Part shown: piece after piece, positions 1-64,000 of the stretch
Layout of the letters: every line of letters starts with the position of its first letter
How positions within the stretch are numbered: position 1 is the first letter of the stretch
IMG/VR virus record: IMGVR_UViG_3300028284_000003
Span: 1-64,000 of that record
From: a virus
Lineage: Duplodnaviria; Caudoviricetes
Direction: 5' to 3' (one strand)
Length of the DNA stretch: 64,000 nucleotides
The notes under the pieces: generated by a model
Database searches by the model: none
What the model was told of the DNA's origin: nothing
What the model saw: the letters and a program-made list of their open reading frames with translations, nothing else
Translations under genes and position numbers: made by a program

Positions 1-2
1 AA

Positions 3-833
3 TTAGATAGCATAAACAGACGTAAAGTCAAATACTGCCCTTGTGGAAAAAGCAATGCAGATGGAAAGTTTGTTCCTTTTAAAAATGCTGAGAAATTCGG
101 CTATTGTCATAGTTGTGACAAGTTAATGAAGCCAGACAATAAACCAGCTATTGACTGGGCTCCAATAAAGATGGAGAGAAAGCCAGAACCAAAACCAGAA
201 TATATCGATTGGGAGTATTATAAACCTTTGATGTATGACTACCATTTAAACGACAATAATAGATTTGTAGACTTCTTGTGTAGAGTTCTTGGAGTTCAAG
301 AAACACACTATATTTTACAAGACTACTTGTTAGGAAGCGGAAGCAATTTTACTGTAATATTTCCTTTTATAGACCATAATAAGAATATAGTTAATTTAAA
401 GACGATGGACTATGACCGAATGACTGGGAAGAGAGGTTCTTTGATATTTTATGACAAAAGAAAACCAAGACACAAAATGTGTTTTTTTGGTGGTCATTTA
501 GTTGATAGTGATAAGCATAAAGACAAACTAATAGCAATAGTAGAAAGTGAAAAAACAGCGTGTTTAATGTCTGTATTCAACCCCAACTATCTTTGGCTTG
601 CTTGTGGTGGTTCTAATGGTCTTAGCAGTCATAAATTTGATTATATAAAGTATAGAGAAATACATCTATTCCTAGACGAAGGAAAGTATAAACTTTGGAC
701 TGAAAAGCTGGAGAGACTCGAGCAGCTGCACCCTACTAATATTTTTAGAATATCTAAAGAGTGTGAAATCTGGTTTAAGGAAGGACACATCCAAAAAGGA
801 GATGACATAGCAGATTTTTATTTAAGGTTATGA
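3..833 (+). CDS. DUF6371-like primase/Toprim-related protein with N-terminal Zn ribbon, 5' end outside window
   Basis: Frame is open upstream of ATG126 to the window edge (..KYCPCGKSN..GYCHSCDK..). Toprim-like IVESEKTA, WLACGG, LFLDEG and GDDIADF motifs. Only convincing plus-strand gene. Confidence 0.65.
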   Translation, partial: LDSINRRKVKYCPCGKSNADGKFVPFKNAEKFGYCHSCDKLMKPDNKPAIDWAPIKMERKPEPKPEYIDWEYYKPLMYDYHLNDNNRFVDFLCRVLGVQETHYILQDYLLGSGSNFTVIFPFIDHNKNIVNLKTMDYDRMTGKRGSLIFYDKRKPRHKMCFFGGHLVDSDKHKDKLIAIVESEKTACLMSVFNPNYLWLACGGSNGLSSHKFDYIKYREIHLFLDEGKYKLWTEKLERLEQLHPTNIFRISKECEIWFKEGHIQKGDDIADFYLRL

Positions 834-917
834 CTTAGTTAAGAAAGCAAAGGGAGGGTTAGGTGATTAATTAGATTTTTAAGATATCTTCTTTTCAAAA
901 AAACACACCAACATTTT

Positions 918-1364
918 CTATATCCACCTTCTTGTAGTTTTTTTATACTCATCAAATTCCTCTTTGAATAAATTTTTCATTACTTTTTCTTCAGGTATAA
1001 TTTGATACTTTGTTATATAGGCACAAAATAAAGTAATAAATATAATTCCGCCTATTATATTAAAAAAGAGAGCAAGAGAACCTAATATAGTTGTCATTCC
1101 AAGATACATAGGATTTCTTGAGTACTTAAAAATTTTTTCTGTTACCAATTTTGTTGCTTTCTCTGGGTTTAAAGGGTTGACGGTTGTTTTACTACTTTTA
1201 AATGATGTTACTGCTGATATGAAGATAAAGAACCCCAAAAACATTAAAAATATACCAACATAAAAAGTAAGTTGATTTTCAATTGCTGGAAATATTCCTT
1301 TAGAAAAGTAAATTAATAATCCAAATACTAAAGTTACTATTGGTGGAGGAATTTTGGTTTCTAT
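918..1364 (-). CDS. Isoprenylcysteine carboxyl methyltransferase (ICMT/PEMT) family membrane protein
   Basis: TTVNP..LVT..FKYSRNPMYLG and IIPEE motifs. Frame extends upstream of the ORF-track start (1244) to ATA-GAA-ACC-AAA-ATT-CCT-CCA-CCA (xETKIPPP). Confidence 0.8.
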   Translation of the reverse strand: METKIPPPIVTLVFGLLIYFSKGIFPAIENQLTFYVGIFLMFLGFFIFISAVTSFKSSKTTVNPLNPEKATKLVTEKIFKYSRNPMYLGMTTILGSLALFFNIIGGIIFITLFCAYITKYQIIPEEKVMKNLFKEEFDEYKKTTRRWI

Positions 1365-1367
1365 TTT

Positions 1368-1628
1368 TCACCAAACATCAAACTCTACTTCTAATACTTT
1401 ATTGTCATCTTGGTCTCTGTATTCAACGTTGCCTATATTGTAACCAAGATCTAATATGATTCTATTTGATTTTTTGGCTTCTTCTGCATCTTCCTCTATT
1501 CCATTCATATCCCAAAAGGTGGCTATAAATGATTCTAAGATGTCTTCTTCTAGTGTGTCAGTTGTTGATTCCACATGGTGAAAACCCATGTCCTTTGTAT
1601 TAAGAAATTTAAAATATGCTTTACTCAT
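1368..1628 (-). CDS. Hypothetical acidic protein
   Basis: 86 aa ORF in a tightly packed operon. Confidence 0.6.
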   Translation of the reverse strand: MSKAYFKFLNTKDMGFHHVESTTDTLEEDILESFIATFWDMNGIEEDAEEAKKSNRIILDLGYNIGNVEYRDQDDNKVLEVEFDVW

Positions 1629-1641
1629 TATTTGGTGTTAG

Positions 1642-1758
1642 TTAACCCTGTCTTTGTTTATATCTAGGGTTAGATTTATTAATTATAAATAGTCTGCCTT
1701 TACGTCTTACTAGTTTATCTTCTGGGTGGCGTTTCTTAACGGATGCTCTTGTTTTCAT
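1642..1758 (-). CDS. rpmJ: 50S ribosomal protein bL36 (zinc-free type)
   Basis: Manual translation gives [38 protein letters not shown] (38 aa), the classic bL36 pattern. Below the ORF-track size cutoff. ATGA overlap with the upstream gene. Confidence 0.92.
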
Positions 1759-2012
1759 ATGGCTAACACATGATGTTCTCCGTCTTTGTTGATAATAACC
1801 TTTTCACGATCATATGATGGGCCGCCGATGCACCAAACTTCTGTGCCTTGTAGTTCAAAGTTCCAGTGTGTATCTAAGAACTGTAATACCTTTTCTTTTT
1901 GTTTACCCTTTATCTTAGACTTAAACTTAAGTTCATCAAATTTTCGAAGGGCTCTCTTCTTAGCAAGTTTATCTTGTAAGTTCTCTGCTGTAAATTGTTC
2001 GTACGTTTTCAT
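1755..2012 (-). CDS. Putative internal head protein with T4-like capsid targeting sequence
   Basis: N-terminus [10 protein letters not shown] versus T4 IPII/IPIII leader MKTYQEFIAE. Confidence 0.65.
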
Positions 2013-2479
2013 AGTTTTACTGTTATTGTATTGCCATCATCTTCAATGTCTTTTGGCTTTAAGTGTTTTTTGATATATGCCATATAAAGTTTGTTTCTTC
2101 TCTGATCTCCAGTCTCGTTTTTTGAACCTTCAAACTCTATATACTCTACTTCTGGATATTTTTTCATAAATGCTTTTACAATATCTACAACGGTTGCCAT
2201 AATTCTAAACAATTCACCTCTATTAGTAACTACCTCATAGTCTACTGTATATGATTTTGATTTTTTATTTTCAACCCCGTATTCTATTACTAAAACAAGA
2301 CCATGATTAAAATCTCTTCTATCTTCTATCTCTGTATTTACTTTATATGTTAAGTCAGAGTCTGTTTTGAATTGAGCATATGAAGTAAACCTTCCATCCA
2401 TCCATTTCCATTTATATGGCTTTGCGCCAGCATCACCTATCTCATTAATAAGCTCTTCGAATAGTTTTAAGTGTTTCAT
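2009..2479 (-). CDS. Putative internal head protein (CTS-like leader)
   Basis: MKHLKLFEELINE leader. Confidence 0.6.
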   Translation of the reverse strand: MKHLKLFEELINEIGDAGAKPYKWKWMDGRFTSYAQFKTDSDLTYKVNTEIEDRRDFNHGLVLVIEYGVENKKSKSYTVDYEVVTNRGELFRIMATVVDIVKAFMKKYPEVEYIEFEGSKNETGDQRRNKLYMAYIKKHLKPKDIEDDGNTITVKL

Positions 2480-2608
2480 ATATTATTTATCATATTTTTA
2501 CTACATTTTATTAAGAAAAGTATATATCACTACTAAGATAGCGATACCACTTATTATTAAAGTTCCTATCAATAATGTGTCTACAAATATACTCATAATT
2601 ATACTATC

Positions 2609-3208
2609 TTACTTTTTTAAATATTTAGATATTCTAAATATAGGCCAACTTGATCCTTTCCAATTATTCAACATTTCTTTTCTTTCAGGATGCCACTGTA
2701 CCAAGACTATTCTTTTTCCAACTGCACATTCAATAGTTCCATCATCTGCCCATAGTTGTGGCATTAAACAATCTGCTAAAATACTACAATGTTGATGATG
2801 TCTAGAATTAACATCGAAATGTAAATTATTTTTTTTAGAATTAACTCTATGGAAAACACTTCTTTTTCTCTGTACATTTTCTCCACCAAAGGTATCATCA
2901 ATTGCATGCATTCCTTCATTCCAAACATTTTCGACAACTCCACCTAAGTGTGAATTTACAAGTTGCATACCTCTACATATACCAATAATAGGTAAATTAT
3001 TTTCTAAAGACTGATCCACTAAGTTTTTTTCAAATTTATCTCTTTTTGGCCTTGTACCTACATCCGCTCCTCCGCATAAGAGAAGCCCTCCTTCAATTTT
3101 AGTATCTTTATCGGTTAATATTTTCCAATCTAAGTCATTTCTCTCTACCCATCTAATACATTCTTTTAAGTTTGTTTTAGACACGGGAGGAGCAATGCTT
3201 ATAATCAT
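2609..3208 (-). CDS. Class I glutamine amidotransferase / peptidase C26 (gamma-glutamyl hydrolase, PuuD-like)
   Basis: GGAD, GICRGMQ, VNSRHHQ and VQWHPE catalytic motifs. Confidence 0.88.
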   Translation of the reverse strand: MIISIAPPVSKTNLKECIRWVERNDLDWKILTDKDTKIEGGLLLCGGADVGTRPKRDKFEKNLVDQSLENNLPIIGICRGMQLVNSHLGGVVENVWNEGMHAIDDTFGGENVQRKRSVFHRVNSKKNNLHFDVNSRHHQHCSILADCLMPQLWADDGTIECAVGKRIVLVQWHPERKEMLNNWKGSSWPIFRISKYLKK

Positions 3209-3222
3209 ATTATATTTATTTA

Positions 3223-3537
3223 TTATTTCTTAGATAAAAGTTGTGAAAGAACACTAGTATTAGATAACTTATAAATATTACCATCATCACAACTTAAATC
3301 GGTTATCATAATTAAAAGATCAGTTTTCATACTGTTTAATTTATTAATATACTCAAGAGTTACAGTGTGGCCTATTTCACCAAGATCATCGTCCATTTTT
3401 AAAGTGTTTATAATATCATCTATTTTAATAATGTCTTCTTTTAAAGATAAAACATAGTCTTTAGATGTTATATTATTTTGATTGAAACCTATTAAAGAAA
3501 TTAAAGTTAAGCTAATTGTTATTATTGATTTTTTCAT
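3223..3537 (-). CDS. Hypothetical protein with signal peptide
   Basis: MKK plus hydrophobic N-terminus; directly after an early-type promoter. Confidence 0.6.
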   Translation of the reverse strand: MKKSIITISLTLISLIGFNQNNITSKDYVLSLKEDIIKIDDIINTLKMDDDLGEIGHTVTLEYINKLNSMKTDLLIMITDLSCDDGNIYKLSNTSVLSQLLSKK

Positions 3538-3555
3538 TATTTTTACGTTTTTAAA

Positions 3556-3630
3556 TTATAATACTAATATAACTATAATCTTTGACATAAAAAAATCTAG
3601 AGGCACTTATTTTTAAAAGTTATGAACAAT
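3556..3630 (-). promoter_or_regulatory. Early-type promoter repeat E1
   Basis: About 75 bp repeat; minus strand ends GTTATATTAGTATTATAA just before a start codon; 10 copies in the window. Confidence 0.75.
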
Positions 3631-3821
3631 TATAATTTTTCAAGCTCATTCTTAACCTTTATCCAGTAATTATATTGACTAGCAGTATAACTTTGTCTTT
3701 GTATATGATTTATTGCAATGATTGCACATTCTTTAGTTACACTTAATGGTACCATCATATCTTCTCCACATTTATACATTTCATTTAATATCTCTTGTGC
3801 TTTTACTTTAGGTTCTTTCAT
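3630..3821 (-). CDS. Hypothetical phage protein
   Basis: 63 aa ORF with YW..VK.ELEKL ending. Confidence 0.6.
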   Translation of the reverse strand: MKEPKVKAQEILNEMYKCGEDMMVPLSVTKECAIIAINHIQRQSYTASQYNYWIKVKNELEKL

Positions 3822-4123
3822 TAACTTATTTCTCCTTTATCTTCTATTAACTCTATTGCGTCTTCATCTTCTTTTTTCATTTGACAGGTAGCGCAACATC
3901 CATCTGCCCCATGAGTAATTTGCAATGGCTGAAACATAGCAACTAACATTGCCATCATTAAACCCATAAAATGCATTATTCTTTTCATGATTTATTACTA
4001 TAATGAGTATATAGCCCCCAAATACAGTAGCCTAAAACTACAAATAATAATATCTCTGGTATTATTACAGTTGTTATTAAACCGGCAATAATGAGTACCA
4101 TCCACATTAAGACTATTTCTTCT

Positions 4124-4405
4124 TTATTTTTCATATTCTAATTTTAAAAGTTGATTTGTTTTCATATTTACCCAATCCTCATCTTTTTCAGGATTTCTAA
4201 CATGTAGTAATTCATGAACAATTGATTCTTCACAAAGATCTATGTCGTGATAAATAGTGCCCTCCTTTTTATCAAAGTCTCTTTCAATAGCAACAAAGTA
4301 AGTTTCACCGCTATATTCTATTTGTTCCGGTAATATTCTTTCTGTTTTTATTTGCCAATCACTGATTCCAAATCTCAATTGCCACTTTTTTATTAGGAGT
4401 TCCAT
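4124..4405 (-). CDS. Small HEXXH metallopeptidase-like protein
   Basis: IVHELLH motif. Confidence 0.55.
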   Translation of the reverse strand: MELLIKKWQLRFGISDWQIKTERILPEQIEYSGETYFVAIERDFDKKEGTIYHDIDLCEESIVHELLHVRNPEKDEDWVNMKTNQLLKLEYEK

Positions 4406-4411
4406 CTATAA

Positions 4412-4437
4412 TTATATGATGGAATATAGGTTTGTTT
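4412..4437 (-). promoter_or_regulatory. AAAC-N16-ATATAA promoter (middle/ECF type)
   Basis: Plus strand TTATAT-N16-GTTT, just upstream of start 4405. Confidence 0.65.
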
Positions 4438-4627
4438 AATCTTCTATACAATCATTCATGCGTAAAATGAGTTGATCTCGCATCCAATTAAGTTCCTTTA
4501 ATGCATGTTCGGAAAGGCGATAACTACTCATTAGTGTATTTTCTAATTTATCAAGCTCTCTTTTGTTATCATAATAAATATGTTTCATATCTTCTCTAAT
4601 ATTTCCGAATTTAACTCTTCTAGCCAT
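4436..4627 (-). CDS. Hypothetical protein
   Basis: 63 aa ORF downstream of pckA. Confidence 0.5.
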   Translation of the reverse strand: MARRVKFGNIREDMKHIYYDNKRELDKLENTLMSSYRLSEHALKELNWMRDQLILRMNDCIED

Positions 4628-4636
4628 TGTTTACAT

Positions 4637-6190
4637 TTATTTTTTAATAGATTTATAATTTTCTTCAAATTGTTGCTGTAAAAATAATGCTTTTTTATCA
4701 TATTCTTCCCTGTCTTTCCAAGTTTCCTTTGGTATTAATACCTCTCCAGGAACATTAGGACATTCAATTGGCATTTTTAAACCAAATACTTTATGTGTAG
4801 CATATTCTACGTTGTCTAGCCATCCCTCTAAGGCAGCATTAATCATTGCTCTAGTATATTTTAGACTCATGCGCTCACCAACCCCATAAGGGCCTCCAGT
4901 CCAACCTGTATTAATTAACCATACATTGACATTTGACTCTTCCATTTTATCACCTAACATTTCTGCATATTTCATCGGGTGTAGTGGTAAAAATGGTGCT
5001 CCATAACAACTTGAAAACGTAGTCGTAGGCTCATCTATGCCATCTTCTGTACCTGCAACCTTTGCAGTATATCCAGAAATAAAATGGTACATTGCTTGCT
5101 CTTTATCTAATTTTGAAATAGGAGGTAAAACTCCAAATGCGTCTGCTGTTAAAAAGAAGATATTTTTAATATTATCACCCTTTGCACCTTCTGCTAAATT
5201 ATCAATATACTTTAATGGATAACTAACTCTTGTATTTTCAGTAATATCAGACCTTGTAAAATCCGGTTCATTAGTACCTTCTTTAAAAATTATATTTTCT
5301 AAAATTGCACCTGCTTTAATTGCGTTCCATATATCTGGCTCTTTCTCTTTTGAAAGATCAATACATTTTGCATAACATCCACCTTCAAAATTAAAAATTG
5401 TATTTTCATACCAACCATGTTCATCGTCTCCAATTAACATTCTATTTGGATCAGCAGACAATGTAGTTTTACCAGTACCTGAAAGTCCAAAAAATACAGC
5501 AGTATCTCCTCTTTTTCCAACATTAGCAGAACAATGCATTGATAATACATCATGTTTAACTGGTAATACAAAATTTAAAACTGAAAAAATACCTTTCTTA
5601 ATTTCACCAGTATATCCGGTACCTCCAATTAAAATAATCTTTTTTGTAAAATTAATAATTGCAAAGTTTTCTTGCCTAGTTCCATCAACTGTTGGATCTG
5701 CATCGAAACCTGGTATATTAATTAATTGCCATTCTGGTATAAAATTAGCTATTTCTTCTTCTTTGATGTTATTAAGCATATTACTTGCAAAGTGATTTGA
5801 CCATGCAAATTCATTAATAACTCTAACATTTAACTTAAATTCATTTACAGAACATGCATATACATCCCTAACATAAACTTCTTTGTTTTTAAGATATTTA
5901 AGCATTTTTTGATGTAATTGATCAAACTTATCTTCATTAAACGCAATATTAATATCGCCCCAATCTACAACTTCTCTTGTAACATCATCTTTAACGATAA
6001 ATCTATCCTTTGGCGATCTACCTGTAAATTTACCAGTTTTAATAGATAATGCACCTGTAGAAGTAAGCTCTCCTTGTTCTTTTTCTAATGTAATTTTAGT
6101 AAGCTCATCGGCTGTTAAATTCCAATAGGCGGCTTTAAGTCCTTTTATATTTAAGCTTAAATTATTAGGCATGTTTCCGTGATTTTTCAT
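4637..6190 (-). CDS. pckA: Phosphoenolpyruvate carboxykinase (ATP)
   Basis: TGRSPKD, YTGEIKK, MHCSAN, GLSGTGKTTLS, LIGDDEHGW and EGGCYAK motifs; full length. Confidence 0.97.
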   Translation of the reverse strand: MKNHGNMPNNLSLNIKGLKAAYWNLTADELTKITLEKEQGELTSTGALSIKTGKFTGRSPKDRFIVKDDVTREVVDWGDINIAFNEDKFDQLHQKMLKYLKNKEVYVRDVYACSVNEFKLNVRVINEFAWSNHFASNMLNNIKEEEIANFIPEWQLINIPGFDADPTVDGTRQENFAIINFTKKIILIGGTGYTGEIKKGIFSVLNFVLPVKHDVLSMHCSANVGKRGDTAVFFGLSGTGKTTLSADPNRMLIGDDEHGWYENTIFNFEGGCYAKCIDLSKEKEPDIWNAIKAGAILENIIFKEGTNEPDFTRSDITENTRVSYPLKYIDNLAEGAKGDNIKNIFFLTADAFGVLPPISKLDKEQAMYHFISGYTAKVAGTEDGIDEPTTTFSSCYGAPFLPLHPMKYAEMLGDKMEESNVNVWLINTGWTGGPYGVGERMSLKYTRAMINAALEGWLDNVEYATHKVFGLKMPIECPNVPGEVLIPKETWKDREEYDKKALFLQQQFEENYKSIKK

Positions 6191-6282
6191 AGATTATATA
6201 TTAAAAGCTACTCTCCATGAAGGGCCTTAGAGGCTAAAATAACATAATCTTAGATTATAAGATTTTATTATTTTAATAAATG

Positions 6283-6307
6283 AAAAAAGGGCCACTAAGG
6301 GCCCTTT
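6283..6307 (-). terminator. Rho-independent terminator after the collagen-like gene
   Basis: Minus strand AAAGGGCC-CTTAGT-GGCCCTTTTTT. Confidence 0.8.
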
Positions 6308-6325
6308 AATTCTGTTTTAATTATT

Positions 6326-7600
6326 TTACATTTCTGTAAGATTAAACTTATACTTTTTACCAGTATTTCTATTAATTAAAAATAAATCGTCGCTTCCTTC
6401 TTGAATTGACCAGTGACCTGAAGTTCCATCAACCTCATTTTGTCTACCTTCGTTATTTAAATTAATATCACCTACTAATAAATTAGGAGTTTTAATCTGA
6501 TTTCCTTCAGCCTTAATCCAAGTGTCTCCAATGTACATTGAATTATCAGATAAGAAAAGGTGTCTAATTTTATATTCAGCATTTCCTAAATCATATTGTT
6601 CATTTGTGTCTGGTATAATAGATGCAGTCATTGTACCTCCCATATCTGAAGATTCTCCTTTATCACCTTTTTGTCCTTGATTTGCAGCAGTACCATCAAG
6701 CCCAGCTTCTCCTTTTTCACCTTTAGCTCCATCGACTCCAATAACACCATCTTGGCCGGCTTCACCTTTATCTCCTTCTTGGCCAACGAGTACAAAATAT
6801 ACAGCACAATCTCCTGAAGTAACCCCTATATCACCATATGATACATTATACACATCAAATTTATAATTTCCATTACTGTCTATATTTGCTCCTATAATTT
6901 GAAAAACATTAATGTGCTGAGGATTAGCATTAAGTATTGTTTTAATTTGACCTGATTTAGTGTTTAAATATTGATCTAAGAATATTGATTGATCTGTACC
7001 GTCTTCGTCTTCTTTATGAAATGTTAAGCTTGTGATTCCTAGATATGCTGGTTCTCCACTCCATGCAAATTCGCCAGCTTGTGGTACAAAACCTGTAGTT
7101 TGACCATCCCATGAAAATTGACCGGATTGTACTATTCCTGATTCACCTTTATCACCTTTTTGACCAGAACCTCCAATAGTTCCAATGTTTCCTTGATTAA
7201 TTTGTCCACTAAATGCTAAAAGACTCGCTCCTCCTTGATCTAAACCATCACTTGGATCGCTATCTATTAAAAGATTTCCAGAAAGACCAGTAACTCTAAT
7301 TTCAGCAGCATCAAATGCTAAAGTCATCGTTTGAAAATAATATTTAGTAACATCTTCTACCCATCCTAGACTTATTGAAGATTTATTATTAATTTCACCA
7401 AGAGACTCCCATGATTCTGTAGTATTAACCCATCTCCAAATAGTATAATGACCTTCCTTTAAAAGAACTGAAATACCAGATTGGTCTGCTGATTTTGAAA
7501 CACCAAATGATGCATCTATAGGTACATCTTGGCCAACTACTAATGGATTTTCTACTTGAGTAAATTTATTAGGTTTGTTTAAAGAATATTGTAATTCCAT
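6326..7600 (-). CDS. Collagen-like virion fibre protein
   Basis: Gly-X-Y tracts (GQKGDKGES, GDKGEAGQDG..GAKGEKGEAG). C-terminal NEVDGTSGHWSIQEG..LFLINRNTGKKYKF domain typical of marine myophage fibres. Late-type motif upstream. Confidence 0.75.
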   Translation of the reverse strand: MELQYSLNKPNKFTQVENPLVVGQDVPIDASFGVSKSADQSGISVLLKEGHYTIWRWVNTTESWESLGEINNKSSISLGWVEDVTKYYFQTMTLAFDAAEIRVTGLSGNLLIDSDPSDGLDQGGASLLAFSGQINQGNIGTIGGSGQKGDKGESGIVQSGQFSWDGQTTGFVPQAGEFAWSGEPAYLGITSLTFHKEDEDGTDQSIFLDQYLNTKSGQIKTILNANPQHINVFQIIGANIDSNGNYKFDVYNVSYGDIGVTSGDCAVYFVLVGQEGDKGEAGQDGVIGVDGAKGEKGEAGLDGTAANQGQKGDKGESSDMGGTMTASIIPDTNEQYDLGNAEYKIRHLFLSDNSMYIGDTWIKAEGNQIKTPNLLVGDINLNNEGRQNEVDGTSGHWSIQEGSDDLFLINRNTGKKYKFNLTEM

Positions 7601-7617
7601 AATAAAAATGTTTATTT

Positions 7618-7626
7618 TTATATATC
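7618..7626 (-). promoter_or_regulatory. GATATATAA late-type promoter motif
   Basis: Same motif precedes tail tube and tape-measure genes. Confidence 0.55.
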
Positions 7627-7628
7627 AA

Positions 7629-8387
7629 CTACCAATACCACAATCTACCGTTGTCTCCAGTAAATGCCAATATTTTCCAACTTAATTCCTTAGGCGTTAA
7701 TTTATTTTTCCAAAGCCAATATTGAATTAGTCTTTCACAGCTTCTATCGTTTTCTTTAGTGTTTTCTAAAACAAAATTCCAAAAGTCTACAAATTCTTCA
7801 AGTCTATTAATCCCAAATGCAAAACAAAAACTAGGAGTCCAATTCATTTCCCAAGGTTCTTGACCAGGCATCATTAAGTCTTTATAGGCCCAATGTTCTT
7901 TATCTGGATTAGGAGCATCCCATATTTTTTTAAAATAAACATCACTTTTGTTTATTAAATCAGTTCCACAATTCTCAGTTAAATTATATCTGCCTGAAAG
8001 TTTTACTATATAATCATAGTTTTTTAATTCGTCTTTATAATGTTTTAAAAATGTAGAATATAATAAGGCTTCACAATACGACTTATTTTCATGAGTATTT
8101 AAAATAACTGTTTTTTGTGCATCTACCTCTGCGAGTCTTATACATTCTAAATCTTTAGCTTTCCATAAATGTTCATATTGAAATAATAATTCACCTGCAG
8201 CTTCAGTATCTAAAGACGCATCAACTACGTATACCTTAGCATTTGGATAAATTGCATAAATAGAATTAATAGCAAATGTCGTATGTGAATGTCTTTCTCT
8301 ATCTGAAAAATAACTTCGGTTTTCAGTATAGTCAAATTTTCCAGAATTTGATATTAGTACAGAACCAATAATAAAAACAGGTTTCAT
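7629..8387 (-). CDS. Glycosyltransferase-like protein (KLSGRY family), paralogue of 10265..11020
   Basis: Shares R..xT...INSI...Y/F, VD/E.S and KLSGRY with 10265..11020. Confidence 0.5.
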   Translation of the reverse strand: MKPVFIIGSVLISNSGKFDYTENRSYFSDRERHSHTTFAINSIYAIYPNAKVYVVDASLDTEAAGELLFQYEHLWKAKDLECIRLAEVDAQKTVILNTHENKSYCEALLYSTFLKHYKDELKNYDYIVKLSGRYNLTENCGTDLINKSDVYFKKIWDAPNPDKEHWAYKDLMMPGQEPWEMNWTPSFCFAFGINRLEEFVDFWNFVLENTKENDRSCERLIQYWLWKNKLTPKELSWKILAFTGDNGRLWYW

Positions 8388-8947
8388 TTAGTTTGTTTTT
8401 TCTTAAAATAAGTCCTATCCTTCTCTTCTATATAACCTTTACTTTGTTTGATAAGGTCATATTGTAGCTCAGTATAGCTAACTTGCATTTTATTTTTTTG
8501 TAAATTATTCCAAATCCATTTTTTCATAGGAGCACATCTTTTAAATGAATTTATTTTATCTTTATTTTCAACGAATTCTCTAGCATAATTATTAAATTCT
8601 CCTTGTGAATGTTTTTTATGCCAATTTATTCTATCTTCACTTTTAGTGATTTCATGGTCATTTCTCATCATAAATACTATTAAGGTGTCTTTATTATCAA
8701 TGGTATGTAATTTATGAGAAAGAGCAGGTGCTTGTATAACTACTGGCTCCTTTCCAATATATGTTAACATTTTATTTATTTGACATATACCATGTTCAAA
8801 CTCGTCAACTTGTCTATAATTTAATTCAGTGGCTAATTCTACTGAAACATAAGTCGTACCAGATCTTTGAGGTCCTGATATTATAATGTATTTATAATTC
8901 TTACAATATTCTTTAAAATATGCCCAGTTTTTTACATTAATCACCAT
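8384..8947 (-). CDS. Sulfotransferase-family protein
   Basis: IISGPQRSGTTY 5'-PSB loop and a downstream FMMRN motif. Confidence 0.7.
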   Translation of the reverse strand: MVINVKNWAYFKEYCKNYKYIIISGPQRSGTTYVSVELATELNYRQVDEFEHGICQINKMLTYIGKEPVVIQAPALSHKLHTIDNKDTLIVFMMRNDHEITKSEDRINWHKKHSQGEFNNYAREFVENKDKINSFKRCAPMKKWIWNNLQKNKMQVSYTELQYDLIKQSKGYIEEKDRTYFKKKQTK

Positions 8948-8949
8948 TT

Positions 8950-10278
8950 CTATATGTTAGAGTTTTGTTTAATAAATGAGACTGTAATATATCTACGACC
9001 TGAATAAATTGGCCTTGCACCATGTCTATGTGTAATTTGACCAGGATGAATTGTTGCAGTTCCTACTCTCTCTGGATTTGACAATAAACCATATTTAGGA
9101 AAGTAAGTTCCACCTCCATCAAACTCATCATTTAACTTTACAACAAGACTTAAATGACTGTGATCATGGTGTAATGCTAAATGTGACTGTGCATCTGGTA
9201 AATACTTAACTAAAAAGTTTTCGTTATTTAATCTATCCCAACCTTTACCTTCAAGCTTCCAAATATGAATTGACATTGGTCTAATAATTTCATTTAAAAC
9301 CTTATCGTATATTTTATTCATGCCAATGTCTTGTAAAAGAACATCAGTTGTTGGATAGAATTTATGCCTTGCATGTGTCCAGTTGTTTAGTTCTTCTGTC
9401 ATTGCAATAATTTCATCACAGAAGGTTTTAGTAAACAGGGGAAACTCGTATACTTCATCTCCAATGTGATCTACTATCAAATCCCATTCACCTCGTTGAA
9501 TAATAGGATCTAAGTATCTTTGTTTCCATGTATCCCAATTAGAATCATCTAATATTTTATATTTTTTAAAAGGTTTACTATTTTCAGTTTGTGAAGTTTT
9601 TTTGTTTGAAGTTTGTGTAATATGTTCTCGTTTATGTGCATAAAAATTTAAAGTTGGCTTAAACAAGTCTGCTACGTCTTTTCTAAGATGTTTAATATAA
9701 GTTGCTGATAAAAATTCATCAGACGGTATTATATTATTTAAGAAGTCATATTTTAATATTTTTTCTAGGCCGCTTCTTGTTAAACAATATGATTGTGTAT
9801 TATAACTATAACTTGCTTTAAGCCAGTTTTTGCCTACCTCTTCCTCAACTGTATTTGGATTTACCTTATTTCTACCTAAATAAAAGCCATCTACGTTTTC
9901 TGGTAAATCACTTAAATCTAAATTTTCTAATGAATGTATAGGGTTAAAGTCTTCTTCTAAAAACAGGCAAAGATCATGACCTTCTTTATAAGCTTGCTTC
10001 CACATAAGATAATGACTTATTGCACATCCAATCTCTCCTTCTAAAATAGGTCTGTTCCACCAACTATTGGGATGATCCTTTAATTCCCATGATGAAAAAG
10101 GTTTCCACTTAATATCAGTGTTTGTTCCATTTACTCCTACTACAATTTCCCATTTAAACTTGTTTGGAATATTAAGACTGTGTAATTTATTTTTAAGCTT
10201 TTCGTTTTTAGAGTTTAAATTTAAAACAAAGGCCTTGTCAATTTGTTTAATTTTTTTATTTAAATTATAAATAGACAT
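8950..10278 (-). CDS. Fused GT25 (collagen galactosyltransferase-like) plus 2OG-Fe(II) lysyl hydroxylase (PLOD-like)
   Basis: GT25 half: GEIGCAISH..W, FLEEDF, YLGR, YSY..Y, IPSDEFL. PLOD half: FPLF..FCDE, PTTD, NFLVKY.PD.Q..L..HHD, EFDGGG, HPGQITH.H.....GRRYITVSF. Confidence 0.85.
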   Translation of the reverse strand: MSIYNLNKKIKQIDKAFVLNLNSKNEKLKNKLHSLNIPNKFKWEIVVGVNGTNTDIKWKPFSSWELKDHPNSWWNRPILEGEIGCAISHYLMWKQAYKEGHDLCLFLEEDFNPIHSLENLDLSDLPENVDGFYLGRNKVNPNTVEEEVGKNWLKASYSYNTQSYCLTRSGLEKILKYDFLNNIIPSDEFLSATYIKHLRKDVADLFKPTLNFYAHKREHITQTSNKKTSQTENSKPFKKYKILDDSNWDTWKQRYLDPIIQRGEWDLIVDHIGDEVYEFPLFTKTFCDEIIAMTEELNNWTHARHKFYPTTDVLLQDIGMNKIYDKVLNEIIRPMSIHIWKLEGKGWDRLNNENFLVKYLPDAQSHLALHHDHSHLSLVVKLNDEFDGGGTYFPKYGLLSNPERVGTATIHPGQITHRHGARPIYSGRRYITVSFIKQNSNI

Positions 10279-11020
10279 AATTGTTTTCTCCTATATTTGC
10301 AAAAATTCCTAATTCATTAACTTCCTTAACGTTTTTCTTATTTAATTTTTTATATAAACTATGTTCAATATCAATATACCCTATATTATTAAATATTTCT
10401 TTAATCTCTTTTTCTAAATCTATAAACAAATCTTTAGTTTCATTTAATAATTTCTTGCCAACACTCCAACAAAAACAAGGATATACTTTATCTATTTTAA
10501 CTTGAGGTTGATTACTAGTAATACTTTTATAAAAAATCATTTTATTAGTATTATGTTGAGAAATATCAAATGTAGGAGACAGGGAATATCTTCCTGATAA
10601 CTTAAATACTCTATCATATTTACTCAAATCATGATTACTTAAAATTTCTTTAAAAACATAACTTTCTGTTCTATTTTTTAAGAATGTAAGTTTTAAATTA
10701 TCTTTAAATTTTATGTTAACATTATTTTTTTTACAATATTCATATGAATAGTTAACAGACTCTTTTATAAAAATACCAATATTAGTATCTCTTGAAAATG
10801 ATTTTATTTTGACATTTTTAGGTAGAGTATTTATTAAATAGCTACTAATTGATTTATAACTAGACTCTAATAACCATATTTCTGCATTATTGAAATTAGC
10901 ATTAATACTATTAATAGTTCCTATAGTTTCAGTAAATCTAGCTATTTCATTATTTCCAAATAATGTGTTTACAGCAGAAGTAACTAAAAATAAAACTTTA
11001 CTATTTTTATCTAGAGACAT
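10265..11020 (-). CDS. Glycosyltransferase-like protein (KLSGRY family)
   Basis: FLVTSAVN..RF.ET..TINSI, FKLSGRY and DIEH motifs; very AT-rich. Confidence 0.5.
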   Translation of the reverse strand: MSLDKNSKVLFLVTSAVNTLFGNNEIARFTETIGTINSINANFNNAEIWLLESSYKSISSYLINTLPKNVKIKSFSRDTNIGIFIKESVNYSYEYCKKNNVNIKFKDNLKLTFLKNRTESYVFKEILSNHDLSKYDRVFKLSGRYSLSPTFDISQHNTNKMIFYKSITSNQPQVKIDKVYPCFCWSVGKKLLNETKDLFIDLEKEIKEIFNNIGYIDIEHSLYKKLNKKNVKEVNELGIFANIGENNYVYL

Positions 11021-11167
11021 TCTTTACTAGTAAAATTTTCTAATTCTAATTGCTTCTTAGAATATAAATTATTTTGAAGAGTGCAGCTTTTTAAAATAGA
11101 AGAAGTTAGCATTATTGAAAATAAAACTAAAACCATCGTTGCTAATTTTTTCATAAGTTTTTAAATA

Positions 11168-11193
11168 TTATATAAAAAAATAAAAAAATGTTT
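11168..11193 (-). promoter_or_regulatory. AAAC-N16-ATATAA promoter
   Basis: Exact TTATAT-N16-GTTT. Confidence 0.65.
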
Positions 11194-11194
11194 A

Positions 11195-11647
11195 TTAACT
11201 TAAATATTTTTCAATATCACTATGTAAAGATTCATCTACCATAGATTTCCAATCTTCATTTCCTTCTTGAATAGATGCTCTAATCTTAGTAGCAGAAATA
11301 AACATTGCTCCAGAATCTTTAGGTGGCATATATTCATTAATCTCATATCCTACTCCTCTTCCATAATTTACAGACTCTATATCTGGTATAATCATTACCT
11401 CAACATCATCTCCCTTTGCTGCATGGTATTTCTTAATCATATCTACCGTTTGTTCAGTTGTAAATGGATTTTTTTCATCAGGTTCTATGTCTCTAACCAT
11501 AATTAAAGCTGGAACCCCTTCATTTAGTTTTTGATTAATTAATTCAATATGTCCAAAATGGTAAGGTTGGTATCTTCCAACAAATATTGCATATTTTTTA
11601 TCTACGTTCTTAGTTGGCTCTCCGCCGTGATTATTTTTATCCCACAT
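11195..11647 (-). CDS. HxGH nucleotidyltransferase (cytidylyltransferase/NMNAT-like), candidate minimal ATP sulfurylase
   Basis: FVGRYQPYHFGH, NPF, YGRGVGY and ISATKIR motifs; sits in a sulfation operon. Confidence 0.7.
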   Translation of the reverse strand: MWDKNNHGGEPTKNVDKKYAIFVGRYQPYHFGHIELINQKLNEGVPALIMVRDIEPDEKNPFTTEQTVDMIKKYHAAKGDDVEVMIIPDIESVNYGRGVGYEINEYMPPKDSGAMFISATKIRASIQEGNEDWKSMVDESLHSDIEKYLS

Positions 11648-11663
11648 TTTATTTAGTTTATTT

Positions 11664-12428
11664 TTAATATTTATAGTTAAATTTTTCTATTTCTTCTTTA
11701 TATAACTCTGTAATTGCGTCTATACAAAACTGTTTATCATCTTCTTGTTCTTCATAGAATTTTCTATATGTTTCATCATTTTCTTTAGTAGAATTATAAT
11801 TACCTAGAGATTTATGTTCTATGCCTATTTTTTCACAAACATATTTCCAATCTTTATCTAATGTTTCAAGTTTGCCTACAAAATCTAATTGATCCATATT
11901 AATTAACGCAGTCTGAGGAGCCCAGTGTTCGTTCCAATACTTAGTTTCATCATCTCTTAATAATAATTCTAAAAACTCTCTAAAACTAATCCAAGGAGCC
12001 CTTTCGTGGTGAAAATCTAATCCTCTTTCCAGCATAAATTTAGGAGTTTTATAATCTCTATAGTATCCATCAACTTTATTTCTATAGCAACTTGATATTC
12101 TATCCCATGGATTTCTTACAAATGCAAAGACAAAATAATCAGCAGGATAACTTTTTCTATTACCACGTCTTATACCAAGAGGTGCTATAAGCTCAGGATC
12201 ATTATCAAATTCTCCAGGAAATTCTTTTATCCCAGTCCATTCTTTAAATTCTTTTTCATCGAATGCCTCAGGATCTTGTTCCTGTAATTCATGTAACATA
12301 TGTATTAAAATACTTCTACTTGCGACTTTAGGAGTTCTAAACCATGCAAATTTATATTTATGTGAGGTTGTAAATGGTAAAGTTAAATACTTCTTTGCGG
12401 GTTTAAATATTTTTCTTTTTTCTAACAT
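11664..12428 (-). CDS. Carbohydrate sulfotransferase (Sulfotransfer_2, CHST/HNK-1ST-like)
   Basis: PKVAS, FVRNPWDRISSCY, HWAPQ and DFVGKLETL..D motifs. Confidence 0.88.
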   Translation of the reverse strand: MLEKRKIFKPAKKYLTLPFTTSHKYKFAWFRTPKVASRSILIHMLHELQEQDPEAFDEKEFKEWTGIKEFPGEFDNDPELIAPLGIRRGNRKSYPADYFVFAFVRNPWDRISSCYRNKVDGYYRDYKTPKFMLERGLDFHHERAPWISFREFLELLLRDDETKYWNEHWAPQTALINMDQLDFVGKLETLDKDWKYVCEKIGIEHKSLGNYNSTKENDETYRKFYEEQEDDKQFCIDAITELYKEEIEKFNYKY

Positions 12429-12440
12429 TTTATTCTAAGT

Positions 12441-13613
12441 TTATTTTTTTATCTTTGGATGATTTTTAATTTCTTCTAAACATTGTTCCCAATTTCTAAA
12501 TAAGAATCCTCTATCATCTATATAAACAGTTGCTGGAAATTTATGATTACTTATCTCATCAATGAGGTGATCCATTTTATATTTTTCTAACCATTTTTTA
12601 ATAACATGTGCAGGTCTTGAAGATAATATTTTTAATACGAATCCTTCTTTAATAAATCCTTCTAGGGCTTCTTTAGTTCCTTCTTTTGGTGGATCGTATG
12701 CATTTTCAAGTCCTTGAAAACCTTTAGAGTAGTCATGAATAACTCCATCAAAGTCAATTGATAACGTTTTTTTCTTATCAAGGTTATTAACTTCTTTAAT
12801 TGTAGATAGCATTTGATTTTTATCTAAATAATCTATTAAATAATCAACTGAATCTTCTATATTTAAATTATCTAATCTTAACTCTGCGTTTAATGGCTCT
12901 TCATAAGGAGCATCAATACCTGTAAATCCTTTAATTTCACCAGCTCTTGCTTTTTTATAAAGTCCTTTAGGATCTCTACTTTCACAAACGTCAAGTGGAG
13001 TGTCTATAAATACTTCAACAAAATCTTCACCTATTATTTCTCTAGCAAAATCTCTATCTTCTCTATAAGGTGAAATAAATGCAGTTAATACAATTGTTCC
13101 TGAATCTGCAAAAAGTTTTGCAACCTCACTTATTCTTCTAATATTTTCTTTTCTATCTTCAGGTGAAAAACTAAGATCTCCATTTAGACCCATTCTAATG
13201 TTATCACCATCTAAGATATATGTTTTTAAGTTTCTTCCATTTAATACCTCATCAAGTGCATTTGCAATTGTTGATTTACCACTACCTGAAAGTCCAGTAA
13301 ACCAAAGCACTCTACCTGGATGCCCTGTTACCTTTTGTCTTTGTTCTTTACTTACTGTAAAGTTATGTTTAGTTAAGTTAGTTGCCATTCTTTTTTTTCT
13401 TTTTATTCCTATATTGCTGAATTTATACCAAAGCCTTTCATGGGCATAATACAAAAACATTTTAGTAAATAATTCAGCTCCTCCAATTGATAGTCCAATT
13501 AAAGGATTGCCACTGATTATCCAACTTAAAATTATAGTATCTATTGTTCCTAAAACTCTCCAAGTAAACGTCTTTAAAAGATGTCTTTTTATAGATATTT
13601 TTTCGGAGCTCAT
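12441..13613 (-). CDS. cysC: DUF2061 - adenylyl-sulfate kinase - HAD phosphatase fusion
   Basis: N-terminal [15 protein letters not shown]. Kinase [36 protein letters not shown]-terminal IDFDGV..SSR..YIDDR. Confidence 0.9.
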
Positions 13614-13632
13614 TAAGTATAGATTTTTTTCT

Positions 13633-13641
13633 TTATATATC
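13633..13641 (-). promoter_or_regulatory. GATATATAA late-type promoter motif
   Basis: About 20 nt upstream of cysC; a variant AAAC-N16-ATATTA lies at 13655-13680. Confidence 0.55.
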
Positions 13642-13695
13642 AGAATTTAATACTTAATATAGCGATATGATGTGTTGTTTGATAATTTATTTAAA

Positions 13696-14049
13696 CTATC
13701 TGTTAAATAAATTATCTAATATTTTTAATTTTAATTTATCAATTATTGTGAATGTTTTTGGATTCCATAATTCTCTATCATTTAACCTATCATATATTTT
13801 ATATAGAGGTCGATATAAATATAAAAAATCCCAATGGTCTATATGAAAGTGCTTAACCGTTGTTTTATTAGGCAACCTAAAGTAAAAGGCTAAAAGAGAA
13901 TGATCATAGAAATTAGCATTAAAATTTAAAACTCTAAAACCCCAAGACTCATGGTTATTATGTAGGTCTATCTGGAGTAAATCAAAACTATAATTCCATT
14001 TACGAGTTTTCCAACTTATTTTTTCTAAAATACTATTTACTATACCCAT
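13696..14049 (-). CDS. Hypothetical protein
   Basis: 117 aa ORF in operon. Confidence 0.6.
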   Translation of the reverse strand: MGIVNSILEKISWKTRKWNYSFDLLQIDLHNNHESWGFRVLNFNANFYDHSLLAFYFRLPNKTTVKHFHIDHWDFLYLYRPLYKIYDRLNDRELWNPKTFTIIDKLKLKILDNLFNR

Positions 14050-14362
14050 CTATTATTTTTTTAATTTTAGCACATTTCTCATATTCTTCTTGTTCTTCAA
14101 AATGTTCTAATAGCTCTTCTAAGTTTTCTTTTTGAATATCTGTTGGATCAAATGGATAAACTATAAAATCTTGATTTTCACTAGCATAATTTACCTCAAT
14201 ATTTTCTGTATTATTAGAAGTATAGATTGCAGTATGTTCTAACAAGTATTCTTCAAATGTTTTACCACTGGTAACTATATTATACATGACATCCATTGAT
14301 GCGCACCAATCATAGATAAAATCTTCATCTTTAAAATCAGGATAATCGTCAAATATGTCCAT
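14033..14362 (-). CDS. Protein with C-terminal UVR (UvrB/C)-like motif, paralogue 1
   Basis: YPFDP..LLEHFEEQEEYEKCAKI. Confidence 0.6.
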   Translation of the reverse strand: MDIFDDYPDFKDEDFIYDWCASMDVMYNIVTSGKTFEEYLLEHTAIYTSNNTENIEVNYASENQDFIVYPFDPTDIQKENLEELLEHFEEQEEYEKCAKIKKIIDGYSK

Positions 14363-14571
14363 TATATAATTGAATTAACAAACTGTTCAACTGTTTCATT
14401 ACTTGAATTAAAATCTTCTAAAAGTCTTTTTAAACCCTTTCTAGAAAAGGTAAATAGGGTTTCATCGGTTACTTTATGATCATAAGGAGCTTTATATGTA
14501 GTATCCTTAGTTTGCCTTAATTCATCTAAAGTTCTTTTCTTTAATGATAATGCTATTTTATCTTGTTTCAT
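14362..14571 (-). CDS. Hypothetical protein
   Basis: 69 aa ORF. Confidence 0.55.
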   Translation of the reverse strand: MKQDKIALSLKKRTLDELRQTKDTTYKAPYDHKVTDETLFTFSRKGLKRLLEDFNSSNETVEQFVNSII

Positions 14572-14613
14572 ATTAGTTATATTAAAAATTATTTTTTTTT
14601 GTTTCTTCTTTAA

Positions 14614-14790
14614 TTATGCGTTTAATGTTGCCTGGATTTCATCTAAGAATATTTTGTCAGTCCACTCATGGCCACCTGCCAATTTTGCCGTACATCTCCA
14701 ACATGTTACCGCAACTGTATCTTTTCCTACATCTACTGAAGTGTTGCAATGTTTACAATTTAATTTTTTTGATGCGTTGTTACTTGCCAT
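14614..14790 (-). CDS. Small Zn-ribbon protein
   Basis: Manual translation, 58 aa: ..CKHC..AVTCWRC.. Confidence 0.6.
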   Translation of the reverse strand: MASNNASKKLNCKHCNTSVDVGKDTVAVTCWRCTAKLAGGHEWTDKIFLDEIQATLNA

Positions 14791-14897
14791 TCTTTGTTCT
14801 TTTTGAATTAATAATTGATTTATAAACCACTATTGGAAATGCTATTGGAAACATTATAATTGCAATTAAAACACCTAATATTCCTATAAAAAAATTC

Positions 14898-15032
14898 TTA
14901 ATCTTTTTCATTTCCTTTATGTTTAGTTTTTCTAGTATATTTTTTTTTATTTTTATAGACGTTAGGCCTCATTGCATCGTAAATTTCCTTTATGGTAACG
15001 CTAATGTGTTGTAAGCCTTTTCTATCTTTCAT
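14898..15032 (-). CDS. Small basic ArfA-like protein
   Basis: Manual translation MKDRKGLQHISVTIKEIYDAMRPNVYKNKKKYTRKTKHKGNEKD; directly after promoter 15038. Confidence 0.5.
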   Translation of the reverse strand: MKDRKGLQHISVTIKEIYDAMRPNVYKNKKKYTRKTKHKGNEKD

Positions 15033-15037
15033 ACATA

Positions 15038-15063
15038 TTATATAAAGAAAATAGAATTTGTTT
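15038..15063 (-). promoter_or_regulatory. AAAC-N16-ATATAA promoter
   Basis: Exact TTATAT-N16-GTTT. Confidence 0.65.
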
Positions 15064-15268
15064 AATAAGAGATATGAAAGCCATTGCCCTTTACTAAATA
15101 CGCTCTTCTTCTTGTAGGTTTATCACTATAGCTTTTATGCGGCTGAGTGTAATTAAATCTTTTAGTAATTCTATTAGCCTTTGGGTTTTTCATATTAAGA
15201 GTCTTGACTCTTTTATAAGACGTACATGATGATAAGATAATAAAAAATAAAGTAATTAATAATCTCAT
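15062..15268 (-). CDS. Small basic lipoprotein
   Basis: Hydrophobic N-terminus plus LSSC lipobox. Confidence 0.5.
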   Translation of the reverse strand: MRLLITLFFIILSSCTSYKRVKTLNMKNPKANRITKRFNYTQPHKSYSDKPTRRRAYLVKGNGFHISY

Positions 15269-15285
15269 TTTATTTTAAATATTAA

Positions 15286-15371
<86 letters not shown>

Positions 15372-15381
15372 GTTTTTTTTG

Positions 15382-15455
15382 CGGTCTGGACGAGACTCGA
15401 ACTCGCGACCCCTGCAGTGACAGTGCAGTATTCTAACCAACTGAACTACCAGACC
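15382..15455 (-). tRNA. tRNA-Asp(GUC)
   Basis: CTGCA-CTGTCAC-TGCAG anticodon arm, GTTCGAGTC; no CCA. Confidence 0.95.
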
Positions 15456-15474
15456 GTTAAACTATATATCAGTG

Positions 15475-15548
15475 TAGGCGGTGCTGGATTTGAACCAGCG
15501 ACCTCTACATTATCAGTGTAGCGCTCTAACCAACTGAGCTAAACGCCT
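15475..15548 (-). tRNA. tRNA-Ile(GAU)
   Basis: CTACA-CTGATAA-TGTAG anticodon arm; one acceptor-stem mismatch; no CCA. Confidence 0.92.
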
Positions 15549-15557
15549 GTAATAAAA

Positions 15558-15628
15558 TTACCGGGGAAGGATTCGAACCTCCGTTACCTGGACCAAAACC
15601 AGGAGTCCTGCCGCTAGACGACCCGGTA
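15558..15628 (-). tRNA. tRNA-Gln(UUG)
   Basis: CCTGG-TTTTGGT-CCAGG anticodon arm; no CCA. Confidence 0.93.
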
Positions 15629-15637
15629 TTAAAGAAA

Positions 15638-15709
15638 TACTCCGTAGGGGAATCGAACCCCTGTTTTATGGATGAAAACCATATGTCCTAACCCCTAGAC
15701 GAACGGAGC
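15638..15709 (-). tRNA. tRNA-Glu(UUC)
   Basis: TATGG-TTTTCAT-CCATA anticodon arm; no CCA. Confidence 0.93.
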
Positions 15710-15723
15710 AAATTTATTGATTA

Positions 15724-15749
15724 TTATATAACTCTAATAATTATTGTTT
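15724..15749 (-). promoter_or_regulatory. AAAC-N16-ATATAA promoter driving the tRNA cluster
   Basis: Exact TTATAT-N16-GTTT, 15 nt upstream of tRNA-Glu. Confidence 0.7.
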
Positions 15750-16139
15750 ATTTTCTTTTAAATATCTTTTTGTATATTTTTTAGCCAGCTCTACTGCCTC
15801 TAATTCAATTGGATTAGCTGACTTATAAAACTTATATGTTTTTTCTTTTTCTATAATTTCTTCAGTGTCTTGTAAAAAATGAATCCATTCATGAATAGTT
15901 GTATCAATAATATCTTCTACCTTTTCATGGATTAATGGATAGACTGTAATTTCATTATCAGTATAATCATATTCTCCATAGCACCTATTTTGTCTTTTCC
16001 AATCTGTCCAAACTTTTGGTAATTTTTCATTAGACGATAAATTCTTCATGCACCAATTGGCGACATCAAAAACTAAACTCTCAATGTCTTTTCTTCTTTT
16101 CCACCTTAATGAAGTATCTCTATGCCACTCTTTCTGCAT
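15741..16139 (-). CDS. HEXXH zincin-like protein
   Basis: YGEY..TTIHEWIHFLQ..NPIELEA. Confidence 0.7.
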   Translation of the reverse strand: MQKEWHRDTSLRWKRRKDIESLVFDVANWCMKNLSSNEKLPKVWTDWKRQNRCYGEYDYTDNEITVYPLIHEKVEDIIDTTIHEWIHFLQDTEEIIEKEKTYKFYKSANPIELEAVELAKKYTKRYLKENKQ

Positions 16140-16905
16140 CTAACTTAAATTTAGGATGGTACCATATCATTCTACCATTTTTATCTTTTTCTTTAGCCAT
16201 TTCAGGATTGCCATAACATTTCATAAATTTATCAGTACTTGCTTTAACTCCAAATGGATTATCCCAATCCTTAATACTTCCTCCTCCATTTAAGTATGCT
16301 TCTAGTGGTATTGTATAGCAAAGTTCTGTTATTTCATTAAAATATAGTGATAGTGCTTGTCTTGCTATTAAGAATGGATTTAAATTTGGAATTCTATAAA
16401 TAATTTCAGCTCTTAAATAGTTACCAATACCATTAAAATATTTTTGATTCATTAAAACTTCACAAATTGGCTTGTTAAATGCAGGTTTACCTAAATTATC
16501 TCTGAGATTATCACAAAATTGACCAAACTCAGTAGTTGGATCTGGCCCTCTATCTTCTGACCAATATCTATTTGGCCACCATTTACCAAATCTCCTTACA
16601 TCTACGAATGACAGAGACGTGCCATCATTTGCCTCAAATATTAAATGACTGTGTTTATGTTCTTTCCCTGTTTCAGTTAACCTGAAGTGACCAGACATGC
16701 CCATAGACATTCTGATAGGGTACTGATCCATATATAAAATTAGTTCTTTACCTCTACTCTGTGCAGTTATGCCATAACCGTCTCTTGGCATTATAAGTTT
16801 GTCCCATTTATGAACTAGATTCTTTTTAGGACTTTTAAATGATTTTCCTTTTGCTGATTCGTTAATATAATCTGCAGTAAGTCTAAGTTCGGCTAATTCT
16901 GGCAT
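16120..16905 (-). CDS. Fpg/Nei DNA glycosylase, NEIL1-like (zincless finger)
   Basis: MPELAE, GMSG, FVDVRRFG.W, RGPDP, ICEVLMNQKYFNGIGNYLRAEI and DKNGRMIWY; no C4 zinc finger. Confidence 0.9.
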   Translation of the reverse strand: MPELAELRLTADYINESAKGKSFKSPKKNLVHKWDKLIMPRDGYGITAQSRGKELILYMDQYPIRMSMGMSGHFRLTETGKEHKHSHLIFEANDGTSLSFVDVRRFGKWWPNRYWSEDRGPDPTTEFGQFCDNLRDNLGKPAFNKPICEVLMNQKYFNGIGNYLRAEIIYRIPNLNPFLIARQALSLYFNEITELCYTIPLEAYLNGGGSIKDWDNPFGVKASTDKFMKCYGNPEMAKEKDKNGRMIWYHPKFKLDAERVA

Positions 16906-16920
16906 GTGTTTGTTTTAAAC

Positions 16921-16946
16921 TTATATCACCAGGTAAAGAAATGTTT
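16921..16946 (-). promoter_or_regulatory. AAAC-N16-ATATAA promoter
   Basis: Exact TTATAT-N16-GTTT upstream of the glycosylase. Confidence 0.65.
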
Positions 16947-17174
16947 CAACCATGCGAAGAGTCCATTAAGCTGTAAAACTGCAAGATTCCATTGCTTCTT
17001 CTGTGCAGTTTGAACTAATACACATGCAAATCCTAAGATGTATAATGTAGGTTCAACGGTCCACTGTGCTGCAATTAAAAAGCCAGCCCCCATATAACCT
17101 ATTCGAGTTGCAAGCCTTTCTGCAGGTGAAAGGTGTCTATTTGCAACCATTATTTTTAATAGTCTTCTTTTCAT
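16926..17174 (-). CDS. Small membrane protein
   Basis: Three short hydrophobic helices; KQWNL motif. Confidence 0.6.
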   Translation of the reverse strand: MKRRLLKIMVANRHLSPAERLATRIGYMGAGFLIAAQWTVEPTLYILGFACVLVQTAQKKQWNLAVLQLNGLFAWLKHFFTW

Positions 17175-17230
17175 TCTTTTCAGATTTGAATGCGTATTTA
17201 TATAGATGCTCTTCTTCTATTGAAATATCT

Positions 17231-17446
17231 CTAATAAACTTTATCCCTTTTATTTTTATTTTTCTTTTCTTCATAAGCTGGGAACCTGCCCCAATTACCA
17301 TGGCCATCATAATCAATGTTGTCATTAATTTCATTAGCGCCATTTTCTCTTTCTTGTATCTTGTGTTGAGTGTTTATCATCCTTACTAGGAAAAACATAT
17401 ATGTTCCAAAAATAATAAACCCTACTGTAAATATTACTATCTCCAT
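17231..17446 (-). CDS. Small membrane-anchored protein
   Basis: N-terminal TM helix, DYDGHGNWGRF tail. Confidence 0.55.
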   Translation of the reverse strand: MEIVIFTVGFIIFGTYMFFLVRMINTQHKIQERENGANEINDNIDYDGHGNWGRFPAYEEKKNKNKRDKVY

Positions 17447-17874
17447 AATTTATTTCTTAGTGTTAAAAAAATTAGCTAATCCTAATATTGAAGGTACCCA
17501 AATACCAACAAACATACCTTCATCTTTTAAGCCACTAAACCATAATGATACTGAAAACAAAAAGCTTAAAAAAGCTAAGATGATTGGGTAATAAGTTTCT
17601 AAAAATTTCATAATTTTAAATTTAGTTGTTTAATATTTATACTCGATAATATTGGAATGTTTAAACTTTAGAGACTTTGTTTAAACATTTTTTAACTTGT
17701 GATACCTTTGCCTAAAACAAGAGGAGCATCTTCTCTATTAATATTAATCTTAAAGTGACTATCGAATTCTCTAATAATTAATTTTTTATTCGTGTAGTTT
17801 CTGTATTTTTTCCAAACATAAGCTTGCACCTTGTCATAAAGTTCTGGGTTTTCTTTTTGTATGTCCATTTCTAT

Positions 17875-18417
17875 TTATTTATAAATTTTACTATTTCTCC
17901 AATGACGAAACTGTTTTTCTATTTCGTCATCTATTTTTTTATGTTCTATATTTATCTTTGGATTTGTTTCAACTTTAGGCATAAATTCTTTCATTATTCT
18001 CTTAAGTTTTTGATATTGTAGGCTTGAAATTTCAAAATCTTTCTTTGCCTTTTCAAGAGTCGAATCAACTCGATCCCAATCTTCTAACTCTACCCACAGC
18101 ATACACTTTTCACCAACCTTATTAAAATTAGCTTCACTACCTATCTGGGTTAATGAACATCCCTTGTCTATTTTTGTCTTGTATTTTGGCTGTGAGCCGC
18201 TTCTCATACCTCGTAAGGTACCGAAACCTACACGTTGTGATAGTTTATTAATCTTAACTGCATCCTCTTGAGGCATGATTTGGATAGTGTTGCCTGTTTT
18301 GTGATAGACAATATCAACACAACCATATCGTTCTACATCCGAGCAATCAACACAAACTTTATAGCCAAGATCTACTCTGCCTTGTGGTATTTCTTTTTTA
18401 CAACTCTTACAGTTCAT
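17875..18417 (-). CDS. Protein with N-terminal DksA/TraR-like C4 zinc finger
   Basis: CKSCKKEIPQGRVDLGYKVCVDCS. Confidence 0.6.
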   Translation of the reverse strand: MNCKSCKKEIPQGRVDLGYKVCVDCSDVERYGCVDIVYHKTGNTIQIMPQEDAVKINKLSQRVGFGTLRGMRSGSQPKYKTKIDKGCSLTQIGSEANFNKVGEKCMLWVELEDWDRVDSTLEKAKKDFEISSLQYQKLKRIMKEFMPKVETNPKINIEHKKIDDEIEKQFRHWRNSKIYK

Positions 18418-18418
18418 A

Positions 18419-18676
18419 TTAAAATTTAATTACAATGCCTAAAGTAAAAGCACTTAATCCAACTACTTGTAAAAGTTGATTAGGGCCAATTCCAATTCCA
18501 GGACCTTCAAATTTATGAGAACTATTCATTTCTCTCTGATGTAAAATAAGACCAGTTGTAAACATTCCTAAACCCATACATGTTAAAGCGACTTTATTCT
18601 TTGACGCTTCAGTTCCTTTAGCAAATGTAGGCATTGATAATAAAACTGCAATTGCTATTATAATTATTTTTTTCAT
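18419..18676 (-). CDS. Secreted/membrane protein
   Basis: Signal peptide ending TFA, two hydrophobic segments, C-terminal Phe. Confidence 0.6.
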   Translation of the reverse strand: MKKIIIIAIAVLLSMPTFAKGTEASKNKVALTCMGLGMFTTGLILHQREMNSSHKFEGPGIGIGPNQLLQVVGLSAFTLGIVIKF

Positions 18677-18691
18677 ATTTTAAGCTTTAAT

Positions 18692-18766
18692 TTATAGTAC
18701 TAATATAAACAAAAAAAGCGACCCGTGAAAATCCAGGGCCGCTTTTTTTCAAAAGTTATTAACAAT
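18692..18766 (-). promoter_or_regulatory. Early-type promoter repeat E2 with built-in stem-loop
   Basis: AAAAAAAGCGACCC...GGGCCGCTTTTTTT hairpin inside the repeat. Confidence 0.75.
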
Positions 18767-19146
18767 TTTATTTTTTTTCTAATACTTCGTCGTTGCTTTT
18801 ATTTATTCTATAAGCATTTCTATGTTCACTCCATAAATACCCACACAACGTTCCGCATATGAATGATAATAATATTAATACCTCTAACGTGTATTTTATT
18901 TCTTCAGAAAGTTGCATCGTCTCGAACATATTTTTTAATTTCAAGAGTTATATATCATTACTTATTTTTGTTTTTATTTTTTCTAACTTTTCCTTTCTTT
19001 TTATTTCTTATTGCAATTTTTCTAAGCACTTTAAACTTTCCATGCTTATATAATTCACTAATAGTAGGCCATGCCCATAATAAAATAATTGCAATAATAA
19101 ATATCCAATCTAATAATCTCATAATTTCATAATTTTTAATATTGTT

Positions 19147-19269
19147 GAGGTGTCCTATAACTTGACCGGCAGTCTTGTGAACGAGAAAGGATTCGAACCT
19201 TTGACCGATAGCTTAGAAGGCTATTGCTCTATCCAACTGAGCTACTCGTCCGTGAGTATAGGACACCTC
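19147..19269. repeat. Perfect 13 bp inverted repeat enclosing tRNA-Arg
   Basis: GAGGTGTCCTATA (19147-19159) and TATAGGACACCTC (19257-19269). Confidence 0.85.
19178..19251 (-). tRNA. tRNA-Arg(UCU)
   Basis: ATAGC-CTTCTAA-GCTAT anticodon arm; no CCA. Confidence 0.95.
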
Positions 19270-19294
19270 GGGGTTTGTGCTTCCTTGGTCTATA

Positions 19295-19320
19295 TTATAT
19301 GAAAGTAAATGATTTTGTTT
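19295..19320 (-). promoter_or_regulatory. AAAC-N16-ATATAA promoter (tRNA-Arg)
   Basis: Exact TTATAT-N16-GTTT. Confidence 0.65.
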
Positions 19321-19864
19321 ATCTAAATCGATAATAAACTGACAGATTTGTTAAGTTTAATATAGTTTGATAGTTTAATGCAACATCAATCCATTTTCTT
19401 TCAAACATTAAACTAAAGTTCATTCCTACCATGTACATTGTAATACTAACACCTGGTGTATATTGTTGATAATTTACATATCCACGTTGTCTAACAAATT
19501 CGGTATTGCTTTTCTTTAATATGATTCTATTATAACCTCCTCCTGCAAGTGTACTTAAATAAATCTTATTTGTTTTACCTTTATTTAATTTAAACTTTGG
19601 CCCTACAAATAAGTTAACTGAATGAAATGGAAAAGATCTAGAAGTTATTTTGTTTCTCATATCGGCATATGAATATTGTAACTTACTTTCCATATCTGCT
19701 GAATTTTCAAGAAATATTGTATTATTTATTTCTCCTGAGATTCCAATATCAGGTGTACATAGGTTTGAAACGACACCTACTCCTATTCTAAATTCAGCAG
19801 GTTGTGCAATTAATAATGTTTTAATAAAAAAACAAAATACTGTTATAATAGTTTTATAATACAT
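19319..19864 (-). CDS. Outer-membrane beta-barrel-like protein
   Basis: True start is MYYKTII, since the ORF-track start lies inside tRNA-Leu. Signal peptide, alternating beta strands, C-terminal SVYYRFR. Confidence 0.55.
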   Translation of the reverse strand: MYYKTIITVFCFFIKTLLIAQPAEFRIGVGVVSNLCTPDIGISGEINNTIFLENSADMESKLQYSYADMRNKITSRSFPFHSVNLFVGPKFKLNKGKTNKIYLSTLAGGGYNRIILKKSNTEFVRQRGYVNYQQYTPGVSITMYMVGMNFSLMFERKWIDVALNYQTILNLTNLSVYYRFR

Positions 19865-19875
19865 TTTATTTATAG

Positions 19876-19959
19876 TACCCAGGGCGGGACTTGAACCCGC
19901 ACGAACAAATGTCCACAAGATTTTAAGTCTTGCGTGTCTACCAATTCCACCACCTAGGC
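19876..19959 (-). tRNA. tRNA-Leu(UAA)
   Basis: CAAGA-CTTAAAA-TCTTG anticodon arm, long variable arm; no CCA. Confidence 0.95.
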
Positions 19960-19967
19960 ATTTATAA

Positions 19968-19993
19968 TTATATCTATAAATCCCAAAATGTTT
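19968..19993 (-). promoter_or_regulatory. AAAC-N16-ATATAA promoter (tRNA-Leu)
   Basis: Exact TTATAT-N16-GTTT. Confidence 0.65.
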
Positions 19994-20050
19994 TTCTTTT
20001 CTTAGAAAAACTTTCTTTAATTTTTAAGATTATTTTAATTAGCCAATCCC

Positions 20051-20284
20051 TCAACTTTTTCTTTTTGGAGTTCTCTTCTTACCTTTTTTACCTCTATTAA
20101 TTTTATTCTTGTTACTTAAATCCTTATGATAGAGTCTTGTTAATTTCTTTTCAAATTCAGCATCAATGTCATCTCCTTTTTCGAAATGAACTACTTCTTT
20201 CTTTTCATTATAATAAGAAACTATTGAACTTCCCAATAAAGAATTAATAGAATAATATTTAGTTTGTTTTTTCCAGTCTTTCAT
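20051..20284 (-). CDS. Hypothetical basic protein
   Basis: 77 aa with Lys-rich tail. Confidence 0.55.
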   Translation of the reverse strand: MKDWKKQTKYYSINSLLGSSIVSYYNEKKEVVHFEKGDDIDAEFEKKLTRLYHKDLSNKNKINRGKKGKKRTPKRKS

Positions 20285-20520
20285 TAGTTTAATTTACATA
20301 ATATTCGATCCTTATTTATACAAGGATAATGCCATATCTTTTTTTTGTTTCCATAATATTCAGCTTTAGATATTGTATAAGTTGGATGGTCGTAGTTATA
20401 TGTATCTAACCCAGTTTTTTCATAAGTTAGTTTTGTAACTTCTCCAACCTTTACATCTCCGTCAAAAAATTTAAATTCTAATTTATCTTTTAAATTATAT
20501 TTATGCTTTTTCTTCTTCAT
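20284..20520 (-). CDS. Hypothetical protein (SH3-like beta fold possible)
   Basis: 78 aa, translationally coupled. Confidence 0.55.
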   Translation of the reverse strand: MKKKKHKYNLKDKLEFKFFDGDVKVGEVTKLTYEKTGLDTYNYDHPTYTISKAEYYGNKKKIWHYPCINKDRILCKLN

Positions 20521-20610
20521 CTTTTATTAATATTTTAGGAACATCTTTCATAAAAGGTCTTTTATAAACTGTTTTACCTCCATCTGGAGATTCGTATATC
20601 CAAGTTTCTT

Positions 20611-21165
20611 TCATTTTTTTATTCTTATTGTAATATCATGTGGAGCAGTTTCATCTCCTCCGAAATAAGGGTACAATACATATCTTTTATATTCCATAAA
20701 ACAAGGTCTATTCATTTCTACACATGTTCCATCAACACACATATCGTACTTACTATCTATTATATTCATTGTCATATAAATTGTTTCATTTAAAGGAACA
20801 CAACTTATTTTCTTATAACTAAACTCTCCTAACATTCTACGATATGCAAATATTTCTAAACAATTTAATGCTGGACTCCATCTCCAACCAAATCTAATTG
20901 AACTTGTACTATGATGATCTCCGCAATCACTAACTCCCCATAGTTTATTAATATCCCATTGATTGTTAGGGTCTACTGTTTCATAGACTGCGGAACTGTC
21001 AAAAATAACTTGTAAATTAAATGTGGTATCGTAAGTAGTTTGTCTTGATGTTGTAGAACGATGTTTGCCTTCTTTAATTTTAAAAACTCTAAACCCATTG
21101 TCATCTATTTTCTTACATGAAAATAAAATTAATAATAATGAAAATACGTAAACTAATTGTTTCAC
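20611..21165 (-). CDS. Lipoprotein of unknown function
   Basis: LFSC lipobox; DINKLWG, SIRFGWRW and LYPYFGG motifs. Confidence 0.65.
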   Translation of the reverse strand: MKQLVYVFSLLLILFSCKKIDDNGFRVFKIKEGKHRSTTSRQTTYDTTFNLQVIFDSSAVYETVDPNNQWDINKLWGVSDCGDHHSTSSIRFGWRWSPALNCLEIFAYRRMLGEFSYKKISCVPLNETIYMTMNIIDSKYDMCVDGTCVEMNRPCFMEYKRYVLYPYFGGDETAPHDITIRIKK

Positions 21166-21824
21166 TTTTTATCTTTTAATAAGTCTTCTCTACCTAATTG
21201 CTTGTATACTTCAAGTCTAGTCTTTTCCATTTTTTCAGCATACCTAGGATCATCCTTTCTGTTAAAAACGACTTGCTGTGTTAATGAACCACTAATCTTT
21301 TTAAGATCCATATTAAGTTCTTTACTAATTTTCTTTAGATCTTTATTGTTATCATAACGTACGCTAACAAAATGAGGACCTGAATCTAGCATTTTACCAG
21401 GAACATATTTATTTTCATAATCAAATCTAACAAACTTATCACCTCTTCTGGTTTTATCATAAGTTATATCTAATATAGTATGTGGATTTGATAGGTGTTC
21501 CTTTGCATTGTCTAAATCATCCATATCTACAGATTCTAATAGATCTTCTCTGTCTAATTGCTTGTATACTTCAAGTCTAGTCTTTTCCATTTTTTCAGCA
21601 TACCTAGGATCATCCTTTCTGTTAAAAACGACTTGCTGTGTTAATGAACCACTAATCTTTTTAAGATCTTTATTTCTTGTTTTAATTAGCCAAGCTGCAA
21701 GATCTTTTATACTTAAATCTTTAAATCTGCCTTCAGCGTCTGGTGCATCACTATGATGAAAATCAGGAGCTCCTTTAGGCTTTTTTTCAACTATGAATTC
21801 TTCAAATAATCTTAAATATTTCAT
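21162..21824 (-). CDS. Putative internal head protein with internal duplication
   Basis: MKYLRLFEEFIVE leader; 38 aa repeat. Confidence 0.65.
   Translation of the reverse strand: MKYLRLFEEFIVEKKPKGAPDFHHSDAPDAEGRFKDLSIKDLAAWLIKTRNKDLKKISGSLTQQVVFNRKDDPRYAEKMEKTRLEVYKQLDREDLLESVDMDDLDNAKEHLSNPHTILDITYDKTRRGDKFVRFDYENKYVPGKMLDSGPHFVSVRYDNNKDLKKISKELNMDLKKISGSLTQQVVFNRKDDPRYAEKMEKTRLEVYKQLGREDLLKDKK
21194..21668. repeat. 115 bp exact direct repeat (21194-21308 and 21554-21668)
   Basis: Identical sequence offset by exactly 360 bp, in frame. Confidence 0.9.
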
Positions 21825-22072
21825 AAAATAGTTCTTTGTAACTTTGTTATCCTAATGTCTAATTCTAATAGTTCTCTTTTTGCAGCAAGTTTTTGTAAGT
21901 TTAAGATTATTAATTCTTGTTTTACTGGATCCATTTCAGAGTTAGCCTTAGATTTAGTTTCATCTATTTTTTCTTCAACTTCCTTTAACTTAACTTTAAT
22001 TTCCTTTATTTTAAAGTTTAATTCTGCCTTTTTACCTTCGTTTATCAGATTAAATGATTTTAAATGTTTCAT
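21821..22072 (-). CDS. Putative internal head protein, coiled coil
   Basis: MKHLKSFNLINE leader. Confidence 0.6.
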   Translation of the reverse strand: MKHLKSFNLINEGKKAELNFKIKEIKVKLKEVEEKIDETKSKANSEMDPVKQELIILNLQKLAAKRELLELDIRITKLQRTIL

Positions 22073-22656
22073 TTTAATTCTACCTTTATTTCTTTGTCTA
22101 ATTTCTTAATTTCCCTTTTATCCTTTTTCTGCATTTTAGAAAGTATAGACTTTATTTCAGAATCTGCTATCTTCATTATCGCCTCAGTTGACTTAGCCCT
22201 AGACTCTAGTTTTACCTTTGATACATATTTCTTTAATGTTTCATTTTCTTCACCAATATCATCCATTGCTCTGATAATATCTCCTTCTTCGTTTTTTAGT
22301 TGATTTTTTTGTAAATCAGTTATTTCCTTTCCTCTATTACTTCTTTCTTTATTTCTTTTAGAAAAACGCGAATCTGAATATCCACTATCTTTATCCTCTA
22401 GTTCATTTTCAAATTCTTCAATCTTATTATCTTTGATATTTAATTTTGCAATTTCTACTCTGACTTTAAATAACCTTTCTGAATAATTTCTTAATGCTCT
22501 TTTTTTCTTAGGATTTAAAAATAAGCCCTTTATGAATGAAAAAATACCTTCACTTAACATTTCCTCAATTTCTTCTTTAGATACTTTTCCTTCTAATATA
22601 GAATAAGTGTCTTCTACTAATTCTTTGTCTTGTATAAATTCTTCGAAAAGCTTCAC
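22069..22656 (-). CDS. Putative internal head protein, coiled coil
   Basis: MKLFEEF leader (GTG start); LVE, ILE and LSE sites. Confidence 0.55.
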   Translation of the reverse strand: MKLFEEFIQDKELVEDTYSILEGKVSKEEIEEMLSEGIFSFIKGLFLNPKKKRALRNYSERLFKVRVEIAKLNIKDNKIEEFENELEDKDSGYSDSRFSKRNKERSNRGKEITDLQKNQLKNEEGDIIRAMDDIGEENETLKKYVSKVKLESRAKSTEAIMKIADSEIKSILSKMQKKDKREIKKLDKEIKVELK

Positions 22657-22660
22657 TATT

Positions 22661-23008
22661 TTAAAATTTTATTTTTAAGGAAAGAGGAGTTGTACCTTTA
22701 ATTAATCTATGATACTCTCCTTTTTTTATTTTAATTATTTTATTTATCTCTAATTTTTGAGGGATTTTATTATCGAATTGAAATTTCCAATTATTTTCAT
22801 TAATAACTTCTATGATTCTTTCTTGAGGATCTTGATGCCATTTAAAAAGATGATCATCTGCAGTTGGATCAAAATGTCTAATAACTGTATTTTTATCTAA
22901 GAATTCTTCTGTAAAAGGCCTACGCTGGTCTTCCAGCATATCAACCATCTTGTTAAATCCATTTTGACCGCATCCGCAGTCACCATTTAATTCTGTAACG
23001 TCTATCAT
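22661..23008 (-). CDS. Cupin-like protein
   Basis: KWHQD..RII, W.FQFDN..P and YHRLIKG. Confidence 0.6.
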   Translation of the reverse strand: MIDVTELNGDCGCGQNGFNKMVDMLEDQRRPFTEEFLDKNTVIRHFDPTADDHLFKWHQDPQERIIEVINENNWKFQFDNKIPQKLEINKIIKIKKGEYHRLIKGTTPLSLKIKF

Positions 23009-23105
23009 TTTTTATTTCTATTTCTATTAGCATTTGCTCTTCGCTCGTGAGATATTGCTTTAAAATCTTTTAACATGCTTGAATATTTACTAAGGTCGAT
23101 TTTAA

Positions 23106-23645
23106 TTACCATGGCTGGTCACTTTTTAAACCAATTTGCTTAGAGAATAATACGCTAGAATAACATGCCCAAAAGCCAGCTTTATCAGGATTCATCTTTT
23201 CTTTTTTATCACAACCATGTCTTGCCCAAAAACTAGCAGCTCTTTTAGGATCATCATTCTTTACTGTAGTAGATGGATCTCCCCATTGTATTATTTTAGC
23301 AATTATATTTCCTTCTTTATCTTTACGTCCACTATTTCTATATACTTTAAATTTAGCTTTTCCTCCTCTTTCTGGAGAATCAAGCTTTACATTAATTTGA
23401 TTTCCACCTCTTGGTTTATAAACTGCTTTTTTACCAACTTCAAGATTTTTAGCCATCCAACCACTTGGGCCTTTAAGAATTACATTACCTTTATCCCAAT
23501 ATTGTTTAACTTCTTCAAACAATTCTGTATAAGCATCGCTGCCTAATCTAAAGAACGAATTAGTCAAGTCTAGACCTTCTTCTACGTGTAGTTTAAGTGC
23601 CTCTGAGACACTATTATAATCTTTGAATGATTTTACGAACTTCAT
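23106..23645 (-). CDS. Putative internal head protein (SFWARH.C / FWAC family of T4-like phages)
   Basis: Likely start MKFVKSFKDYNSVSE; WGDP..RAASFWARHGC..AGFWAC. Confidence 0.6.
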   Translation of the reverse strand: MKFVKSFKDYNSVSEALKLHVEEGLDLTNSFFRLGSDAYTELFEEVKQYWDKGNVILKGPSGWMAKNLEVGKKAVYKPRGGNQINVKLDSPERGGKAKFKVYRNSGRKDKEGNIIAKIIQWGDPSTTVKNDDPKRAASFWARHGCDKKEKMNPDKAGFWACYSSVLFSKQIGLKSDQPW

Positions 23646-23655
23646 AATTTTTAAT

Positions 23656-23976
23656 TTAATAAGACATCCAACTTCCAAATGACAAAGATCCTTTTAACAT
23701 AAGTGTAATAAAATCTTTAACGTCTGTGATTTTTTCATCCCAGTCCTTTGTTGTTTTACCAGTTTCAACTGCAACATATTCACCGTCCCAATACCAATGA
23801 TTTATTTCATTTTTACCAAATGGATCTGGGCCATCTAAAACTTCTATCCAATCACCGCTTACCTTTATTTCACCTGAATCTATTTTTTTTTCTATTTCAG
23901 AAACTTCTTTTTTTAAATTTTCATTTAAAATGTTTTCACAAAACTGTTCAAATAATTTAATTTTTTTCATAGTCAT
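23656..23976 (-). CDS. Putative internal head protein
   Basis: MKKIKLFEQF..ILNE leader. Confidence 0.6.
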   Translation of the reverse strand: MTMKKIKLFEQFCENILNENLKKEVSEIEKKIDSGEIKVSGDWIEVLDGPDPFGKNEINHWYWDGEYVAVETGKTTKDWDEKITDVKDFITLMLKGSLSFGSWMSY

Positions 23977-25850
23977 TAAAGTTTTTTATCATGTCCACCG
24001 TCTCTAACTTTCTTAGCTATATCTGAGTCAGCTCCGCCCCATGTACCGTCTTGCTTTGTTAAGAATGAATTAACCCTTGCATAACCCCATTGAGCTTGAG
24101 TTGCTCCTGGTCTGTGACCACTTTTCCAAGCAGCCAAGCCTCTTTTCATAATAATTCTAAGTAAGCCAACTGGAACACCTGATTCCTTTGCTTTATTCTT
24201 AATACCTGTTTCCATGCCATCATCGCCCATTGGACTTTGATCGTTAGTTTGATCTTTCTTTTCATTAACGGATTCTGCCATGGCCTCAATATCCCACTGA
24301 ATTCTTTGTAGTGGATCATCTCCTCTATTATTTCTTTTTACCCAGTCAATAAGTCCAAGCTCGTTGTTTGCATTTTGTGCCATATCAGCAGCATGTTTCC
24401 AGCCATCATTTGATGCAACATCTTCAATCCATTGATCATATTTTCTTTGATTCCATTTTACTTTAGGTCTTGCTGATTTATGTGGGCCATCTCCTAATGT
24501 AGAAGTAGCAGCATCATAAGAACCTGGAAGAAATACGCCAACTTCTTTACCATTGCCATATTTAATAGTTTTTCTAAATCTTCTTAATTCATACTCAGCA
24601 TCTTCAATCTTTTCTCTGCTTGTCATTCCACCTAGTCTATAACCATATGCTAGTTTCATTTTTTCAAGTTCATCAGTATCTGTTTGAAAATGCATGTCTT
24701 TAACTTCAATGTCAGTATAATCTCTGCTTCTACCATATCTACGATCTAACATTTTATCATAATCTTCATTTAATGATTCGTGCATTTCCATTCCCATGTC
24801 AATCCATACTCTAAGAATATCTGCATAATCCTTTGGGCTTAAGCCATTCTTTTCTCCATAAGTAGTTTTACTTGTGAGGTCATGCATTTCTTTTGCTACC
24901 TTGTCAATATTACCTTCTTTAAATGTAACAGTTGCTCTTTCTTTTCCAGCATCTAAAAGTCTAAAAGTTTCTCCTCTATCATCATGTGGATCAGTACTCC
25001 AACCTGCTGAATTATTAACGTTAATATCAAAACTTGCTTGACCTGAACTCATATAAACTGTCCAATCCTTTCCTGTTTGATATGTTTTACCTTTTTTACG
25101 TGCTATCTTAGCTTCACTCACGGTTTCAACAAGTTTAACATCTTCAGCTGGATAATAATCTTCTGTACTACCATCAAATCTAATTAATTGATGCTTTTTA
25201 CCTTTAATCTTTTTATCTTTACCTTTAACTAATTCACCAGTGCCATAAAGTTCTCCATCTTTATAAACATGAACTAATTCAACAGCTTCATCTACACTAA
25301 CTCCTCTCTTCTTTAAAATCTTTTCAATTTCTTGATAGGCTTGCTTGTATTTAGATTTTGGATGTTCAAACCCTCTTTGATAATTAGCATAACCGTCAAG
25401 TGCAGCATCATACATATCTTTTAACTCCTCATCTGACATTTTATTATTAAATACAAAAGGTCCGATAAATGCTTCACTTAAAAATTCATCAATTGTCTTT
25501 AGTTTAGTATTTAATTTTGTGTTTTTAATATCTTCTATTCTCTGTGTTTCTTTTGTAGCTTTCATATCATCTATAAAAGAGTCTAATTCTTGTAGATTTT
25601 TCATTTCGTTCTTTTTGAATTTTTTGTGATATGCTGTAGTGAATTTTGACTTTTTAACTTTACCTTCTTTTCTGGCTTTTTTATCTCCTGGCATTTCTTT
25701 ATAGGCACTTGGATCATCATCATCCATTGCACCTTGCTTTTTCATTTGGTCTTCTTTCTCTTCCTCGTCTTTATCACTAAGACCAGTCATATAACCATCA
25801 GGGCCAGGTTTTTTCTCTAAAAATATGTCAAATTCTTTTAATTTTTTCAT
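23976..25850 (-). CDS. Modular internal-head polyprotein with DUF5824-like C-terminus
   Basis: Leader MKKLKEFDIFLE. Internal MKNLQELDSF and LKTIDEFLSE. VDE, VSE, LNE and VNE junctions. C-terminal RGLAAWKSGHRPGATQAQWGYARVNSF. Confidence 0.65.
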   Translation of the reverse strand: MKKLKEFDIFLEKKPGPDGYMTGLSDKDEEEKEDQMKKQGAMDDDDPSAYKEMPGDKKARKEGKVKKSKFTTAYHKKFKKNEMKNLQELDSFIDDMKATKETQRIEDIKNTKLNTKLKTIDEFLSEAFIGPFVFNNKMSDEELKDMYDAALDGYANYQRGFEHPKSKYKQAYQEIEKILKKRGVSVDEAVELVHVYKDGELYGTGELVKGKDKKIKGKKHQLIRFDGSTEDYYPAEDVKLVETVSEAKIARKKGKTYQTGKDWTVYMSSGQASFDINVNNSAGWSTDPHDDRGETFRLLDAGKERATVTFKEGNIDKVAKEMHDLTSKTTYGEKNGLSPKDYADILRVWIDMGMEMHESLNEDYDKMLDRRYGRSRDYTDIEVKDMHFQTDTDELEKMKLAYGYRLGGMTSREKIEDAEYELRRFRKTIKYGNGKEVGVFLPGSYDAATSTLGDGPHKSARPKVKWNQRKYDQWIEDVASNDGWKHAADMAQNANNELGLIDWVKRNNRGDDPLQRIQWDIEAMAESVNEKKDQTNDQSPMGDDGMETGIKNKAKESGVPVGLLRIIMKRGLAAWKSGHRPGATQAQWGYARVNSFLTKQDGTWGGADSDIAKKVRDGGHDKKL

Positions 25851-25869
25851 AATATTAATATATATCACT

Positions 25870-26076
25870 TTATTGATGTACTAAAAAACTAGCACTATGT
25901 ACTTGTTCTATATATTCTAGTTTATTTTTATTAAACCAATCAACGACAATCTCTTTCATCTTAATTGAATTACCTGTGATTATTTCTGCATTTTTAATAT
26001 TTTTCCAGAAAAGTGCCTCTGCTAATACTGCTTCTACCTCACCATGTCTAATCCCATGTAAGTCTATCTTTGTCAT
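25870..26076 (-). CDS. Stand-alone Smr-domain-like protein
   Basis: KIDLHG..IITGNS. Confidence 0.65.
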   Translation of the reverse strand: MTKIDLHGIRHGEVEAVLAEALFWKNIKNAEIITGNSIKMKEIVVDWFNKNKLEYIEQVHSASFLVHQ

Positions 26077-27139
26077 TTTCCTCATACCAATTTGACTTAT
26101 TAACATTATATAGATAGTCTATCCATTTGTTTATTAATGATTCTGCTGTAAACCTTTCACCATGTTTTCTACAATCATGTGGAGAAATTGTGTCTATTTT
26201 ATTTATGGCCTCTACAAAGTCTGCAAAATACTGACATCTAAATCCAGTTTTACCATTTATTACATTATCAGTATAGCCTCCCCAATCGGTTGTAATGATA
26301 GGTGTGCCTGAAAGTGCAGCCTCTGTGGCTGTTAAACCAAAGGGCTCTACGTAATATGTTGGGGTGATCATTGCCTTGGAGTTGGCAACATATTTCTTTC
26401 TGCTTTCTAAATCTAAATAACCTACAAATTCAACATTATCAAATTCTATCTTTGGAGGTTTACCTTGGCCTGCAAGTATAAATCTTTTATTTGGAAAATG
26501 TGCAGCTAAATCAAAGAATATTGGTAGGCCTTTATCACTATTTAATCTTGACATAAAAAGGAAATAGTCTTCCTTTTCTTCTTTAAATTCAAAGTCATTA
26601 ATACTATTTGATATTGGGGCAATTACGGTATCATTCCAAATGTTTTTTGCAAAATCCTTTTCTCTGCCGTAATGATAGTGTCTCCAACTATGTGAAGTAA
26701 ACACACTCCAATCAGCACCATTAGGCCATACGTCATGTCCAACATGTGCATCTATTATTTTTACTCCTCTTGCTTTTAAGTCTCCTAGGTGTTTTATATA
26801 TGTACTCCACATGACTAAAAGTATATCGCCTTCTTTACAGTTTTCTAAGAGTAATTCCTTTGTCTTATTTATAAATTCTAATTCGTTTTCTGGATTGTCG
26901 CGCCAAACGCCTAAATCTCTTCTAGTACTTTCTGAAGATTTTTCAAATGCTTTAAAACTGGCTACGTTGTATTTTTCAAAGCATTCTACAGTAGACTCTT
27001 CGAAGCCATAATATTTTACATGAAACCCCTTTCGGTATAATTGAGTTGTTAAGTGATAGGCTGCTCTTGCAAATGCATCTCCTGTAACTTCATTACATGA
27101 TGGATTTCGATGTGTGCCTATAATGTGAATGTTATTCAT
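26048..27139 (-). CDS. Glycosyltransferase family 4 (GT-B)
   Basis: FMSRLNSDKG and EPFGLTATEAALSGTPII.TD.GG motifs. Confidence 0.9.
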   Translation of the reverse strand: MNNIHIIGTHRNPSCNEVTGDAFARAAYHLTTQLYRKGFHVKYYGFEESTVECFEKYNVASFKAFEKSSESTRRDLGVWRDNPENELEFINKTKELLLENCKEGDILLVMWSTYIKHLGDLKARGVKIIDAHVGHDVWPNGADWSVFTSHSWRHYHYGREKDFAKNIWNDTVIAPISNSINDFEFKEEKEDYFLFMSRLNSDKGLPIFFDLAAHFPNKRFILAGQGKPPKIEFDNVEFVGYLDLESRKKYVANSKAMITPTYYVEPFGLTATEAALSGTPIITTDWGGYTDNVINGKTGFRCQYFADFVEAINKIDTISPHDCRKHGERFTAESLINKWIDYLYNVNKSNWYEENDKDRLTWD

Positions 27140-27383
27140 CTATACATTCATTTAAACGTGTAGTTAAATTTTCTTTTTGCTTTTCTAATTCATTTACTAA
27201 CCAGCCATTCATCATATGTTTCATTACTAATTCAATTTTAATTCTTTCTAATTCCTTTTTAGTATCTTGATAAACCTTTTCCATTCCTTTTTTAACTCTA
27301 ATGTTCATTATATTATACGTGTTTTTTAAAATTTGTTTACATTTTATCATAGAACTCAGAAAATAATAATGAGTATTCATCAT
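27132..27383 (-). CDS. Hypothetical coiled-coil protein
   Basis: ORF in operon; start uncertain. Confidence 0.4.
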   Translation of the reverse strand: MMNTHYYFLSSMIKCKQILKNTYNIMNIRVKKGMEKVYQDTKKELERIKIELVMKHMMNGWLVNELEKQKENLTTRLNECIDE

Positions 27384-27648
27384 ATGTCATGTCTTTAAGA
27401 AATTTACATTTTTCAAATTCGTCTTTGGCTTCAAAGTGCTTTACCATTTCAGTATTTATTATTTTTTTAAAATCTTTTGGTAATAATAATTGATAAAAAT
27501 CAAAAGGTAAATAAACAAGATCTATAATTCCACTTGTAAAAAGAAGATCATCGACTGTAATTTGCTGGGAAAGAACCTTATAGCCATTTTCCATTGCACG
27601 GTCTATCATATTATTTTCACTAATTGGATCAATATCAAAGCTTTCCAT
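27337..27648 (-). CDS. UVR-like motif protein, paralogue 2
   Basis: YLPFD..KHFEAKDEFEKC. Confidence 0.6.
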   Translation of the reverse strand: MESFDIDPISENNMIDRAMENGYKVLSQQITVDDLLFTSGIIDLVYLPFDFYQLLLPKDFKKIINTEMVKHFEAKDEFEKCKFLKDMTYDEYSLLFSEFYDKM

Positions 27649-27653
27649 TATAG

Positions 27654-28169
27654 CTAATTGTTTATTTTTAATTGTTTATAAATATTTAATAAAATGTCAT
27701 ATTCATCGTTTTTAATTATTTCGATATAATCACACTCAGTATAACCAAATTCAATATATGGGAAACATGTGTAGTTTTTAAATAATATTCTAATTTTTTT
27801 ATTTAAATTTTTTAAATTATTTAAATTTTTAAAGATTACACTATTAATTTGACTGGGTTTTGCAGTTTGCCAACCTGTTTCTAAATTATTTAAAAAAATA
27901 GTTTCTTTTTCTTTTTTAAAACTAAAACTTAACATATCATAGACATTTTCTGAATTAGTATAACATTTACAATTATCTAATATAGGAGTATATGGATAAA
28001 TTTCATTTATAAAATTTTTAAGCTCCTCTAATGTGTTAAATCTTGGCACTGTCTTTGTACCATAGTGTGAAGTTTTATTAAGAAGAATAGAATCTATTTT
28101 TCCATCATTTTCTTCAACTGACCTAAGAGCGTTATAAATATATGTTAATGAAAGCCTGTCTGTTATCAT
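27654..28169 (-). CDS. Hypothetical protein
   Basis: 171 aa, very AT-rich. Confidence 0.55.
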   Translation of the reverse strand: MITDRLSLTYIYNALRSVEENDGKIDSILLNKTSHYGTKTVPRFNTLEELKNFINEIYPYTPILDNCKCYTNSENVYDMLSFSFKKEKETIFLNNLETGWQTAKPSQINSVIFKNLNNLKNLNKKIRILFKNYTCFPYIEFGYTECDYIEIIKNDEYDILLNIYKQLKINN

Positions 28170-28170
28170 T

Positions 28171-28557
28171 TTATAAATTATTTGTTACGAGAAATGCTAA
28201 AATACCAAGTACTGTAGTTATCATTAGCCAGAATGCTTTACTAATATTTGCTTTCCATTTTATTAATTCCTTATGTTCAGTTAATAAATCAATACCTAAG
28301 TCTCCTCTATCTTCTATCTTTTCTCTAAACTCAGTATTTTTAATAGTTTCAACAACAACGCCTGTTCTTGGATTTAAAAGTTCTTTTTTTAAATCTGAAA
28401 TTTGACTTTTCATTTCATTTTGATTTTCCATTAATTGCTTAATAGATTTTTCTAAATAAATTCTATTAGGATCTTCAAACTTTTCCTTTAGCTGTGAAAA
28501 TGCTTGTATTAATTCTCTTACTAATTCTGAATTAGATTTTTCTGGATCGTTTGACAT
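28171..28557 (-). CDS. Coiled-coil protein with C-terminal TM helix
   Basis: WKANISKAFWLMITTVLGILAFLV. Confidence 0.6.
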   Translation of the reverse strand: MSNDPEKSNSELVRELIQAFSQLKEKFEDPNRIYLEKSIKQLMENQNEMKSQISDLKKELLNPRTGVVVETIKNTEFREKIEDRGDLGIDLLTEHKELIKWKANISKAFWLMITTVLGILAFLVTNNL

Positions 28558-28638
28558 AATATGTAATAAGTTCTTTTTTTTACTATATATTTAAAGACCT
28601 TTATAATATATCAAATATATTATAAATTTAATAGATTT

Positions 28639-28758
28639 TTATTTGCCTCCTTTTGGATCTGTAGGTTCTCTTGGGTCTGTAGGTTCTCTTGGATCTACAG
28701 GTTCTTCTGGATCTATAGGTTCTATCTGAACTGCTAAAAAATGAGGTGCATGCATCAT
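28639..28758 (-). CDS. 39 aa peptide with four EPxDPx repeats
   Basis: Manual translation MMHAPHFLAVQIEPIDPEEPVDPREPTDPREPTDPKGGK; 18 bp tandem repeat. Confidence 0.45.
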   Translation of the reverse strand: MMHAPHFLAVQIEPIDPEEPVDPREPTDPREPTDPKGGK

Positions 28759-28763
28759 TTTAA

Positions 28764-30668
28764 TTAAGAATAATTATATGTTGCACTGGCAATGTATGTA
28801 GAGCCATCATAAAATAAAACTACAGAATCTATTAATCCAGAACCATTTGATGGTTTATATGCAGTTCCACGTGGCCAAATAATATCTGAAGCGCCTATAC
28901 TCCATGTTACGCCATTGCTTAGTGGTTCATCTGCAGTTATTAATTTTAAAAAGTAAGTTGCGCCTTCTTGTGGATTCTGTAAAGTTATAGTTGTATTACC
29001 ACCTAATAATTGTATTTCTGCAGAATTACCATTATTCCAATTCACAGTAGTAGAGCCTGTTGACATACTCGACCAAGCCTGCCCTTCAACATACATATTA
29101 CCTCCGACCTGTAGAGCCTGAGTCGGTGTATTTTGATTTATACCAACCTTTGTATTTGCAATGTCTATATAAACTAAATCTGATGTAACTGGATCGTTAT
29201 TTATATCTCCAACAAATATTTTACCAGTATTTAAATTTGGTGTATCATTTGTTCTGCCGGCTCCTCCTATTTTAATAGAGCCGTTTGAGTCTACTCTTTG
29301 TACTTTTGCAATATTTTGAATTAAATGATCCTCGCCCGATGGCCTGTCATTAGTTAATGCACCTGGAGTTGCACTTACATAAAGAGTATCTCCTAAACTA
29401 TAACCAGGCGTTTGAGTATCATGTCCACTAATTGTTCCAAATGTAACTACCTCAACTGATGTATTTAAAGATGCAGCACTGAATGTACAACCAAATGCTG
29501 GCATTTTACTAGCATCATTAGCATCTGCCTTCATTACAATTGGAATATTTCCACTAATTCCACTAATATAAACAACATCACATGCTCCTAAAGCCTCTCC
29601 TGCCTGTGCATTAAATCTAATAGCTCCTCTAAGATCTCCAATAAATTCATCACTTACTTCAATCTTTCCAATTACTTCTAAAGCTTCTGATGGATCATTT
29701 GTACCAATACCAACATCTCCTCCACTATAATAAATATCTCCGGCAGCAACACCTGCTTGCCAATAATTAGTTCCATCCGGGCCTGAAGGACCACTTGGGC
29801 CTTTACTTCCACTTGGGCCTGATGGGCCACTTGGGCCTTCACCTCCACCTGGGCCTGATAGTCCACTTGGACCTGAAACTGTTGAATCAGCGCCTGATGG
29901 ACCACTTGGGCCTTCACTTCCACTTGGGCCTTTACTTCCACTTGGGCCTGAAGGGCCACTTGGACCTTCACCTCCACCTGGACCTGATAGTCCACTTGGA
30001 CCTGATAGTCCACTTGGACCAATTGGACCTGAAACGGTTGAATCAGCACCTGACGGACCACTTGGGCCTTTACTTCCACTTGGGCCTGAAGGGCCACTTG
30101 GACCTTCACCTCCACCTGGGCCTGATAGTCCACTTGGACCTGAAACTGTTGAATCAGCGCCTGATGGACCTGTTGGACCTAAAGGGCCACTTGGACCTTC
30201 ACCTCCACCTGGACCTGATAGTCCACTTGGACCTGAAACTGTTGAATCAGCGCCTGATGGGCCTGTTGGACCTGAAATTGTTGAAGCATTACCTTGAGGA
30301 CCTGTTGGGCCTGTTGGACCTGTTGGACCTGTTGGACCTGAAGAACCTCCACCTGTGCCACCTTGGCTTAATGTCCAATACCATCCTTCTGTGCCATCAT
30401 ATTTTAATGTTAATACTTTGTCATTGTCTCCTGTAAAATCTTCGACCTGTGCTCCAGTAGAACCTGGAGAAATTGTGGATGGATAAATTCTGTAATTTGC
30501 AACTGTACCTGTAAGAACTTTATAATTATAATCCGCCTCCACGTGCTTTAAGGCTCTACCTACTTCGCTTGGATATATAGGTTTCCAATAGCCTTCAGCC
30601 TCTCTATGAATGTTATCTGCAAATGCAGATGAATCTGCTGATGTATAATCGTCTAAAAGTTTACTCAC
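28764..30668 (-). CDS. Collagen-like (Gly-Pro-Ser/Thr) virion fibre protein
   Basis: About 190 aa of GPS/GPT triplets; VGIGT..P.EALEV.G fibre repeats; AGEAL..DVVYISG..KADA decoration-like domain. Confidence 0.8.
29779..30340. repeat. Hierarchical 9 bp and about 90 bp coding tandem repeat
   Basis: GGACCACTT/GGGCC units; GADSTVSG x4 and GPGGGEG x4 in the protein. Confidence 0.85.
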
Positions 30669-30746
30669 TGCATTACTTAATCTTTTTTATAATCTATATA
30701 TTTCTTTATTTTAGATCTATTAATTTATTACCTGTCTTTAATGTTT

Positions 30747-31403
30747 TCATATTTCTTTAATATCTTCTGGTTTAATATCGTCGTAACTAAACATTGATTT
30801 CATATCAGGTGGCATTAATGGATCTTTATACCATGTGTATGGCTTTGCATTAATTTCTAAAATTACAGGGTCTACAAAATCAAAATAATCATCTAATTCT
30901 TTTGCCTTTCCTTTTGAAGGTACTGCAAATGTTGCGCTATATAATTGTTCAGTGTCATTACTACCTGTTACTCCACTGCCAAATGTATCACTATGTCCAT
31001 GTGCTTTTTTAGACTGCATTCCATTTTTTAAAATAGATGCAACATTTTTACGACCTGTTTTATGATATACTTTATTGGCCTTTGCTTCTACATCAGCTAA
31101 TGTAACTGTGAATTCATTTCCACTAGAATAACCTAACGAAGTTTTCATAGTTAGTACTCCATCGTTTTTACCTGCCCACGTTCTAATTAGTTTTTGTAAT
31201 TTAACAACTTCTTTAGGTGCTTTACTCTTTGAAGGACCTTCAAAACTATCTAAGCTTACACTTATCATAATACCGCCGTAACCTTTATATGAACTTGCAC
31301 CTTCAAGACCTGCCTTATCGAATAAAGACATAATTGTCTTTTCAGTATTGTTAGGTGAATATGCTTCTCCTATAAATTGATTAAATGATTCTAATATTTT
31401 CAT
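30747..31403 (-). CDS. CTS-led protein with ADP-ribosyltransferase/KptA-like domain
   Basis: MKILESFNQFIGE leader; VYHKT..SILKNG, ATFA, VILEIN and IKPEDI. Confidence 0.55.
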   Translation of the reverse strand: MKILESFNQFIGEAYSPNNTEKTIMSLFDKAGLEGASSYKGYGGIMISVSLDSFEGPSKSKAPKEVVKLQKLIRTWAGKNDGVLTMKTSLGYSSGNEFTVTLADVEAKANKVYHKTGRKNVASILKNGMQSKKAHGHSDTFGSGVTGSNDTEQLYSATFAVPSKGKAKELDDYFDFVDPVILEINAKPYTWYKDPLMPPDMKSMFSYDDIKPEDIKEI

Positions 31404-31408
31404 GATTT

Positions 31409-31639
31409 TTATTTTATTCCTAAATCTTTGTGTAAAACTTCCATAAATGGCATAAAGTTTTGTTGACCATATTCATCTCTAAGTATTTGACCTACTGCCA
31501 GTGCAAAATCTTCATAAGACATTGAGTCGTCTATTTTAATCATTGCTTTATCAATAGACTTTGCAAGTTCTTCTGACTTCTTTGACTCATCCATTGAGTC
31601 TCCATTAATCCAATCTTCAAATGTTTTCATATCTTTCAT
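31409..31639 (-). CDS. Putative internal head protein
   Basis: MKDMKTFEDW..MDE leader. Confidence 0.6.
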   Translation of the reverse strand: MKDMKTFEDWINGDSMDESKKSEELAKSIDKAMIKIDDSMSYEDFALAVGQILRDEYGQQNFMPFMEVLHKDLGIK

Positions 31640-31911
31640 TATTTACCTACTTTTCTTAAATTCTGTTCAATTAGTTTCTTAGCAGTAGCCCAATAACCTG
31701 GACCTCTAAAATCTCCACCAATTTCGTAACAATCTTTTTTTACACCTTCAATATATTCAGTAATTTCTCTGTAAAAATCATACTCCCATTTACTCCATCT
31801 TTCATCTTCCTCATCTGAAATTGTTGCAGAATACATGTGTTTATATTTTGCTTCGTTTACTTCTTCGTTTATTTGTTTTTTTATTTCTTCGTATTTTAAT
31901 ACTCTTTTCAT
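31639..31911 (-). CDS. Putative internal head protein
   Basis: MKRVLKYEEI..INE..VNE leader. Confidence 0.6.
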   Translation of the reverse strand: MKRVLKYEEIKKQINEEVNEAKYKHMYSATISDEEDERWSKWEYDFYREITEYIEGVKKDCYEIGGDFRGPGYWATAKKLIEQNLRKVGK

Positions 31912-31943
31912 AATTAAGCACCTCCCTTTAGGTTGTTATTTTT

Positions 31944-33932
31944 TTAAACGCCAATTTTGGCATATGTTATCATATCTTCTACAGCTTTTAACGCTTTCTT
32001 TTTTGCAGCATCGAATTCTTTTGAATATCTGCTTGCAGATCCACCTTTGCTTGATCTACGTATTTCGTCTCTTAGCTTTAATAAACCTGCTTCTTCTTTA
32101 CTTGTTTTAAGTTTAGGTGCAGCTTCATTTATAAAACTTTCTAATGTTTGTAAATTTTTCATAGTATTTTCTTTCGATTCGTCTTTAGTAACCTTAATCT
32201 TTTCTTCTAGTTTTTCAGCACTAGCCTCTTCAATATACTCTCCAAGTTCTGGATCGTCCCATCCATCAGGAGATGCTAAAACTGCTTGTAGATCTTCTCT
32301 TGAACCTGTTAGCTCAACTTCTGGCCAACCACTTGGTCCACTAGGATCTAAAACTTTCATTGTAACTTTATGTTTCTTTAAAAGTTTTTTAAGTATCTTT
32401 GATTTAGGATCCATTGCATCCATAACTACAGTAGCTTCATTTATAAAACTTTCTAATGTTTGTAAATTTTTCATAGTATTTTCTTTCGCTTCGTTAAATT
32501 GTTTTGCATATTTTTTATAAGTAGATTTATTTCCAAAAGCGTCAATAGCATCTACCATACTGTAATGGTCTCCATCATAATACTCATCTGCAAGTTTTCT
32601 TCCCCATTTACTGTTTAAGAAATTATATGCAGAATCTTGTGTAAAGTTATGAGATCCTATTAAATAATTCATTGCATCTTCAAATGCTATTTCAATAGAA
32701 TCTTCTTCTTCGTAGTTTGACATAGTTCCCCAAAAGCCATACTCAGTATTTATCATATCTATGTCAATTGCTTCACTAACATATTCTTTCATGAAACTTT
32801 TTATTTTTGATTTTGGAGCTTTTCCTAAAATAATGTCTCTTAATTCATATTTATTAATAACTCCTTGTCTTATTGCATTTGCTACTAATTTAATATCAAG
32901 ATTATGATTTGATAAAAATTCTTCAGTTGTTCCTGTTCCTACATTAGATGCAAGTCTATGTAATGAATATGCATCATCGGATAAAGACTCATTAATTTTA
33001 TATTTTCTAAGAAGTGCATGATAAGTTTTTTCTTCTGAGCTTGTCATTTGATGTATTGTACCATCTTCTTTTCTTTTTAAGATTTTATCTAAATGTCTTT
33101 TATTTAAATCTCCACCTTGTTCAGCGTCTATTGCATCTTCTAAACTTGCAACTTCAATCTTTTCATTCATAGACTCTTTAACTACCATATAATCTTTAAT
33201 ATCATATAATGCTCCATCAAAATCTACATTCATGCTTCCACTAGGAAAAACTCTTTCAACTGTACCTACAATATCATTTTGTCTAATTTTACCTAAACTT
33301 CTTGAATAATCATTTGAAATTCCAGGAGTTCTACCTCTATTCATTTGTTGAAGTCCTTTAAGAGTTAATTTAACCTTGTCTCCTTCTTTAAATTCTGATT
33401 TCTTTTCGTCTATAGATTCAGTAGAAAGTTCTTCATCATCATCTTCATCATCATCCTTTTCAACTTCAATATCATAGTCTCCATCGATTTCTATTTTAAT
33501 TTCATCTTCGGTTTGTAAAGTTGCATTTTTATCTAACTGTTGAATGTGATCGTCAACCACTTTTTGTGCAGCTGTTTTTTCGTCATTTAGTTTTTTAAGC
33601 TCCTGTAGTTTCTCTTCTTGCTTTTCAGTTTTACCAGCATCTCTTGCAGCTGCCCACTCTTTAACTACTTTTTTAAGATCATTTGTGATTTGCGCAACAT
33701 CATTAAGTGCTTTATCTAATTGCTTACGAGTAACTTTCTTTTCTGCTAACATTTGCAAACTTTCCATACATTGCATTTGCCATTGAGTACCTAAATAATA
33801 AGCAGTGTATTCTTCCTTTGTTAAACCATGGATCTGTGCATTCATTTCTACATAGTCTTCCCACTCACTAGAATGTTGAATGGCTAAGCCATTGACCAAA
33901 GTAACCATTTCTAAAGTTAATAAAGTTTCCAT
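31944..33932 (-). CDS. Modular internal-head polyprotein
   Basis: LAE, IDE, MNE, INE, VSE and IEE junctions; two internal MKNLQTLESFINE; late-type motif upstream. Confidence 0.65.
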   Translation of the reverse strand: METLLTLEMVTLVNGLAIQHSSEWEDYVEMNAQIHGLTKEEYTAYYLGTQWQMQCMESLQMLAEKKVTRKQLDKALNDVAQITNDLKKVVKEWAAARDAGKTEKQEEKLQELKKLNDEKTAAQKVVDDHIQQLDKNATLQTEDEIKIEIDGDYDIEVEKDDDEDDDEELSTESIDEKKSEFKEGDKVKLTLKGLQQMNRGRTPGISNDYSRSLGKIRQNDIVGTVERVFPSGSMNVDFDGALYDIKDYMVVKESMNEKIEVASLEDAIDAEQGGDLNKRHLDKILKRKEDGTIHQMTSSEEKTYHALLRKYKINESLSDDAYSLHRLASNVGTGTTEEFLSNHNLDIKLVANAIRQGVINKYELRDIILGKAPKSKIKSFMKEYVSEAIDIDMINTEYGFWGTMSNYEEEDSIEIAFEDAMNYLIGSHNFTQDSAYNFLNSKWGRKLADEYYDGDHYSMVDAIDAFGNKSTYKKYAKQFNEAKENTMKNLQTLESFINEATVVMDAMDPKSKILKKLLKKHKVTMKVLDPSGPSGWPEVELTGSREDLQAVLASPDGWDDPELGEYIEEASAEKLEEKIKVTKDESKENTMKNLQTLESFINEAAPKLKTSKEEAGLLKLRDEIRRSSKGGSASRYSKEFDAAKKKALKAVEDMITYAKIGV
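32121..32488. repeat. 56 bp exact direct repeat (32121-32176 and 32433-32488) encoding an internal CTS-like leader
   Basis: Offset 312 bp, in frame; encodes KENTMKNLQTLESFINEA. Confidence 0.9.
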
Positions 33933-33958
33933 TAATTATTATAATTTTTTCTATTTAG

Positions 33959-33967
33959 TTATATATC
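33959..33967 (-). promoter_or_regulatory. GATATATAA late-type promoter motif
   Basis: Upstream of the polyprotein gene. Confidence 0.55.
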
Positions 33968-34232
33968 TTTATTATATTTATTCCTGAGGTATTCTTGATG
34001 TGCTTTTCTTTTCATACCATTTATAAAAAACCAACTACATTTAAGATCAAACCATTTTTCTATTTTTTTAAAAAAATTCATGAGTAACTGTTATAGTAAG
34101 AGTATCTTATTGAAAGTAATTTTTTAGCAATATTAAACTCTTTGATTTTATTTAATTTTAAACCATATTCTTTAGCGATTGATATTAAGACTGGCTCTAC
34201 TTCTAAGATTGTCATTTTTCCTATCATGTTAT

Positions 34233-34258
34233 TTATATGAGAAAATTACCTTTTGTTT
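34233..34258 (-). promoter_or_regulatory. AAAC-N16-ATATAA promoter
   Basis: Exact TTATAT-N16-GTTT. Confidence 0.6.
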
Positions 34259-34449
34259 TTTTCTTTATATCCCCATGGATGAATAAAAAGTCCATTATAT
34301 TTTTTTATCCATGATAATTGCTCTCCTCCTTTTGTGGTTTTAATTAAACGAGTTATTCTACTTTTCTGTTCTAATTGTTTGTTAAATGATTTTGTTAGTA
34401 TTTTTACGAATAATTCTTGAGGTGTATATTGATCTAAAACTATTACCAT
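34246..34449 (-). CDS. Hypothetical protein
   Basis: 67 aa ORF. Confidence 0.5.
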   Translation of the reverse strand: MVIVLDQYTPQELFVKILTKSFNKQLEQKSRITRLIKTTKGGEQLSWIKKYNGLFIHPWGYKEKNKR

Positions 34450-34820
34450 AAAATCATACCTGAATCTCTAGCCAATTCTTTACCGTACATGTTGCTTTTC
34501 CAAAGAATTGGTTTTACATACTTTATTAGTTTACCGATGTCTTTTAATTCATCTAAGGTATCTGGCTCTTCATAATGATAGAATATTGCACGATCTGAAT
34601 AATCTACTCTCTTATTTGTAAGTTGTTCTTTAATTATTTTAAAAGAGTCAATATAATTACTAAGATCTATATAGAGCCTTTCATTATGTAATAGCCAAGG
34701 TGAAAACTCTAATTCAAGGTATTTTGCATCCACTTTCATCAAATAAGAGAGCATGGTATATTTTTTAAATTCAAAATCTATCGGTGTATCTGTAAAGAAA
34801 TGGAATTCTATTACATCCAT
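34443..34820 (-). CDS. Hypothetical protein (PIDFE.KKY family)
   Basis: 125 aa, translationally coupled. Confidence 0.6.
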   Translation of the reverse strand: MDVIEFHFFTDTPIDFEFKKYTMLSYLMKVDAKYLELEFSPWLLHNERLYIDLSNYIDSFKIIKEQLTNKRVDYSDRAIFYHYEEPDTLDELKDIGKLIKYVKPILWKSNMYGKELARDSGMILW

Positions 34821-35182
34821 TATTTAGGTTCTCTGAGAAAAGTGTCTCTATATTTAAAGTTTCTGTTTCTACCACTGTTTGGCTTAAAGCCAAAGCTTTT
34901 GTAGAATTTTTTAAGTCTACCAAGATTACTACCAAACTCATCAACTGGAGTAACTCCAACTGTCTTTCCTTCTCGGTCAGCGCGGGTGACTAACATGTTC
35001 ATTATATCACTACCAAGCCCCTCGTTTCTAAATTGCGGTTTAATTATTATCTGATCTAAATAAATGCTGTCTGTGTCCTCGAATATCCACAGCGAGTTAA
35101 TCTTATCGCCATATAACATATCAATCTCTTTCATTAAAGGAGACTTCTTCTGAAACTCATCATATGACTTTATATTTCTCAT
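34820..35182 (-). CDS. GNAT-family acetyltransferase with CTS-like leader
   Basis: FRNEGLGS motif A and LKKFYKSFGF; MRNIKSYDEF leader. Confidence 0.8.
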   Translation of the reverse strand: MRNIKSYDEFQKKSPLMKEIDMLYGDKINSLWIFEDTDSIYLDQIIIKPQFRNEGLGSDIMNMLVTRADREGKTVGVTPVDEFGSNLGRLKKFYKSFGFKPNSGRNRNFKYRDTFLREPK

Positions 35183-36330
35183 AACAACTCTCTAAACTTC
35201 TCTGCTTCTATTTCTCTAATCTTTTGTGCAACTTCAGGCCCTTTAACACCAAAGTCTTTCATTACAGTTCTACCATCAGTTGATGGCTTATATTTTAGGA
35301 AGGCTTTAACCATCCTTGTATTTAATCTGTTTAAACGACTCCAATCTAGGATAGTTCTTTTATCTATATCTGTTGTTTGATATTTTTTGTAGAGTTCAAA
35401 TATTTCTTCTGGTTTAATATCCAGTAAATTCTTTAAAAATACAACGGTGTCTATTTCTTCATTTGAAAATGTAAGTTTATTTAATCTTTTCTTAATTGTG
35501 TCAACTTCATTATCTCTAAAAAGTGTTGCAATTTGAATCATCCAATTTTTATTATCAATAAATGTCTTATTAATATTAATATCTGGAAACATTACTCCCC
35601 ATAATTTAAACTCCTCAACCATTTCTAAATATTTTTTAGTTGACTTTGCCGAAATTACTGACTTTTTAAATTCATCTCTAATTCTTTCACTACTTATATC
35701 CTTTAAAGAATTATCGGATATTATAGCCTCAGCGGTATTCTTTTCTAATTTACTTCCTGTGCGGCCTGCAAATCTTAAGGCTCTTAGTTTTCTTAGGGGA
35801 TCTTCATCAAACCTCTCTTGAGCTCTTCCGACTGTTCTAATAGTATTACTTTGAATATCTGCAACTCCTCCAACCAGGTCAACTACCTTTTGTTTATCAA
35901 TATCATAAAATAAAGCGTTGATAGTTAAATCTCTCCTTAATACATCTTTATCAATTGTTGAGTATTCGACAGCATCAGGTCTTCGACCTTTACCAATATC
36001 TTCTCTAAATGTAGCAATTTCCATACCCTCTTTAAAACTTGGAGTCTTTGCAATAACAACTCCAAATTGTTGACCAACTTCTCCGACTGTATCAAACCCT
36101 CCAGACTTTAATATATCTATAACTTCACCTGGCTTAGCATCTGTTGCTAAATCAAAATCTTTAGGTTTTTGACCAAGAAGAGCATCTCTAACAGCTCCAC
36201 CTACAATATACAATTCCTTCTTATTTTTCTTAAAAAGTTTATGTAAATCTTTAACATCTCTAGGGACATATAAATTTAAACTCTGTTGAGCTTCTAAAAG
36301 CAATATGAATTGAGACATTGGTTTAATCAT
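35179..36330 (-). CDS. cca: CCA-adding tRNA nucleotidyltransferase (class II)
   Basis: VGGAVRD..KDFDLAT, EIATFR, RRDLTINAL, RFDEDPLR.LRALRF and SSERI.DE motifs. Confidence 0.88.
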   Translation of the reverse strand: MIKPMSQFILLLEAQQSLNLYVPRDVKDLHKLFKKNKKELYIVGGAVRDALLGQKPKDFDLATDAKPGEVIDILKSGGFDTVGEVGQQFGVVIAKTPSFKEGMEIATFREDIGKGRRPDAVEYSTIDKDVLRRDLTINALFYDIDKQKVVDLVGGVADIQSNTIRTVGRAQERFDEDPLRKLRALRFAGRTGSKLEKNTAEAIISDNSLKDISSERIRDEFKKSVISAKSTKKYLEMVEEFKLWGVMFPDININKTFIDNKNWMIQIATLFRDNEVDTIKKRLNKLTFSNEEIDTVVFLKNLLDIKPEEIFELYKKYQTTDIDKRTILDWSRLNRLNTRMVKAFLKYKPSTDGRTVMKDFGVKGPEVAQKIREIEAEKFRELL

Positions 36331-36342
36331 GTTTTATATATT

Positions 36343-36410
36343 TATTAAATATAATCATTTCGAACGACATAAAAAAATCTAGAGGCACTTATTTTCAATA
36401 GTTATTAACA
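36343..36410 (-). promoter_or_regulatory. Early-type promoter repeat E3 (degenerate)
   Basis: Shares GACATAAAAAAATCTAGAGGCACTTATTTT..GTTATTAACA with E1 and E8. Confidence 0.65.
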
Positions 36411-36428
36411 GAGATTTTATTAAAATCA

Positions 36429-37010
36429 TTATCCTCTGTTTTTAAATGCCTTTATCGTTGATATGTTTATTCCATCATATTCTTTTTCTAACTCTTTTAC
36501 TAACCTTAAGTTATTATCATCGTCATCATAAAATTGAAGATCATGAAAGCCTTGATTTATAATTTCTCTAAATGCTTGTTTTTTTCTTTCTGCAATATCT
36601 CCTTTAAATCTATGTATTGGGTCATTGACTGCAAATATTAAATCACTATCTATTGGTGTTTTTAAATAATTTTTTAACCACTTATAAATCATTTTTTTAT
36701 TATCCCTTGCCGTGACTATACCTATTGCTATTTTTCTTCTATAAGCTTCTTGTAATATTTTAAAATAATAATTAATAAGCTTACCTGCTTTCATTATTTC
36801 AAGACTCTTAAATTCCTCGAAACTTAGGATTTGATGTGGTTTTTTTTGAAAGGTATTAAACTCTTCTGGAGTAATAGAAAACGTTTCACCGGTCAATTTA
36901 TTCTTAACTTGAATTTTGGCTGGCGTAACAACGATAGTATCATCTAAGTCAAAGACTAAGATCTTTCCCATCTTATAGGGCTTCGCTTCATATAACTCTG
37001 TTGGACTCAT
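36429..37010 (-). CDS. HAD-superfamily phosphatase
   Basis: VFDLDDT, VTAR, K and FYDDD motifs. Confidence 0.8.
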   Translation of the reverse strand: MSPTELYEAKPYKMGKILVFDLDDTIVVTPAKIQVKNKLTGETFSITPEEFNTFQKKPHQILSFEEFKSLEIMKAGKLINYYFKILQEAYRRKIAIGIVTARDNKKMIYKWLKNYLKTPIDSDLIFAVNDPIHRFKGDIAERKKQAFREIINQGFHDLQFYDDDDNNLRLVKELEKEYDGINISTIKAFKNRG

Positions 37011-37029
37011 AACAGATTATATATCTTTA

Positions 37030-37293
37030 TTACTTTTTAGTGAGTGCGAGAAATGTATAAGCGTTACAATAAATAATTGACATAAGAATAATAGTTGCAT
37101 AAACTATTGAGTTTTCTATCTCTCCTTTAAGCGCCACTGTAAAAATACCTAGAAAGAAAAGTTTAACACCTAAACTTCCATAGGCTAAGCCCATGCCGAT
37201 TTGTGTAAATCTTTTTGAAAGTTGAATAATAATTCTTGTAATTAAGACTAAAAATATTGAGGCTAAAAGGCCATAAACTATTGAATTTATCAT
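37030..37293 (-). CDS. Small three-TM membrane protein (AtpI-like)
   Basis: G.AY.SLGVKLFF pattern. Confidence 0.45.
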   Translation of the reverse strand: MINSIVYGLLASIFLVLITRIIIQLSKRFTQIGMGLAYGSLGVKLFFLGIFTVALKGEIENSIVYATIILMSIIYCNAYTFLALTKK

Positions 37294-37381
37294 GATGCTT
37301 ATTTATAATTGTTGCATCTATATATCACCTCTTTACAAAAGGTTTATGTTCTTAGGACATTAATTTACTTTTGTTCAATCT

Positions 37382-37711
37382 TTAATAATCTTCATCAAGA
37401 TCATCATTACTTGGAATATACTTTGGTAATTCTTTTTCAATTTCTAATTTCCATAAAAGATAGTTTGGAACTATAAATTTTCTTTCATGTTTTGGAACAT
37501 AAAATGTAGTTTTAGTAATAGTTTGTCTTGTAATTCTTGCCTGCTTATATCCTTTAATAAAAACAATATCATCTACGTTGAAGTCATTACCCCATAAAAA
37601 TTGAATGCCCATAAAAAAATTCTGAATTGTTTCTTTAAATGCAAAGCCAAGAAATGCAGAAATTGCTAAAACTCCCCATTCACCAATATACGTATATATT
37701 TCCTCTTTCAT
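37382..37711 (-). CDS. Minimal MscS-like protein (TM3 plus beta domain)
   Basis: GFAFKETIQNFFMG..FNVDDIV..T..IVPN. Confidence 0.6.
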   Translation of the reverse strand: MKEEIYTYIGEWGVLAISAFLGFAFKETIQNFFMGIQFLWGNDFNVDDIVFIKGYKQARITRQTITKTTFYVPKHERKFIVPNYLLWKLEIEKELPKYIPSNDDLDEDY

Positions 37712-37995
37712 TAATCTTCATCTTGTATTTTTCTAAGCTCTTCCTTTAATTCAAAAAGTCTCCATTCATAATCAAAAAGTTCTTCTCTTGGAATTCTACC
37801 TGCTTTAAATGCCTTTTTAGCAGCAACATACTCTCTTTCTAATTTTCTAATACTTTTATTAAGGTCATTAAGTAGAGGGTCTATTACATGCTTATTTTCT
37901 AGTTGAGAAGAATGTACACCTGTGTGCTTTCCTGGTTCTACTACCATTAAATTAAATTCTGAAAATAATTGTAAAAATCTTTCTATTTTTTTCAT
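37711..37995 (-). CDS. Hypothetical protein
   Basis: 94 aa, translationally coupled. Confidence 0.55.
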   Translation of the reverse strand: MKKIERFLQLFSEFNLMVVEPGKHTGVHSSQLENKHVIDPLLNDLNKSIRKLEREYVAAKKAFKAGRIPREELFDYEWRLFELKEELRKIQDED

Positions 37996-38013
37996 AAATT
38001 AAAAATTAGTGAT

Positions 38014-38610
38014 TTATTTATTATATATTTGATATTTTTCATAGTCTTTATAAATAGGGTCTATATTTGGAAAATAGTATTCATAAACAGATGAACCATT
38101 ATCTAAAATTATAGTTTTATAAAAACCAGAAGGTACAATTGCCCCTGTGTTTAGTCTTTTACTTCCTTCTCCAAATGCAACTTTAATCTGTACTGTAACT
38201 TTATTATATTGACTTGCCAATTCTCGTTCTAGCTTTTCTAGTTCCTTCCAAACACCTCTATTTAAACTATAATATTGTAATGCACAATTTAAATAATTAA
38301 AAGTCTCTTTAATCATTGGATATGTGCAGTTTTGACTCGCTGCTGGCACTAAATGCCCTCTATCCCATGGATTTTTATAATAATCTCCATTGTCTGAAGT
38401 ATGAATTTTTTTATCTCTAAAAAATTTAATACCTGTCCTAGATTCTCCATAATCACAATGATATACTTCATACTCTATATAAAGAGGTTGTTCAAATACT
38501 TCACTGTAAAATCCCCAGTAATACTCTTTTTCAAACTTGATCCTTTTAGATTTTTGTGAAAATACACTTAAAGTAAAAAGTAAGATTAATAACGTACTAA
38601 GCCTCTTCAT
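38014..38610 (-). CDS. Secreted DNA/RNA non-specific endonuclease
   Basis: Signal peptide; DRGHLVPAA, TF..LN..LQ..LNRG.W..LE and VPSGFYK. Confidence 0.9.
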   Translation of the reverse strand: MKRLSTLLILLFTLSVFSQKSKRIKFEKEYYWGFYSEVFEQPLYIEYEVYHCDYGESRTGIKFFRDKKIHTSDNGDYYKNPWDRGHLVPAASQNCTYPMIKETFNYLNCALQYYSLNRGVWKELEKLERELASQYNKVTVQIKVAFGEGSKRLNTGAIVPSGFYKTIILDNGSSVYEYYFPNIDPIYKDYEKYQIYNK

Positions 38611-38797
38611 TATATTTTACCATTTCTAAAGCCCTTGCAACTAATACTGCATCATTAACTGTTAATATCCCATGCTTCTGTGCTATTGTAGCAGTTTGTG
38701 CTAATACACCAACTGCTTGATTAATTGTCATTTCCTGTGCTTGTTTAAAAGTAGTAGACTGTTCTATTACAGACCCTGTTGTTTCTTTTTTTGCCAT
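38597..38797 (-). CDS. Hypothetical protein
   Basis: 66 aa, after promoter 38817. Confidence 0.55.
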   Translation of the reverse strand: MAKKETTGSVIEQSTTFKQAQEMTINQAVGVLAQTATIAQKHGILTVNDAVLVARALEMVKYNEEA

Positions 38798-38816
38798 TTT
38801 TATTTATATTTAAATA

Positions 38817-38842
38817 TTATATTACTTAAAATATAAAAGTTT
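38817..38842 (-). promoter_or_regulatory. AAAC-N16-ATATAA promoter
   Basis: Exact TTATAT-N16-GTTT. Confidence 0.6.
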
Positions 38843-39734
38843 ATAAATTTTTAATTAATTGTATTAATTCAGGTTGCGGAAATACATCGCTTTTATCTTT
38901 TCTAAAATTAGTGTGATTTAATAGACCGTATATTCTTCCTTCAGTTGCTGGTAAATTTAGATCAAATGCATTCACTCCTTGATTTATCCAATTTTGCATA
39001 CCTATTTTTAAATCTATTCCATGTGTTTCTGACAAATATTTTAATAAAGCTTCAAGAGACTTAAGTTGTTCGTTTGAGTATCTATGAAAAGCCTTATATC
39101 CTCTAAATGGGTTTTTTAAAATACACACTTGTGATTCTTCAACTAAAGCTCCAAACCAAGTGTACCAATTGCCATTTTTTTCTTTTAATCCACCTGCACT
39201 GCAAATTTCTATACTTAAAGAGTGTCTTTTTAAATACATTGTTGAGCCATATCCAATATGCCACCCATAATATTCATCATCAATTGCTCTAATTATTTTT
39301 CCATCATGGTTATTATTTCTACCATCTATTGAAACTCCTCCAATAACATAATTAGTTCCTACTCTACCTCTATTATCAGTAGACCAATGATCTATAACTT
39401 TATATGGATTTTCTCTCCCGGCTGTATGATGTAAAACAATATATTGTTTACTCGTAGGATCTTTAACATATTGCCCTTCTGGTAAGTGATATGTCTCTAT
39501 CCAATTTCCATAGGATTGCCTATCAGTATCTAAACTATATTCTATTGGATTATATTGTAATGCTTTCCAAGTTCTAGGTCCAACTATTCCATCACTGGGT
39601 ATTTTATTTCTTCTTTGAAAAGACGCTACAGAACCTTTAGTTTGATTTCCAAATATTCCATCAACTGGTTTAAGTCCTAAAAGGTCTTGTAAAATTTTAA
39701 CGTATTCTCCAGTGCTTCCTATTTTTAATATCAT
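38841..39734 (-). CDS. Endolysin: PG-binding domain plus N-acetylmuramoyl-L-alanine amidase
   Basis: LKIGSTG..DGIFG..DGIVGPRTW; IVLHHTAG, SIEI and H..RKDKSD. Confidence 0.9.
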   Translation of the reverse strand: MILKIGSTGEYVKILQDLLGLKPVDGIFGNQTKGSVASFQRRNKIPSDGIVGPRTWKALQYNPIEYSLDTDRQSYGNWIETYHLPEGQYVKDPTSKQYIVLHHTAGRENPYKVIDHWSTDNRGRVGTNYVIGGVSIDGRNNNHDGKIIRAIDDEYYGWHIGYGSTMYLKRHSLSIEICSAGGLKEKNGNWYTWFGALVEESQVCILKNPFRGYKAFHRYSNEQLKSLEALLKYLSETHGIDLKIGMQNWINQGVNAFDLNLPATEGRIYGLLNHTNFRKDKSDVFPQPELIQLIKNL

Positions 39735-40834
39735 TTTTTATTTTTATTTTTTAAAAAATTATTTCTTTGAGCCTTTTCGTTTTCTTTAGTAGCTTTATTT
39801 AAAAGTTTTTCAATATCGTCTTCCTCATCTAATTCCTCTACTTCTGTTAGTTTTTCTGCTGACATTTTTAAATTATCATTAGGTTCCGGATAATCTTCAT
39901 CATCATAGTCCTCACCATACCATTGTGAACCTTCACTTCCCCATTCATCTTCTTCATCTTCTTCGTGCAGAATATCATCAACGTGTTCAGAAAAGGCTTT
40001 ATCTTCAATCCATTCCTTTTGTTTTTTCTTAAGTCTTTCAAATGCAAAGTTAGCTGCAATTACCAATGCAATTGCAAGTGGATCAAATACAAATATTATA
40101 ATTAATAAAAGAACATTAATAATTTTATCCATTGGAACTCCTGTAACACTTGCTAAATATTTTAAAGGGCCAAGTTCACCTGCACTACCGTCTCCTATTT
40201 TTGCTTCAACTATTTCAGATTCAAAATTAAACAGTTTTTCATTTAATACATCTACCTTTTCATTAATAACATCTTGTCGACCTATAGCCTGGTCAAGTTG
40301 TTTTTCTAAAGCCTTTCTTGTTCTGCTTGAAGTTGATGTAATAATTTGACCAGTTTCCTTATCTCTCCACTGTACTTTATTATTTGAAAGTCCTTTTCTT
40401 AATTCTGCAACTGCCTCATCAATATTAGATTTTTCTTCAGTATAGACATCTAATTGACCTTGTACATTATCTCTCTTAGTTTCTATTAAAGTAATTTGTG
40501 CATCTCTATTACCTTCTTTATTTGCAGTTTCTTGATATGCCGCACTTAAGAATCCATAAATACCCATTGATGTTATTAATACTAAAACAAAACATGCTAT
40601 TGTTAAATAATACTTAAGCGCTTTTGGAATTGTATTTCTATATTGATATAATAATGATGCGATAACCAGTTTAGCAACCTCAAGACTACCTGCCATAATT
40701 ATGACTGCGAAACTTGCACCTGCAAAAAGTTTACTTAAACCACTGACTGAATAAAATGCTGCAGAGGCACTTACAGATAGTGCAGTTAATGCTATTAAGA
40801 AAGGAAATAACCTTTCAGATAAATTTTTAAACAT
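39731..40834 (-). CDS. Conserved phage membrane/coiled-coil protein
   Basis: Three N-terminal TMs, TSMGIYGFLS, ELGPLKY and IIFVFDPLAI. Confidence 0.7.
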   Translation of the reverse strand: MFKNLSERLFPFLIALTALSVSASAAFYSVSGLSKLFAGASFAVIIMAGSLEVAKLVIASLLYQYRNTIPKALKYYLTIACFVLVLITSMGIYGFLSAAYQETANKEGNRDAQITLIETKRDNVQGQLDVYTEEKSNIDEAVAELRKGLSNNKVQWRDKETGQIITSTSSRTRKALEKQLDQAIGRQDVINEKVDVLNEKLFNFESEIVEAKIGDGSAGELGPLKYLASVTGVPMDKIINVLLLIIIFVFDPLAIALVIAANFAFERLKKKQKEWIEDKAFSEHVDDILHEEDEEDEWGSEGSQWYGEDYDDEDYPEPNDNLKMSAEKLTEVEELDEEDDIEKLLNKATKENEKAQRNNFLKNKNKK

Positions 40835-40868
40835 GTCTTTAAGTTTTTTTATAGGATTATATATCCTC

Positions 40869-41624
40869 TTAATATCCGAACTTGTTCTTGAAAGCCTTTC
40901 TTGTTTCCATAAAGCTTTTATAATTATCCATTAGGTCTTCTTGATCTAATGTAAAACACTGTGGCACGTCATCCTCTTCATTGGCTATCCATATTTCAGC
41001 TCCATCGGCTTTAATACCTGTTCTATCCCAATAGGCTACCCAATATGCTGCAGTTTGTCTAAAATAATCTCTAACCCATTCAATTCTTTTAGGTCTTCTA
41101 CTATTTTTATAGTCTATGATTTGTACGCTGCCATCTTTCATTCTTGATACATTATCAAGCGTACCTGCATATTCACCACCTTTAAGAGTCCAAAGAAACC
41201 TTTCAGCATCCAATACCTCATCTATTCTTGAAAAGAATCTACTTTGATTATAAAAGAATTTATCAAACATTTTCCATGCTTCTTCTAAATATAATTCACC
41301 ATTCTCTAATTTTACTATTTCGTTAATTTCTTCATCAGTCTTACAAACTTCAGTAAGCTGTTCTTTCATTTCTTCTGGAGTACCTGCAAATCCTTTATAT
41401 AATTCTATTTGACGGTGCATGATTGTACCTCTATTCATAGATAGCTGACTAATCCTATTAGCCTCTTTTTCACCAACTCTTTTTTTCCATTTTTCAAGGC
41501 CACTCTTATCTGACATCTCTCCCATAACCGTAGTTACAGAAGGTAGTGTTGCAATTACCTTTTCATCTTTTGTGACTTGATAAAACCTTTTGCCATCTTT
41601 GTGGACTCTTTTTACTTCTTCCAT
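40869..41624 (-). CDS. PD-(D/E)XK exonuclease
   Basis: PSVTTV..W..RGT.MH, AGTLD, IIDYK and Q..AY. Confidence 0.85.
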   Translation of the reverse strand: MEEVKRVHKDGKRFYQVTKDEKVIATLPSVTTVMGEMSDKSGLEKWKKRVGEKEANRISQLSMNRGTIMHRQIELYKGFAGTPEEMKEQLTEVCKTDEEINEIVKLENGELYLEEAWKMFDKFFYNQSRFFSRIDEVLDAERFLWTLKGGEYAGTLDNVSRMKDGSVQIIDYKNSRRPKRIEWVRDYFRQTAAYWVAYWDRTGIKADGAEIWIANEEDDVPQCFTLDQEDLMDNYKSFMETRKAFKNKFGY

Positions 41625-42115
41625 TATAATAATTTACCGATAAAATTAAATAAGTTTTCAAATACTTCGTTGACTATAAAAAGTCTAGTAATTAAATATA
41701 CAATAAATACATAAATTGCCGTATATAATATACTACCGATCATTGCAAATATATTTAATCGATCAAGAACTGGCCAAAATATGACAAGATAGGCTCCACT
41801 GCCTTTAAGCTCTTGCATTTGTGGATAGACTACGTTTGATAATTTAAGTTCATTTAAGACTCCGCCGAATTGACCAAGTTGTTTTAATACAAAGGCTTGT
41901 TGTATTTCCTCAGCAGCACCTAAAACTTCATCTGGTATATTTACTACACCATAAACTCTGCCAATCCAATCGACTCTTAAGTCACGTTCTTCGAGTTTCT
42001 TTCTGTTTCGTTTAGTATTAGTTTGAAAAATAAACCAAATTCTAAATTCTAGAATAAAGTTGTACCAGTAACTAAAAGGCTGATATATCCAATATAAGAT
42101 GCTTGTGAATTTCAT
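41624..42115 (-). CDS. Membrane protein
   Basis: LRVDWIGRVY.V.N motif; C-terminal TM helix. Confidence 0.6.
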   Translation of the reverse strand: MKFTSILYWIYQPFSYWYNFILEFRIWFIFQTNTKRNRKKLEERDLRVDWIGRVYGVVNIPDEVLGAAEEIQQAFVLKQLGQFGGVLNELKLSNVVYPQMQELKGSGAYLVIFWPVLDRLNIFAMIGSILYTAIYVFIVYLITRLFIVNEVFENLFNFIGKLL

Positions 42116-42128
42116 AATTTTTATTTAG

Positions 42129-42202
42129 AGCCTTTGGAGGGACTCGAACCCACGACCTGCTGATTACAAATCAGCTGCTCTAGCCAGCTGAGCTACAAAG
42201 GC
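42129..42202 (-). tRNA. tRNA-Thr(UGU)
   Basis: GCTGA-TTTGTAA-TCAGC anticodon arm; no CCA. Confidence 0.95.
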
Positions 42203-42244
42203 AAATGAAAGGTGAGATTGCTCTCACCTCTGGTTGTTGTATAA

Positions 42245-42427
42245 TTAACTGTTAGTTTTATTAGTTTCAGAAACGTGTACTCTTACGTCTTGTGCTAAAG
42301 CTTTAATAGCTTGCATTCCTTTTCTTACTCTAGTACCAGCAGCCTTGTTGCCTTTTTCATTGAACTTTGAAGCATCATCTTGAATACTATCTAAAGTTGT
42401 TTGTAATTGTTCTAATAATTCTGTCAT
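42245..42427 (-). CDS. Histone H1-like (Hc1-family) protein
   Basis: KF.EKGNKAAGTRVRK.MQ.IK..AQ..R. Confidence 0.8.
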   Translation of the reverse strand: MTELLEQLQTTLDSIQDDASKFNEKGNKAAGTRVRKGMQAIKALAQDVRVHVSETNKTNS

Positions 42428-42455
42428 TTGTTTATTTTTTATTAATTTACTATTA

Positions 42456-42481
42456 TTATATAAAGAAGTTTTTATTTGTTT
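42456..42481 (-). promoter_or_regulatory. AAAC-N16-ATATAA promoter
   Basis: Exact TTATAT-N16-GTTT. Confidence 0.65.
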
Positions 42482-42903
42482 CTTTTTTTAAGTTCTAATT
42501 CAAAAATTCTATTTCTTAATTCAGTGCTTGAAAACCCATGATCTCTTTTGTTGTAAAAGATTTCAATACCTCTCTTTTCACAAATGTCTTTTGCTGTAAA
42601 TTCCTTGCCAAAATATTCTCCACCTATAATTCTTACATCAAGTTTAAATGAACTAAAAATATCAATTAAATCTTTCTCAGTTTGATATGGTAATATTTTA
42701 TCCACGTAACTACAACCTTCTAATTGAATAAACCTTTCTACTAAAGATTGAATTGGCTTATTTTTTGTATCTGGTCGGTCTATTGTTGGATCTGTTTGAA
42801 GAGTACATATTAAGTAGTCACATTGACTCTTGGCTTCTTCTAACATTTTAATATGACCCGCATGTAAAAGGTCGAATGTTGAACATGTAATTCCTATTTT
42901 CAT
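42472..42903 (-). CDS. Glycerol-3-phosphate cytidylyltransferase (TagD-like)
   Basis: STFDLLHAGH..R.HGFSSTELR; start MKIGIT. Confidence 0.85.
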   Translation of the reverse strand: MKIGITCSTFDLLHAGHIKMLEEAKSQCDYLICTLQTDPTIDRPDTKNKPIQSLVERFIQLEGCSYVDKILPYQTEKDLIDIFSSFKLDVRIIGGEYFGKEFTAKDICEKRGIEIFYNKRDHGFSSTELRNRIFELELKKRNK

Positions 42904-43901
42904 AATTTTAATTTTGTTTGCCAGTTCCAAGAATCCCTTAAACTATCTCCTAAACTATATTTAGGTTGCCATCTTAGTTTTTTTACAATTAAACTATTAT
43001 CTGCAAAAATTTCAGGAACATCGCCTTCTCTTCTTGGTCCTATTTTATATTTTATTTTTATATTATTAACTTTTTCAAATTCATTTACTATTTCAAGAAC
43101 TGAACTTCCATTACCTGTTCCAACGTTTAATAATAAATCTTCTTTATTCTTTACACTATATTCTAGCGCCTTGACATGAGAATCTGCAAGATCCATTACA
43201 TGAATATAATCTCTAATGCAAGTTCCATCAGGTGTTTCATAATCTCCACCGTTGATTGTTAATTCTTCTCTAATCCCAGCAGCAACTTGAACAACATAGG
43301 GAATTAAGTTATTTGGAACTCCTATAGGAAGCTCACCAATTAGACCCGATGGATGTGCTCCTACTGGATTAAAGTATCTTAATAAACACAGATTAGCTTC
43401 TTTGTTTTTAAAAAAATCTGTAAGAATTCTTTCACCAGCTACTTTGGTATAACCATAAGGAGAATTAGCCTTTTTTGTTGGGGTTTTTTCGCTAACTGGT
43501 ACATTATCTGGAATACCATAAACTGTACATGAAGATGAAAAGACAAATGATTTAATTTCATATTCATTTACTAATTCTAATAAATTAATTAAATTGCTTA
43601 TATTATTTTTATAATACTTTAATGGATTTTGCACAGATTCCCCAACGGCCTTATCTGCTGCAAAATGAATAATACCTTCTGGATTTTCAGAATTTATTAC
43701 TTTTCTTATTTCTCCTTTATTTTCTATAGTTAAGCGGTATGATTTTACCTTTTGATTTACTATATCTTCTATTCTAGAAATAACTGATCCTTCAGAATTT
43801 CTAAAATCGTCTATTATTATAGGCTCATGACCTGCTTTAATTAACTGAACTACAGTATGTGAACCTATATAACCAGCTCCTCCTGTGACTAATACTTTCA
43901 T
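42900..43901 (-). CDS. galE: UDP-glucose 4-epimerase
   Basis: TGGAGYIGSH, HFAA.KAVGES, YGYTK, LRYFNPVGAH and DGTCIRDYIHV. Confidence 0.96.
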   Translation of the reverse strand: MKVLVTGGAGYIGSHTVVQLIKAGHEPIIIDDFRNSEGSVISRIEDIVNQKVKSYRLTIENKGEIRKVINSENPEGIIHFAADKAVGESVQNPLKYYKNNISNLINLLELVNEYEIKSFVFSSSCTVYGIPDNVPVSEKTPTKKANSPYGYTKVAGERILTDFFKNKEANLCLLRYFNPVGAHPSGLIGELPIGVPNNLIPYVVQVAAGIREELTINGGDYETPDGTCIRDYIHVMDLADSHVKALEYSVKNKEDLLLNVGTGNGSSVLEIVNEFEKVNNIKIKYKIGPRREGDVPEIFADNSLIVKKLRWQPKYSLGDSLRDSWNWQTKLKL

Positions 43902-43914
43902 AATTTAAAAATAG

Positions 43915-43988
43915 TGGAGGATATCGGAGTCGAACCGATGACCTCCTGCGTGCAAGGCAGGCGCTCTAGCCAGCTGAGCTAATCCCCC
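43915..43988 (-). tRNA. tRNA-Ala(UGC)
   Basis: GGGGGAT/ATCCTCC acceptor with G3:U70; CCTGC-CTTGCAC-GCAGG anticodon arm; no CCA. Confidence 0.96.
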
Positions 43989-43994
43989 ATCTTT

Positions 43995-44279
43995 TTACTT
44001 CTCCTTAGAAGCAGTATTTAACATATCAGAAATAGATTTAATTAAACTATTTGCTAATAACTCTATAGCTTTCTTTTCACTATCGGCTTGATAAATTCTA
44101 TAAAATCCATAAGAATTTACTATTTGACTTAAATCTAGTCCTCTTTCTTGATCTTTAGTTTTAATAGCTAGTACTTCTTTTTTATCATCATTTATTGCTA
44201 AATAAACTTTAATGTCTTTTCCTAACTTCTTGTCTACCTTTTCAATTAGTATATCTAATATGTGTTTCTGTTCTTTCAT
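43995..44279 (-). CDS. Hypothetical protein
   Basis: 94 aa, after promoter 44285. Confidence 0.6.
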   Translation of the reverse strand: MKEQKHILDILIEKVDKKLGKDIKVYLAINDDKKEVLAIKTKDQERGLDLSQIVNSYGFYRIYQADSEKKAIELLANSLIKSISDMLNTASKEK

Positions 44280-44284
44280 GTTAA

Positions 44285-44310
44285 TTATATATTATATTTT
44301 AGATTTGTTT
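44285..44310 (-). promoter_or_regulatory. AAAC-N16-ATATAA promoter
   Basis: Exact TTATAT-N16-GTTT. Confidence 0.6.
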
Positions 44311-44325
44311 ATATATCTTTTTATT

Positions 44326-44574
44326 TTAATATTCCTCTCCATAAAGACCATTCTTAATATCCTTTTCTTCTTGAGTTTCAAACTGATCCATTTCCCACAT
44401 ACAGTGACCATGTAGGTCTTCTAGCTTTTGATCAGTTAGTAGATCTATTTTTTCCTTATCAATATCTTCTCCAACGTGCTCATAATAGTCGTAAATTTCT
44501 ACAAGCATCAATGCTCTTTTATTTAAGTCTGCTAATAATTGGCTTGTCTTTCTATCGTTTGTTTGATTATTCAT
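44326..44574 (-). CDS. Hypothetical acidic protein
   Basis: 82 aa, downstream of the sigma gene. Confidence 0.55.
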   Translation of the reverse strand: MNNQTNDRKTSQLLADLNKRALMLVEIYDYYEHVGEDIDKEKIDLLTDQKLEDLHGHCMWEMDQFETQEEKDIKNGLYGEEY

Positions 44575-44598
44575 TTTATTTTTTTTTAAGATTTAAGA

Positions 44599-45207
44599 TT
44601 ATGATATTTTTTCTGCGATTAATGTTTTACCTCTACGGATTCTGTTTTTAACAGTTTGTAAATTGACTTTATGTTTTGCTGAAATGTCTTCGTATCTCAT
44701 ACCTTTTAAAAGTCTATCTTCCATAATTTCTTTATACATTGGTTTAAGATCTACAATTGCTTTAAGTGCACTTTCGTATTTTTGCATAAGCTCTTCGTCT
44801 TCTTCAATGTAGTCATTTTCAGTTTTTTGTTCGTATTCCATTAAGAGTCCATTTGCAGAACCATTAATAATACCATCATCTCCTACTTGTACGCCGAATT
44901 CTCTTAGCTGATCAAGAGATGATTTTTTGTTTCTTTCTTTAATATAACCTAAAGCTTCATTGAATGCGATCTTGTATAACCATGTTGTAATTTGCCATTC
45001 TGGCTTATATTGATCTATTTTAGTCCACAGTTTAATTAGCACATTTGAAGTTAAGTCGCTTGCGATACTGTTGTCTTTTACTATTTTGTAGATATAAGTT
45101 TTAAGACCTGGTTTTACTCTGTTGTAAATTGCATTGTAGTCTTTTTCTGATCTAGTTGCTACGAAGTTTTCTGCTAATTCTCTGTATGTTATTTTTGTTT
45201 TTGGCAT
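44599..45207 (-). CDS. ECF-type sigma-70 factor
   Basis: Region 2 (DL..NV.IKLW.KI.QY..ITTWLYKIAFN) and region 4 (YEDIS..VNLQTVKNRIRRGK). Confidence 0.9.
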   Translation of the reverse strand: MPKTKITYRELAENFVATRSEKDYNAIYNRVKPGLKTYIYKIVKDNSIASDLTSNVLIKLWTKIDQYKPEWQITTWLYKIAFNEALGYIKERNKKSSLDQLREFGVQVGDDGIINGSANGLLMEYEQKTENDYIEEDEELMQKYESALKAIVDLKPMYKEIMEDRLLKGMRYEDISAKHKVNLQTVKNRIRRGKTLIAEKIS

Positions 45208-45233
45208 ATTTATTGTTTTTTTACGTTTTTAAT

Positions 45234-45308
45234 TTATAATACTAATATAACTATAATTTTTGACCCGTGAAAATTTTAAGGCACTTTTTTTCAAAAGTTA
45301 TGAACAAT
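45234..45308 (-). promoter_or_regulatory. Early-type promoter repeat E4 (sigma gene)
   Basis: Full repeat 27 nt upstream of the sigma ATG. Confidence 0.78.
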
Positions 45309-45500
45309 TTAAGATTCTCTATCCCATTGTTCATTATCGGCTGTGATTTGACACAATGTTAAGAACTCATCTTTAAGTTCTGCTAAAGACCATTCGGAAT
45401 ACTTAATTCCTCTAGGTCTAATCCCATGTGCGTCTTTATAAGCGTCGCTCATTACCTGTAAAAATTCTTTTTTAGTCCAAGTGTCGATTATGTCTGTCAT
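45309..45500 (-). CDS. Hypothetical phage protein
   Basis: SDAYKDAHGIRPR motif; bracketed by E4 and E5. Confidence 0.65.
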   Translation of the reverse strand: MTDIIDTWTKKEFLQVMSDAYKDAHGIRPRGIKYSEWSLAELKDEFLTLCQITADNEQWDRES

Positions 45501-45513
45501 GTTTAAGTTTTAA

Positions 45514-45590
45514 TTATAATACTAATATAACTATAAACTTTGACCCGTGAAAACTTTTAGGCACTTTTTTTCCTAAAAGTTATTAACAAT
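45514..45590 (-). promoter_or_regulatory. Early-type promoter repeat E5
   Basis: Full repeat. Confidence 0.75.
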
Positions 45591-45702
45591 TATTTCTTAA
45601 AAATTTTTATTAAATCAAGGACGGTATTGCCCACGATAGAAATTAAAAGCACCATTCCGAGAAAGTGCCATATTGATTGAAATGTAAATTCGAAAAATGT
45701 CA

Positions 45703-46227
45703 TCATGTTATTTCTTTTAATAAGTCCATAAGTGAATTAATATCTTGTGGCTTAAAGTTACATTGATCAGTGCTACAATTTATCATTCTCTTTTTTGGTA
45801 CTGTTTTGTATTTACGAGTTGGATAGCCTATAACTCCATAATACTTTTTAGATTTTTTAGGCCATTCCTGCATAGGCCAATAATTTAAACATATTTTTAA
45901 AGTATCAATTGAAAAATATGGATCTATTATTTTTACATTTTTAGGTAAATTACCCTTGTTGTAAAGATCTAATATTGGCTGATCATTTTCTCCAATTATC
46001 ATAAAGATTTTTTTACCTTTTAATAATAGTAATGAATCATATGCTGTTTTAGGATCCCATGCAAAATTACCAAGGTGATATACAACGTCTTCATTAGTTA
46101 CAACATCGTTCCAATTTTTAATTAAATCAGAAGTCATTGAATCTACGCTAATATAAGGGCGTCTCCATTTTCCAATGGCCGATTGACGCCCTAATTGCAT
46201 ATTACCTGTTATAAATGTTTTACCCAT
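45703..46227 (-). CDS. Degenerate calcineurin-like metallophosphoesterase
   Basis: Fold motifs retained (LIKNWN.VV..D.VYHLG.F, L.G...I.G..D) but DxH is NMQ, GD is GN and GNHD is GEND. Confidence 0.7.
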   Translation of the reverse strand: MGKTFITGNMQLGRQSAIGKWRRPYISVDSMTSDLIKNWNDVVTNEDVVYHLGNFAWDPKTAYDSLLLLKGKKIFMIIGENDQPILDLYNKGNLPKNVKIIDPYFSIDTLKICLNYWPMQEWPKKSKKYYGVIGYPTRKYKTVPKKRMINCSTDQCNFKPQDINSLMDLLKEIT

Positions 46228-46763
46228 TAGGCTACTGTAAATTTAATGTTGTATCTATTCCAAAGATCTGTCATTAACTTAACTTCTCTTGTGCCTGTTT
46301 GAGCATTCTTAATTTTTTGGTCTTTTGATGTATCAATAAAAAGATACATTACAAAGTCATAGCTTGTTGAATAAACAAGGCTTTGGCCGATTCCACTTCT
46401 TAAACTATTTCCACTCTCCCCTCTTCTAAACTCAATCGCTATATTCATACCGTTCATTTCTAGTACCATATCTGGTCTATTTAATGTTCCCATAAATAAA
46501 GTATGGTGTACAGTAGTGTTAACATCACCTTCCCATTTTAAGTTTTTCTTTACCTTTACCTTTGCCTTCTCAGCAGTAGTGTCAGTATTTTCAACTAAAT
46601 ATTGAGTTAGTGATTGTACAAGGTGAGGATAAACAAATTGTTTGATTTGATCTTCAGTCTTGTTTTTATAATCAATTGTATTAAATATGTCGTCTTGTGT
46701 AATAGCCTCAGAAATTAATTCCATGAAGTCTAATCTCTTTTGACTCTTAGCCTTTTGTCTCAT
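46227..46763 (-). CDS. PD-(D/E)XK-like protein
   Basis: RPDMV..IAIEFR..GIGQSLVY. Confidence 0.55.
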   Translation of the reverse strand: MRQKAKSQKRLDFMELISEAITQDDIFNTIDYKNKTEDQIKQFVYPHLVQSLTQYLVENTDTTAEKAKVKVKKNLKWEGDVNTTVHHTLFMGTLNRPDMVLEMNGMNIAIEFRRGESGNSLRSGIGQSLVYSTSYDFVMYLFIDTSKDQKIKNAQTGTREVKLMTDLWNRYNIKFTVA

Positions 46764-47283
46764 CTGCAGTTTCTAGAGTAGGTTCAACTTCTTCCGTATT
46801 CTCCATTGCAGTAATGTTAGTGTCAAGATCTCTTAATCTAACATGTATGTCTGAAATTTCTTTATTAGACTCAGTAAGTTCATTCATTGCATTAGTCACT
46901 GACTCACCTACCATTGTAAGCATTTTTACAAATTTTCTTGCGTTTTCAACGCCAGTTCCTTGTACATTTAAGAGTGCTTGATAGAGGCCATTTAACTCAT
47001 AAGCCTTAAGTTCTAATGTTACTTTATAATCATCTCCTGCTGTTTCAAGTTCTTTTTTAATTCTACTTCTTTCTGCTTTTAACCTATCAAATAAAGTTAC
47101 AACAATTGCTGCATTCTTAGTTTCCCAAGTATATCCTTTATTTAAATGGTCTTGTATTGTTTTAATCATTGATACGTCTTCGACTTCTACGTTAAAAATC
47201 ATAGCCGCGTTTGCTTTTGCAAGTTCAGTAACTTTACCTTCAAGTTCTGTTCTTTCTGTTTTTAAATCTTCTAAATTTGTCAT
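46747..47283 (-). CDS. Coiled-coil hypothetical protein
   Basis: 178 aa; GATATATAA at 47309-47317. Confidence 0.6.
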   Translation of the reverse strand: MTNLEDLKTERTELEGKVTELAKANAAMIFNVEVEDVSMIKTIQDHLNKGYTWETKNAAIVVTLFDRLKAERSRIKKELETAGDDYKVTLELKAYELNGLYQALLNVQGTGVENARKFVKMLTMVGESVTNAMNELTESNKEISDIHVRLRDLDTNITAMENTEEVEPTLETADETKG

Positions 47284-47317
47284 TGTTTGTTTGTTTTAAA
47301 ATTACTATTTATATATC

Positions 47318-47791
47318 CTAAAATTCTGGATTGGTCACTCGTAGATCATAGTCTTCGAATTCGTTAAATTGCTTCATATCCTCTATCTCTCTTGACATTG
47401 GATGGTAAGCTTTGTCATCTCTTAAGATTAATCTAGTTAACCTCGTGGTAGGGTTAATGTCTAAGTAAATTATTAAACATTCCTTTTTAATTTCTTCTGG
47501 TAACAACTTAAGGCCATCTGGTGACATGATTAATACATCACTTTTTTGATATTCCTCTCTTGTCATTCCATATTTCCAACCTTTAAAATCCATATACTCA
47601 AGCATATCGCCTGCTTCTACGATTTTCATAAAAGACTCGTCGTCAGTATAGTAATAATCTACACCTTCTGTTTCTGTTTCTCTTGGAGATCTTGTTGTGT
47701 GGCTTACAGCTCCTTTAAAACCTTTCTCTGCAAGTCTTGCTCTAAAATAATCCTTACCTGCTGCAGCCTTGCCTACTAATATAATTTTCAT
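47318..47791 (-). CDS. gmk: Guanylate kinase-like protein
   Basis: G.AAAGKD, VSHTTRSPR..E.EGVDYY and LEY..F.G..YG. Confidence 0.8.
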   Translation of the reverse strand: MKIILVGKAAAGKDYFRARLAEKGFKGAVSHTTRSPRETETEGVDYYYTDDESFMKIVEAGDMLEYMDFKGWKYGMTREEYQKSDVLIMSPDGLKLLPEEIKKECLIIYLDINPTTRLTRLILRDDKAYHPMSREIEDMKQFNEFEDYDLRVTNPEF

Positions 47792-47972
47792 ATAGTGTTT
47801 AAGTTATCGATGTTTGACTTATCTAAATTGTCTAATCTTAATTGTCTAAGCTTTGCTCTTAGGCTTTGTATTTCCTTTAAGTGGGAAGTATTAGTCTCGC
47901 CTGCTAATAGGCTTTCCATTTCCTTTAAGATTTCAATTTCTATTCTGTTGTATTCAGCTTCTTCCATGTTTA

Positions 47973-47998
47973 TTATATACTAAAAAAATTAATTGTTT
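47973..47998 (-). promoter_or_regulatory. AAAC-N16-ATATAA promoter
   Basis: Exact TTATAT-N16-GTTT. Confidence 0.6.
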
Positions 47999-48735
47999 AA
48001 CTCTGACAGTGATTTATATTTAAAATTTCTTACAACATATTCTGAAGTAGGGTGATTGTTTACATCTACGCCTGCATCGACATGTGCATTTATTTTTACA
48101 TTCATTGATTTACCACGATATTCCTTTAATAGTTCTGGATCTTTAAGCTCTCTGACTAGTCTATCATTATAAAATATTTTAATCACATCCGGTGTCCATA
48201 AACAGCCAAATTTATTAAAATGTTTTGCTGGATTTTTCCAACCTAACCAATGCGTCTTTGGTCCTAAATGATAATTATCAGGTTGTTTGCCACAATGGAA
48301 ATTAGTTTCTACTCTCCAAAAGCCAAATGGATTAAAAAGATCAAAGTGAAAAAAGTGTTCTTTGTTTTTTGAATAAGCTTCAAAGACATCAATTTCAGGT
48401 GGCCAACTTTCAAATGGACTCATCCAAAATGCAGGCCACAAGTTTTTACCCGTTGGCAACTTAGCCTCTATTTCAAAATATCCATAGCCAAAGCCATCGA
48501 CACTTGATACTAAACCTACTCCTATTGGAATTTCAAGTTCTGTTAGTTCAGAATTGTAATGAAGCGCATTGCCTTTAAATGTTTTTGGATTCATTTGAGT
48601 CTTTAAAATCATTTCATCCTTTTCATTTATTTCTATTGCGCTTCTATCATAATAGCAATATGCTTTGTCAGGGTGATATGTTCCCCATTTTTCTCTTGGA
48701 CGCCATTTATATCCGCCCCATTGTATATGTGCCAT
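47989..48735 (-). CDS. Glycoside hydrolase family 16
   Basis: YGYFEIEAKLP, WPAFW and WPPEIDVFE catalytic motif. Confidence 0.9.
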   Translation of the reverse strand: MAHIQWGGYKWRPREKWGTYHPDKAYCYYDRSAIEINEKDEMILKTQMNPKTFKGNALHYNSELTELEIPIGVGLVSSVDGFGYGYFEIEAKLPTGKNLWPAFWMSPFESWPPEIDVFEAYSKNKEHFFHFDLFNPFGFWRVETNFHCGKQPDNYHLGPKTHWLGWKNPAKHFNKFGCLWTPDVIKIFYNDRLVRELKDPELLKEYRGKSMNVKINAHVDAGVDVNNHPTSEYVVRNFKYKSLSELNN

Positions 48736-48746
48736 TTTATTTAAAT

Positions 48747-49076
48747 TTATTTAGTTGGATCATATAAGAAGTATTTTAATGTAAGTTCTTCCCCTGCTTT
48801 AATATCTTTAATTGTCCATAGATATAAATCCTTAGAATTTGTGTCATAGACTTGTCCTTCGAAAACTGTATCTGTTTCAGTATTTGGTGTTTTACTGTAA
48901 TTTATAAAACCACCCAAAGGAAGTCTAATATAACCATCTTGGAAATTTTCGTTAAATACATGAGACAAGCCTAAACATGTGCCTTTTAAAATGTCTTCTG
49001 TTGCAAAAAGTCCAATGCCTTCTATATTTGATTTCTTTATAGTTAAGTTATCGGGTAAGGGTCTATAATATTTCAC
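48747..49076 (-). CDS. SET-domain protein
   Basis: SNIEGIGLFA, FINYS..PN and DIKAGEELTLKY. Confidence 0.85.
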   Translation of the reverse strand: MKYYRPLPDNLTIKKSNIEGIGLFATEDILKGTCLGLSHVFNENFQDGYIRLPLGGFINYSKTPNTETDTVFEGQVYDTNSKDLYLWTIKDIKAGEELTLKYFLYDPTK

Positions 49077-49077
49077 T

Positions 49078-49461
49078 TTACTTAAATTTATCTTTTACTC
49101 TTTCTGAAATTGGAATTGCATCTCCCATTTCATCAATTCTTACAAACTTTATATTTGTTTGTAAAATAATATTTTGTTTGCCATTATAAACATTGTGGCT
49201 TCTGGCTTCTAAATATAAATCTATAGAAGTTGTTCCTATAGAATCAACCTTTGCGTACATTTTTAGTAGCTGACCTTCCTTTGCCGGCTTTGTAAAAACA
49301 CATTTATTTATGCATTTTGTAACCATTCTTGGAGTATCGCACATTTCTGCTGCATAGCTTGCTGCAGCCGCATCTAACCAAGCCAAGAGTTTCCCTCCAA
49401 ACAAGTTTCCATGAAAGCCTAAATCTGATTTTTTTATTGGGTGTGTACTAACTAACTGCAT
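49078..49461 (-). CDS. Acyl-CoA thioesterase (hotdog fold)
   Basis: DL..HGNLFGGKLLAWLD, GTTS and FVRIDE.G. Confidence 0.88.
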   Translation of the reverse strand: MQLVSTHPIKKSDLGFHGNLFGGKLLAWLDAAAASYAAEMCDTPRMVTKCINKCVFTKPAKEGQLLKMYAKVDSIGTTSIDLYLEARSHNVYNGKQNIILQTNIKFVRIDEMGDAIPISERVKDKFK

Positions 49462-49630
49462 TTACTATTTTTTGGCAACGTTCATATTCTTCTTCATTTT
49501 CGTAATGTTTTAATATTACATCTCTATCTGTATGGTCAACTGGTAACCAAAACTCTTCGCCTAAATCATCATAGTTTATTTCACCCATGTATAATCTATA
49601 AGCATTATCATATGATTGATCTATATTCAT
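49448..49630 (-). CDS. UVR-like motif protein, paralogue 3
   Basis: WLPVD..LKHYENEEEYERCQKI. Confidence 0.55.
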   Translation of the reverse strand: MNIDQSYDNAYRLYMGEINYDDLGEEFWLPVDHTDRDVILKHYENEEEYERCQKIVNAVS

Positions 49631-49860
49631 TTTTCTTGTTCGTCTACGTCTATTATTTCTGGTTTATCTAAGCACTCATTAACTGCAGCATCTGACATAT
49701 CTAAAACTTCTCTTAAATAATCTGCCACTTTTCTACAAGTTTCTTCTTGTGCATTCTTAATCATTGTCTCAAGCTGACCTTCTCTATAACTGTCTCTATA
49801 GAATTCTGAGTCTTCAAGCCAATTTATAAAAAGTCTAAGTCTATTTTCTAAATTTTTCAT
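49627..49860 (-). CDS. Hypothetical protein
   Basis: 77 aa, translationally coupled. Confidence 0.55.
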   Translation of the reverse strand: MKNLENRLRLFINWLEDSEFYRDSYREGQLETMIKNAQEETCRKVADYLREVLDMSDAAVNECLDKPEIIDVDEQEK

Positions 49861-50372
49861 CCTCTTATTTCTTTAAGTTCTTTTTGTACTTTATTCCAAT
49901 AATGTTGGGTCTTGATTTTCTTAGGGCCTCGAGGACCTCCATTCCAACACCTTGCAATTACCTCATCACTGTCTTCTATGTGATGAAAGTCTCTCCAAAC
50001 AATAAACATTTCAATAGATTTTTGTCTACTAAAACGATCTTTTCTTTTATAACGTAGTTTAGAACCTTGGATTTTTAAGATTCTATTTACTTCTCTCACC
50101 ATAATTGGACGTATTTGTAAGACACCAACTGATGGTTCTCCTAAATGTTTATCTCCTAATAGATTTGACTTACCTCTACTTTCAACATTAATTAATGCAT
50201 ATATTAAAGTAGAATCTATTACCTTTACGGTATCATTAATTACGTTAATTATTGTTTCGTTTTCTAAACAATCTTCTACATTTTCAGTATCGCCGGTGAT
50301 AGAACCTGCCCAAAATGCAAATGGAACTAATAATGAACTAATTCTTGGTATTGACATTGTTTCTAAAATCAT
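49857..50372 (-). CDS. Lysozyme-like / lytic transglycosylase protein
   Basis: ALINVESRG, GVLQI and ARCWNGGP. Confidence 0.8.
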   Translation of the reverse strand: MILETMSIPRISSLLVPFAFWAGSITGDTENVEDCLENETIINVINDTVKVIDSTLIYALINVESRGKSNLLGDKHLGEPSVGVLQIRPIMVREVNRILKIQGSKLRYKRKDRFSRQKSIEMFIVWRDFHHIEDSDEVIARCWNGGPRGPKKIKTQHYWNKVQKELKEIRG

Positions 50373-50535
50373 TCTAATCTTTTTAGTTTACTGTGATATT
50401 TTAATAATAACTTTCTTGAAAATTGATCTACTGTTCCTTCTTCTATTACTTCTTTAACAATTAATTGGTGCAATTCATGAATTCTTGATTCAACGTAACT
50501 TCTATGTCTCATTTGTCTTCTTCTAAAAGAGAATT

Positions 50536-50787
50536 TCATATATCTTTAGGATTTAACCAATCGTTTGCACAACATGAATTTAATATTTGAATTTCTTCAT
50601 CGAGTTCATTAATATAATCTAATAATTTAGAGTTGTCAATTTGTAAGTCTAAATGTTGATCTACTAATAAAGCTTCTTTTTCTTTATAGTTTTTTTCTGA
50701 ATTTTTTATATTTTTTCTTAAAATTATAATACACGATAAAAGAATTAAAATTATAAAAAATTGTACTAGTTTTAGTGCTTTTTTCAT
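50536..50787 (-). CDS. Membrane-anchored coiled-coil protein
   Basis: N-terminal TM helix plus heptad pattern. Confidence 0.5.
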   Translation of the reverse strand: MKKALKLVQFFIILILLSCIIILRKNIKNSEKNYKEKEALLVDQHLDLQIDNSKLLDYINELDEEIQILNSCCANDWLNPKDI

Positions 50788-50797
50788 TTTGTTTTCT

Positions 50798-52090
50798 TTA
50801 AAAATCTCTGGCTTCTTCGTAGACTGCTTTAATTACTGGGAACCTTAGTGAATGTTCTCCTTCTTGATTTGTAGTTTCTTCGAAGTATTGCACGGTTATG
50901 GTTTTGTTTAATATTTTATTAGGATTTTCAAAAAAGTTTCTTTTTTGTTCAAGACTAAAGCCACTACCAACTTGTACCCTATTGCCTTTGTGTTCTATAA
51001 CTACATTTTTAAGCATCATTTCATCAACTTCTTTACCATCTACAATTACCCTGTTGATAGCATTTTCAAGATCAACTACTGTATATTCTGCATCGAACAT
51101 TTTTTTAACCTTTAAAATGTCTTGGCTTCTCTTACCTTTATAAACATCATCTTTTCTTAGCATCAAACCTTCCCAACCTTCTTTGGCTGCGATTGCCATT
51201 TGTTCATTTACCATGTCTTCACCTGTCGTTAAATACTGTTGTAAATATTTAATATACTTTAGATTTGGATCTCCTAGAATCATCTCAAGCGTCTGCAGCC
51301 TAAGACATAGTGGCTCTTTTGAAACTTTATTAGTAAAATCTTCTAGTGTAATTAAATCAAATGCTTGAAATAATGGCTTTTCAATCGTGTGATCTTTTCT
51401 TTTAATTTCTTTAATAATAGATTGAAAATCCTCGTTTCCATTCTTGTCTACCATACATATCTCGCCATCAATTACAACATGTCTAAGGTCTAGACTCTCT
51501 AATTCATGTCTAACATTTTCTAGTGTAAGAAACGATTTGCCACTTCTTGAGTAGAGACTTACTTCTCCCCATTCATTAAAAAATGCAAGGCATCTAACTC
51601 CATCGAGCTTCCTACTAAGATACCAATCATCTTCTGTAAAATTTACTTTCTTTTTAATTTTATCATCATAGGCTGATGCTAATGCAACGTCAAATGTAGG
51701 CACGCATCCTGGGATTACCTTATTAATCATTGAAGCAGTAGATCTTGTTTTAAGATTCCTGTCTATGATATTATAAATAAGATCTGCATGTTCTTCGTTG
51801 TTACTAATAAACCCATTAACTTCTGCAAGTGCAGCATGGCCTGTAATTTCTCTATTATCTAACCTATCTAAGAGATTAAACAAATTATTGCCAGCATGAG
51901 AGTTCATTAGGTCACTTCTCTTCTTTAGATTTTTTGAAGTAACATAATATTGTTTAAATGGTGAGTATACATACTTGAGCATTCTAGTGACCTCTAGATC
52001 ATCCTTAAACTGTTCTAATACTTTTAACTTATCTAAGTTTGAGTTTGATGAATTACTTTGCTCTACAAAAGCTTTTATTTTTTCTAACAT
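50798..52090 (-). CDS. ATP-dependent DNA ligase
   Basis: KLDGVR, DGEI, FDLI, EGLMLR, LKVK, VGSGF and LRFP motifs. Confidence 0.95.
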   Translation of the reverse strand: MLEKIKAFVEQSNSSNSNLDKLKVLEQFKDDLEVTRMLKYVYSPFKQYYVTSKNLKKRSDLMNSHAGNNLFNLLDRLDNREITGHAALAEVNGFISNNEEHADLIYNIIDRNLKTRSTASMINKVIPGCVPTFDVALASAYDDKIKKKVNFTEDDWYLSRKLDGVRCLAFFNEWGEVSLYSRSGKSFLTLENVRHELESLDLRHVVIDGEICMVDKNGNEDFQSIIKEIKRKDHTIEKPLFQAFDLITLEDFTNKVSKEPLCLRLQTLEMILGDPNLKYIKYLQQYLTTGEDMVNEQMAIAAKEGWEGLMLRKDDVYKGKRSQDILKVKKMFDAEYTVVDLENAINRVIVDGKEVDEMMLKNVVIEHKGNRVQVGSGFSLEQKRNFFENPNKILNKTITVQYFEETTNQEGEHSLRFPVIKAVYEEARDF

Positions 52091-52108
52091 ATTTTATCTT
52101 TGTTTTAA

Positions 52109-52167
52109 TTATAATACTAATATAACTATAATCTTTGACCCGTGAAAACTTTTTAACACTTTTTTTC
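52109..52167 (-). promoter_or_regulatory. Early-type promoter repeat E6 (ligase)
   Basis: Repeat core without the distal box. Confidence 0.72.
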
Positions 52168-52285
52168 ACTTTTTTTCCAGTGCCATGCACCTGAGCCTAT
52201 ATAATAATCTTTTACATATCCCATTGCTTCCATTTCATACTCAATAGGTGTGCCATTTCTTTTAGAAGCTGTCATTGCATAATAA

Positions 52286-52510
52286 CTATTCAAGTCCACT
52301 TTCTTCTTTTATAATTTTTAAAAGTTGATGTAAGTTTATTGCCATAATTACAAGGTTAGTAATTATAATAGGCATGCTTAAAATAAGTAAACCATAAATT
52401 GTAAATAAAAAACAACCTATTGTATTAACAGTTCTTAATCTTTTTATATTTTGTATAGTAAACGAAAATATAACTAGAGCAGTTGCCACGTATCCTAAAA
52501 TTTCTATCAT
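52286..52510 (-). CDS. YgjV-like small inner-membrane protein
   Basis: GYVA..SF..LR.VN.IG..F.IYG..P...N. Confidence 0.7.
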   Translation of the reverse strand: MIEILGYVATALVIFSFTIQNIKRLRTVNTIGCFLFTIYGLLILSMPIIITNLVIMAINLHQLLKIIKEESGLE

Positions 52511-52641
52511 TTTTCTAATTCTTTTAATCTTGCTGGAATTACATGTGTAAAGTTACAAGTGTCGCAGCATCTTTTATTATTAACAGGCTCTGCGTTATTA
52601 CCAAAGCCTGTTATTTTATTGTTACATATTGAACATTTCAT
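52507..52641 (-). CDS. Small Cys-rich Zn-binding phage protein
   Basis: Manual translation MKCSIC..GNNAEP..CCDTCN..VIPARL. Confidence 0.65.
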   Translation of the reverse strand: MKCSICNNKITGFGNNAEPVNNKRCCDTCNFTHVIPARLKELEK

Positions 52642-52646
52642 ATAGA

Positions 52647-52672
52647 TTATATGAAAAAATGTAGTTTTGTTT
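52647..52672 (-). promoter_or_regulatory. AAAC-N16-ATATAA promoter
   Basis: Exact TTATAT-N16-GTTT. Confidence 0.65.
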
Positions 52673-52871
52673 ATCTACCTAAAATCAATTTCTTAAAAAA
52701 TGGAATTGAACTATAAATAGCAAGTGCCATAATTGTCCATCCCCACCATACACTAAATTGACTAGAATTTGGATCCATTATATCTCTATAACCCATTATT
52801 ATTAAATAACAATTTATAAAACCTATTAAACCTTCGTTTTCAGTTATTCTTTTTATTATTTGTTGTTTCAT
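52671..52871 (-). CDS. Small two-TM protein
   Basis: Hydrophobic segments. Confidence 0.5.
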   Translation of the reverse strand: MKQQIIKRITENEGLIGFINCYLIIMGYRDIMDPNSSQFSVWWGWTIMALAIYSSIPFFKKLILGR

Positions 52872-52931
52872 GTTTTTTTATTTTTATAATTAAACGTAAC
52901 TTGATTTTATTAAATTGTATTTAATTGTTGA

Positions 52932-52957
52932 TTATATTAAAAAAGTTAACCTTGTTT
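52932..52957 (-). promoter_or_regulatory. AAAC-N16-ATATAA promoter
   Basis: Exact TTATAT-N16-GTTT. Confidence 0.6.
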
Positions 52958-53381
52958 ATTTTATAGGTAAACGTGTTGTAATTTCTTTAAGTAACTTATC
53001 TAGTGTTTGAGAACTCCACATGCCTGTTTTTTTCCAAGTATTTGTTAGTGCACTTTTTGTATTTTCAAATATTTCAATTCCAAGATCATGGTCGTAAATG
53101 CAAATTTCGTTAGTATTTCTATCAGTGTATGCAATATATAAGTTTTTACCTATGTATTTTTTATCTAATGTGGCCCTAGATCCTTTTAACTGGATTTGAA
53201 TATTTTCACCATTAAGAAAATTATAGGCTATCATATCAGCACCGTGTTTATCTGCGGTAATTAAATTACATACATATCCATATTCTACAAGCGTTGATGC
53301 TGTTTTTGCATAATTATATACTTCTTGTTCTTTTCCTATTAAATTTGTGTAATTTACTTTTTCTTTAAATAAATGTTTCAT
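52956..53381 (-). CDS. PD-(D/E)XK endonuclease-like protein
   Basis: E..N..YG...D..GAD.IA..IQLKG. Confidence 0.6.
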   Translation of the reverse strand: MKHLFKEKVNYTNLIGKEQEVYNYAKTASTLVEYGYVCNLITADKHGADMIAYNFLNGENIQIQLKGSRATLDKKYIGKNLYIAYTDRNTNEICIYDHDLGIEIFENTKSALTNTWKKTGMWSSQTLDKLLKEITTRLPIK

Positions 53382-53383
53382 TG

Positions 53384-53575
53384 TTAATCGTTTTTAATTT
53401 TTATTTTGTGCCATTCTTGAGCAAACCAGCACATCATTTTCTTTTCCTTTCTAAGCATTCTTTTAGAAAGTTCAATAGCATATTTCAATCCAGCCTCTGT
53501 ATTATCATGGTACAGCTCAGCTTCGAATTGCTCAATTAAACATGCTATTGGTGTTTTTATTTGTTGATGTTTCAT
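53384..53575 (-). CDS. Hypothetical protein
   Basis: 63 aa ORF. Confidence 0.55.
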   Translation of the reverse strand: MKHQQIKTPIACLIEQFEAELYHDNTEAGLKYAIELSKRMLRKEKKMMCWFAQEWHKIKIKND

Positions 53576-53578
53576 ATA

Positions 53579-53704
53579 ATTATAATTACATGTTTCTTGG
53601 GAAATTTACATAAAAATTAAAACTTTTTTAAAACTTATGTTTTTTGTATTTCCTTATATTATTATAATTACATGTTTCTTGGAAAATTTACATAAAAATT
53701 AAAA
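53579..53704. repeat. 44 bp direct repeat, 43/44 identical (53579-53622 and 53661-53704)
   Basis: ATTATAATTACATGTTTCTTGG(G/A)AAATTTACATAAAAATTAAAA; ends in TATAAT on the minus strand. Confidence 0.85.
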
Positions 53705-53725
53705 AAGACCCATTAAGGGTCTTTT
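53701..53725 (-). terminator. Rho-independent terminator
   Basis: AAAAGACCC-ATTAA-GGGTCTTTT hairpin. Confidence 0.75.
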
Positions 53726-53756
53726 ATTTTAAAACAATATAATATGAATCTTATTG

Positions 53757-54224
53757 TTAAAAGTCGCCTGGAGCAACTTGCATACATGTTAGGTTGTTGT
53801 TTCTCCACATTTTTACAACTTTATCTCTGTCATCAAAGACACAAACAATATTGCTTTTATCTGGAAATAAATCATCTAACCAATTTTGTTTAAGTTGATC
53901 ATCTGGCTTAAACATCCAATCTTTGCCAGTTGGTCTCATCTTAATCACATGAAAAGGTACTTTATGTTTAACCAACCAACCCTTAGTAGTCAATTGCGTA
54001 CCTTTACTTCTACCACTAAAGATAGCGATCATATGGCCAGAATCTGCAAGAATTTGAGCCATTTTTATCACAGCATGGTTTGGCTGATCTAAACTGATAT
54101 TCTTTGGGTCAAAAAATATGTCCCAATCTATTTTACCATTTGGCTTTGTTGCTAATTTTCTTCTTGCATCTATATTCGCTAAGGTTCCATCTAAGTCGAA
54201 TATTACCCATTTTTGATCTGTCAT
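53757..54224 (-). CDS. HAD phosphatase (PseT/PNK phosphatase domain-like)
   Basis: FDLDGTLA, SGR, MRP..D..K and FDDR..VV.MWR..QVA.GDF. Confidence 0.88.
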   Translation of the reverse strand: MTDQKWVIFDLDGTLANIDARRKLATKPNGKIDWDIFFDPKNISLDQPNHAVIKMAQILADSGHMIAIFSGRSKGTQLTTKGWLVKHKVPFHVIKMRPTGKDWMFKPDDQLKQNWLDDLFPDKSNIVCVFDDRDKVVKMWRNNNLTCMQVAPGDF

Positions 54225-54241
54225 TTTTTTACGTTTTAAAT

Positions 54242-54300
54242 TTATAATACTAATATAACTATTTTCTTTGACCTGTGAAAATTTTTAGGCAACTTTTTTC
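54242..54300 (-). promoter_or_regulatory. Early-type promoter repeat E7
   Basis: Repeat core. Confidence 0.7.
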
Positions 54301-54665
54301 AACATTTTTTTAGTTGCATAATTTAGAATCTTTTTAAGTCTTTCTTCTCTTGTAAGAAGCATGATTCTTTCTTTACCTACCCAATTATAAGTATCTCCAG
54401 TTTCTTGACTTTTCCAAGATGCTGGATAAGTTTTAGTTGGGTTTAATTGCCAGCAAGTATCTTGTAGTTTTTTATTATCTGACCTTCTAGTCCAATATCT
54501 TATTTTTCTAACATAGCCAGTAGAATATTCTGCTACTGTTTCTCCAGTCTTTAGTCTCCACATTGAAGTACCATTTTTCTTTTGTGTTTTAGATGAGATA
54601 TTTTTTGCACCCATTGTTTCTAAAACTTCTTCGTATATTTTTTCTTTACTTTCCATTATTTTCAA
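54285..54665 (-). CDS. Hypothetical early protein
   Basis: ORF between E7 and E8. Confidence 0.6.
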   Translation of the reverse strand: MKIMESKEKIYEEVLETMGAKNISSKTQKKNGTSMWRLKTGETVAEYSTGYVRKIRYWTRRSDNKKLQDTCWQLNPTKTYPASWKSQETGDTYNWVGKERIMLLTREERLKKILNYATKKMLKKVA

Positions 54666-54704
54666 GTGTTAATTTGTGATTAATTCATTTTGTTTAAGTT
54701 TTAA

Positions 54705-54780
54705 TCATAATACTAATATAACTATAATCTTTGACATAAAAAAATCTAGAGGCAACTTTTTTCAAAAAGTTATGAACAAT
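54705..54780 (-). promoter_or_regulatory. Early-type promoter repeat E8
   Basis: Near-identical to E1. Confidence 0.75.
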
Positions 54781-55054
54781 TAAACGTTTAAAGTTTCCCA
54801 AAAGTCGTTATTTGCTTTTACTTCTGCTTCTTTATCGGTATAACCTAAGTCTAGATACTTTTGAAAAAACTTTTCCAAAAGATTATTATTTATTACATTA
54901 ATCATCTTTGTGTTTTTTAAACAGTTCTTCCCATTCATCCATGGTATAGTTTAACATTCTTCTAATTCTTGTTCTTTCTGTTTCAGAGCCTCGTAGCCAA
55001 CCCATTAAATAGGTTGCTGCGATTACTCCGATTATTGCAATTAAATCCGACATA

Positions 55055-55513
55055 TTATTTGTTTATTTTATATGCGTAACTGGCATGGGTTTTTGTGTTC
55101 ATGCTTTTCCATAAATCATAGTCAACCATCTTTTTCCAAGCATTGTGCATGTGAGTTACTTTTAAGTTGTTTAAGAATGTTTTATCTATTGAGTAAAATT
55201 TACCACCTTTAGTAGTTAATACATTAAACCAATGTTCAGAACCATCTTTGAATTTTTTTAATACCTGTACATTATCTAAAAAAGTATAAGTTGATGAGAT
55301 AAATCTTTCAGGAGTAGCCGTTTGGTCACTGATATTTAAAAATCCAGCTTTACATTTACAAGTATATCTGAATTTGTATTCAACTCCTTCTTCTAAATGA
55401 TTTGAAACTGTAAATTTTAAGTATTTACCTTTATTGTCTTTTTGAGTAACACTGCCAAAAAATACAGTATTGCTTCCTTCTAATTGTTGTTTTGATTTTT
55501 TTACTATTTCCAT
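55055..55513 (-). CDS. Hypothetical early protein
   Basis: 152 aa after E9. Confidence 0.65.
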   Translation of the reverse strand: MEIVKKSKQQLEGSNTVFFGSVTQKDNKGKYLKFTVSNHLEEGVEYKFRYTCKCKAGFLNISDQTATPERFISSTYTFLDNVQVLKKFKDGSEHWFNVLTTKGGKFYSIDKTFLNNLKVTHMHNAWKKMVDYDLWKSMNTKTHASYAYKINK

Positions 55514-55529
55514 TTGTTTTAAGTTTTAA

Positions 55530-55604
55530 TTATAATACTAATATAACTATAATTTTTGACACGTGAAAACTTTTTAACACTTATTTTTAAAAGTTATTAA
55601 CAAT
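55530..55604 (-). promoter_or_regulatory. Early-type promoter repeat E9
   Basis: Full repeat. Confidence 0.75.
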
Positions 55605-56070
55605 TCCATTTTTTAAATTCTTCTATACTAGTGTTTTCACATAAATGATCTTCGACTTCTAATAATCTTGCGGCCATGAATGTCATATTATCTATAACCT
55701 GTAAAACATCTTTGACTGAACTTAAATTAGTGCTCATTAATTTGTCTGCAATTGACTTAACTCCACCATTCATATGTTCAACATGAATTATTCTATCTAT
55801 TTTAAAGTTATTTTTTAATTTGTGATTAAGTCTATAAATTTCAGAGGTTGTCATATACTCATTATAGTCACAACCTATTTCTTTTAATTTTTGTTGTAGT
55901 CTTTTTGTTAAAAGAACTTTGTAGGTTTTATGGATTCTTCTAACCGCCCTACTTACTGAATCTCTTGCTGTAACAGTATGATAATCTTTAACATCTTGTA
56001 AAGCAGTTAAAGAACCATATAGTGAAACTGCTCTTGTATTTGTTTTAAATTCTTCTAATTGATTTTTCAT
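55597..56070 (-). CDS. Hypothetical early protein (HVEH motif, possibly nuclease-like)
   Basis: 157 aa between E9 and E10. Confidence 0.55.
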   Translation of the reverse strand: MKNQLEEFKTNTRAVSLYGSLTALQDVKDYHTVTARDSVSRAVRRIHKTYKVLLTKRLQQKLKEIGCDYNEYMTTSEIYRLNHKLKNNFKIDRIIHVEHMNGGVKSIADKLMSTNLSSVKDVLQVIDNMTFMAARLLEVEDHLCENTSIEEFKKWNC

Positions 56071-56080
56071 AGTTTATAAT

Positions 56081-56155
56081 TATAAATACTAATATAAACA
56101 AAAAAAGCGACCCGTGAAAATCCAGGGTCGCTTTTTTTTAAAACTTATTAACAAT
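56081..56155 (-). promoter_or_regulatory. Early-type promoter repeat E10 with perfect 14 bp stem-loop
   Basis: AAAAAAAGCGACCC..GGGTCGCTTTTTTT. Confidence 0.75.
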
Positions 56156-56228
56156 TTAACCATACCAGTATAATAGATAAAGTGCAATAGATGCTGCTAT
56201 TAAATATGCAGCCCATGTTAGTGTGTAT

Positions 56229-57080
56229 TTATAAACCTAGTTCGTTCATTTCATCAATATCGATACCATGTGTATCAAACCACCAGTCTTTGTCTTTATC
56301 TTGGTGCTTTTCCTTAAGTCTAAGATACCTAAGTTTTGTTTTTTCTTGTCTTTCAACTTCTCTCTTAAAAAATGGATGATCCATATAACCATTATTATTG
56401 TATAAGATTCTAAGAAGTTTACGAAGTACATATCCTTGTTTCTGTGGACCTGGCTTATAACCAGAATCTGCTATCTTTAAAATAGTCTCTTCAAGTGTCT
56501 CGTTTGCACTCTTTACCTCAGTACCATTAACTATAGCCTCAAGTCTTTCAAGTCCAAACCCGACATCTATAAATTCATCTGACGTATTTACTATATTACC
56601 TATTTCTATTCCTTTATAGTAAAACTCTGTACAATAACCTCCCATTTCTCCATCGGTCCAAATACATTCGTCGTCTAATTTTAATGGAGTTTTATAAATA
56701 TCATACATCCATTTCCAATTATCAAACTTATCAGAATGAATTGTTGCACAGTCTACTTGGATTTTAAGTTCTTCTTGTACAAATTCCATCCAAAATTCAA
56801 CGGCTTGGTTAACTGTCATTTCTCCAAAACTAAAAAGACCTAACATGTTAAAGTATAAAAGATGGCTTCCATCTCCTATCTCGTCAATGTCCTGTAGTCT
56901 TAAACAGGATTGAACATTTGCAACTGTAGTATTATCTGGATTTTTAAAACGATCTTTAAACTGCTGCATGCCAGCAGGACAGAAAAGCGTTGTATCATCA
57001 TAGGGTCTTACATGATTATCCATTTGAAAAGCAATTCCTTTCTTTTCACAATATGTAATGTATTTTTGTAAAACGTTCAT
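56229..57080 (-). CDS. alaS: Truncated alanyl-tRNA synthetase (aminoacylation domain only)
   Basis: D.TTLF..AGMQQFK, Q.CLR..DIDEIG...H..F.MLG.FSFG, EIGN.V, IDVGFGLERL and GYVLRKLLR; only 283 aa. Confidence 0.8.
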   Translation of the reverse strand: MNVLQKYITYCEKKGIAFQMDNHVRPYDDTTLFCPAGMQQFKDRFKNPDNTTVANVQSCLRLQDIDEIGDGSHLLYFNMLGLFSFGEMTVNQAVEFWMEFVQEELKIQVDCATIHSDKFDNWKWMYDIYKTPLKLDDECIWTDGEMGGYCTEFYYKGIEIGNIVNTSDEFIDVGFGLERLEAIVNGTEVKSANETLEETILKIADSGYKPGPQKQGYVLRKLLRILYNNNGYMDHPFFKREVERQEKTKLRYLRLKEKHQDKDKDWWFDTHGIDIDEMNELGL

Positions 57081-57218
57081 CTATCTTCCTCCTCTACTAT
57101 AAGGCTTTTTATATTTTTTTGAATTTTTATTTTTTGAACTTGACTTAGCATGAACTCCTTTTCTTTTAATTTTTAGGCCATCCATGTTTCCATTTCCTTG
57201 TACTTTTACTCTTGACAT
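57081..57218 (-). CDS. Small, highly basic protein
   Basis: Manual translation MSRVKVQGNGNMDGLKIKRKGVHAKSSSKNKNSKKYKKPYSRGGR. Confidence 0.6.
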   Translation of the reverse strand: MSRVKVQGNGNMDGLKIKRKGVHAKSSSKNKNSKKYKKPYSRGGR

Positions 57219-57236
57219 TTTATTTAATTTAAATAT

Positions 57237-57461
57237 TTAACTTATTTGAGTTGCTGAAATACTTGACTTTTTAATATGTTCATTTAGTGCCTTACCTTGT
57301 GAATCAGCCAATGAAAACTTTTCATAAGTTTCTTGATTTACTGATTGATACATATAAGTAATTCCTGAATGAAAAGTTACAAGTAGTATTTCATCTTTAA
57401 AATTATATTGAGAAAGTTGAACCGTGCTTGATTCATAATATATTGTTTCTGTTAATTTCAT
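57237..57461 (-). CDS. KTSC-domain protein
   Basis: SS....YN...L.VTF.SG..Y.Y..V..Y..F..A.SQGK..N..IK. Confidence 0.85.
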   Translation of the reverse strand: MKLTETIYYESSTVQLSQYNFKDEILLVTFHSGITYMYQSVNQETYEKFSLADSQGKALNEHIKKSSISATQIS

Positions 57462-57466
57462 GTATA

Positions 57467-57492
57467 TTATATATGAAACTATGTGTTTGTTT
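57467..57492 (-). promoter_or_regulatory. AAAC-N16-ATATAA promoter
   Basis: Exact TTATAT-N16-GTTT. Confidence 0.65.
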
Positions 57493-60400
57493 AAATAGAC
57501 ACTCCTACTGTTTGAACTTGAACATCTCCTGATGTTAAAATATTTTGAAGTCTTTTTATTTCTGCAATAAGCAGCTGTTGATCCATAACGTTTATTGAGT
57601 TATTTGAAGTAGAACTTGCAGTTCCTTCAGAACCTGAACTTCCACCACCAAATAGTGCAGCTGCTCCAGATTTAATAGTATTCATTGCTCCATCTATAAA
57701 TGATTGATTTCCTTCTCTTGCTTCTTCGACTGTTCCACCAAAGTCTGCGATCATTAATGCAAGTTTCTCGACTGCTTTAATTAAATCATCACCAAGAGCT
57801 TCAATTGCATCTTCTCCTCCTTGTTCAGAAAGATATGCAAGTGCCTTAAACATATTTGAAGTTTCTACAATTGCTTCAATATCTAAATTATTTGTAGTTT
57901 CTCCAATCATTTGATAAGACTTAGCAACATGTCTTAAATCATCTTTAATATCACTTAAATCAAGATCTTCAAGATCTTCTATAAAGTTTAACATACTTGG
58001 GAAACCTTCAACATTTACTTGCCCTAGAGTTTGCATACTCTTTGAAATATCTTTAATTGCTTGTCCAACAATTACATGATTTCCAAATTTACCAGATTCT
58101 GCAATAAGATCTTCTGCATCGTCTAAATCTAAATCATCCATTCTTACAATAGCACTGCTTATTATTTTAAAAGCCATTGAAGTCTGTGTAAGAGTTGTTG
58201 GTATTTTTGATACCTTTTCAATAAACATAGACACGTTATTCAAAGATTCTGTCTCTTTACCCATTGCTATCATAGTGTCTATTCCTTGTTTTCCAAAACG
58301 AAACGCGTTGAAAAAACTTCTAATTCCTCCTGATACTGTGTAAACTGCATTACCGTCTACCTTTGAAAGTTCTTGTAAACTTTTTGCAAATTCTAATAAA
58401 AATTCGTTTATTTTTTTAGGAGCATCTGGTGCACTCTTATTAAATTCTGCCATTGCTTTAACTATGTTACCAAGAATTGGTGGCATTTGTTCAGCTATTG
58501 AAAGTCCCCTAGACGCGTCACCTTTTTCTTTCCAATCTTTATAAGTCTTTCCTATTGCTGCAAATCCTTCAACTAATGTAGCAACTAGTTTCATTATATT
58601 ACTTCCTACCTTTTTTAACATATTACCTTGGGTTAAATCTATTATCTTTGTAACCTTTTGAGGATTATTTGGATCCCCGTAAACGTTAAATTTAAGAGAT
58701 GCCATATCTCTCATTCCATTTGCAATTCCTCCAATTGCTCCTCCTAGTCCTTGTACCATTGAAATACCAGCTGCAACTGGATCTTTTTTGCCAGCACTCT
58801 TTATCATCTGCCATAAACTCTGCTCACCTTTATCGTATTTTTTACCAATATTTCCAAAAGCTCCACTTAATGATTCTACCATCATGGCTACGTTTGTATT
58901 AATCGCAGACATGGCAGCTCCATCTAGTGTAATAATTTCTTTTATACTTCCATCTGGATTATATGTTGGGAATTGTAGTTTCGCCATTTTTGACATTCCA
59001 AATGCAATGCTACTAAGAGCATTACCCATTCCCATTACACTCTGAATTCCTTGATAAACAAGTCCTCCACCTAACCCAAATAAACCAGCTCCTCCATATT
59101 CTTTACCTATTCTTGCAAATACATCTGCAAGGGTATTAATAATATTTTCCATTTGAATTGGGAATGTTTCATAATTTATGTCTAGTCCTTGGAATTTTTC
59201 AATTCCTTTACCTATAGTGACCATCGCAGCTCCTGCGACTAGCATTGCGCTTGAACCAACTAATATTGAGGCTGCTCTAATTGGATCCCACATAAACGAG
59301 TACCCGACTGCTGATAATAATTTTTCTAAATTAGAAACACTTCCTCCTAACAATCCTGTATCTCCACTAGGTGCTAACATGTTTTTCCAACCAGTTCCTT
59401 GAAATACCTTGCTCATTACCATTAAACCTGCTCCTATTACTACCAATGCTGTACCTGCAACTAGCATAGATGCTGCACCTGCTAATATTAATGGAGCAAC
59501 TGCACCTGCAGCTGCCATTGCTAAACCTAAGCCGACAATAGTTATACCAACCTGGGCTAAAAATTCCCATGGACTATCAAGTCCTTTTATTGCATCTGCG
59601 AATATTTTAATACCTAACGCTATTCCAATTAGTGCTAAGGCAGAAAATCCCATTACTAATGCACCTATATAAACATTACCAGCAAATTTACCAATAAGTG
59701 CAAATGCAAGACCTACGCCTATTACTGTCAACCCAACTAATCCAATTGTCATTAGAGTCTTCTCATCTGGTGGTAATAATACTGCAAACAGGGCCAATGA
59801 AACCCCTAGTGATAATATTGCTAGTCCTGTAAATACTAAAGCAGTTGACGCCTTTTCCATGGTCTTTGTAACTCCCATTTTTTCAAGAGCCATAAATGTG
59901 AGTCCAATAAGTGTTATAACTATTCCTGCTAATACTGCACCTACTATTGCAAATGGATAAACTAATGCTGAAAGTGCAAGTTTTATACCAAATTGTAAAA
60001 TGCTATTTCCAATATCACCTAATGCCTTTAAAGTATCTTGAGTCTCTTTATTCATTAATGGCTTAGATGCCCAAGCTAACGCCTTTGTTATTACAAATAT
60101 ACTGAGCGCAAAAAGAGGAGCCGCTATTACCCCTACTAATAATAGAGGAGTTGCTAGTAATAAATATCCTGCAAATTCAAGTATTGCCTTTCCAAGACCT
60201 TTAATAGCAACTAGGCCTGTGCCTATTGCTTCCATTTTTTCTTTAGCCTCTTCTCCGCTGGTAGACATTTTATCAATAACCTCAGCTATTGCACCGAATC
60301 CCTTTGCTATCGATGTTAGACCCTTTTCACCAAGTAGTCTCCAAGCCAAAGCTTCTTTCATAGTAAGTCCACCAAAAAGAGATACTCTTTCTACTTTAGA

Positions 60401-60541
60401 TTCTCTAGCATTTAATTGATTGATATTTTCTGCAATATCTTCAAGTAAATTGTACATTGGACCACCTGGATTTACAGAATCTGCAATTTCCCTCTGTGCC
60501 TCATAGCTTAATTTTTCAAATGGAGATTTAAACGCGCTCAA
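57491..60541 (-). CDS. Tape-measure-like protein
   Basis: 1016 aa, Ala/Gly-rich and helical with a long hydrophobic block; lies after tube and hub genes; TTG start. Confidence 0.65.
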   Translation of the reverse strand: MSAFKSPFEKLSYEAQREIADSVNPGGPMYNLLEDIAENINQLNARESKVERVSLFGGLTMKEALAWRLLGEKGLTSIAKGFGAIAEVIDKMSTSGEEAKEKMEAIGTGLVAIKGLGKAILEFAGYLLLATPLLLVGVIAAPLFALSIFVITKALAWASKPLMNKETQDTLKALGDIGNSILQFGIKLALSALVYPFAIVGAVLAGIVITLIGLTFMALEKMGVTKTMEKASTALVFTGLAILSLGVSLALFAVLLPPDEKTLMTIGLVGLTVIGVGLAFALIGKFAGNVYIGALVMGFSALALIGIALGIKIFADAIKGLDSPWEFLAQVGITIVGLGLAMAAAGAVAPLILAGAASMLVAGTALVVIGAGLMVMSKVFQGTGWKNMLAPSGDTGLLGGSVSNLEKLLSAVGYSFMWDPIRAASILVGSSAMLVAGAAMVTIGKGIEKFQGLDINYETFPIQMENIINTLADVFARIGKEYGGAGLFGLGGGLVYQGIQSVMGMGNALSSIAFGMSKMAKLQFPTYNPDGSIKEIITLDGAAMSAINTNVAMMVESLSGAFGNIGKKYDKGEQSLWQMIKSAGKKDPVAAGISMVQGLGGAIGGIANGMRDMASLKFNVYGDPNNPQKVTKIIDLTQGNMLKKVGSNIMKLVATLVEGFAAIGKTYKDWKEKGDASRGLSIAEQMPPILGNIVKAMAEFNKSAPDAPKKINEFLLEFAKSLQELSKVDGNAVYTVSGGIRSFFNAFRFGKQGIDTMIAMGKETESLNNVSMFIEKVSKIPTTLTQTSMAFKIISSAIVRMDDLDLDDAEDLIAESGKFGNHVIVGQAIKDISKSMQTLGQVNVEGFPSMLNFIEDLEDLDLSDIKDDLRHVAKSYQMIGETTNNLDIEAIVETSNMFKALAYLSEQGGEDAIEALGDDLIKAVEKLALMIADFGGTVEEAREGNQSFIDGAMNTIKSGAAALFGGGSSGSEGTASSTSNNSINVMDQQLLIAEIKRLQNILTSGDVQVQTVGVSI

Positions 60542-60562
60542 ATGTTTAACACTGTTTTTTCT

Positions 60563-60571
60563 TTATATATC
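60563..60571 (-). promoter_or_regulatory. GATATATAA late-type promoter motif
   Basis: Upstream of the tape-measure-like gene. Confidence 0.55.
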
Positions 60572-60901
60572 TTAGATTTTTGGCATTTTAACGCTTGGCA
60601 TCTTAGGAGATTTATATTGGCTCATATTTGGCATCTGTTTCTTATAATCACTATATTTCTCTTGCATTTGCTCATTCTGTTCTCCTTCTTTCTTCTGTTG
60701 ATTCTTTAAATGATCTGAAAGATTTTTAACATAATAGAAATACTCATAATAATCGAGATTATCTATTTCACTAGGCTGGAGATGTAAATGAAACCCCAGA
60801 TAGAATTTAGTCTTAAAGAAGTTCTCCAGCGAGATCTGAAATAATGAAAAGACTTTTGATTCCACCTGGGAACTGAAGAGGGACACTAACGTCTTCTCCA
60901 T
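60572..60901 (-). CDS. Baseplate hub / tail assembly chaperone (gp51-like); start uncertain
   Basis: H....SEIDNL.YYE...YV..L pattern; overlaps the upstream gene in the +1 frame. Confidence 0.55.
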   Translation of the reverse strand: MEKTLVSLFSSQVESKVFSLFQISLENFFKTKFYLGFHLHLQPSEIDNLDYYEYFYYVKNLSDHLKNQQKKEGEQNEQMQEKYSDYKKQMPNMSQYKSPKMPSVKMPKI

Positions 60902-61811
60902 CTACGTCTACTAACATTTCAGGCTCTGCGCCTATTTTCATTTTTTCTGCAAGTCTATAAGTCACCATATATTTCTTTTCATTCCATCCTTGGAATGCAA
61001 CCTCAGAATTAAATATTTCTGTTTGATTAAATCCTCTCCAATCAAGTTGAATGTATGGTAAGATTTGAATAAATGCTTGATCCCATCTTTTCTTCTTATC
61101 GTTTTGCTCTTTAATGTATTTTGTAACTTCTTCCATTACACCAATACAAGGTGGCTTCATTAAGATTTCACCTGAACTTTTAGTTTGAATTCTAAAACAT
61201 CTTGCAACAGCATCATAATACTTTTCAATTTCTGCTGGAATTTCAGTAGTAACAAAGTTTTTTGTGGCTAATTCAACATCTTTAGTTGTTCCATAACTAT
61301 TTTCAGCCTTTAACATTAATTTATTTTCAGCTTCCGGAAAAGTTAAATCTCTAATTTGTAAAAGAATTGCAATTCTATCTTCTTCTAAAAGATCTTTATA
61401 AGAAAGTTTCTTATTAGGAGATTCAATTCTCATACATGATTTAACAATACTATTTAATTTTTCTTCGATATCTAAAAGACTGTTTTCATTCATTGTTGAA
61501 AAATGTCTGATTTCAGTAACTTTTGCAGATCTAATAGAAATTTTAGTATCTTGTGGATAAAAACGTCCTCTAGAAAAAAGAGTTTCCATATCAACCGAGT
61601 GATAGCCTAAAACAAAATCAGACTTATCTGCCTTTTGAGTAGCATATCTTTCCATATTTACAGAACCTAAACCTTCTTTGTTAATTTTTTCTTCTATTGG
61701 ATCAACTGTTTCCATAGTTTCATTATTAGTAGCATCTGTATTTTCAAATGCTCCACCTTCTTGTTCTTTATCGTTTAAGAACTTTTCAAAATCTTTGTTG
61801 TCTTCACTCAT
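60813..61811 (-). CDS. Baseplate hub assembly protein (gp26-like)
   Basis: SRG.FY, IR...V.E and DLL.EDR..ILL.IR..T; position next to the tail tube gene. Confidence 0.6.
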   Translation of the reverse strand: MSEDNKDFEKFLNDKEQEGGAFENTDATNNETMETVDPIEEKINKEGLGSVNMERYATQKADKSDFVLGYHSVDMETLFSRGRFYPQDTKISIRSAKVTEIRHFSTMNENSLLDIEEKLNSIVKSCMRIESPNKKLSYKDLLEEDRIAILLQIRDLTFPEAENKLMLKAENSYGTTKDVELATKNFVTTEIPAEIEKYYDAVARCFRIQTKSSGEILMKPPCIGVMEEVTKYIKEQNDKKKRWDQAFIQILPYIQLDWRGFNQTEIFNSEVAFQGWNEKKYMVTYRLAEKMKIGAEPEMLVDVDGEDVSVPLQFPGGIKSLFIISDLAGELL

Positions 61812-61829
61812 ATCGATGTGTTTATTAAA

Positions 61830-61855
61830 TTATATACTTTAATTTTATTTTGTTT
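61830..61855 (-). promoter_or_regulatory. AAAC-N16-ATATAA promoter
   Basis: Exact TTATAT-N16-GTTT. Confidence 0.6.
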
Positions 61856-62042
61856 CAGAATTATTTTTTTTAATTTCATTTTGTATTAATTCTCTCACAA
61901 ACGCACTAACAGATTTAGGCCTTTGTTTTTCGGCCATGGCCTTACTTAATATAATATGATTAAGTTCTTCAAACTCTGGTTCAGTTAAAAGTACTTGAAT
62001 TTTTTTAATTAATTTATTTACTATGTAGTCTTCCTTTGACAT
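61845..62042 (-). CDS. Ribbon-helix-helix-like DNA-binding protein
   Basis: KIQVLLTE.E..L..SVSAFVRELI. Confidence 0.6.
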   Translation of the reverse strand: MSKEDYIVNKLIKKIQVLLTEPEFEELNHIILSKAMAEKQRPKSVSAFVRELIQNEIKKNNSETK

Positions 62043-62075
62043 ATTATTATAATATTATAATCTTTTTTCTAGATA

Positions 62076-62110
62076 AAAAATAGAGAAGACTTAAATCCTC
62101 TCTATATTTT
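62076..62110 (-). terminator. Probable terminator after the tail tube gene
   Basis: ATAGAGA..TCTCTAT stem with U-tract on the minus strand. Confidence 0.55.
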
Positions 62111-62120
62111 AATCTGTTTT

Positions 62121-62675
62121 TTAAACTAGTTCTTCTGCGAATGTGTCACATCTCCATACAACATCCATTGTTTGAGGTTCTCCATTTGCATAATCAAAAT
62201 CAGTACCTGGATTAACTGCAGAACTGATAAAGCAATCTTGTAGAGTTACTTTTCTGTAAATGTCACCTGCTCTGTTAAATTGAACTATAACAATTTGACC
62301 TACATAATCTTTTTTAAGACCTGTTTCTCCAGTTTCTGGATTATATTGAAGTCTATGCCAATCTCTTAACGTTTTATATACATACATTTGATTTGCATCA
62401 TTTAAGTTTAATGAAAATTGAACTGTAACGTCAATAAATGAATCAGCTGGAATACCTGCAAAGGATCTTGATGACCATTTAAATTTTTGAGCAACAGGAT
62501 CTCCTGCTTTATTAAGTTCTAAACCAGTAACTGTATTAACGTGTTGAATTAATAATTCTTGACCGCCAACACCTGCTGGTGGAAGAATAGTTATTTCAAA
62601 CATGTTCATTAATACTGGTTCAAAGTTCTTACCTTTCTTACTAGTTTGATCGTTTGAATAATGTGGTAATGCCAT
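62121..62675 (-). CDS. Tail tube protein (gp19-like)
   Basis: EP...N.FE, W..L.YNP.TG...K.DY and FNRAG...R..L motifs; follows the sheath gene. Confidence 0.85.
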   Translation of the reverse strand: MALPHYSNDQTSKKGKNFEPVLMNMFEITILPPAGVGGQELLIQHVNTVTGLELNKAGDPVAQKFKWSSRSFAGIPADSFIDVTVQFSLNLNDANQMYVYKTLRDWHRLQYNPETGETGLKKDYVGQIVIVQFNRAGDIYRKVTLQDCFISSAVNPGTDFDYANGEPQTMDVVWRCDTFAEELV

Positions 62676-62697
62676 TTTGTTTTTCTTTTATTTTTAA

Positions 62698-62706
62698 TTA
62701 TATATC
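62698..62706 (-). promoter_or_regulatory. GATATATAA late-type promoter motif
   Basis: Upstream of the tail tube gene. Confidence 0.55.
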
Positions 62707-62764
62707 TTTAAAATTTCTATAAAACTAAGAGGGTATGTTTCAACCCTCTTAATAAAATTTATTT

Positions 62765-64000
62765 TTAGAAGTTACCTGATGCGATTTCTCCAGTATTTAA
62801 GACTGTTGTTCTATGAACTATAATCTCTAAACCTTTAACTGGTTCAACAAATGTATCTAAGATACCGATATTATTATCGATAACTTCATTAGTATTGTTT
62901 GTTTGATCCATTACGTTTTTAAAAGCATATACCCCTTGATCAGAAAGAACTCCTTCCATAAATGAATCGGCTAAAGTTTTTATTTCTAATCTCGTCTGTG
63001 CTGTGTTAAATTCAAAAACATAACCTTTAAGAATATCTGCAATTCCGTTTTCTATAAAAATTAATACTTCTCTTACGTGAGCAGAACTTAAAGCTGATTT
63101 TACAGACTGCTGTGCAGTTTTATTACCTTTAATTACAAGACCAACTCCTCTTTCGAATACGATTGGGTTATAACCAAATGGTTCTAAGTTATCTCTATCT
63201 GATTTATCAAATGGATATTCAGCTCCAATTACATTAGTACCTGCAATAACTCCTCTTCTTGGACCTGCAACGATTGACCATGGTAATGAATCTGTAAATT
63301 TATCAATATAGTTATTTGATACATAAGCAGCTGGTGGAACAACTGTTATTTTTCCATTTTCTCTAACATTTAAACCAGGACCATAGTAGAATCCGTAGCT
63401 TGCACCGTCATTAATTGAAGGTAAAGAATATGTAGCTGTTGGATTTTGTGATAAATCACCTCCGTCTTTTACAAATCTTGTTTCAAAACTTTTAGTAGAT
63501 GCATCTTTAAAAGATGGATCTGTAGATTTTTTAAATTCTTCAACTGTTGGTGCATTTAAGATACAAGAAACATTTTGTCTCTCTTTTGCAATTTGAGTAA
63601 GTTCAACTTTGTTTAAAATACCAGCTTCATATGATCCAAAAGAATCTACGATATATCTTAAATCAATAACATCTCTATCAACTAATGCAGCTTTAACACC
63701 TCCGCTTGAGAATGCAGTTAAACAACCTAGAATTGTTTGATCCGCAATTGCTGCTTTAGGAAGATTAAACATTTTATATTCCGTTGCAACGCTTTCAAAT
63801 GATTTAACAGCAAGATCAGTAGCTGGATCAAATGCAGCATCAACTGGCTGTGAACAACTCACAGTATAAGTAGTTGGTGCAATACCTGATTGAGAAATTC
63901 TTGTTACTCTAGCTAAAGTATCAGTAGCAGCTGCTGGCATATAATCACCTACAGATAATGCTAATTCGTCATCATTTGCTGATGTAAATGTAAATGATGA
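62765..64000 (-). CDS. Contractile tail sheath protein (gp18-like), 5' part outside window
   Basis: VPPA, PW..AG.RRG, NPI, GNKT, VR, FEFN...R and NNT; frame open to the window edge. Confidence 0.92.
   Translation of the reverse strand, partial: SSFTFTSANDDELALSVGDYMPAAATDTLARVTRISQSGIAPTTYTVSCSQPVDAAFDPATDLAVKSFESVATEYKMFNLPKAAIADQTILGCLTAFSSGGVKAALVDRDVIDLRYIVDSFGSYEAGILNKVELTQIAKERQNVSCILNAPTVEEFKKSTDPSFKDASTKSFETRFVKDGGDLSQNPTATYSLPSINDGASYGFYYGPGLNVRENGKITVVPPAAYVSNNYIDKFTDSLPWSIVAGPRRGVIAGTNVIGAEYPFDKSDRDNLEPFGYNPIVFERGVGLVIKGNKTAQQSVKSALSSAHVREVLIFIENGIADILKGYVFEFNTAQTRLEIKTLADSFMEGVLSDQGVYAFKNVMDQTNNTNEVIDNNIGILDTFVEPVKGLEIIVHRTTVLNTGEIASGNF

Follow-up and report, generated by a model that had tools for sequence, protein, structure and literature searches.

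A cysteine-free ribosomal protein bL36 encoded in a conserved three-gene block of a phage genome

The genome of a tailed phage encodes a genuine, full-length ribosomal protein bL36 (rpmJ), which lacks all four zinc ligands of the zinc-binding form and is an addition to the known class of virus-encoded ribosomal proteins. The stretch of DNA that was analysed, referred to here as the window, comprises 64,000 nt and corresponds to positions 1-64,000 of the IMG/VR record IMGVR_UViG_3300028284_000003 (Duplodnaviria; Caudoviricetes). The gene lies near the start of the window:

1642 to 1758, minus strand: bL36 (rpmJ) gene of 38 codons plus a TAA stop, Cys-free, with H11, D14, N27 and Y33 at the zinc-ligand positions

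The plus-strand reading of this interval is packed with stops, and the translation of the minus-strand ORF, with 38 aa and zero Cys, is identical to the protein that had been proposed in a preliminary description of the sequence. The description had also stated that the gene was missed by the ORF track, which fits its length of 38 aa, below the default 60 aa of the ORF listing. The identification as a true bL36 held up against profile models, as Pfam Ribosomal_L36 (PF00444) matches positions 1-38 of 38 with 69.1 bits (E 3.3e-19; cut-off 26.1), and NCBIfam rpmJ_bact (TIGR01022) matches with 42.2 bits (cut-off 22.7). The protein has the length of 37-38 aa, the basic core and the C-terminal KQRQG of the family, and a pI of 11.9. 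In an alignment (A1) of 90 rows, made up of 83 distinct cellular L36s chosen as C- and INK-type and seven phage-lineage rows including the query, all 14 invariant columns (M1, K9, K15, V17, R19, G21, I26, N27, K28, P31, K34, Q35, R36 and Q37) are kept by the phage protein, which deviates in the nine nearly invariant columns at Y24 only, by a conservative change to F. An AlphaFold2 model built with 90 sequences (pLDDT 84.1) contains a beta-hairpin formed by residues 15-19 and 22-26, and in a Foldseek search against the PDB the top 43 matches were all L36 chains, either ribosomal or free, with a best TM-score of 0.82. The match is the sole L36 within the phage record, and the infA-rpmJ-rpsM operon position, which is typical of the family and not required for it, is absent, the neighbours being phage ORFs that belong to no ribosomal family.

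In zinc-binding (C+, type A) bL36, the metal site has the form Cys-x2-Cys...Cys...His at positions 11, 14, 27 and 33. This site is missing from the phage protein, in which a gap-free alignment to the zinc-type chain 8rd8_ep places H11, D14, N27 and Y33 opposite Cys11, Cys14, Cys27 and His33, so that the replacement of all ligands noticed at the outset is real. The solved Bacteroidota bL36 chains, namely those of the Porphyromonas gingivalis 50S (PDB 9i5t chain 8; 58.7 bits, TM 0.82, 80% identity) and the Flavobacterium johnsoniae 70S (PDB 7jil chain f; 52 bits, TM 0.81, 74% identity), are likewise 38 aa long, align without gaps and have in common with the phage protein the zinc-poor ...RRKGRL(Y/F)(V/I)INK... 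core, N27 and Y/F33. They differ from it at position 14, which is their single Cys and a D in the phage, and in lacking the phage's own residues H11, L16, F24 and S29; moreover, the phage gene is located in a phage locus rather than between infA and rpsM. The D14/N27 state is found in Cys-free cellular bL36 of Kapabacteria, Rhodothermales, Balneolales, some Bacteroidales and Flavobacteriales metagenome-assembled genomes (MAGs) and Saccharibacteria, although these copies are cellular, single and located in the ribosomal operon, and a long stem separates the phage clade from them.

A second form without a zinc site is type B L36 (YkgO or bL36B), the Zur-regulated paralogue of a zinc-binding copy (PMC7363858). 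The Escherichia coli protein (annotated as L36 2, PDB 6i7v chain C5) matches the phage bL36 with 39 bits and has in common with it the stretch RHP(E/D)..V.RKGRL.(I/V)I.KSNPR(Y/F)K, but, at 45 aa in the PDB entry, it exceeds the phage protein in length, the alignment beginning at its residue 8, and it retains Cys. The NCBIfam type B L36 model (NF002021) gives 68.2 bits for the phage protein, narrowly below its 70-bit cut-off, and none of the features that define type B, namely a score of at least 70 bits, a length of 41-46 aa with an extended N-terminus and a place as paralogue beside a zinc-binding copy, is seen in the phage bL36.

The gene is encoded inside a bona fide viral genome. The IMG/VR virus record comprises 107,642 bases and is estimated to be 37% complete, and in the window there are genes for a tail sheath, tail fibres, an ATP-dependent DNA ligase, a CCA-adding enzyme and nine tRNAs, while a T4-type prohead protease domain (PF03420, 44.8 bits) is present in the same record. 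Over 93.8 of its 107.6 kb, the record is collinear at ~90% identity with a viral contig of 204,977 bases (G004, the 205-kb relative), which is rated 75% complete and therefore leads to an estimated full genome of roughly 270-290 kb. Parts of the stretch were found in 20 rows of public runs from 16 studies, all of which are marine, seawater or viral metagenomes, and the best explanation is that the lineage is a marine jumbo T4-like myophage with a genome of that size. The closest tail sheaths are those of uncultured huge phages (52%), followed by the Tenacibaculum phages PTm1, PTm5 and pT24 (40%) and the Prevotella Lak phages (35%). Leaders are A-rich, and cores resembling the Shine-Dalgarno (SD) sequence precede 6 of the 95 long ORFs, compared with a background of 7.3%. 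Leaders that are A-rich and lack an SD sequence are linked to the class Bacteroidia. For one homologue of the 86-aa protein encoded next to bL36, the NCBI name gives a Flavobacteriales MAG as the source; judged from the sheath, the leaders and this homologue, the phage probably has a Bacteroidota host.

Copies of L36 in phages appear to be very rare, with one lineage in IMG/VR (by motif scans) and one huge phage among the GenBank phages. No PHROG family matched the phage bL36, and tblastn over 50,697 GenBank phage records matched 15 records. The best two matches (LR756501 and LR756503) represent a 735-kb uncultured huge phage, whose L36 scores 77 bits on Pfam and has 2 Cys. The L36 of LR756501, which lies among adenylosuccinate synthetase, RtcB and DUF genes and has no ribosomal-operon neighbours, is the only other credible phage-borne L36 that was found; it is 55% identical to the present protein, from which it differs in its two Cys and in grouping with one-Cys Bacteroidia-type sequences in the tree described below. 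A single origin of both phage L36s was not rejected by an AU test (p = 0.188). The IMG/VR motif scans, with 38- and 37-residue spacings, recovered this lineage and three extra loci; they required an exact KG-x8/9-P-x2-KQRQG-stop, a motif rather than a profile, by which divergent L36s are missed. Two of the extra loci (L166 and L167) were rejected as chance matches, and the third (L168), located where a 4.2-kb contig ends, encodes an L36 of the zinc type. That virus-encoded ribosomal proteins are uncommon, with bS21 and bL12 as the usual ones, had been stated in the preliminary description and agrees with the available text of Mizuno et al. (Mizuno 2019, PMC6375957). L36 is unmentioned in the main texts of Mizuno 2019 (PMC6375957), of Al-Shayeb 2020, of the paper on PhiMa05 and of a comment on PhiMa05, and no report of a phage- or virus-encoded bL36 or rpmJ was found in paper texts, although supplementary tables may list the protein. 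Genes as tiny as that of the phage bL36 escape both standard ORF calling and phage family libraries.

Two further GenBank matches were checked and both are doubtful as phage genes: the rpmJ of 'Acinetobacter phage MD-2021a' sits in a bacterial rpsE-rpmD-rplO-secY-rpmJ-rpsM-rpsK-rpsD-rpoA operon, and another match is flagged UNVERIFIED_ORG. Most other 'phage' database matches to L36 look like contamination of this kind. Host DNA or a chimeric assembly was considered for the present locus as well, and its probability is negligible: five viral contigs that were assembled independently have the same junctions, there is collinearity between the locus and the 205-kb phage contig, the genes around it are phage genes and not ribosomal-operon neighbours, and its composition is phage-like (33% GC in the bL36 gene, 30.5% in the window). 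Host contamination is excluded on these grounds, and the phage origin claimed from the first reading stands.

The relationships of the phage protein to cellular L36s were traced with a scan for the Cys-free core [ED]DK.VRRKGR.[FY][IV]INK in a single genome of each prokaryotic species; it gave at least 120 loci, and 118 of the 120 listed loci yield a Cys-free L36 of 38-39 aa. The sources listed are Rhodothermales, Balneolaceae, Kapaibacteria, Ignavibacteria, Chloroherpeton, Bacteroidales and Flavobacteriales MAGs, Kiritimatiellota and Saccharibacteria. The closest relatives of the phage bL36 are L36s of the Bacteroidota group (74-84% identity), with best cellular identities among the matches listed of 32/38, in a Kapabacteria MAG, and 31/38. 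One Bacteroidales MAG has the KKRHPEDK of the phage, in a map-infA-rpmJ-rpsM-rpsK locus; none of these neighbours of the nearest cellular relative is present at the phage locus. A sample of 401 genomes was taken from the phylum to which a Flavobacteriales MAG belongs; 386 of them had one match, with a best identity of 79%. The E-values in this sample split into two groups, and all five of the weak-match genomes that were opened carry the zinc form with three Cys and a His.

A tree was built from 119 distinct sequences over 38 columns, with identical rows merged. Left out were L057, L061 and L126, which contain no recognisable L36, and the duplicate loci L132-L136; a representative search, which listed L36 entries of at least 43 aa only (mis-extended calls), contributed 22 sequences, taken from the first 30 of its 150 entries. 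The 13 phage variants form a single clade (support 99/97) with a stem of 0.3 changes per site, compared with a median tip length of 0.031, and its nearest neighbour is the Bacteroidales MAG (99/82), followed by the Kapabacteria MAG (97/92), both of which are Cys-free. With 38 columns, the placement is indicative. Because the phage clade nests among Cys-free cellular L36s, bL36 was most likely captured from a bacterium of the Bacteroidota group, and the missing cysteines would then have been inherited from a zinc-free donor rather than evolved in the phage.

This origin bears on the suggestion, made in the preliminary description, that the phage might free zinc during infection. Such a zinc-economy device, by which the phage protein would take the place of a zinc-binding host copy, so that zinc is released or ribosomes are made without it, could draw on the replacement of all four ligand positions, on the zinc-free paralogues that act in this way in E. 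coli and other bacteria (PMC9976891; PMC7363858) and on the zinc form of the five opened weak-match genomes, which belong to the same GTDB phylum. Against it stand the position of the phage clade among Cys-free cellular L36s, the single Cys of the solved Bacteroidota chains and the Cys-free state of the scanned Flavobacteriales MAGs among the matches listed; therefore, the likely hosts would bind no zinc at bL36, and the Cys-free state would predate the capture. If the hosts are those to which the genome points, they are already without the zinc site, so a swap of bL36 would release no zinc. The suggestion was thus not upheld: zinc release by the phage bL36 is unlikely, and a zinc-economy device as a whole is highly improbable. 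The related claim that the protein follows the zinc-independent pattern of Bacteroidota stands in part. Fully Cys-free forms do occur in many cellular lineages of the group, and also in Saccharibacteria, but the solved P. gingivalis and F. johnsoniae chains keep one Cys and the five opened weak-match genomes have three Cys and a His.

The phage gene is embedded in a compact set of minus-strand genes:

2009 to 2479, minus strand: 156-aa protein with a DUF6934 domain (Pfam DUF6934, 37.8 bits) and the leader MKHLKLFEELINE
1755 to 2012, minus strand: 85-aa basic protein (pI 9.2), putatively capsid-targeted (internal or ejection), with a leader resembling the T4 capsid targeting sequence (CTS)
1368 to 1628, minus strand: 86-aa acidic protein (pI 4.2) without a known family; its start lies 13 nt past the bL36 stop
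1362 to 2019, minus strand: conserved three-gene block of the 85-aa gene, bL36 and the 86-aa gene, with variable flanks

The 658-bp block (window 1362-2019) is 96.7% identical at the nucleotide level to all four related IMG/VR contigs, whereas the flanks differ or are missing. A search with a back-translated pattern showed that all four contigs encode an identical bL36 protein, and the gene differs from theirs by two synonymous and no non-synonymous changes; likewise, the 85-aa gene differs from that of the 205-kb relative in seven synonymous codons and no non-synonymous ones. Around the block, the PEPCK, 156-aa, amidotransferase, PEMT-like and DUF6371 genes of the window have no tblastn match in G004, where the 156-aa protein upstream of the 85-aa ORF is replaced by a different 136-aa protein starting with MKTYEEFINE. 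Beyond these contigs, the exact bL36 sequence is present on 85 contigs of a large protein collection, and a 90%-identity cluster comprises 13 variants, all of which have H11, D14, N27 and Y33 and differ by conservative changes only. The viral bL36 accordingly shows the pattern of purifying selection, on a small sample in which the nucleotide evidence comes from two alleles, and the best explanation is that such selection maintains bL36 within a small conserved block, itself part of a plastic locus.

A functionless passenger, that is, a recently acquired fragment of host DNA drifting towards loss, might be expected at a hypervariable locus, whose accessory genes differ between relatives of 90% identity, and ribosomal-protein genes are thought to be sampled randomly from hosts (PMC6375957). 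Yet the block stays at 96.7% identity amid its varying flanks, bL36 and the 85-aa gene have changed by synonymous substitutions only, the composition of the gene matches that of the phage, and the sequence recurs on the 85 contigs and in runs of 16 studies; in addition, all cellular L36s found are ~16-21% divergent from the phage protein, which speaks against a recent acquisition. A passenger is therefore improbable, and a retained gene remains the preferred reading.

The phage copy is apparently transcribed. In two of four RNA runs, metatranscriptome contigs span the whole gene and extend into both neighbours (X16, 1563-1885; X17, 1477-2019), a further run (X18) covers parts of the bL36 gene, and the fourth (X15) has no contig over it; these data are assembled contigs without strand or depth information, for which DNA carry-over is possible. 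A scan for sigma-70 promoters and terminators gave 18 sites, compared with 14.7 expected.

The arrangement of the locus suggests translational coupling. The ATG of bL36 overlaps the TGA stop of the upstream 85-aa ORF as ATGA, and an ATGA likewise joins the start of the 85-aa gene to the stop of the 156-aa ORF, which bears out the coupling behind two leader genes that had been read from the sequence. A -1 frameshift that would fuse the 85-aa protein to bL36 was considered and dropped, there being no slippery heptamer at GCC ATA TGA. Neither the 85-aa nor the 86-aa protein matched a Pfam or PHROG family. Homologues of the 85-aa protein were found in close relatives only (four proteins), and those of the 86-aa protein are confined to this lineage (12 proteins, all at least 80% identical). 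In IMG/VR, the 86-aa protein occurs on the same four contigs that hold bL36, the phage form of which it always accompanies, and an Atlas search with it returned merely sub-0.9 matches to unnamed clusters. A complex prediction for bL36 with this acidic neighbour gave a score of 0.00, which weighs neither way.

Both upstream proteins, the 85-aa protein and the 156-aa protein, begin with N-termini that resemble the T4 CTS, MKTYQEFIAE (PMC8442874), and the early mention of capsid-targeting-like leaders is thus justified as a resemblance. T4-type head proteases cut after Glu and thereby strip such propeptides from internal proteins (PMC5694885). The leader pattern heads five ORFs in the 107-kb record, where ~0.01 would be expected by chance on a rough estimate, and seven in the 205-kb relative, on bodies of 85 to 817 aa. 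As in the T4 internal proteins, a short N-terminal leader ending in Glu (here including M..KLFEEFINE) is found on unrelated proteins in a genome that encodes a T4-type prohead protease, which is the signature of T4-type capsid-targeted proteins and is seen for the upstream genes. The comparison has its limits, in that the phage bL36 itself is without a leader and the likeness of the upstream genes is known here from sequence. With this proviso, bL36 looks to be located within a plastic locus of genes for putative capsid-targeted proteins. The leader family also offers a ready marker for the repertoire of ejected proteins in jumbo phages of Bacteroidota.

In such surroundings, bL36 could have been repurposed as a small, very basic, nucleic-acid-binding protein for head assembly or DNA ejection, which may accompany its putative capsid-targeted neighbours or serve to neutralise charge, and which would have no ribosomal function. 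The ATGA coupling directly behind genes with T4-CTS-like leaders, the T4-type prohead protease in the record, the pI of 11.9, the long stem branch of the phage clade and the constant presence of the acidic 86-aa partner in the block are all in keeping with this. On the other hand, bL36 carries no leader of its own, the invariant columns of the alignment and, except for Y24F, the nearly invariant ones are kept, the substitutions fall inside cellular variation, as ribosomal constraint predicts, and no phage head protein family resembles bL36 (0 PHROG families). Repurposing is accordingly given a low probability.

The reading that we prefer, and hold to be somewhat better than even, is that infected cells produce the phage bL36, its translation coupled to that of the genes upstream, and that the protein occupies the usual bL36 position of the host 50S subunit. 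In a first step, the protein would be produced by stop-start coupling behind the leader genes; in a second, it would take up the normal site between the 23S rRNA helices H42 and H97. It might enter either by finishing late pre-50S particles, which are typically without bL36 (PMC11260487), or by replacing the host copy, in the way that ribosomes containing bL36A give way to ribosomes containing bL36B in stationary-phase E. coli (PMC7363858). As a third step, translation capacity would be kept or tuned after the synthesis of host ribosomal proteins has been shut down. The 205-kb relative (G004) encodes bS21 (34.5 bits) as well, beside DnaJ and PhoH genes and in a region beyond the reach of the present record, and this gene points to a lineage that manipulates ribosomes. 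We infer both the incorporation into ribosomes and the benefit to the phage, and a remodelling of host ribosomes, which the preliminary description had raised, is plausible.

Like the other virus-encoded ribosomal proteins (bS21, bL12, bL31, bL33 and others; PMC6375957), the phage bL36 is a single captured gene from an aquatic setting that shows purifying selection, and the role presumed for it, the replacement of the host protein, is the same. In the available text of Mizuno et al., incorporation into host ribosomes is shown only for bS21 and bL12 (Mizuno 2019, PMC6375957). The difference lies in the kind of protein: according to the accepted picture, viruses take loosely bound, exchangeable ribosomal proteins of the surface, whereas bL36, the smallest ribosomal protein, belongs to the 50S core, joins late in assembly and helps to lock the region by which maturation of uL16 and of the functional core is made possible. 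The conserved copy in this widespread marine lineage raises the question of whether phages can intervene in the final stages of large-subunit assembly or in bL36 exchange. Two observations count against a role in the 50S subunit, namely that bL36 is buried and assembles late, compared with the surface 'dynamic' proteins enriched in viruses (Mizuno 2019, PMC6375957), and that the long stem of the phage clade (0.3) could mean a changed function.

A more far-reaching proposal, which we regard as rather unlikely, is that the phage builds ribosomes of its 'own', with bL36 for the large subunit and the bS21 of the lineage for the small one. Here, bL36 would act as the finisher of stalled late pre-50S particles that lack bL36 and uL16, or would mark ribosomes for phage messages, and it might even be packaged into virions and enter the cell together with the DNA, a possibility that arises because the gene is coupled to, and sits in, a locus of putative capsid-targeted proteins. 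Families L12, L31 and L33 have no match in G000-G004, all of which are fragmentary records. Two ribosomal proteins in one contig, as with bL36 and bS21 in G004, are recorded for only 8 of 1403 contigs in the available text of Mizuno et al. (Mizuno 2019, PMC6375957).

The related 205-kb viral contig G004 encodes a second ribosomal protein, bS21 (63 aa; Pfam, 34.5 bits; G004:C1:3039-3188, positions 1492-1683 of L169, the stretch of that contig holding it), flanked by DnaJ-like and PhoH-like genes; this brings the ribosomal proteins of the lineage to two, with bS21 in a part of the genome that lies beyond the reach of G000, the whole virus record. Nine tRNA genes and a CCA-adding enzyme in the window enlarge the set of translation-related genes that the phage carries:

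15286-15710, minus strand, tRNA cluster (Ser, Asp, Ile, Gln, Glu)
19177-19251, 19875-19959, 42128-42202 and 43914-43988, minus strand, tRNA genes outside the cluster (Arg, Leu, Thr, Ala)
35179-36330, CCA-adding enzyme

A complete bacterial operon (rpsE-rpmD-rplO-secY-rpmJ-rpsM-rpsK-rpsD-rpoA) is present in the phage-collection records CAKLQF020000004.1 and CAKLQH020000003.1 ('Acinetobacter phage MD-2021a'), and at least the 240-kb contig of that name is bacterial DNA under a phage name.

Around the bL36 block, window positions 1-4700 are hypervariable among relatives of ~90% identity (G004 and the viral locus L002). The DUF6371 protein, the PEMT-like methyltransferase, the 156-aa DUF6934 protein, the class-I glutamine amidotransferase/peptidase C26 and the phosphoenolpyruvate carboxykinase (PEPCK) have no match in G004, which carries in their stead a glycosyltransferase-like ORF, a 136-aa leader-bearing protein and a SET-domain protein.

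The leader in question is an N-terminal segment common to otherwise unrelated proteins of 85-817 aa in G000 and G004, with the forms MKTYE(E/Q)F..E, M..KLFEEF(I/L/V)NE and MATFEEFLNE. By this pattern, the leader-bearing ORFs are:

G000 1755-2012, minus strand
G000 2009-2479, minus strand
G000 101173-101655, minus strand
G000 101666-101977, minus strand
G000 103635-105755, minus strand
G004 55789, 59139, 62997, 63327, 110575, 176438 and 176862

The leader resembles the capsid targeting sequence of T4 and, together with a T4-type prohead protease (G000:79392-79739), probably marks the capsid-targeted or ejected proteins of the phage.

Three further minus-strand genes of the window encode enzymes or enzyme-like fusions:

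4637-6190, minus strand, full-length ATP-dependent phosphoenolpyruvate carboxykinase (PEPCK; Pfam, 725 bits)
8950-10278, minus strand, glycosyltransferase-25 domain fused to a 2OG-Fe(II) oxygenase-like domain
12441-13613, minus strand, APS kinase domain (235 bits) fused to DUF2061 and a sugar-isomerase-like C-terminus

PEPCK, an unusual auxiliary metabolic gene, has no match in G004 or at the corresponding place of L002, and shares 69% DNA identity with part of LR756504, a huge phage of 636 kb. The two fusion genes may have accessory roles in surface polysaccharides or sulphation.

Follow-up and report, generated by a model that had tools for sequence, protein, structure and literature searches.

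The 64,000-nt window analysed here comes from a large marine uncultured T4-like myovirus and contains a block of eight genes, including one for a collagen-like fibre and one for a 442-aa protein. Judged from its sequence, this protein is a COLGALT-type GT25 glycosyltransferase joined to a PLOD/L230-type lysyl hydroxylase (LH) with intact active sites, and such GT25/LH fusions are associated with collagen-like fibre genes well over the control rate. We read the block as a fibre-decoration island of a marine T4-like myovirus, in which the fibre would be modified at its lysines and a sulfate module would serve the island's product; for this whole chain, taken loosely, we estimate a probability of about 0.5. 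The phage itself probably decorates its fibre with sugars, and it may sulfate those sugars.

Layout of the block

The record is a 107.6-kb phage, in which tail sheath and gp23 capsid genes were found. As seen in Table 1, the eight ORFs between positions 6326 and 13641 of the window all lie on the minus strand, in agreement with the original prediction in coordinates and orientation. The motif GATATATAA was located before both cysC and the fibre gene, as predicted; all of its 10 copies in the window are on the minus (coding) strand, where 2.46 copies were expected in total (none of 100 shuffles reached 10). Its designation as late-type, in the sense of a timing class, was a guess from the genes following the motif, and no result supports it. 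A terminator-like hairpin does close the block, at 6286-6307 rather than 6283; it lies 18 nt past the fibre stop codon and is the sole terminator-like hairpin on the minus strand within 4000-15000. The 14-nt and 4-nt overlaps listed in Table 1 and the 2-nt gap between the GT25/LH and p187 genes, together with a motif at each end and a single terminator, suggest an operon.

Table 1. Features of the block (window coordinates)
Feature	Position	Strand	Remarks
Intrinsic-terminator-like hairpin	6286..6307	-	8 pairs (5 G-C), then T run; closes block
Collagen-like fibre, 424 aa	6326..7600	-	PF01391, 29.4 bits; C-terminal phage tail-fibre module
GATATATAA promoter-like motif	7618..7626	-	17 nt upstream of fibre ATG
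p252, putative glycosyltransferase with GT-A fold, 252 aa	7629..8387	-	Overlaps p187 by 4 nt
p187, P-loop protein without Walker-A lysine, 187 aa	8384..8947	-	Probable small sulfotransferase
GT25/LH fusion, 442 aa	8950..10278	-	COLGALT1-type GT25, about residues 13-201; collagen lysyl hydroxylase, about residues 243-437
p251, weak p252 paralogue, 251 aa	10265..11020	-	GT-A-like by inference; overlaps GT25/LH start by 14 nt
Small HxGH nucleotidyltransferase, 150 aa	11195..11647	-	CTP_transf_like, PF01467, 4.6e-7
ST2, Sulfotransfer_2-family carbohydrate-type sulfotransferase, 254 aa	11664..12428	-	PF03567
CysC fusion, 390 aa	12441..13613	-	DUF2061 membrane segment, APS kinase, HAD-like C-terminal domain
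GATATATAA promoter-like motif	13633..13641	-	19 nt upstream of cysC ATG

The GT25/LH fusion and the collagen-like fibre

In domain searches, the fusion matched GT25 (PF01755; E, 5.8e-11) and an OGFOD2-like domain. Among solved structures, the LH domain matched mimivirus L230 (6ax6; 3.7e-26) and human LH3 (6fxk; 5.5e-25), and far more weakly the prolyl hydroxylases (0.017), while the GT25 domain matched COLGALT1 (9u7j; 2.2e-16) and solved bacterial GT25 only at 0.05. The PLOD/COLGALT identity originally proposed from sequence motifs is borne out; these motifs are present, and in the alignments they fall opposite their counterparts in COLGALT1 and LH3/L230. The Fe triad (H825/D827/H877) and 2OG ligands (Y814/R887) given for L230 in PMC5802723 align with H370, D372, H419, Y359 and R429 of the fusion, with equal spacing barring a 3-residue alignment gap. 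Similarly, the EDD motif (435-437), the DE catalytic base (D522/E523) and C412 given for GLT25D1 in PMC12987934 align with E108-E109-D110, D187-E188 and C85, the window's copy having E109 where GLT25D1 has D436. Residues Y359, H370, D372, H419, R429, C85, E108, D110, D187 and E188 were invariant in 26 sequences. Because all catalytic residues checked are kept across these relatives, the GT25 domain appears to be selected as an active transferase on the hydroxylysine hydroxyl.

The fibre scored 29.4 bits against PF01391, barely over the cut-off of 27.2, and its Gly-X-Y runs are short (residues 137-157, 273-305 and 309-317; 7, 11 and 3 triplets). Exactly seven G-x-K-G sites were counted, as the original prediction had it, at residues 146, 149, 276, 291, 294, 309 and 312 (in order GQKG, GDKG, GDKG, GAKG, GEKG, GQKG and GDKG), which take up 7 of the fibre's 23 lysines; the sequence recognised by GLT25D1 is described as Xaa-Hyl-Gly (PMC12987934). 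Residues 353-423 matched the tail fibre family phrog_892 (5.2e-11), and the C-terminal coding end shares 71-75% DNA identity with cyanophage genes, one of them annotated "virion structural protein."

Carriers of the fusion are T4-like phages. Of 22 viral loci, 15 had a collagen-like ORF no more than 10 kb from the fusion, compared with 1 of 18 control loci; after de-replication, the counts were 8/11 and 1/13 (Fisher p=0.0022). In the collagen ORFs near the fusion, Lys occupied the Y position 226 times and the X position 10 times (L005, L010, L013-L017, L019 and L022 summed). One locus, L015, holds in order two collagen genes, one unassigned ORF, a P4H-type oxygenase, a GT4 and the GT25/LH gene. 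Lys-poor collagen ORFs also adjoin the fusion, with 1 Lys in 98-100 triplets in L016, L018 and L020 and 0 in 32 in L019, all of them cut at the locus ends. The seven loci with no collagen ORF in the flank were L011, L012, L021, which ends at a contig edge, and L023-L026, each with an LH domain by itself on a short fragment. In one of the five records of these loci (G001, which carries L011), a collagen match was found about 15 kb away.

Among the closest known systems is mimivirus L230 (Acanthamoeba polyphaga mimivirus; PDB 6ax6/6ax7), the best solved-structure match, which has the Fe triad and 2OG Tyr/Arg in common with the phage LH domain. Both are viral enzymes that carry hydroxylase and glycosyltransferase in one polypeptide, L230 being a bifunctional lysyl hydroxylase/hydroxylysine glucosyltransferase for the virus's own collagen-like proteins, an action that is predicted for the phage. 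However, L230 belongs to a giant virus of amoebae, has about 895 aa and carries an LH3-type transferase half that adds glucose, whereas the 442-aa protein has a COLGALT-type GT25 and comes from a tailed bacteriophage with sulfation genes alongside. Homology extends to human LH3/PLOD3 and GLT25D1/COLGALT1 (PDB 6fxk, 8zgc, 9evj and 9u7j) in both catalytic domains, including the motifs and ligands aligned above, and their substrate, Xaa-Lys/Hyl-Gly, recurs at the seven fibre sites. The human enzymes are two separate multidomain ER proteins in complex, whereas the phage fuses just two catalytic modules, lacking the GT and accessory domains of LH3 and the noncatalytic N-terminal domain of GLT25D1.

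Sulfation genes and accessory proteins

The APS kinase and carbohydrate-type sulfotransferase of the original prediction are both present. The CysC fusion matched PF01583 (E, 3.7e-70) and TIGR00455 (260.7 bits; cut-off, 138.7), with PF09834 for its DUF2061 segment (8e-20), and its tail matched HAD_2 (0.0081; residues 276-354) and phrog_1238 (6.5e-17; residues 261-385); its predicted role is to make PAPS from APS. ST2 matched PF03567 over the full length (1.8e-24; profile positions 3-252 of 252), as the single such match across the 107.6-kb record, and phrog_3347, "Galactose-3-O-sulfotransferase" (4.6e-13). Characterised members of its family are known to act on sugars.

We also observed a conserved partnership between the HxGH nucleotidyltransferase and phage APS kinases, an association that is new here. 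Of 11 loci anchored on the nucleotidyltransferase, 9 had an APS-kinase-domain match immediately upstream of it, and of 24 anchored on cysC, 19 had the nucleotidyltransferase as the next gene downstream. This succession resembles bifunctional PAPS synthases (APS kinase plus ATP sulfurylase), and phrog_10255 is apparently a fused form. ATP sulfurylase has the same HxxH nucleotidyltransferase fold class; however, no similarity to PF01747 was detected in the 150-aa protein, and its closest solved structures are NMN adenylyltransferases (2qjt; 8.1e-6). Candidate functions are a noncanonical ATP sulfurylase (sulfate adenylyltransferase) and an NMN adenylyltransferase.

By sequence, p187, p251 and p252 gave no significant family match. 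The description of p187 as a sulfotransferase holds as a probable one. All 10 of its best named Atlas clusters are sulfotransferase families, its relative P0314 exceeds the Sulfotransfer_3 cut-off, and Sulfotransfer_3 was matched in 8 of 15 members, every time below threshold; GPQRSGT, R95 and S103 are invariant in the family. Nevertheless, fold matches to its structure model (pLDDT, 92.7) were led by kinases, with sulfotransferases at ranks 15 and 37; p187 may instead be a glycan kinase. The two ORFs originally called GT-like do agree with a GT-A fold, although neither has a DxD motif (none is at the usual position in p252). The p252 model (pLDDT, 86.9; pTM, 0.88) gave GT6 ABO transferases (E, 1.4e-6; TM, about 0.54), glycogenin and B3GNT2 as top Foldseek matches in PDB, pointing to a putative role in glycan extension. 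No match to p251 was found in Pfam, PHROG or NCBIfam; by BLASTP it resembles p252 (E, 2e-4; 25% over 154 aa), with an invariant K-L-S-G-R-Y block in common.

Proposed pathway and competing readings

From homology and gene context, the 2-oxoglutarate/Fe(II) LH domain would convert the Y-position Lys of the Gly-X-Lys-Gly sites into 5-hydroxylysine, and the inverting, Mn-dependent COLGALT1-type GT25 domain would add a hexose, probably galactose, to its hydroxyl. Both steps would be carried out by one polypeptide in the host cytoplasm, and we consider their action on the fibre likely. The translationally coupled p251 and p252, with their GT-A-like folds, might then extend the sugar, and the Sulfotransfer_2 enzyme, probably with p187, could sulfate the glycan from PAPS. 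The latter would be supplied by the APS kinase fusion, with APS either drawn from the host or produced by the neighbouring nucleotidyltransferase, which would then act as a sulfate adenylyltransferase. That extension and sulfation act on this fibre glycan is a tentative proposal, to which we give somewhat less than even odds. Of the pathway originally proposed, the enzyme and its collagen association stand, and transfer of the sulfate to the hydroxylysine glycan of the fibre is inferred. Mimicry of algal glycans bound by Bacteroidota SusC/D systems gained no supporting result, and psbA was present in none of five records.

The sulfation arm itself (APS kinase fusion, Sulfotransfer_2 and probable p187) is real; since it also occurs elsewhere without collagen or the fusion, its target here is putative. 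The block might instead combine two adjoining modules, with GT25/LH acting on fibre lysines and cysC, ST2, the nucleotidyltransferase, p187 and perhaps p251/p252 acting on another glycan, carried by Ser/Thr of virion proteins, another fibre or the host envelope during infection. Elsewhere, cysC and the nucleotidyltransferase occur as a pair within glycan islands that also carry GT2, GT10, ST2, SDR and epimerase genes, the fusion being absent within 6-8 kb in all 35 cysC or nucleotidyltransferase loci and collagen likewise absent nearby. Relatives of p187 are fused to GT2, GT1-type and methyltransferase domains, and at 75 loci outside the window's clade they have RmlB/GMD-like (18), ST2-like (5) and APS kinase (3) neighbours, with a marginal collagen run in 2 and the full fusion in none. 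Four distant GT25/LH carriers had no APS kinase or Sulfotransfer_2 in the sequence covered, and in the close relative G010 a distance of about 15 kb, which includes a tRNA synthetase gene, separates the PAPS trio from the block. The expected co-occurrence with collagen in other phages holds for GT25/LH; the sulfation genes also occur without it. However, G010 keeps ST2-p251-GT25/LH-p187-p252-fibre between syntenic flanks; in both lineages, p251, p187 and p252 are interleaved and translationally coupled with GT25/LH in a unit ending in the fibre gene, and ST2 directly precedes p251 despite differing accessory genes. We consider two separate modules rather unlikely.

It is quite improbable that the fusion acts on other protein lysines or a host surface glycan, its nearness to collagen reflecting a general tail-fibre region layout. 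Relatives are annotated as [quoted passage not shown] L011 and L012 have unrelated neighbours, and an LH domain standing alone is present in phage fragments that show no collagen in the sequence covered. Against this, COLGALT1 is a far better match for the GT25 domain than any solved bacterial GT25, the nearest matches of the LH domain are the two collagen lysyl hydroxylases whose activity has been demonstrated by experiment, collagen co-occurs well above the control, and Lys is restricted to the Y position.

Conceptual precedent exists for sulfating the hydroxylysine hydroxyl directly, with sugars in a minor role or none. Iyer, Abhiman, de Souza and Aravind (2010; PMC2938197) predicted bacterial operons with a dioxygenase, a sulfotransferase, a PAPS synthetase and a collagen-like/tail-collar protein, in which, as proposed here, a collagen- or fibre-like protein would be hydroxylated and the hydroxyl elaborated by PAPS-dependent sulfation; as described there, the operons are a prediction, include no GT25 and imply direct sulfation. 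A literature search found no publication on a collagen-type Lys hydroxylation, glycosylation and sulfation pathway in phages, as the original prediction had held, but because of these operons the concept is less unprecedented than it stated. The presence of two sulfotransferase candidates within the block, and the fact that p187 belongs to no carbohydrate-specific family, would suit direct sulfation, which we nonetheless regard as most improbable given the catalytic residues of GT25 kept across 26 relatives and the galactose sulfotransferase label of ST2 in PHROG.

Organization of the block and its flanks

The source record spans 107,642 bp at an estimated completeness of 37%. The window, its first 64 kb, has about 30% G+C and bears nearly all genes on one strand. 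Phage markers in the record include a tail sheath (phrog_34521, 2.4e-83) and a T4-type gp23 capsid protein, and a DNA ligase and a tRNA nucleotidyltransferase are also encoded; psbA was found in none of five records, all of them incomplete. All eight ORFs that the original prediction placed in the block were recovered on the minus strand at the same coordinates. They are, in order, an APS kinase fusion (cysC fusion), a Sulfotransfer_2 protein of 254 aa (ST2), an HxGH protein (the nucleotidyltransferase), p251, a fusion of a GT25 domain with a lysyl hydroxylase domain (GT25/LH), p187, p252, and a collagen-like fibre of 424 aa. Their spacing is operon-like: 12 nt separate cysC from ST2 and 16 nt separate ST2 from the nucleotidyltransferase, followed by a 174-nt gap before p251; p251 and GT25/LH overlap by 14 nt, GT25/LH and p187 lie 2 nt apart, and p187 and p252 overlap by 4 nt.

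The terminator expected to close the block was found as a hairpin directly after the fibre stop codon, the sole terminator-like hairpin on the coding strand within positions 4000-15000. The promoter-like motif was likewise present, with one copy of GATATATAA 19 nt upstream of the cysC start codon and another 17 nt upstream of that of the fibre. Overall, GATATATAA occurs 10 times in the window, on the coding strand only, against 2.46 expected copies, and none of 100 shuffles reached 10. It lies 6-26 nt before an ORF start at all eight sites compared with ORF lists, and the ORFs that it precedes include a 1016-aa ORF and one adjoining the tail sheath. GATATATAA is probably a phage promoter element, and its position before cysC, the fibre and other large ORFs is consistent with co-expression with structural genes. 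Three seawater runs contain 6-13% of the block's sampled words, and their contigs match, at 90-100% identity, parts of the fibre, p252, GT25/LH (one 1006-nt contig), the nucleotidyltransferase and cysC; these runs are RNA libraries (one labelled RNA by guess) with possible DNA carry-over, and the matches are not a measure of transcription, strand or co-transcription.

Beyond the fibre terminator lies a full-length ATP-dependent phosphoenolpyruvate carboxykinase gene, at the place where the close relative G010 has methyltransferase, RmlB-like and RmlA-like genes. The window also carries nine tRNA genes, five of them clustered (Ser, Asp, Ile, Gln and Glu), and GT2-like genes occupy the position of this cluster in G010.

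Coordinates of the features discussed, in the window unless a locus is named
Feature	Coordinates	Strand	Basis
Eight-ORF block	6326-13641	minus	
cysC fusion, 390 aa	12441-13613	minus	
HAD-like tail of the cysC fusion	12441-12830	minus	
Nucleotidyltransferase, 150 aa	11195-11647	minus	
GT25/LH, 442 aa	8950-10278	minus	
Hairpin after the fibre	6286-6307	coding	
GATATATAA sites	7618, 13633, 18948, 33959, 37017, 40857, 44309, 47309, 60563, 62698	coding	motif count
Phosphoenolpyruvate carboxykinase	4637-6190		PF01293, E 3.2e-218
tRNA genes	15286-15710, 19177-19251, 19875-19959, 42128-42202, 43914-43988		
Second collagen-like tail fibre, 634 aa	28764-30668		
Glycosyltransferase near the second fibre	26048-27139	as the second fibre	phrog_3408, 1.2e-51
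Collagen genes to GT25/LH, distant T4-like phage	L015:1378-11311		
Stand-alone LH domain, 210 aa	L025:9986-10618		
Class I Glu/Gln-tRNA synthetase, G010	L148:12141-13673		PF00749, 7.5e-95

The GT25/LH fusion and its collagen-like neighbors

The original prediction read the 442-aa enzyme as a fusion of a COLGALT-type galactosyltransferase with a lysyl hydroxylase of the PLOD/L230 type, L230 being the mimivirus hydroxylase/glycosyltransferase. The N-terminal half matches PF01755 at 43.1 bits (gathering cut-off, 24), and residues 13-201 align with the C-terminal, catalytic domain of human COLGALT1 (GLT25D1) at 2.2e-16, compared with 0.05 for solved bacterial GT25 enzymes. The match spans chain residues 300-495 of 520 in 9u7j, and the noncatalytic N-terminal GT domain of COLGALT1 is missing from the fusion. 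According to passages of a 2026 paper on GLT25D1 (PMC12987934), the EDD motif at residues 435-437 binds ribose and Mn, the DE motif contains the catalytic base D522, C412 stacks the uracil, and the enzyme recognises Xaa-Hyl-Gly. In the fusion, E108-E109-D110, D187-E188 and C85 pair with E435-D436-D437, D522-E523 and C412 of the human enzyme. An alignment of 26 diverse relatives shows E108, D110, D187, E188 and C85 to be invariant; E109 is the exception, and the family consensus is LEDDF, i.e., EDD as in the human protein. The lid-loop motif STDE, which touches the pyrophosphate, falls beyond the end of the phmmer alignment, and the stretch around the invariant S229, with consensus S-T-I-E-N some 42 residues past the DE motif, may be its equivalent. 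The score above cut-off, the nearest solved relative and the matched EDD, DE and Cys residues bear out the GT25 assignment.

The C-terminal half (residues 243-437) was compared with all PDB sequences. The closest were L230 (3.7e-26) and human PLOD3 (LH3, 5.5e-25), followed by prolyl (4-)hydroxylases at 0.017, and the alignment to LH3 covers its residues 511-714. Y359, H370, D372, H419 and R429 of the fusion pair in the alignment with L230 Y814, H825, D827, H877 and R887, of which H825, D827 and H877 form the Fe triad and Y814 and R887 bind 2OG, as described in passages of Guo et al. 2018 (PMC5802723). All five residues are invariant in 26 of 26 aligned sequences. This half is therefore of the proposed hydroxylase type, with the Fe(II) triad and the 2OG-binding Tyr and Arg matched. 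The full PLOD architecture (GT, accessory and LH domains) is absent; the LH domain alone is present, and the N-terminal half is GT25.

The fusion architecture recurs in 242 metagenome protein clusters at E<=0.001, with lengths of 423-474 aa among the 120 matches listed, indicating that it is widespread in marine T4-like phages. The source names of 10 clusters of fusion relatives give nothing beyond 'hypothetical' or 'GR25 family'. A tblastn search of 50,697 deposited phage records yielded no full-length fusion: 11 records matched, through the 2OG half only and at 27-28% identity, and none covered at least 80% of the query. The distant carriers of the fusion are T4-like phages too, because the long sheath family phrog_34521 is present in 3/5 records and gp23 in 4/4. 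A giant-virus origin of these carriers was dropped for the same reason. The generic sheath family PF04984 was found in none of the five distant-carrier records, nor was the NCLDV capsid family PF04451, for which the control likewise gave no match and the result is uninformative. Loci L023-L026 are fragments of another phage type, 5-13% complete, with ClpP-like, ligase and HD-domain neighbors; they encode a stand-alone LH domain that is 83% identical to the LH half in the window, which suggests that the LH module was recently exchanged between phages. One cluster of fusion relatives (P0038, 48% identity) lies on a contig of 104,430,999 bases, long enough to suggest either a eukaryotic chromosome or a concatenated record.

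The fibre that closes the block matches PF01391 at 29.4 bits (cut-off, 27.2), contains Gly-X-Y runs of 7, 11 and 3 triplets, and matches phage tail-fibre families at its C terminus; its orthologue in G010 scores 44.7 bits. An exact count agreed with the seven G-x-K-G sites foreseen. We then asked how regularly collagen accompanies the fusion, a co-occurrence that had been proposed as a check, by scanning every ORF of at least 80 aa in 22 viral loci with fusion relatives for a run of at least five Gly-X-Y triplets. A collagen-like ORF shares the strand of the fusion and lies in its flank in 15/22 loci, compared with 1/18 control loci around two unrelated genes of the window (ligase and tRNA nucleotidyltransferase), the one positive being on the contig of G010 itself. 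When anchors at least 90% identical were collapsed, the association held at 8/11 versus 1/13 (Fisher p=0.0022; raw p=6e-5); the loci are partly redundant, and absences count for little because the records are fragmentary. Lysines in the fusion-adjoining collagen ORFs, summed over loci L005, L010, L013-L017, L019 and L022, fall 226 times at the Y position and 10 times at X. These counts favor the Y-position lysines of collagen-like proteins as the probable substrate. A target of the fusion other than collagen appears improbable; the loci to be set beside those counts are L011 and L012, which have unrelated neighbors (with a collagen ORF about 15 kb off in the record of L011), L021, which ends at a contig edge, and L023-L026, which show no collagen in the fragments sequenced. 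In several fusion-adjoining collagen ORFs that are cut short by the ends of their loci, Lys is found 0-2 times per 32-119 triplets.

The window encodes another collagen-like tail fibre, larger than the first, Pro-rich at X and Ser/Thr-rich at Y, with three G-S-K-G sites, on which the fusion could also act. A glycosyltransferase gene lies about 1.6 kb downstream of it.

Candidate genes for glycan extension and sulfation

Family scans gave no significant match for p251, p187 or p252. The proteins p251 and p252 are weak paralogues (BLASTP, 2e-4) that have an invariant K-L-S-G-R-Y block in common. The model of p252 (pLDDT 86.9) has 307 PDB matches at E<=0.001, led by GT6 ABO transferases (1.4e-6, TM ~0.54), GT8 glycogenin and GT31 B3GNT2, with TM values of 0.43-0.55, and p252 is accordingly modeled as a GT-A fold; p251 is linked to this predicted fold only through its BLASTP E value of 2e-4 to p252. 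The description of both as GT-like thus stands for the fold of the p252 model but not for the DxD motif, which is absent from both: the invariant K-L-S-G-R-Y occupies the expected position, and an acidic residue-x-Ser follows strand 2. The ESM Atlas matched p252 to WavE (score 0.91, 18% of members), a link that stays a lead because hhalign gave a probability of 0.3% for both p251 and p252 against the WavE-like proteins flanking an ST2 in viral locus L155.

For p187, the model (pLDDT 92.7) has a P-loop, NMP-kinase-like fold, and the PDB ranking places small kinases first (3e-4, TM ~0.4), with Teg12 at rank 15 and SULT4A1 at rank 37; among viral models, it matches P-loop kinases and unnamed proteins with TM values of 0.5 or below. 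Across 15 family sequences, G25-P-Q-R-S-G-T31, R95 and S103 are invariant and the Walker-A Lys is absent. We take this P-loop, together with R95 and S103, to fit the 5'-PSB and 3'-PB motifs by which sulfotransferases bind PAPS. Sulfotransfer_3 was hit in 8/15 of these sequences, Sulfotransfer_1 in 2/15 and AAA_18 in 9/15, all below cut-offs. All of the 10 best named ESM Atlas clusters are sulfotransferase families, and two of the 10, both small and viral (score 0.92), carry Sulfotransfer_3 on 96-100% of members. On balance, p187 is probably a sulfotransferase.

A profile search with p187 returned 1,236 representative clusters. Ten of the 13 listed relatives of at least 370 aa were scanned, giving GT2 plus GT1-type domains in two, methyltransferase domains in three, DUF1796 in one and nothing in four. 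In P0281, P0292, P0264, P0297 and P0314, the p187-like part is fused either to GT2 plus GT1-type domains (1263-1583 aa) or to methyltransferase domains, an arrangement reminiscent of glycan chain-modifying enzymes. The methyltransferase fusion P0314 reaches 28.0 for Sulfotransfer_3 (cut-off, 27).

The claim that ST2 is a CHST-like sulfotransferase is supported by a full-length PF03567 match (1.8e-24; 87.7 bits versus 22; profile positions 3-252 of 252) and by phrog_3347, 'Galactose-3-O-sulfotransferase'. ST2 had no solved relative at E<=0.01, and a pattern scan of viral contigs for its relatives matched five stretches, none of which was confirmed.

The cysC fusion consists of DUF2061, APS kinase (PF01583, E 3.7e-70) and HAD-like parts, and its equivalog-level matches are well above cut-off (TIGR00455, 260.7 bits versus 138.7; PRK03846, 276.8 versus 163). 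The C-terminal ~130 aa begin with a D-F-D-G-V motif and match HAD_2 (E 0.0081), phrog_1238 (6.5e-17) and, weakly, polynucleotide-kinase PHROGs; no solved relative was found (best E 0.074). This tail is missing from the G010 cysC, where only residues 1-276 match, and present in more distant loci, where matches reach 378-390. The tail might remove the 3'-phosphate of PAP.

The nucleotidyltransferase matches PF01467 at 4.6e-7. Among solved structures it is closest to NMN adenylyltransferases (8.1e-6), aligning over the N-terminal 70-90 residues only, and a role as NMN adenylyltransferase is the rival reading; its scores stay far below all NCBIfam equivalog cut-offs (best, PRK01153, 49.9 bits versus 127; TIGR01527, 42.6 versus 181.2). 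ATP sulfurylase belongs to the same nucleotidyltransferase fold class. The ATP sulfurylase family PF01747 has no match across the 107.6-kb record (37% complete), the nucleotidyltransferase included. Context was decisive here, and the protein was assigned to the PAPS arm because of its adjacency to APS kinase. In 11 viral loci anchored on the nucleotidyltransferase, the gene immediately before it matches the APS kinase domain in nine and the DUF2061 part only in two. Conversely, the nucleotidyltransferase lies directly downstream in 19/24 loci anchored on cysC, many of them near-duplicates. The two genes are often 5-150 nt apart, within glycan-synthesis islands (loci L129-L163), and phrog_10255 matches both proteins over different profile parts, suggesting that a fused form exists. 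Reading the nucleotidyltransferase as an unrelated NAD-salvage gene was dropped once the pairing with APS kinase was seen. From this gene neighborhood only, we infer a noncanonical sulfate adenylyltransferase, which would make the pair a candidate two-gene phage PAPS synthase.

Conservation, competing readings and precedents

G010, a 204,977-bp contig with an estimated completeness of 75%, has flanks syntenic with those of the window (75-96% identity in a translated-DNA comparison). The core common to both is ST2-p251-GT25/LH-p187-p252-fibre. Its divergence is mosaic: GT25/LH, p252 and the fibre C terminus are 92-97% identical, p187 62%, p251 58% and ST2 36-53%. G010 also carries a further ST2 and a short fibre paralogue of 244 aa, together with GT2 genes, a methyltransferase and genes resembling RmlB and RmlA. 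Its trio of cysC (without the HAD-like tail), ST2 and nucleotidyltransferase lies about 15 kb upstream of the core, separated from it by genes of no assignment, a Glu/Gln-tRNA synthetase gene and sugar genes.

We infer all of the readings that follow from sequence. The LH half would hydroxylate Y-position lysines of the phage's own collagen-like fibre(s), and the GT25 half would attach a hexose to the new hydroxyl, two steps to which we assign a probability of about 0.75. In the further steps, p251 and p252 may extend the sugar and ST2 and p187 may sulfate the glycan; this extension is tentative, at somewhat under even odds, because interleaving, translational coupling and conservation in two lineages are what speaks for it. 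The complete scheme, a metazoan-style Lys to Hyl to Gal-Hyl conversion on tail fibres by one 442-aa enzyme, with a glycan that is extended and sulfated using PAPS from a two-gene synthase with a new type of sulfate adenylyltransferase, is doubtful as a whole.

In the main alternative, which we regard as somewhat unlikely, the lysine module happens to adjoin a general sulfated-glycan module of phages. This reading gains from the p187 and cysC-nucleotidyltransferase loci elsewhere, which are mostly without collagen or the fusion. Among 75 p187 loci outside the window clade, a marginal collagen run was found in two, a GT25-only match in two, an ST2-like gene in five, APS kinase in three (adjacent in L101 and L103) and an RmlB/GMD-like gene in 18. 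The cysC-nucleotidyltransferase islands contain GT2, GT10, ST2, SDR and epimerase genes with no fusion nearby, and APS kinase and Sulfotransfer_2 were absent from 4/4 distant fusion carriers, whose records are incomplete. The sulfation genes are thus not specific to collagen. However, ST2 precedes p251 in the window and in G010 alike, which favors a functional link between the sulfation and lysine modules. Direct sulfation of hydroxylysine is very improbable; the matched catalytic residues of the GT25 half speak against it.

The original prediction held that no phage pathway of this form had been described. Full-text searches found no bacteriophage account of either lysyl hydroxylation or Hyl glycosylation (the supplementary data of Iyer et al. 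may list phage examples) and none of phage fibre sulfation, but precedents exist. The closest in print are mimivirus L230/R699 (in passages of PMC5802723 and PMC9546862) and the operons that Iyer et al. 2010 predicted in bacteria (in passages of PMC2938197). Passages of PMC9546862 and PMC12987934 treat collagen Lys hydroxylation and Hyl-O-glycosylation as hallmarks of the animal matrix, with giant viruses as the sole viral case. A fusion of both catalytic modules that keeps its active sites intact and lies beside phage fibre genes would extend this chemistry to bacterial viruses and the bacterial cytoplasm. The window adds to these precedents a compact block that includes PAPS genes, a six-gene core kept in a relative, class evidence for p187 and p252, and the APS kinase-nucleotidyltransferase pairing, whose conservation points to a possible new APS/PAPS route in phages. 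Fibres coated with sugar, and possibly sulfate, could alter adsorption, host range and virion stability in seawater. Glycosylated collagen cannot yet be produced in bacteria, partly because bacterial expression of the human collagen glycosyltransferases is difficult (in passages of PMC9546862), and a compact phage LH-GalT fusion, presumably functional in the bacterial cell, is a candidate tool for that purpose.

Two observations concern related loci. The class I Glu/Gln-tRNA synthetase gene of G010 lies between its PAPS trio and the fibre island. In the distant T4-like phage of locus L015, two collagen genes (799- and 955-aa frames) and a 463-aa ORF without assignment are followed by a P4H-type 2OG oxygenase (PF13640, 1.8e-14), a GT4 and GT25/LH, which would be a fuller collagen-maturation set with a possible prolyl hydroxylase.
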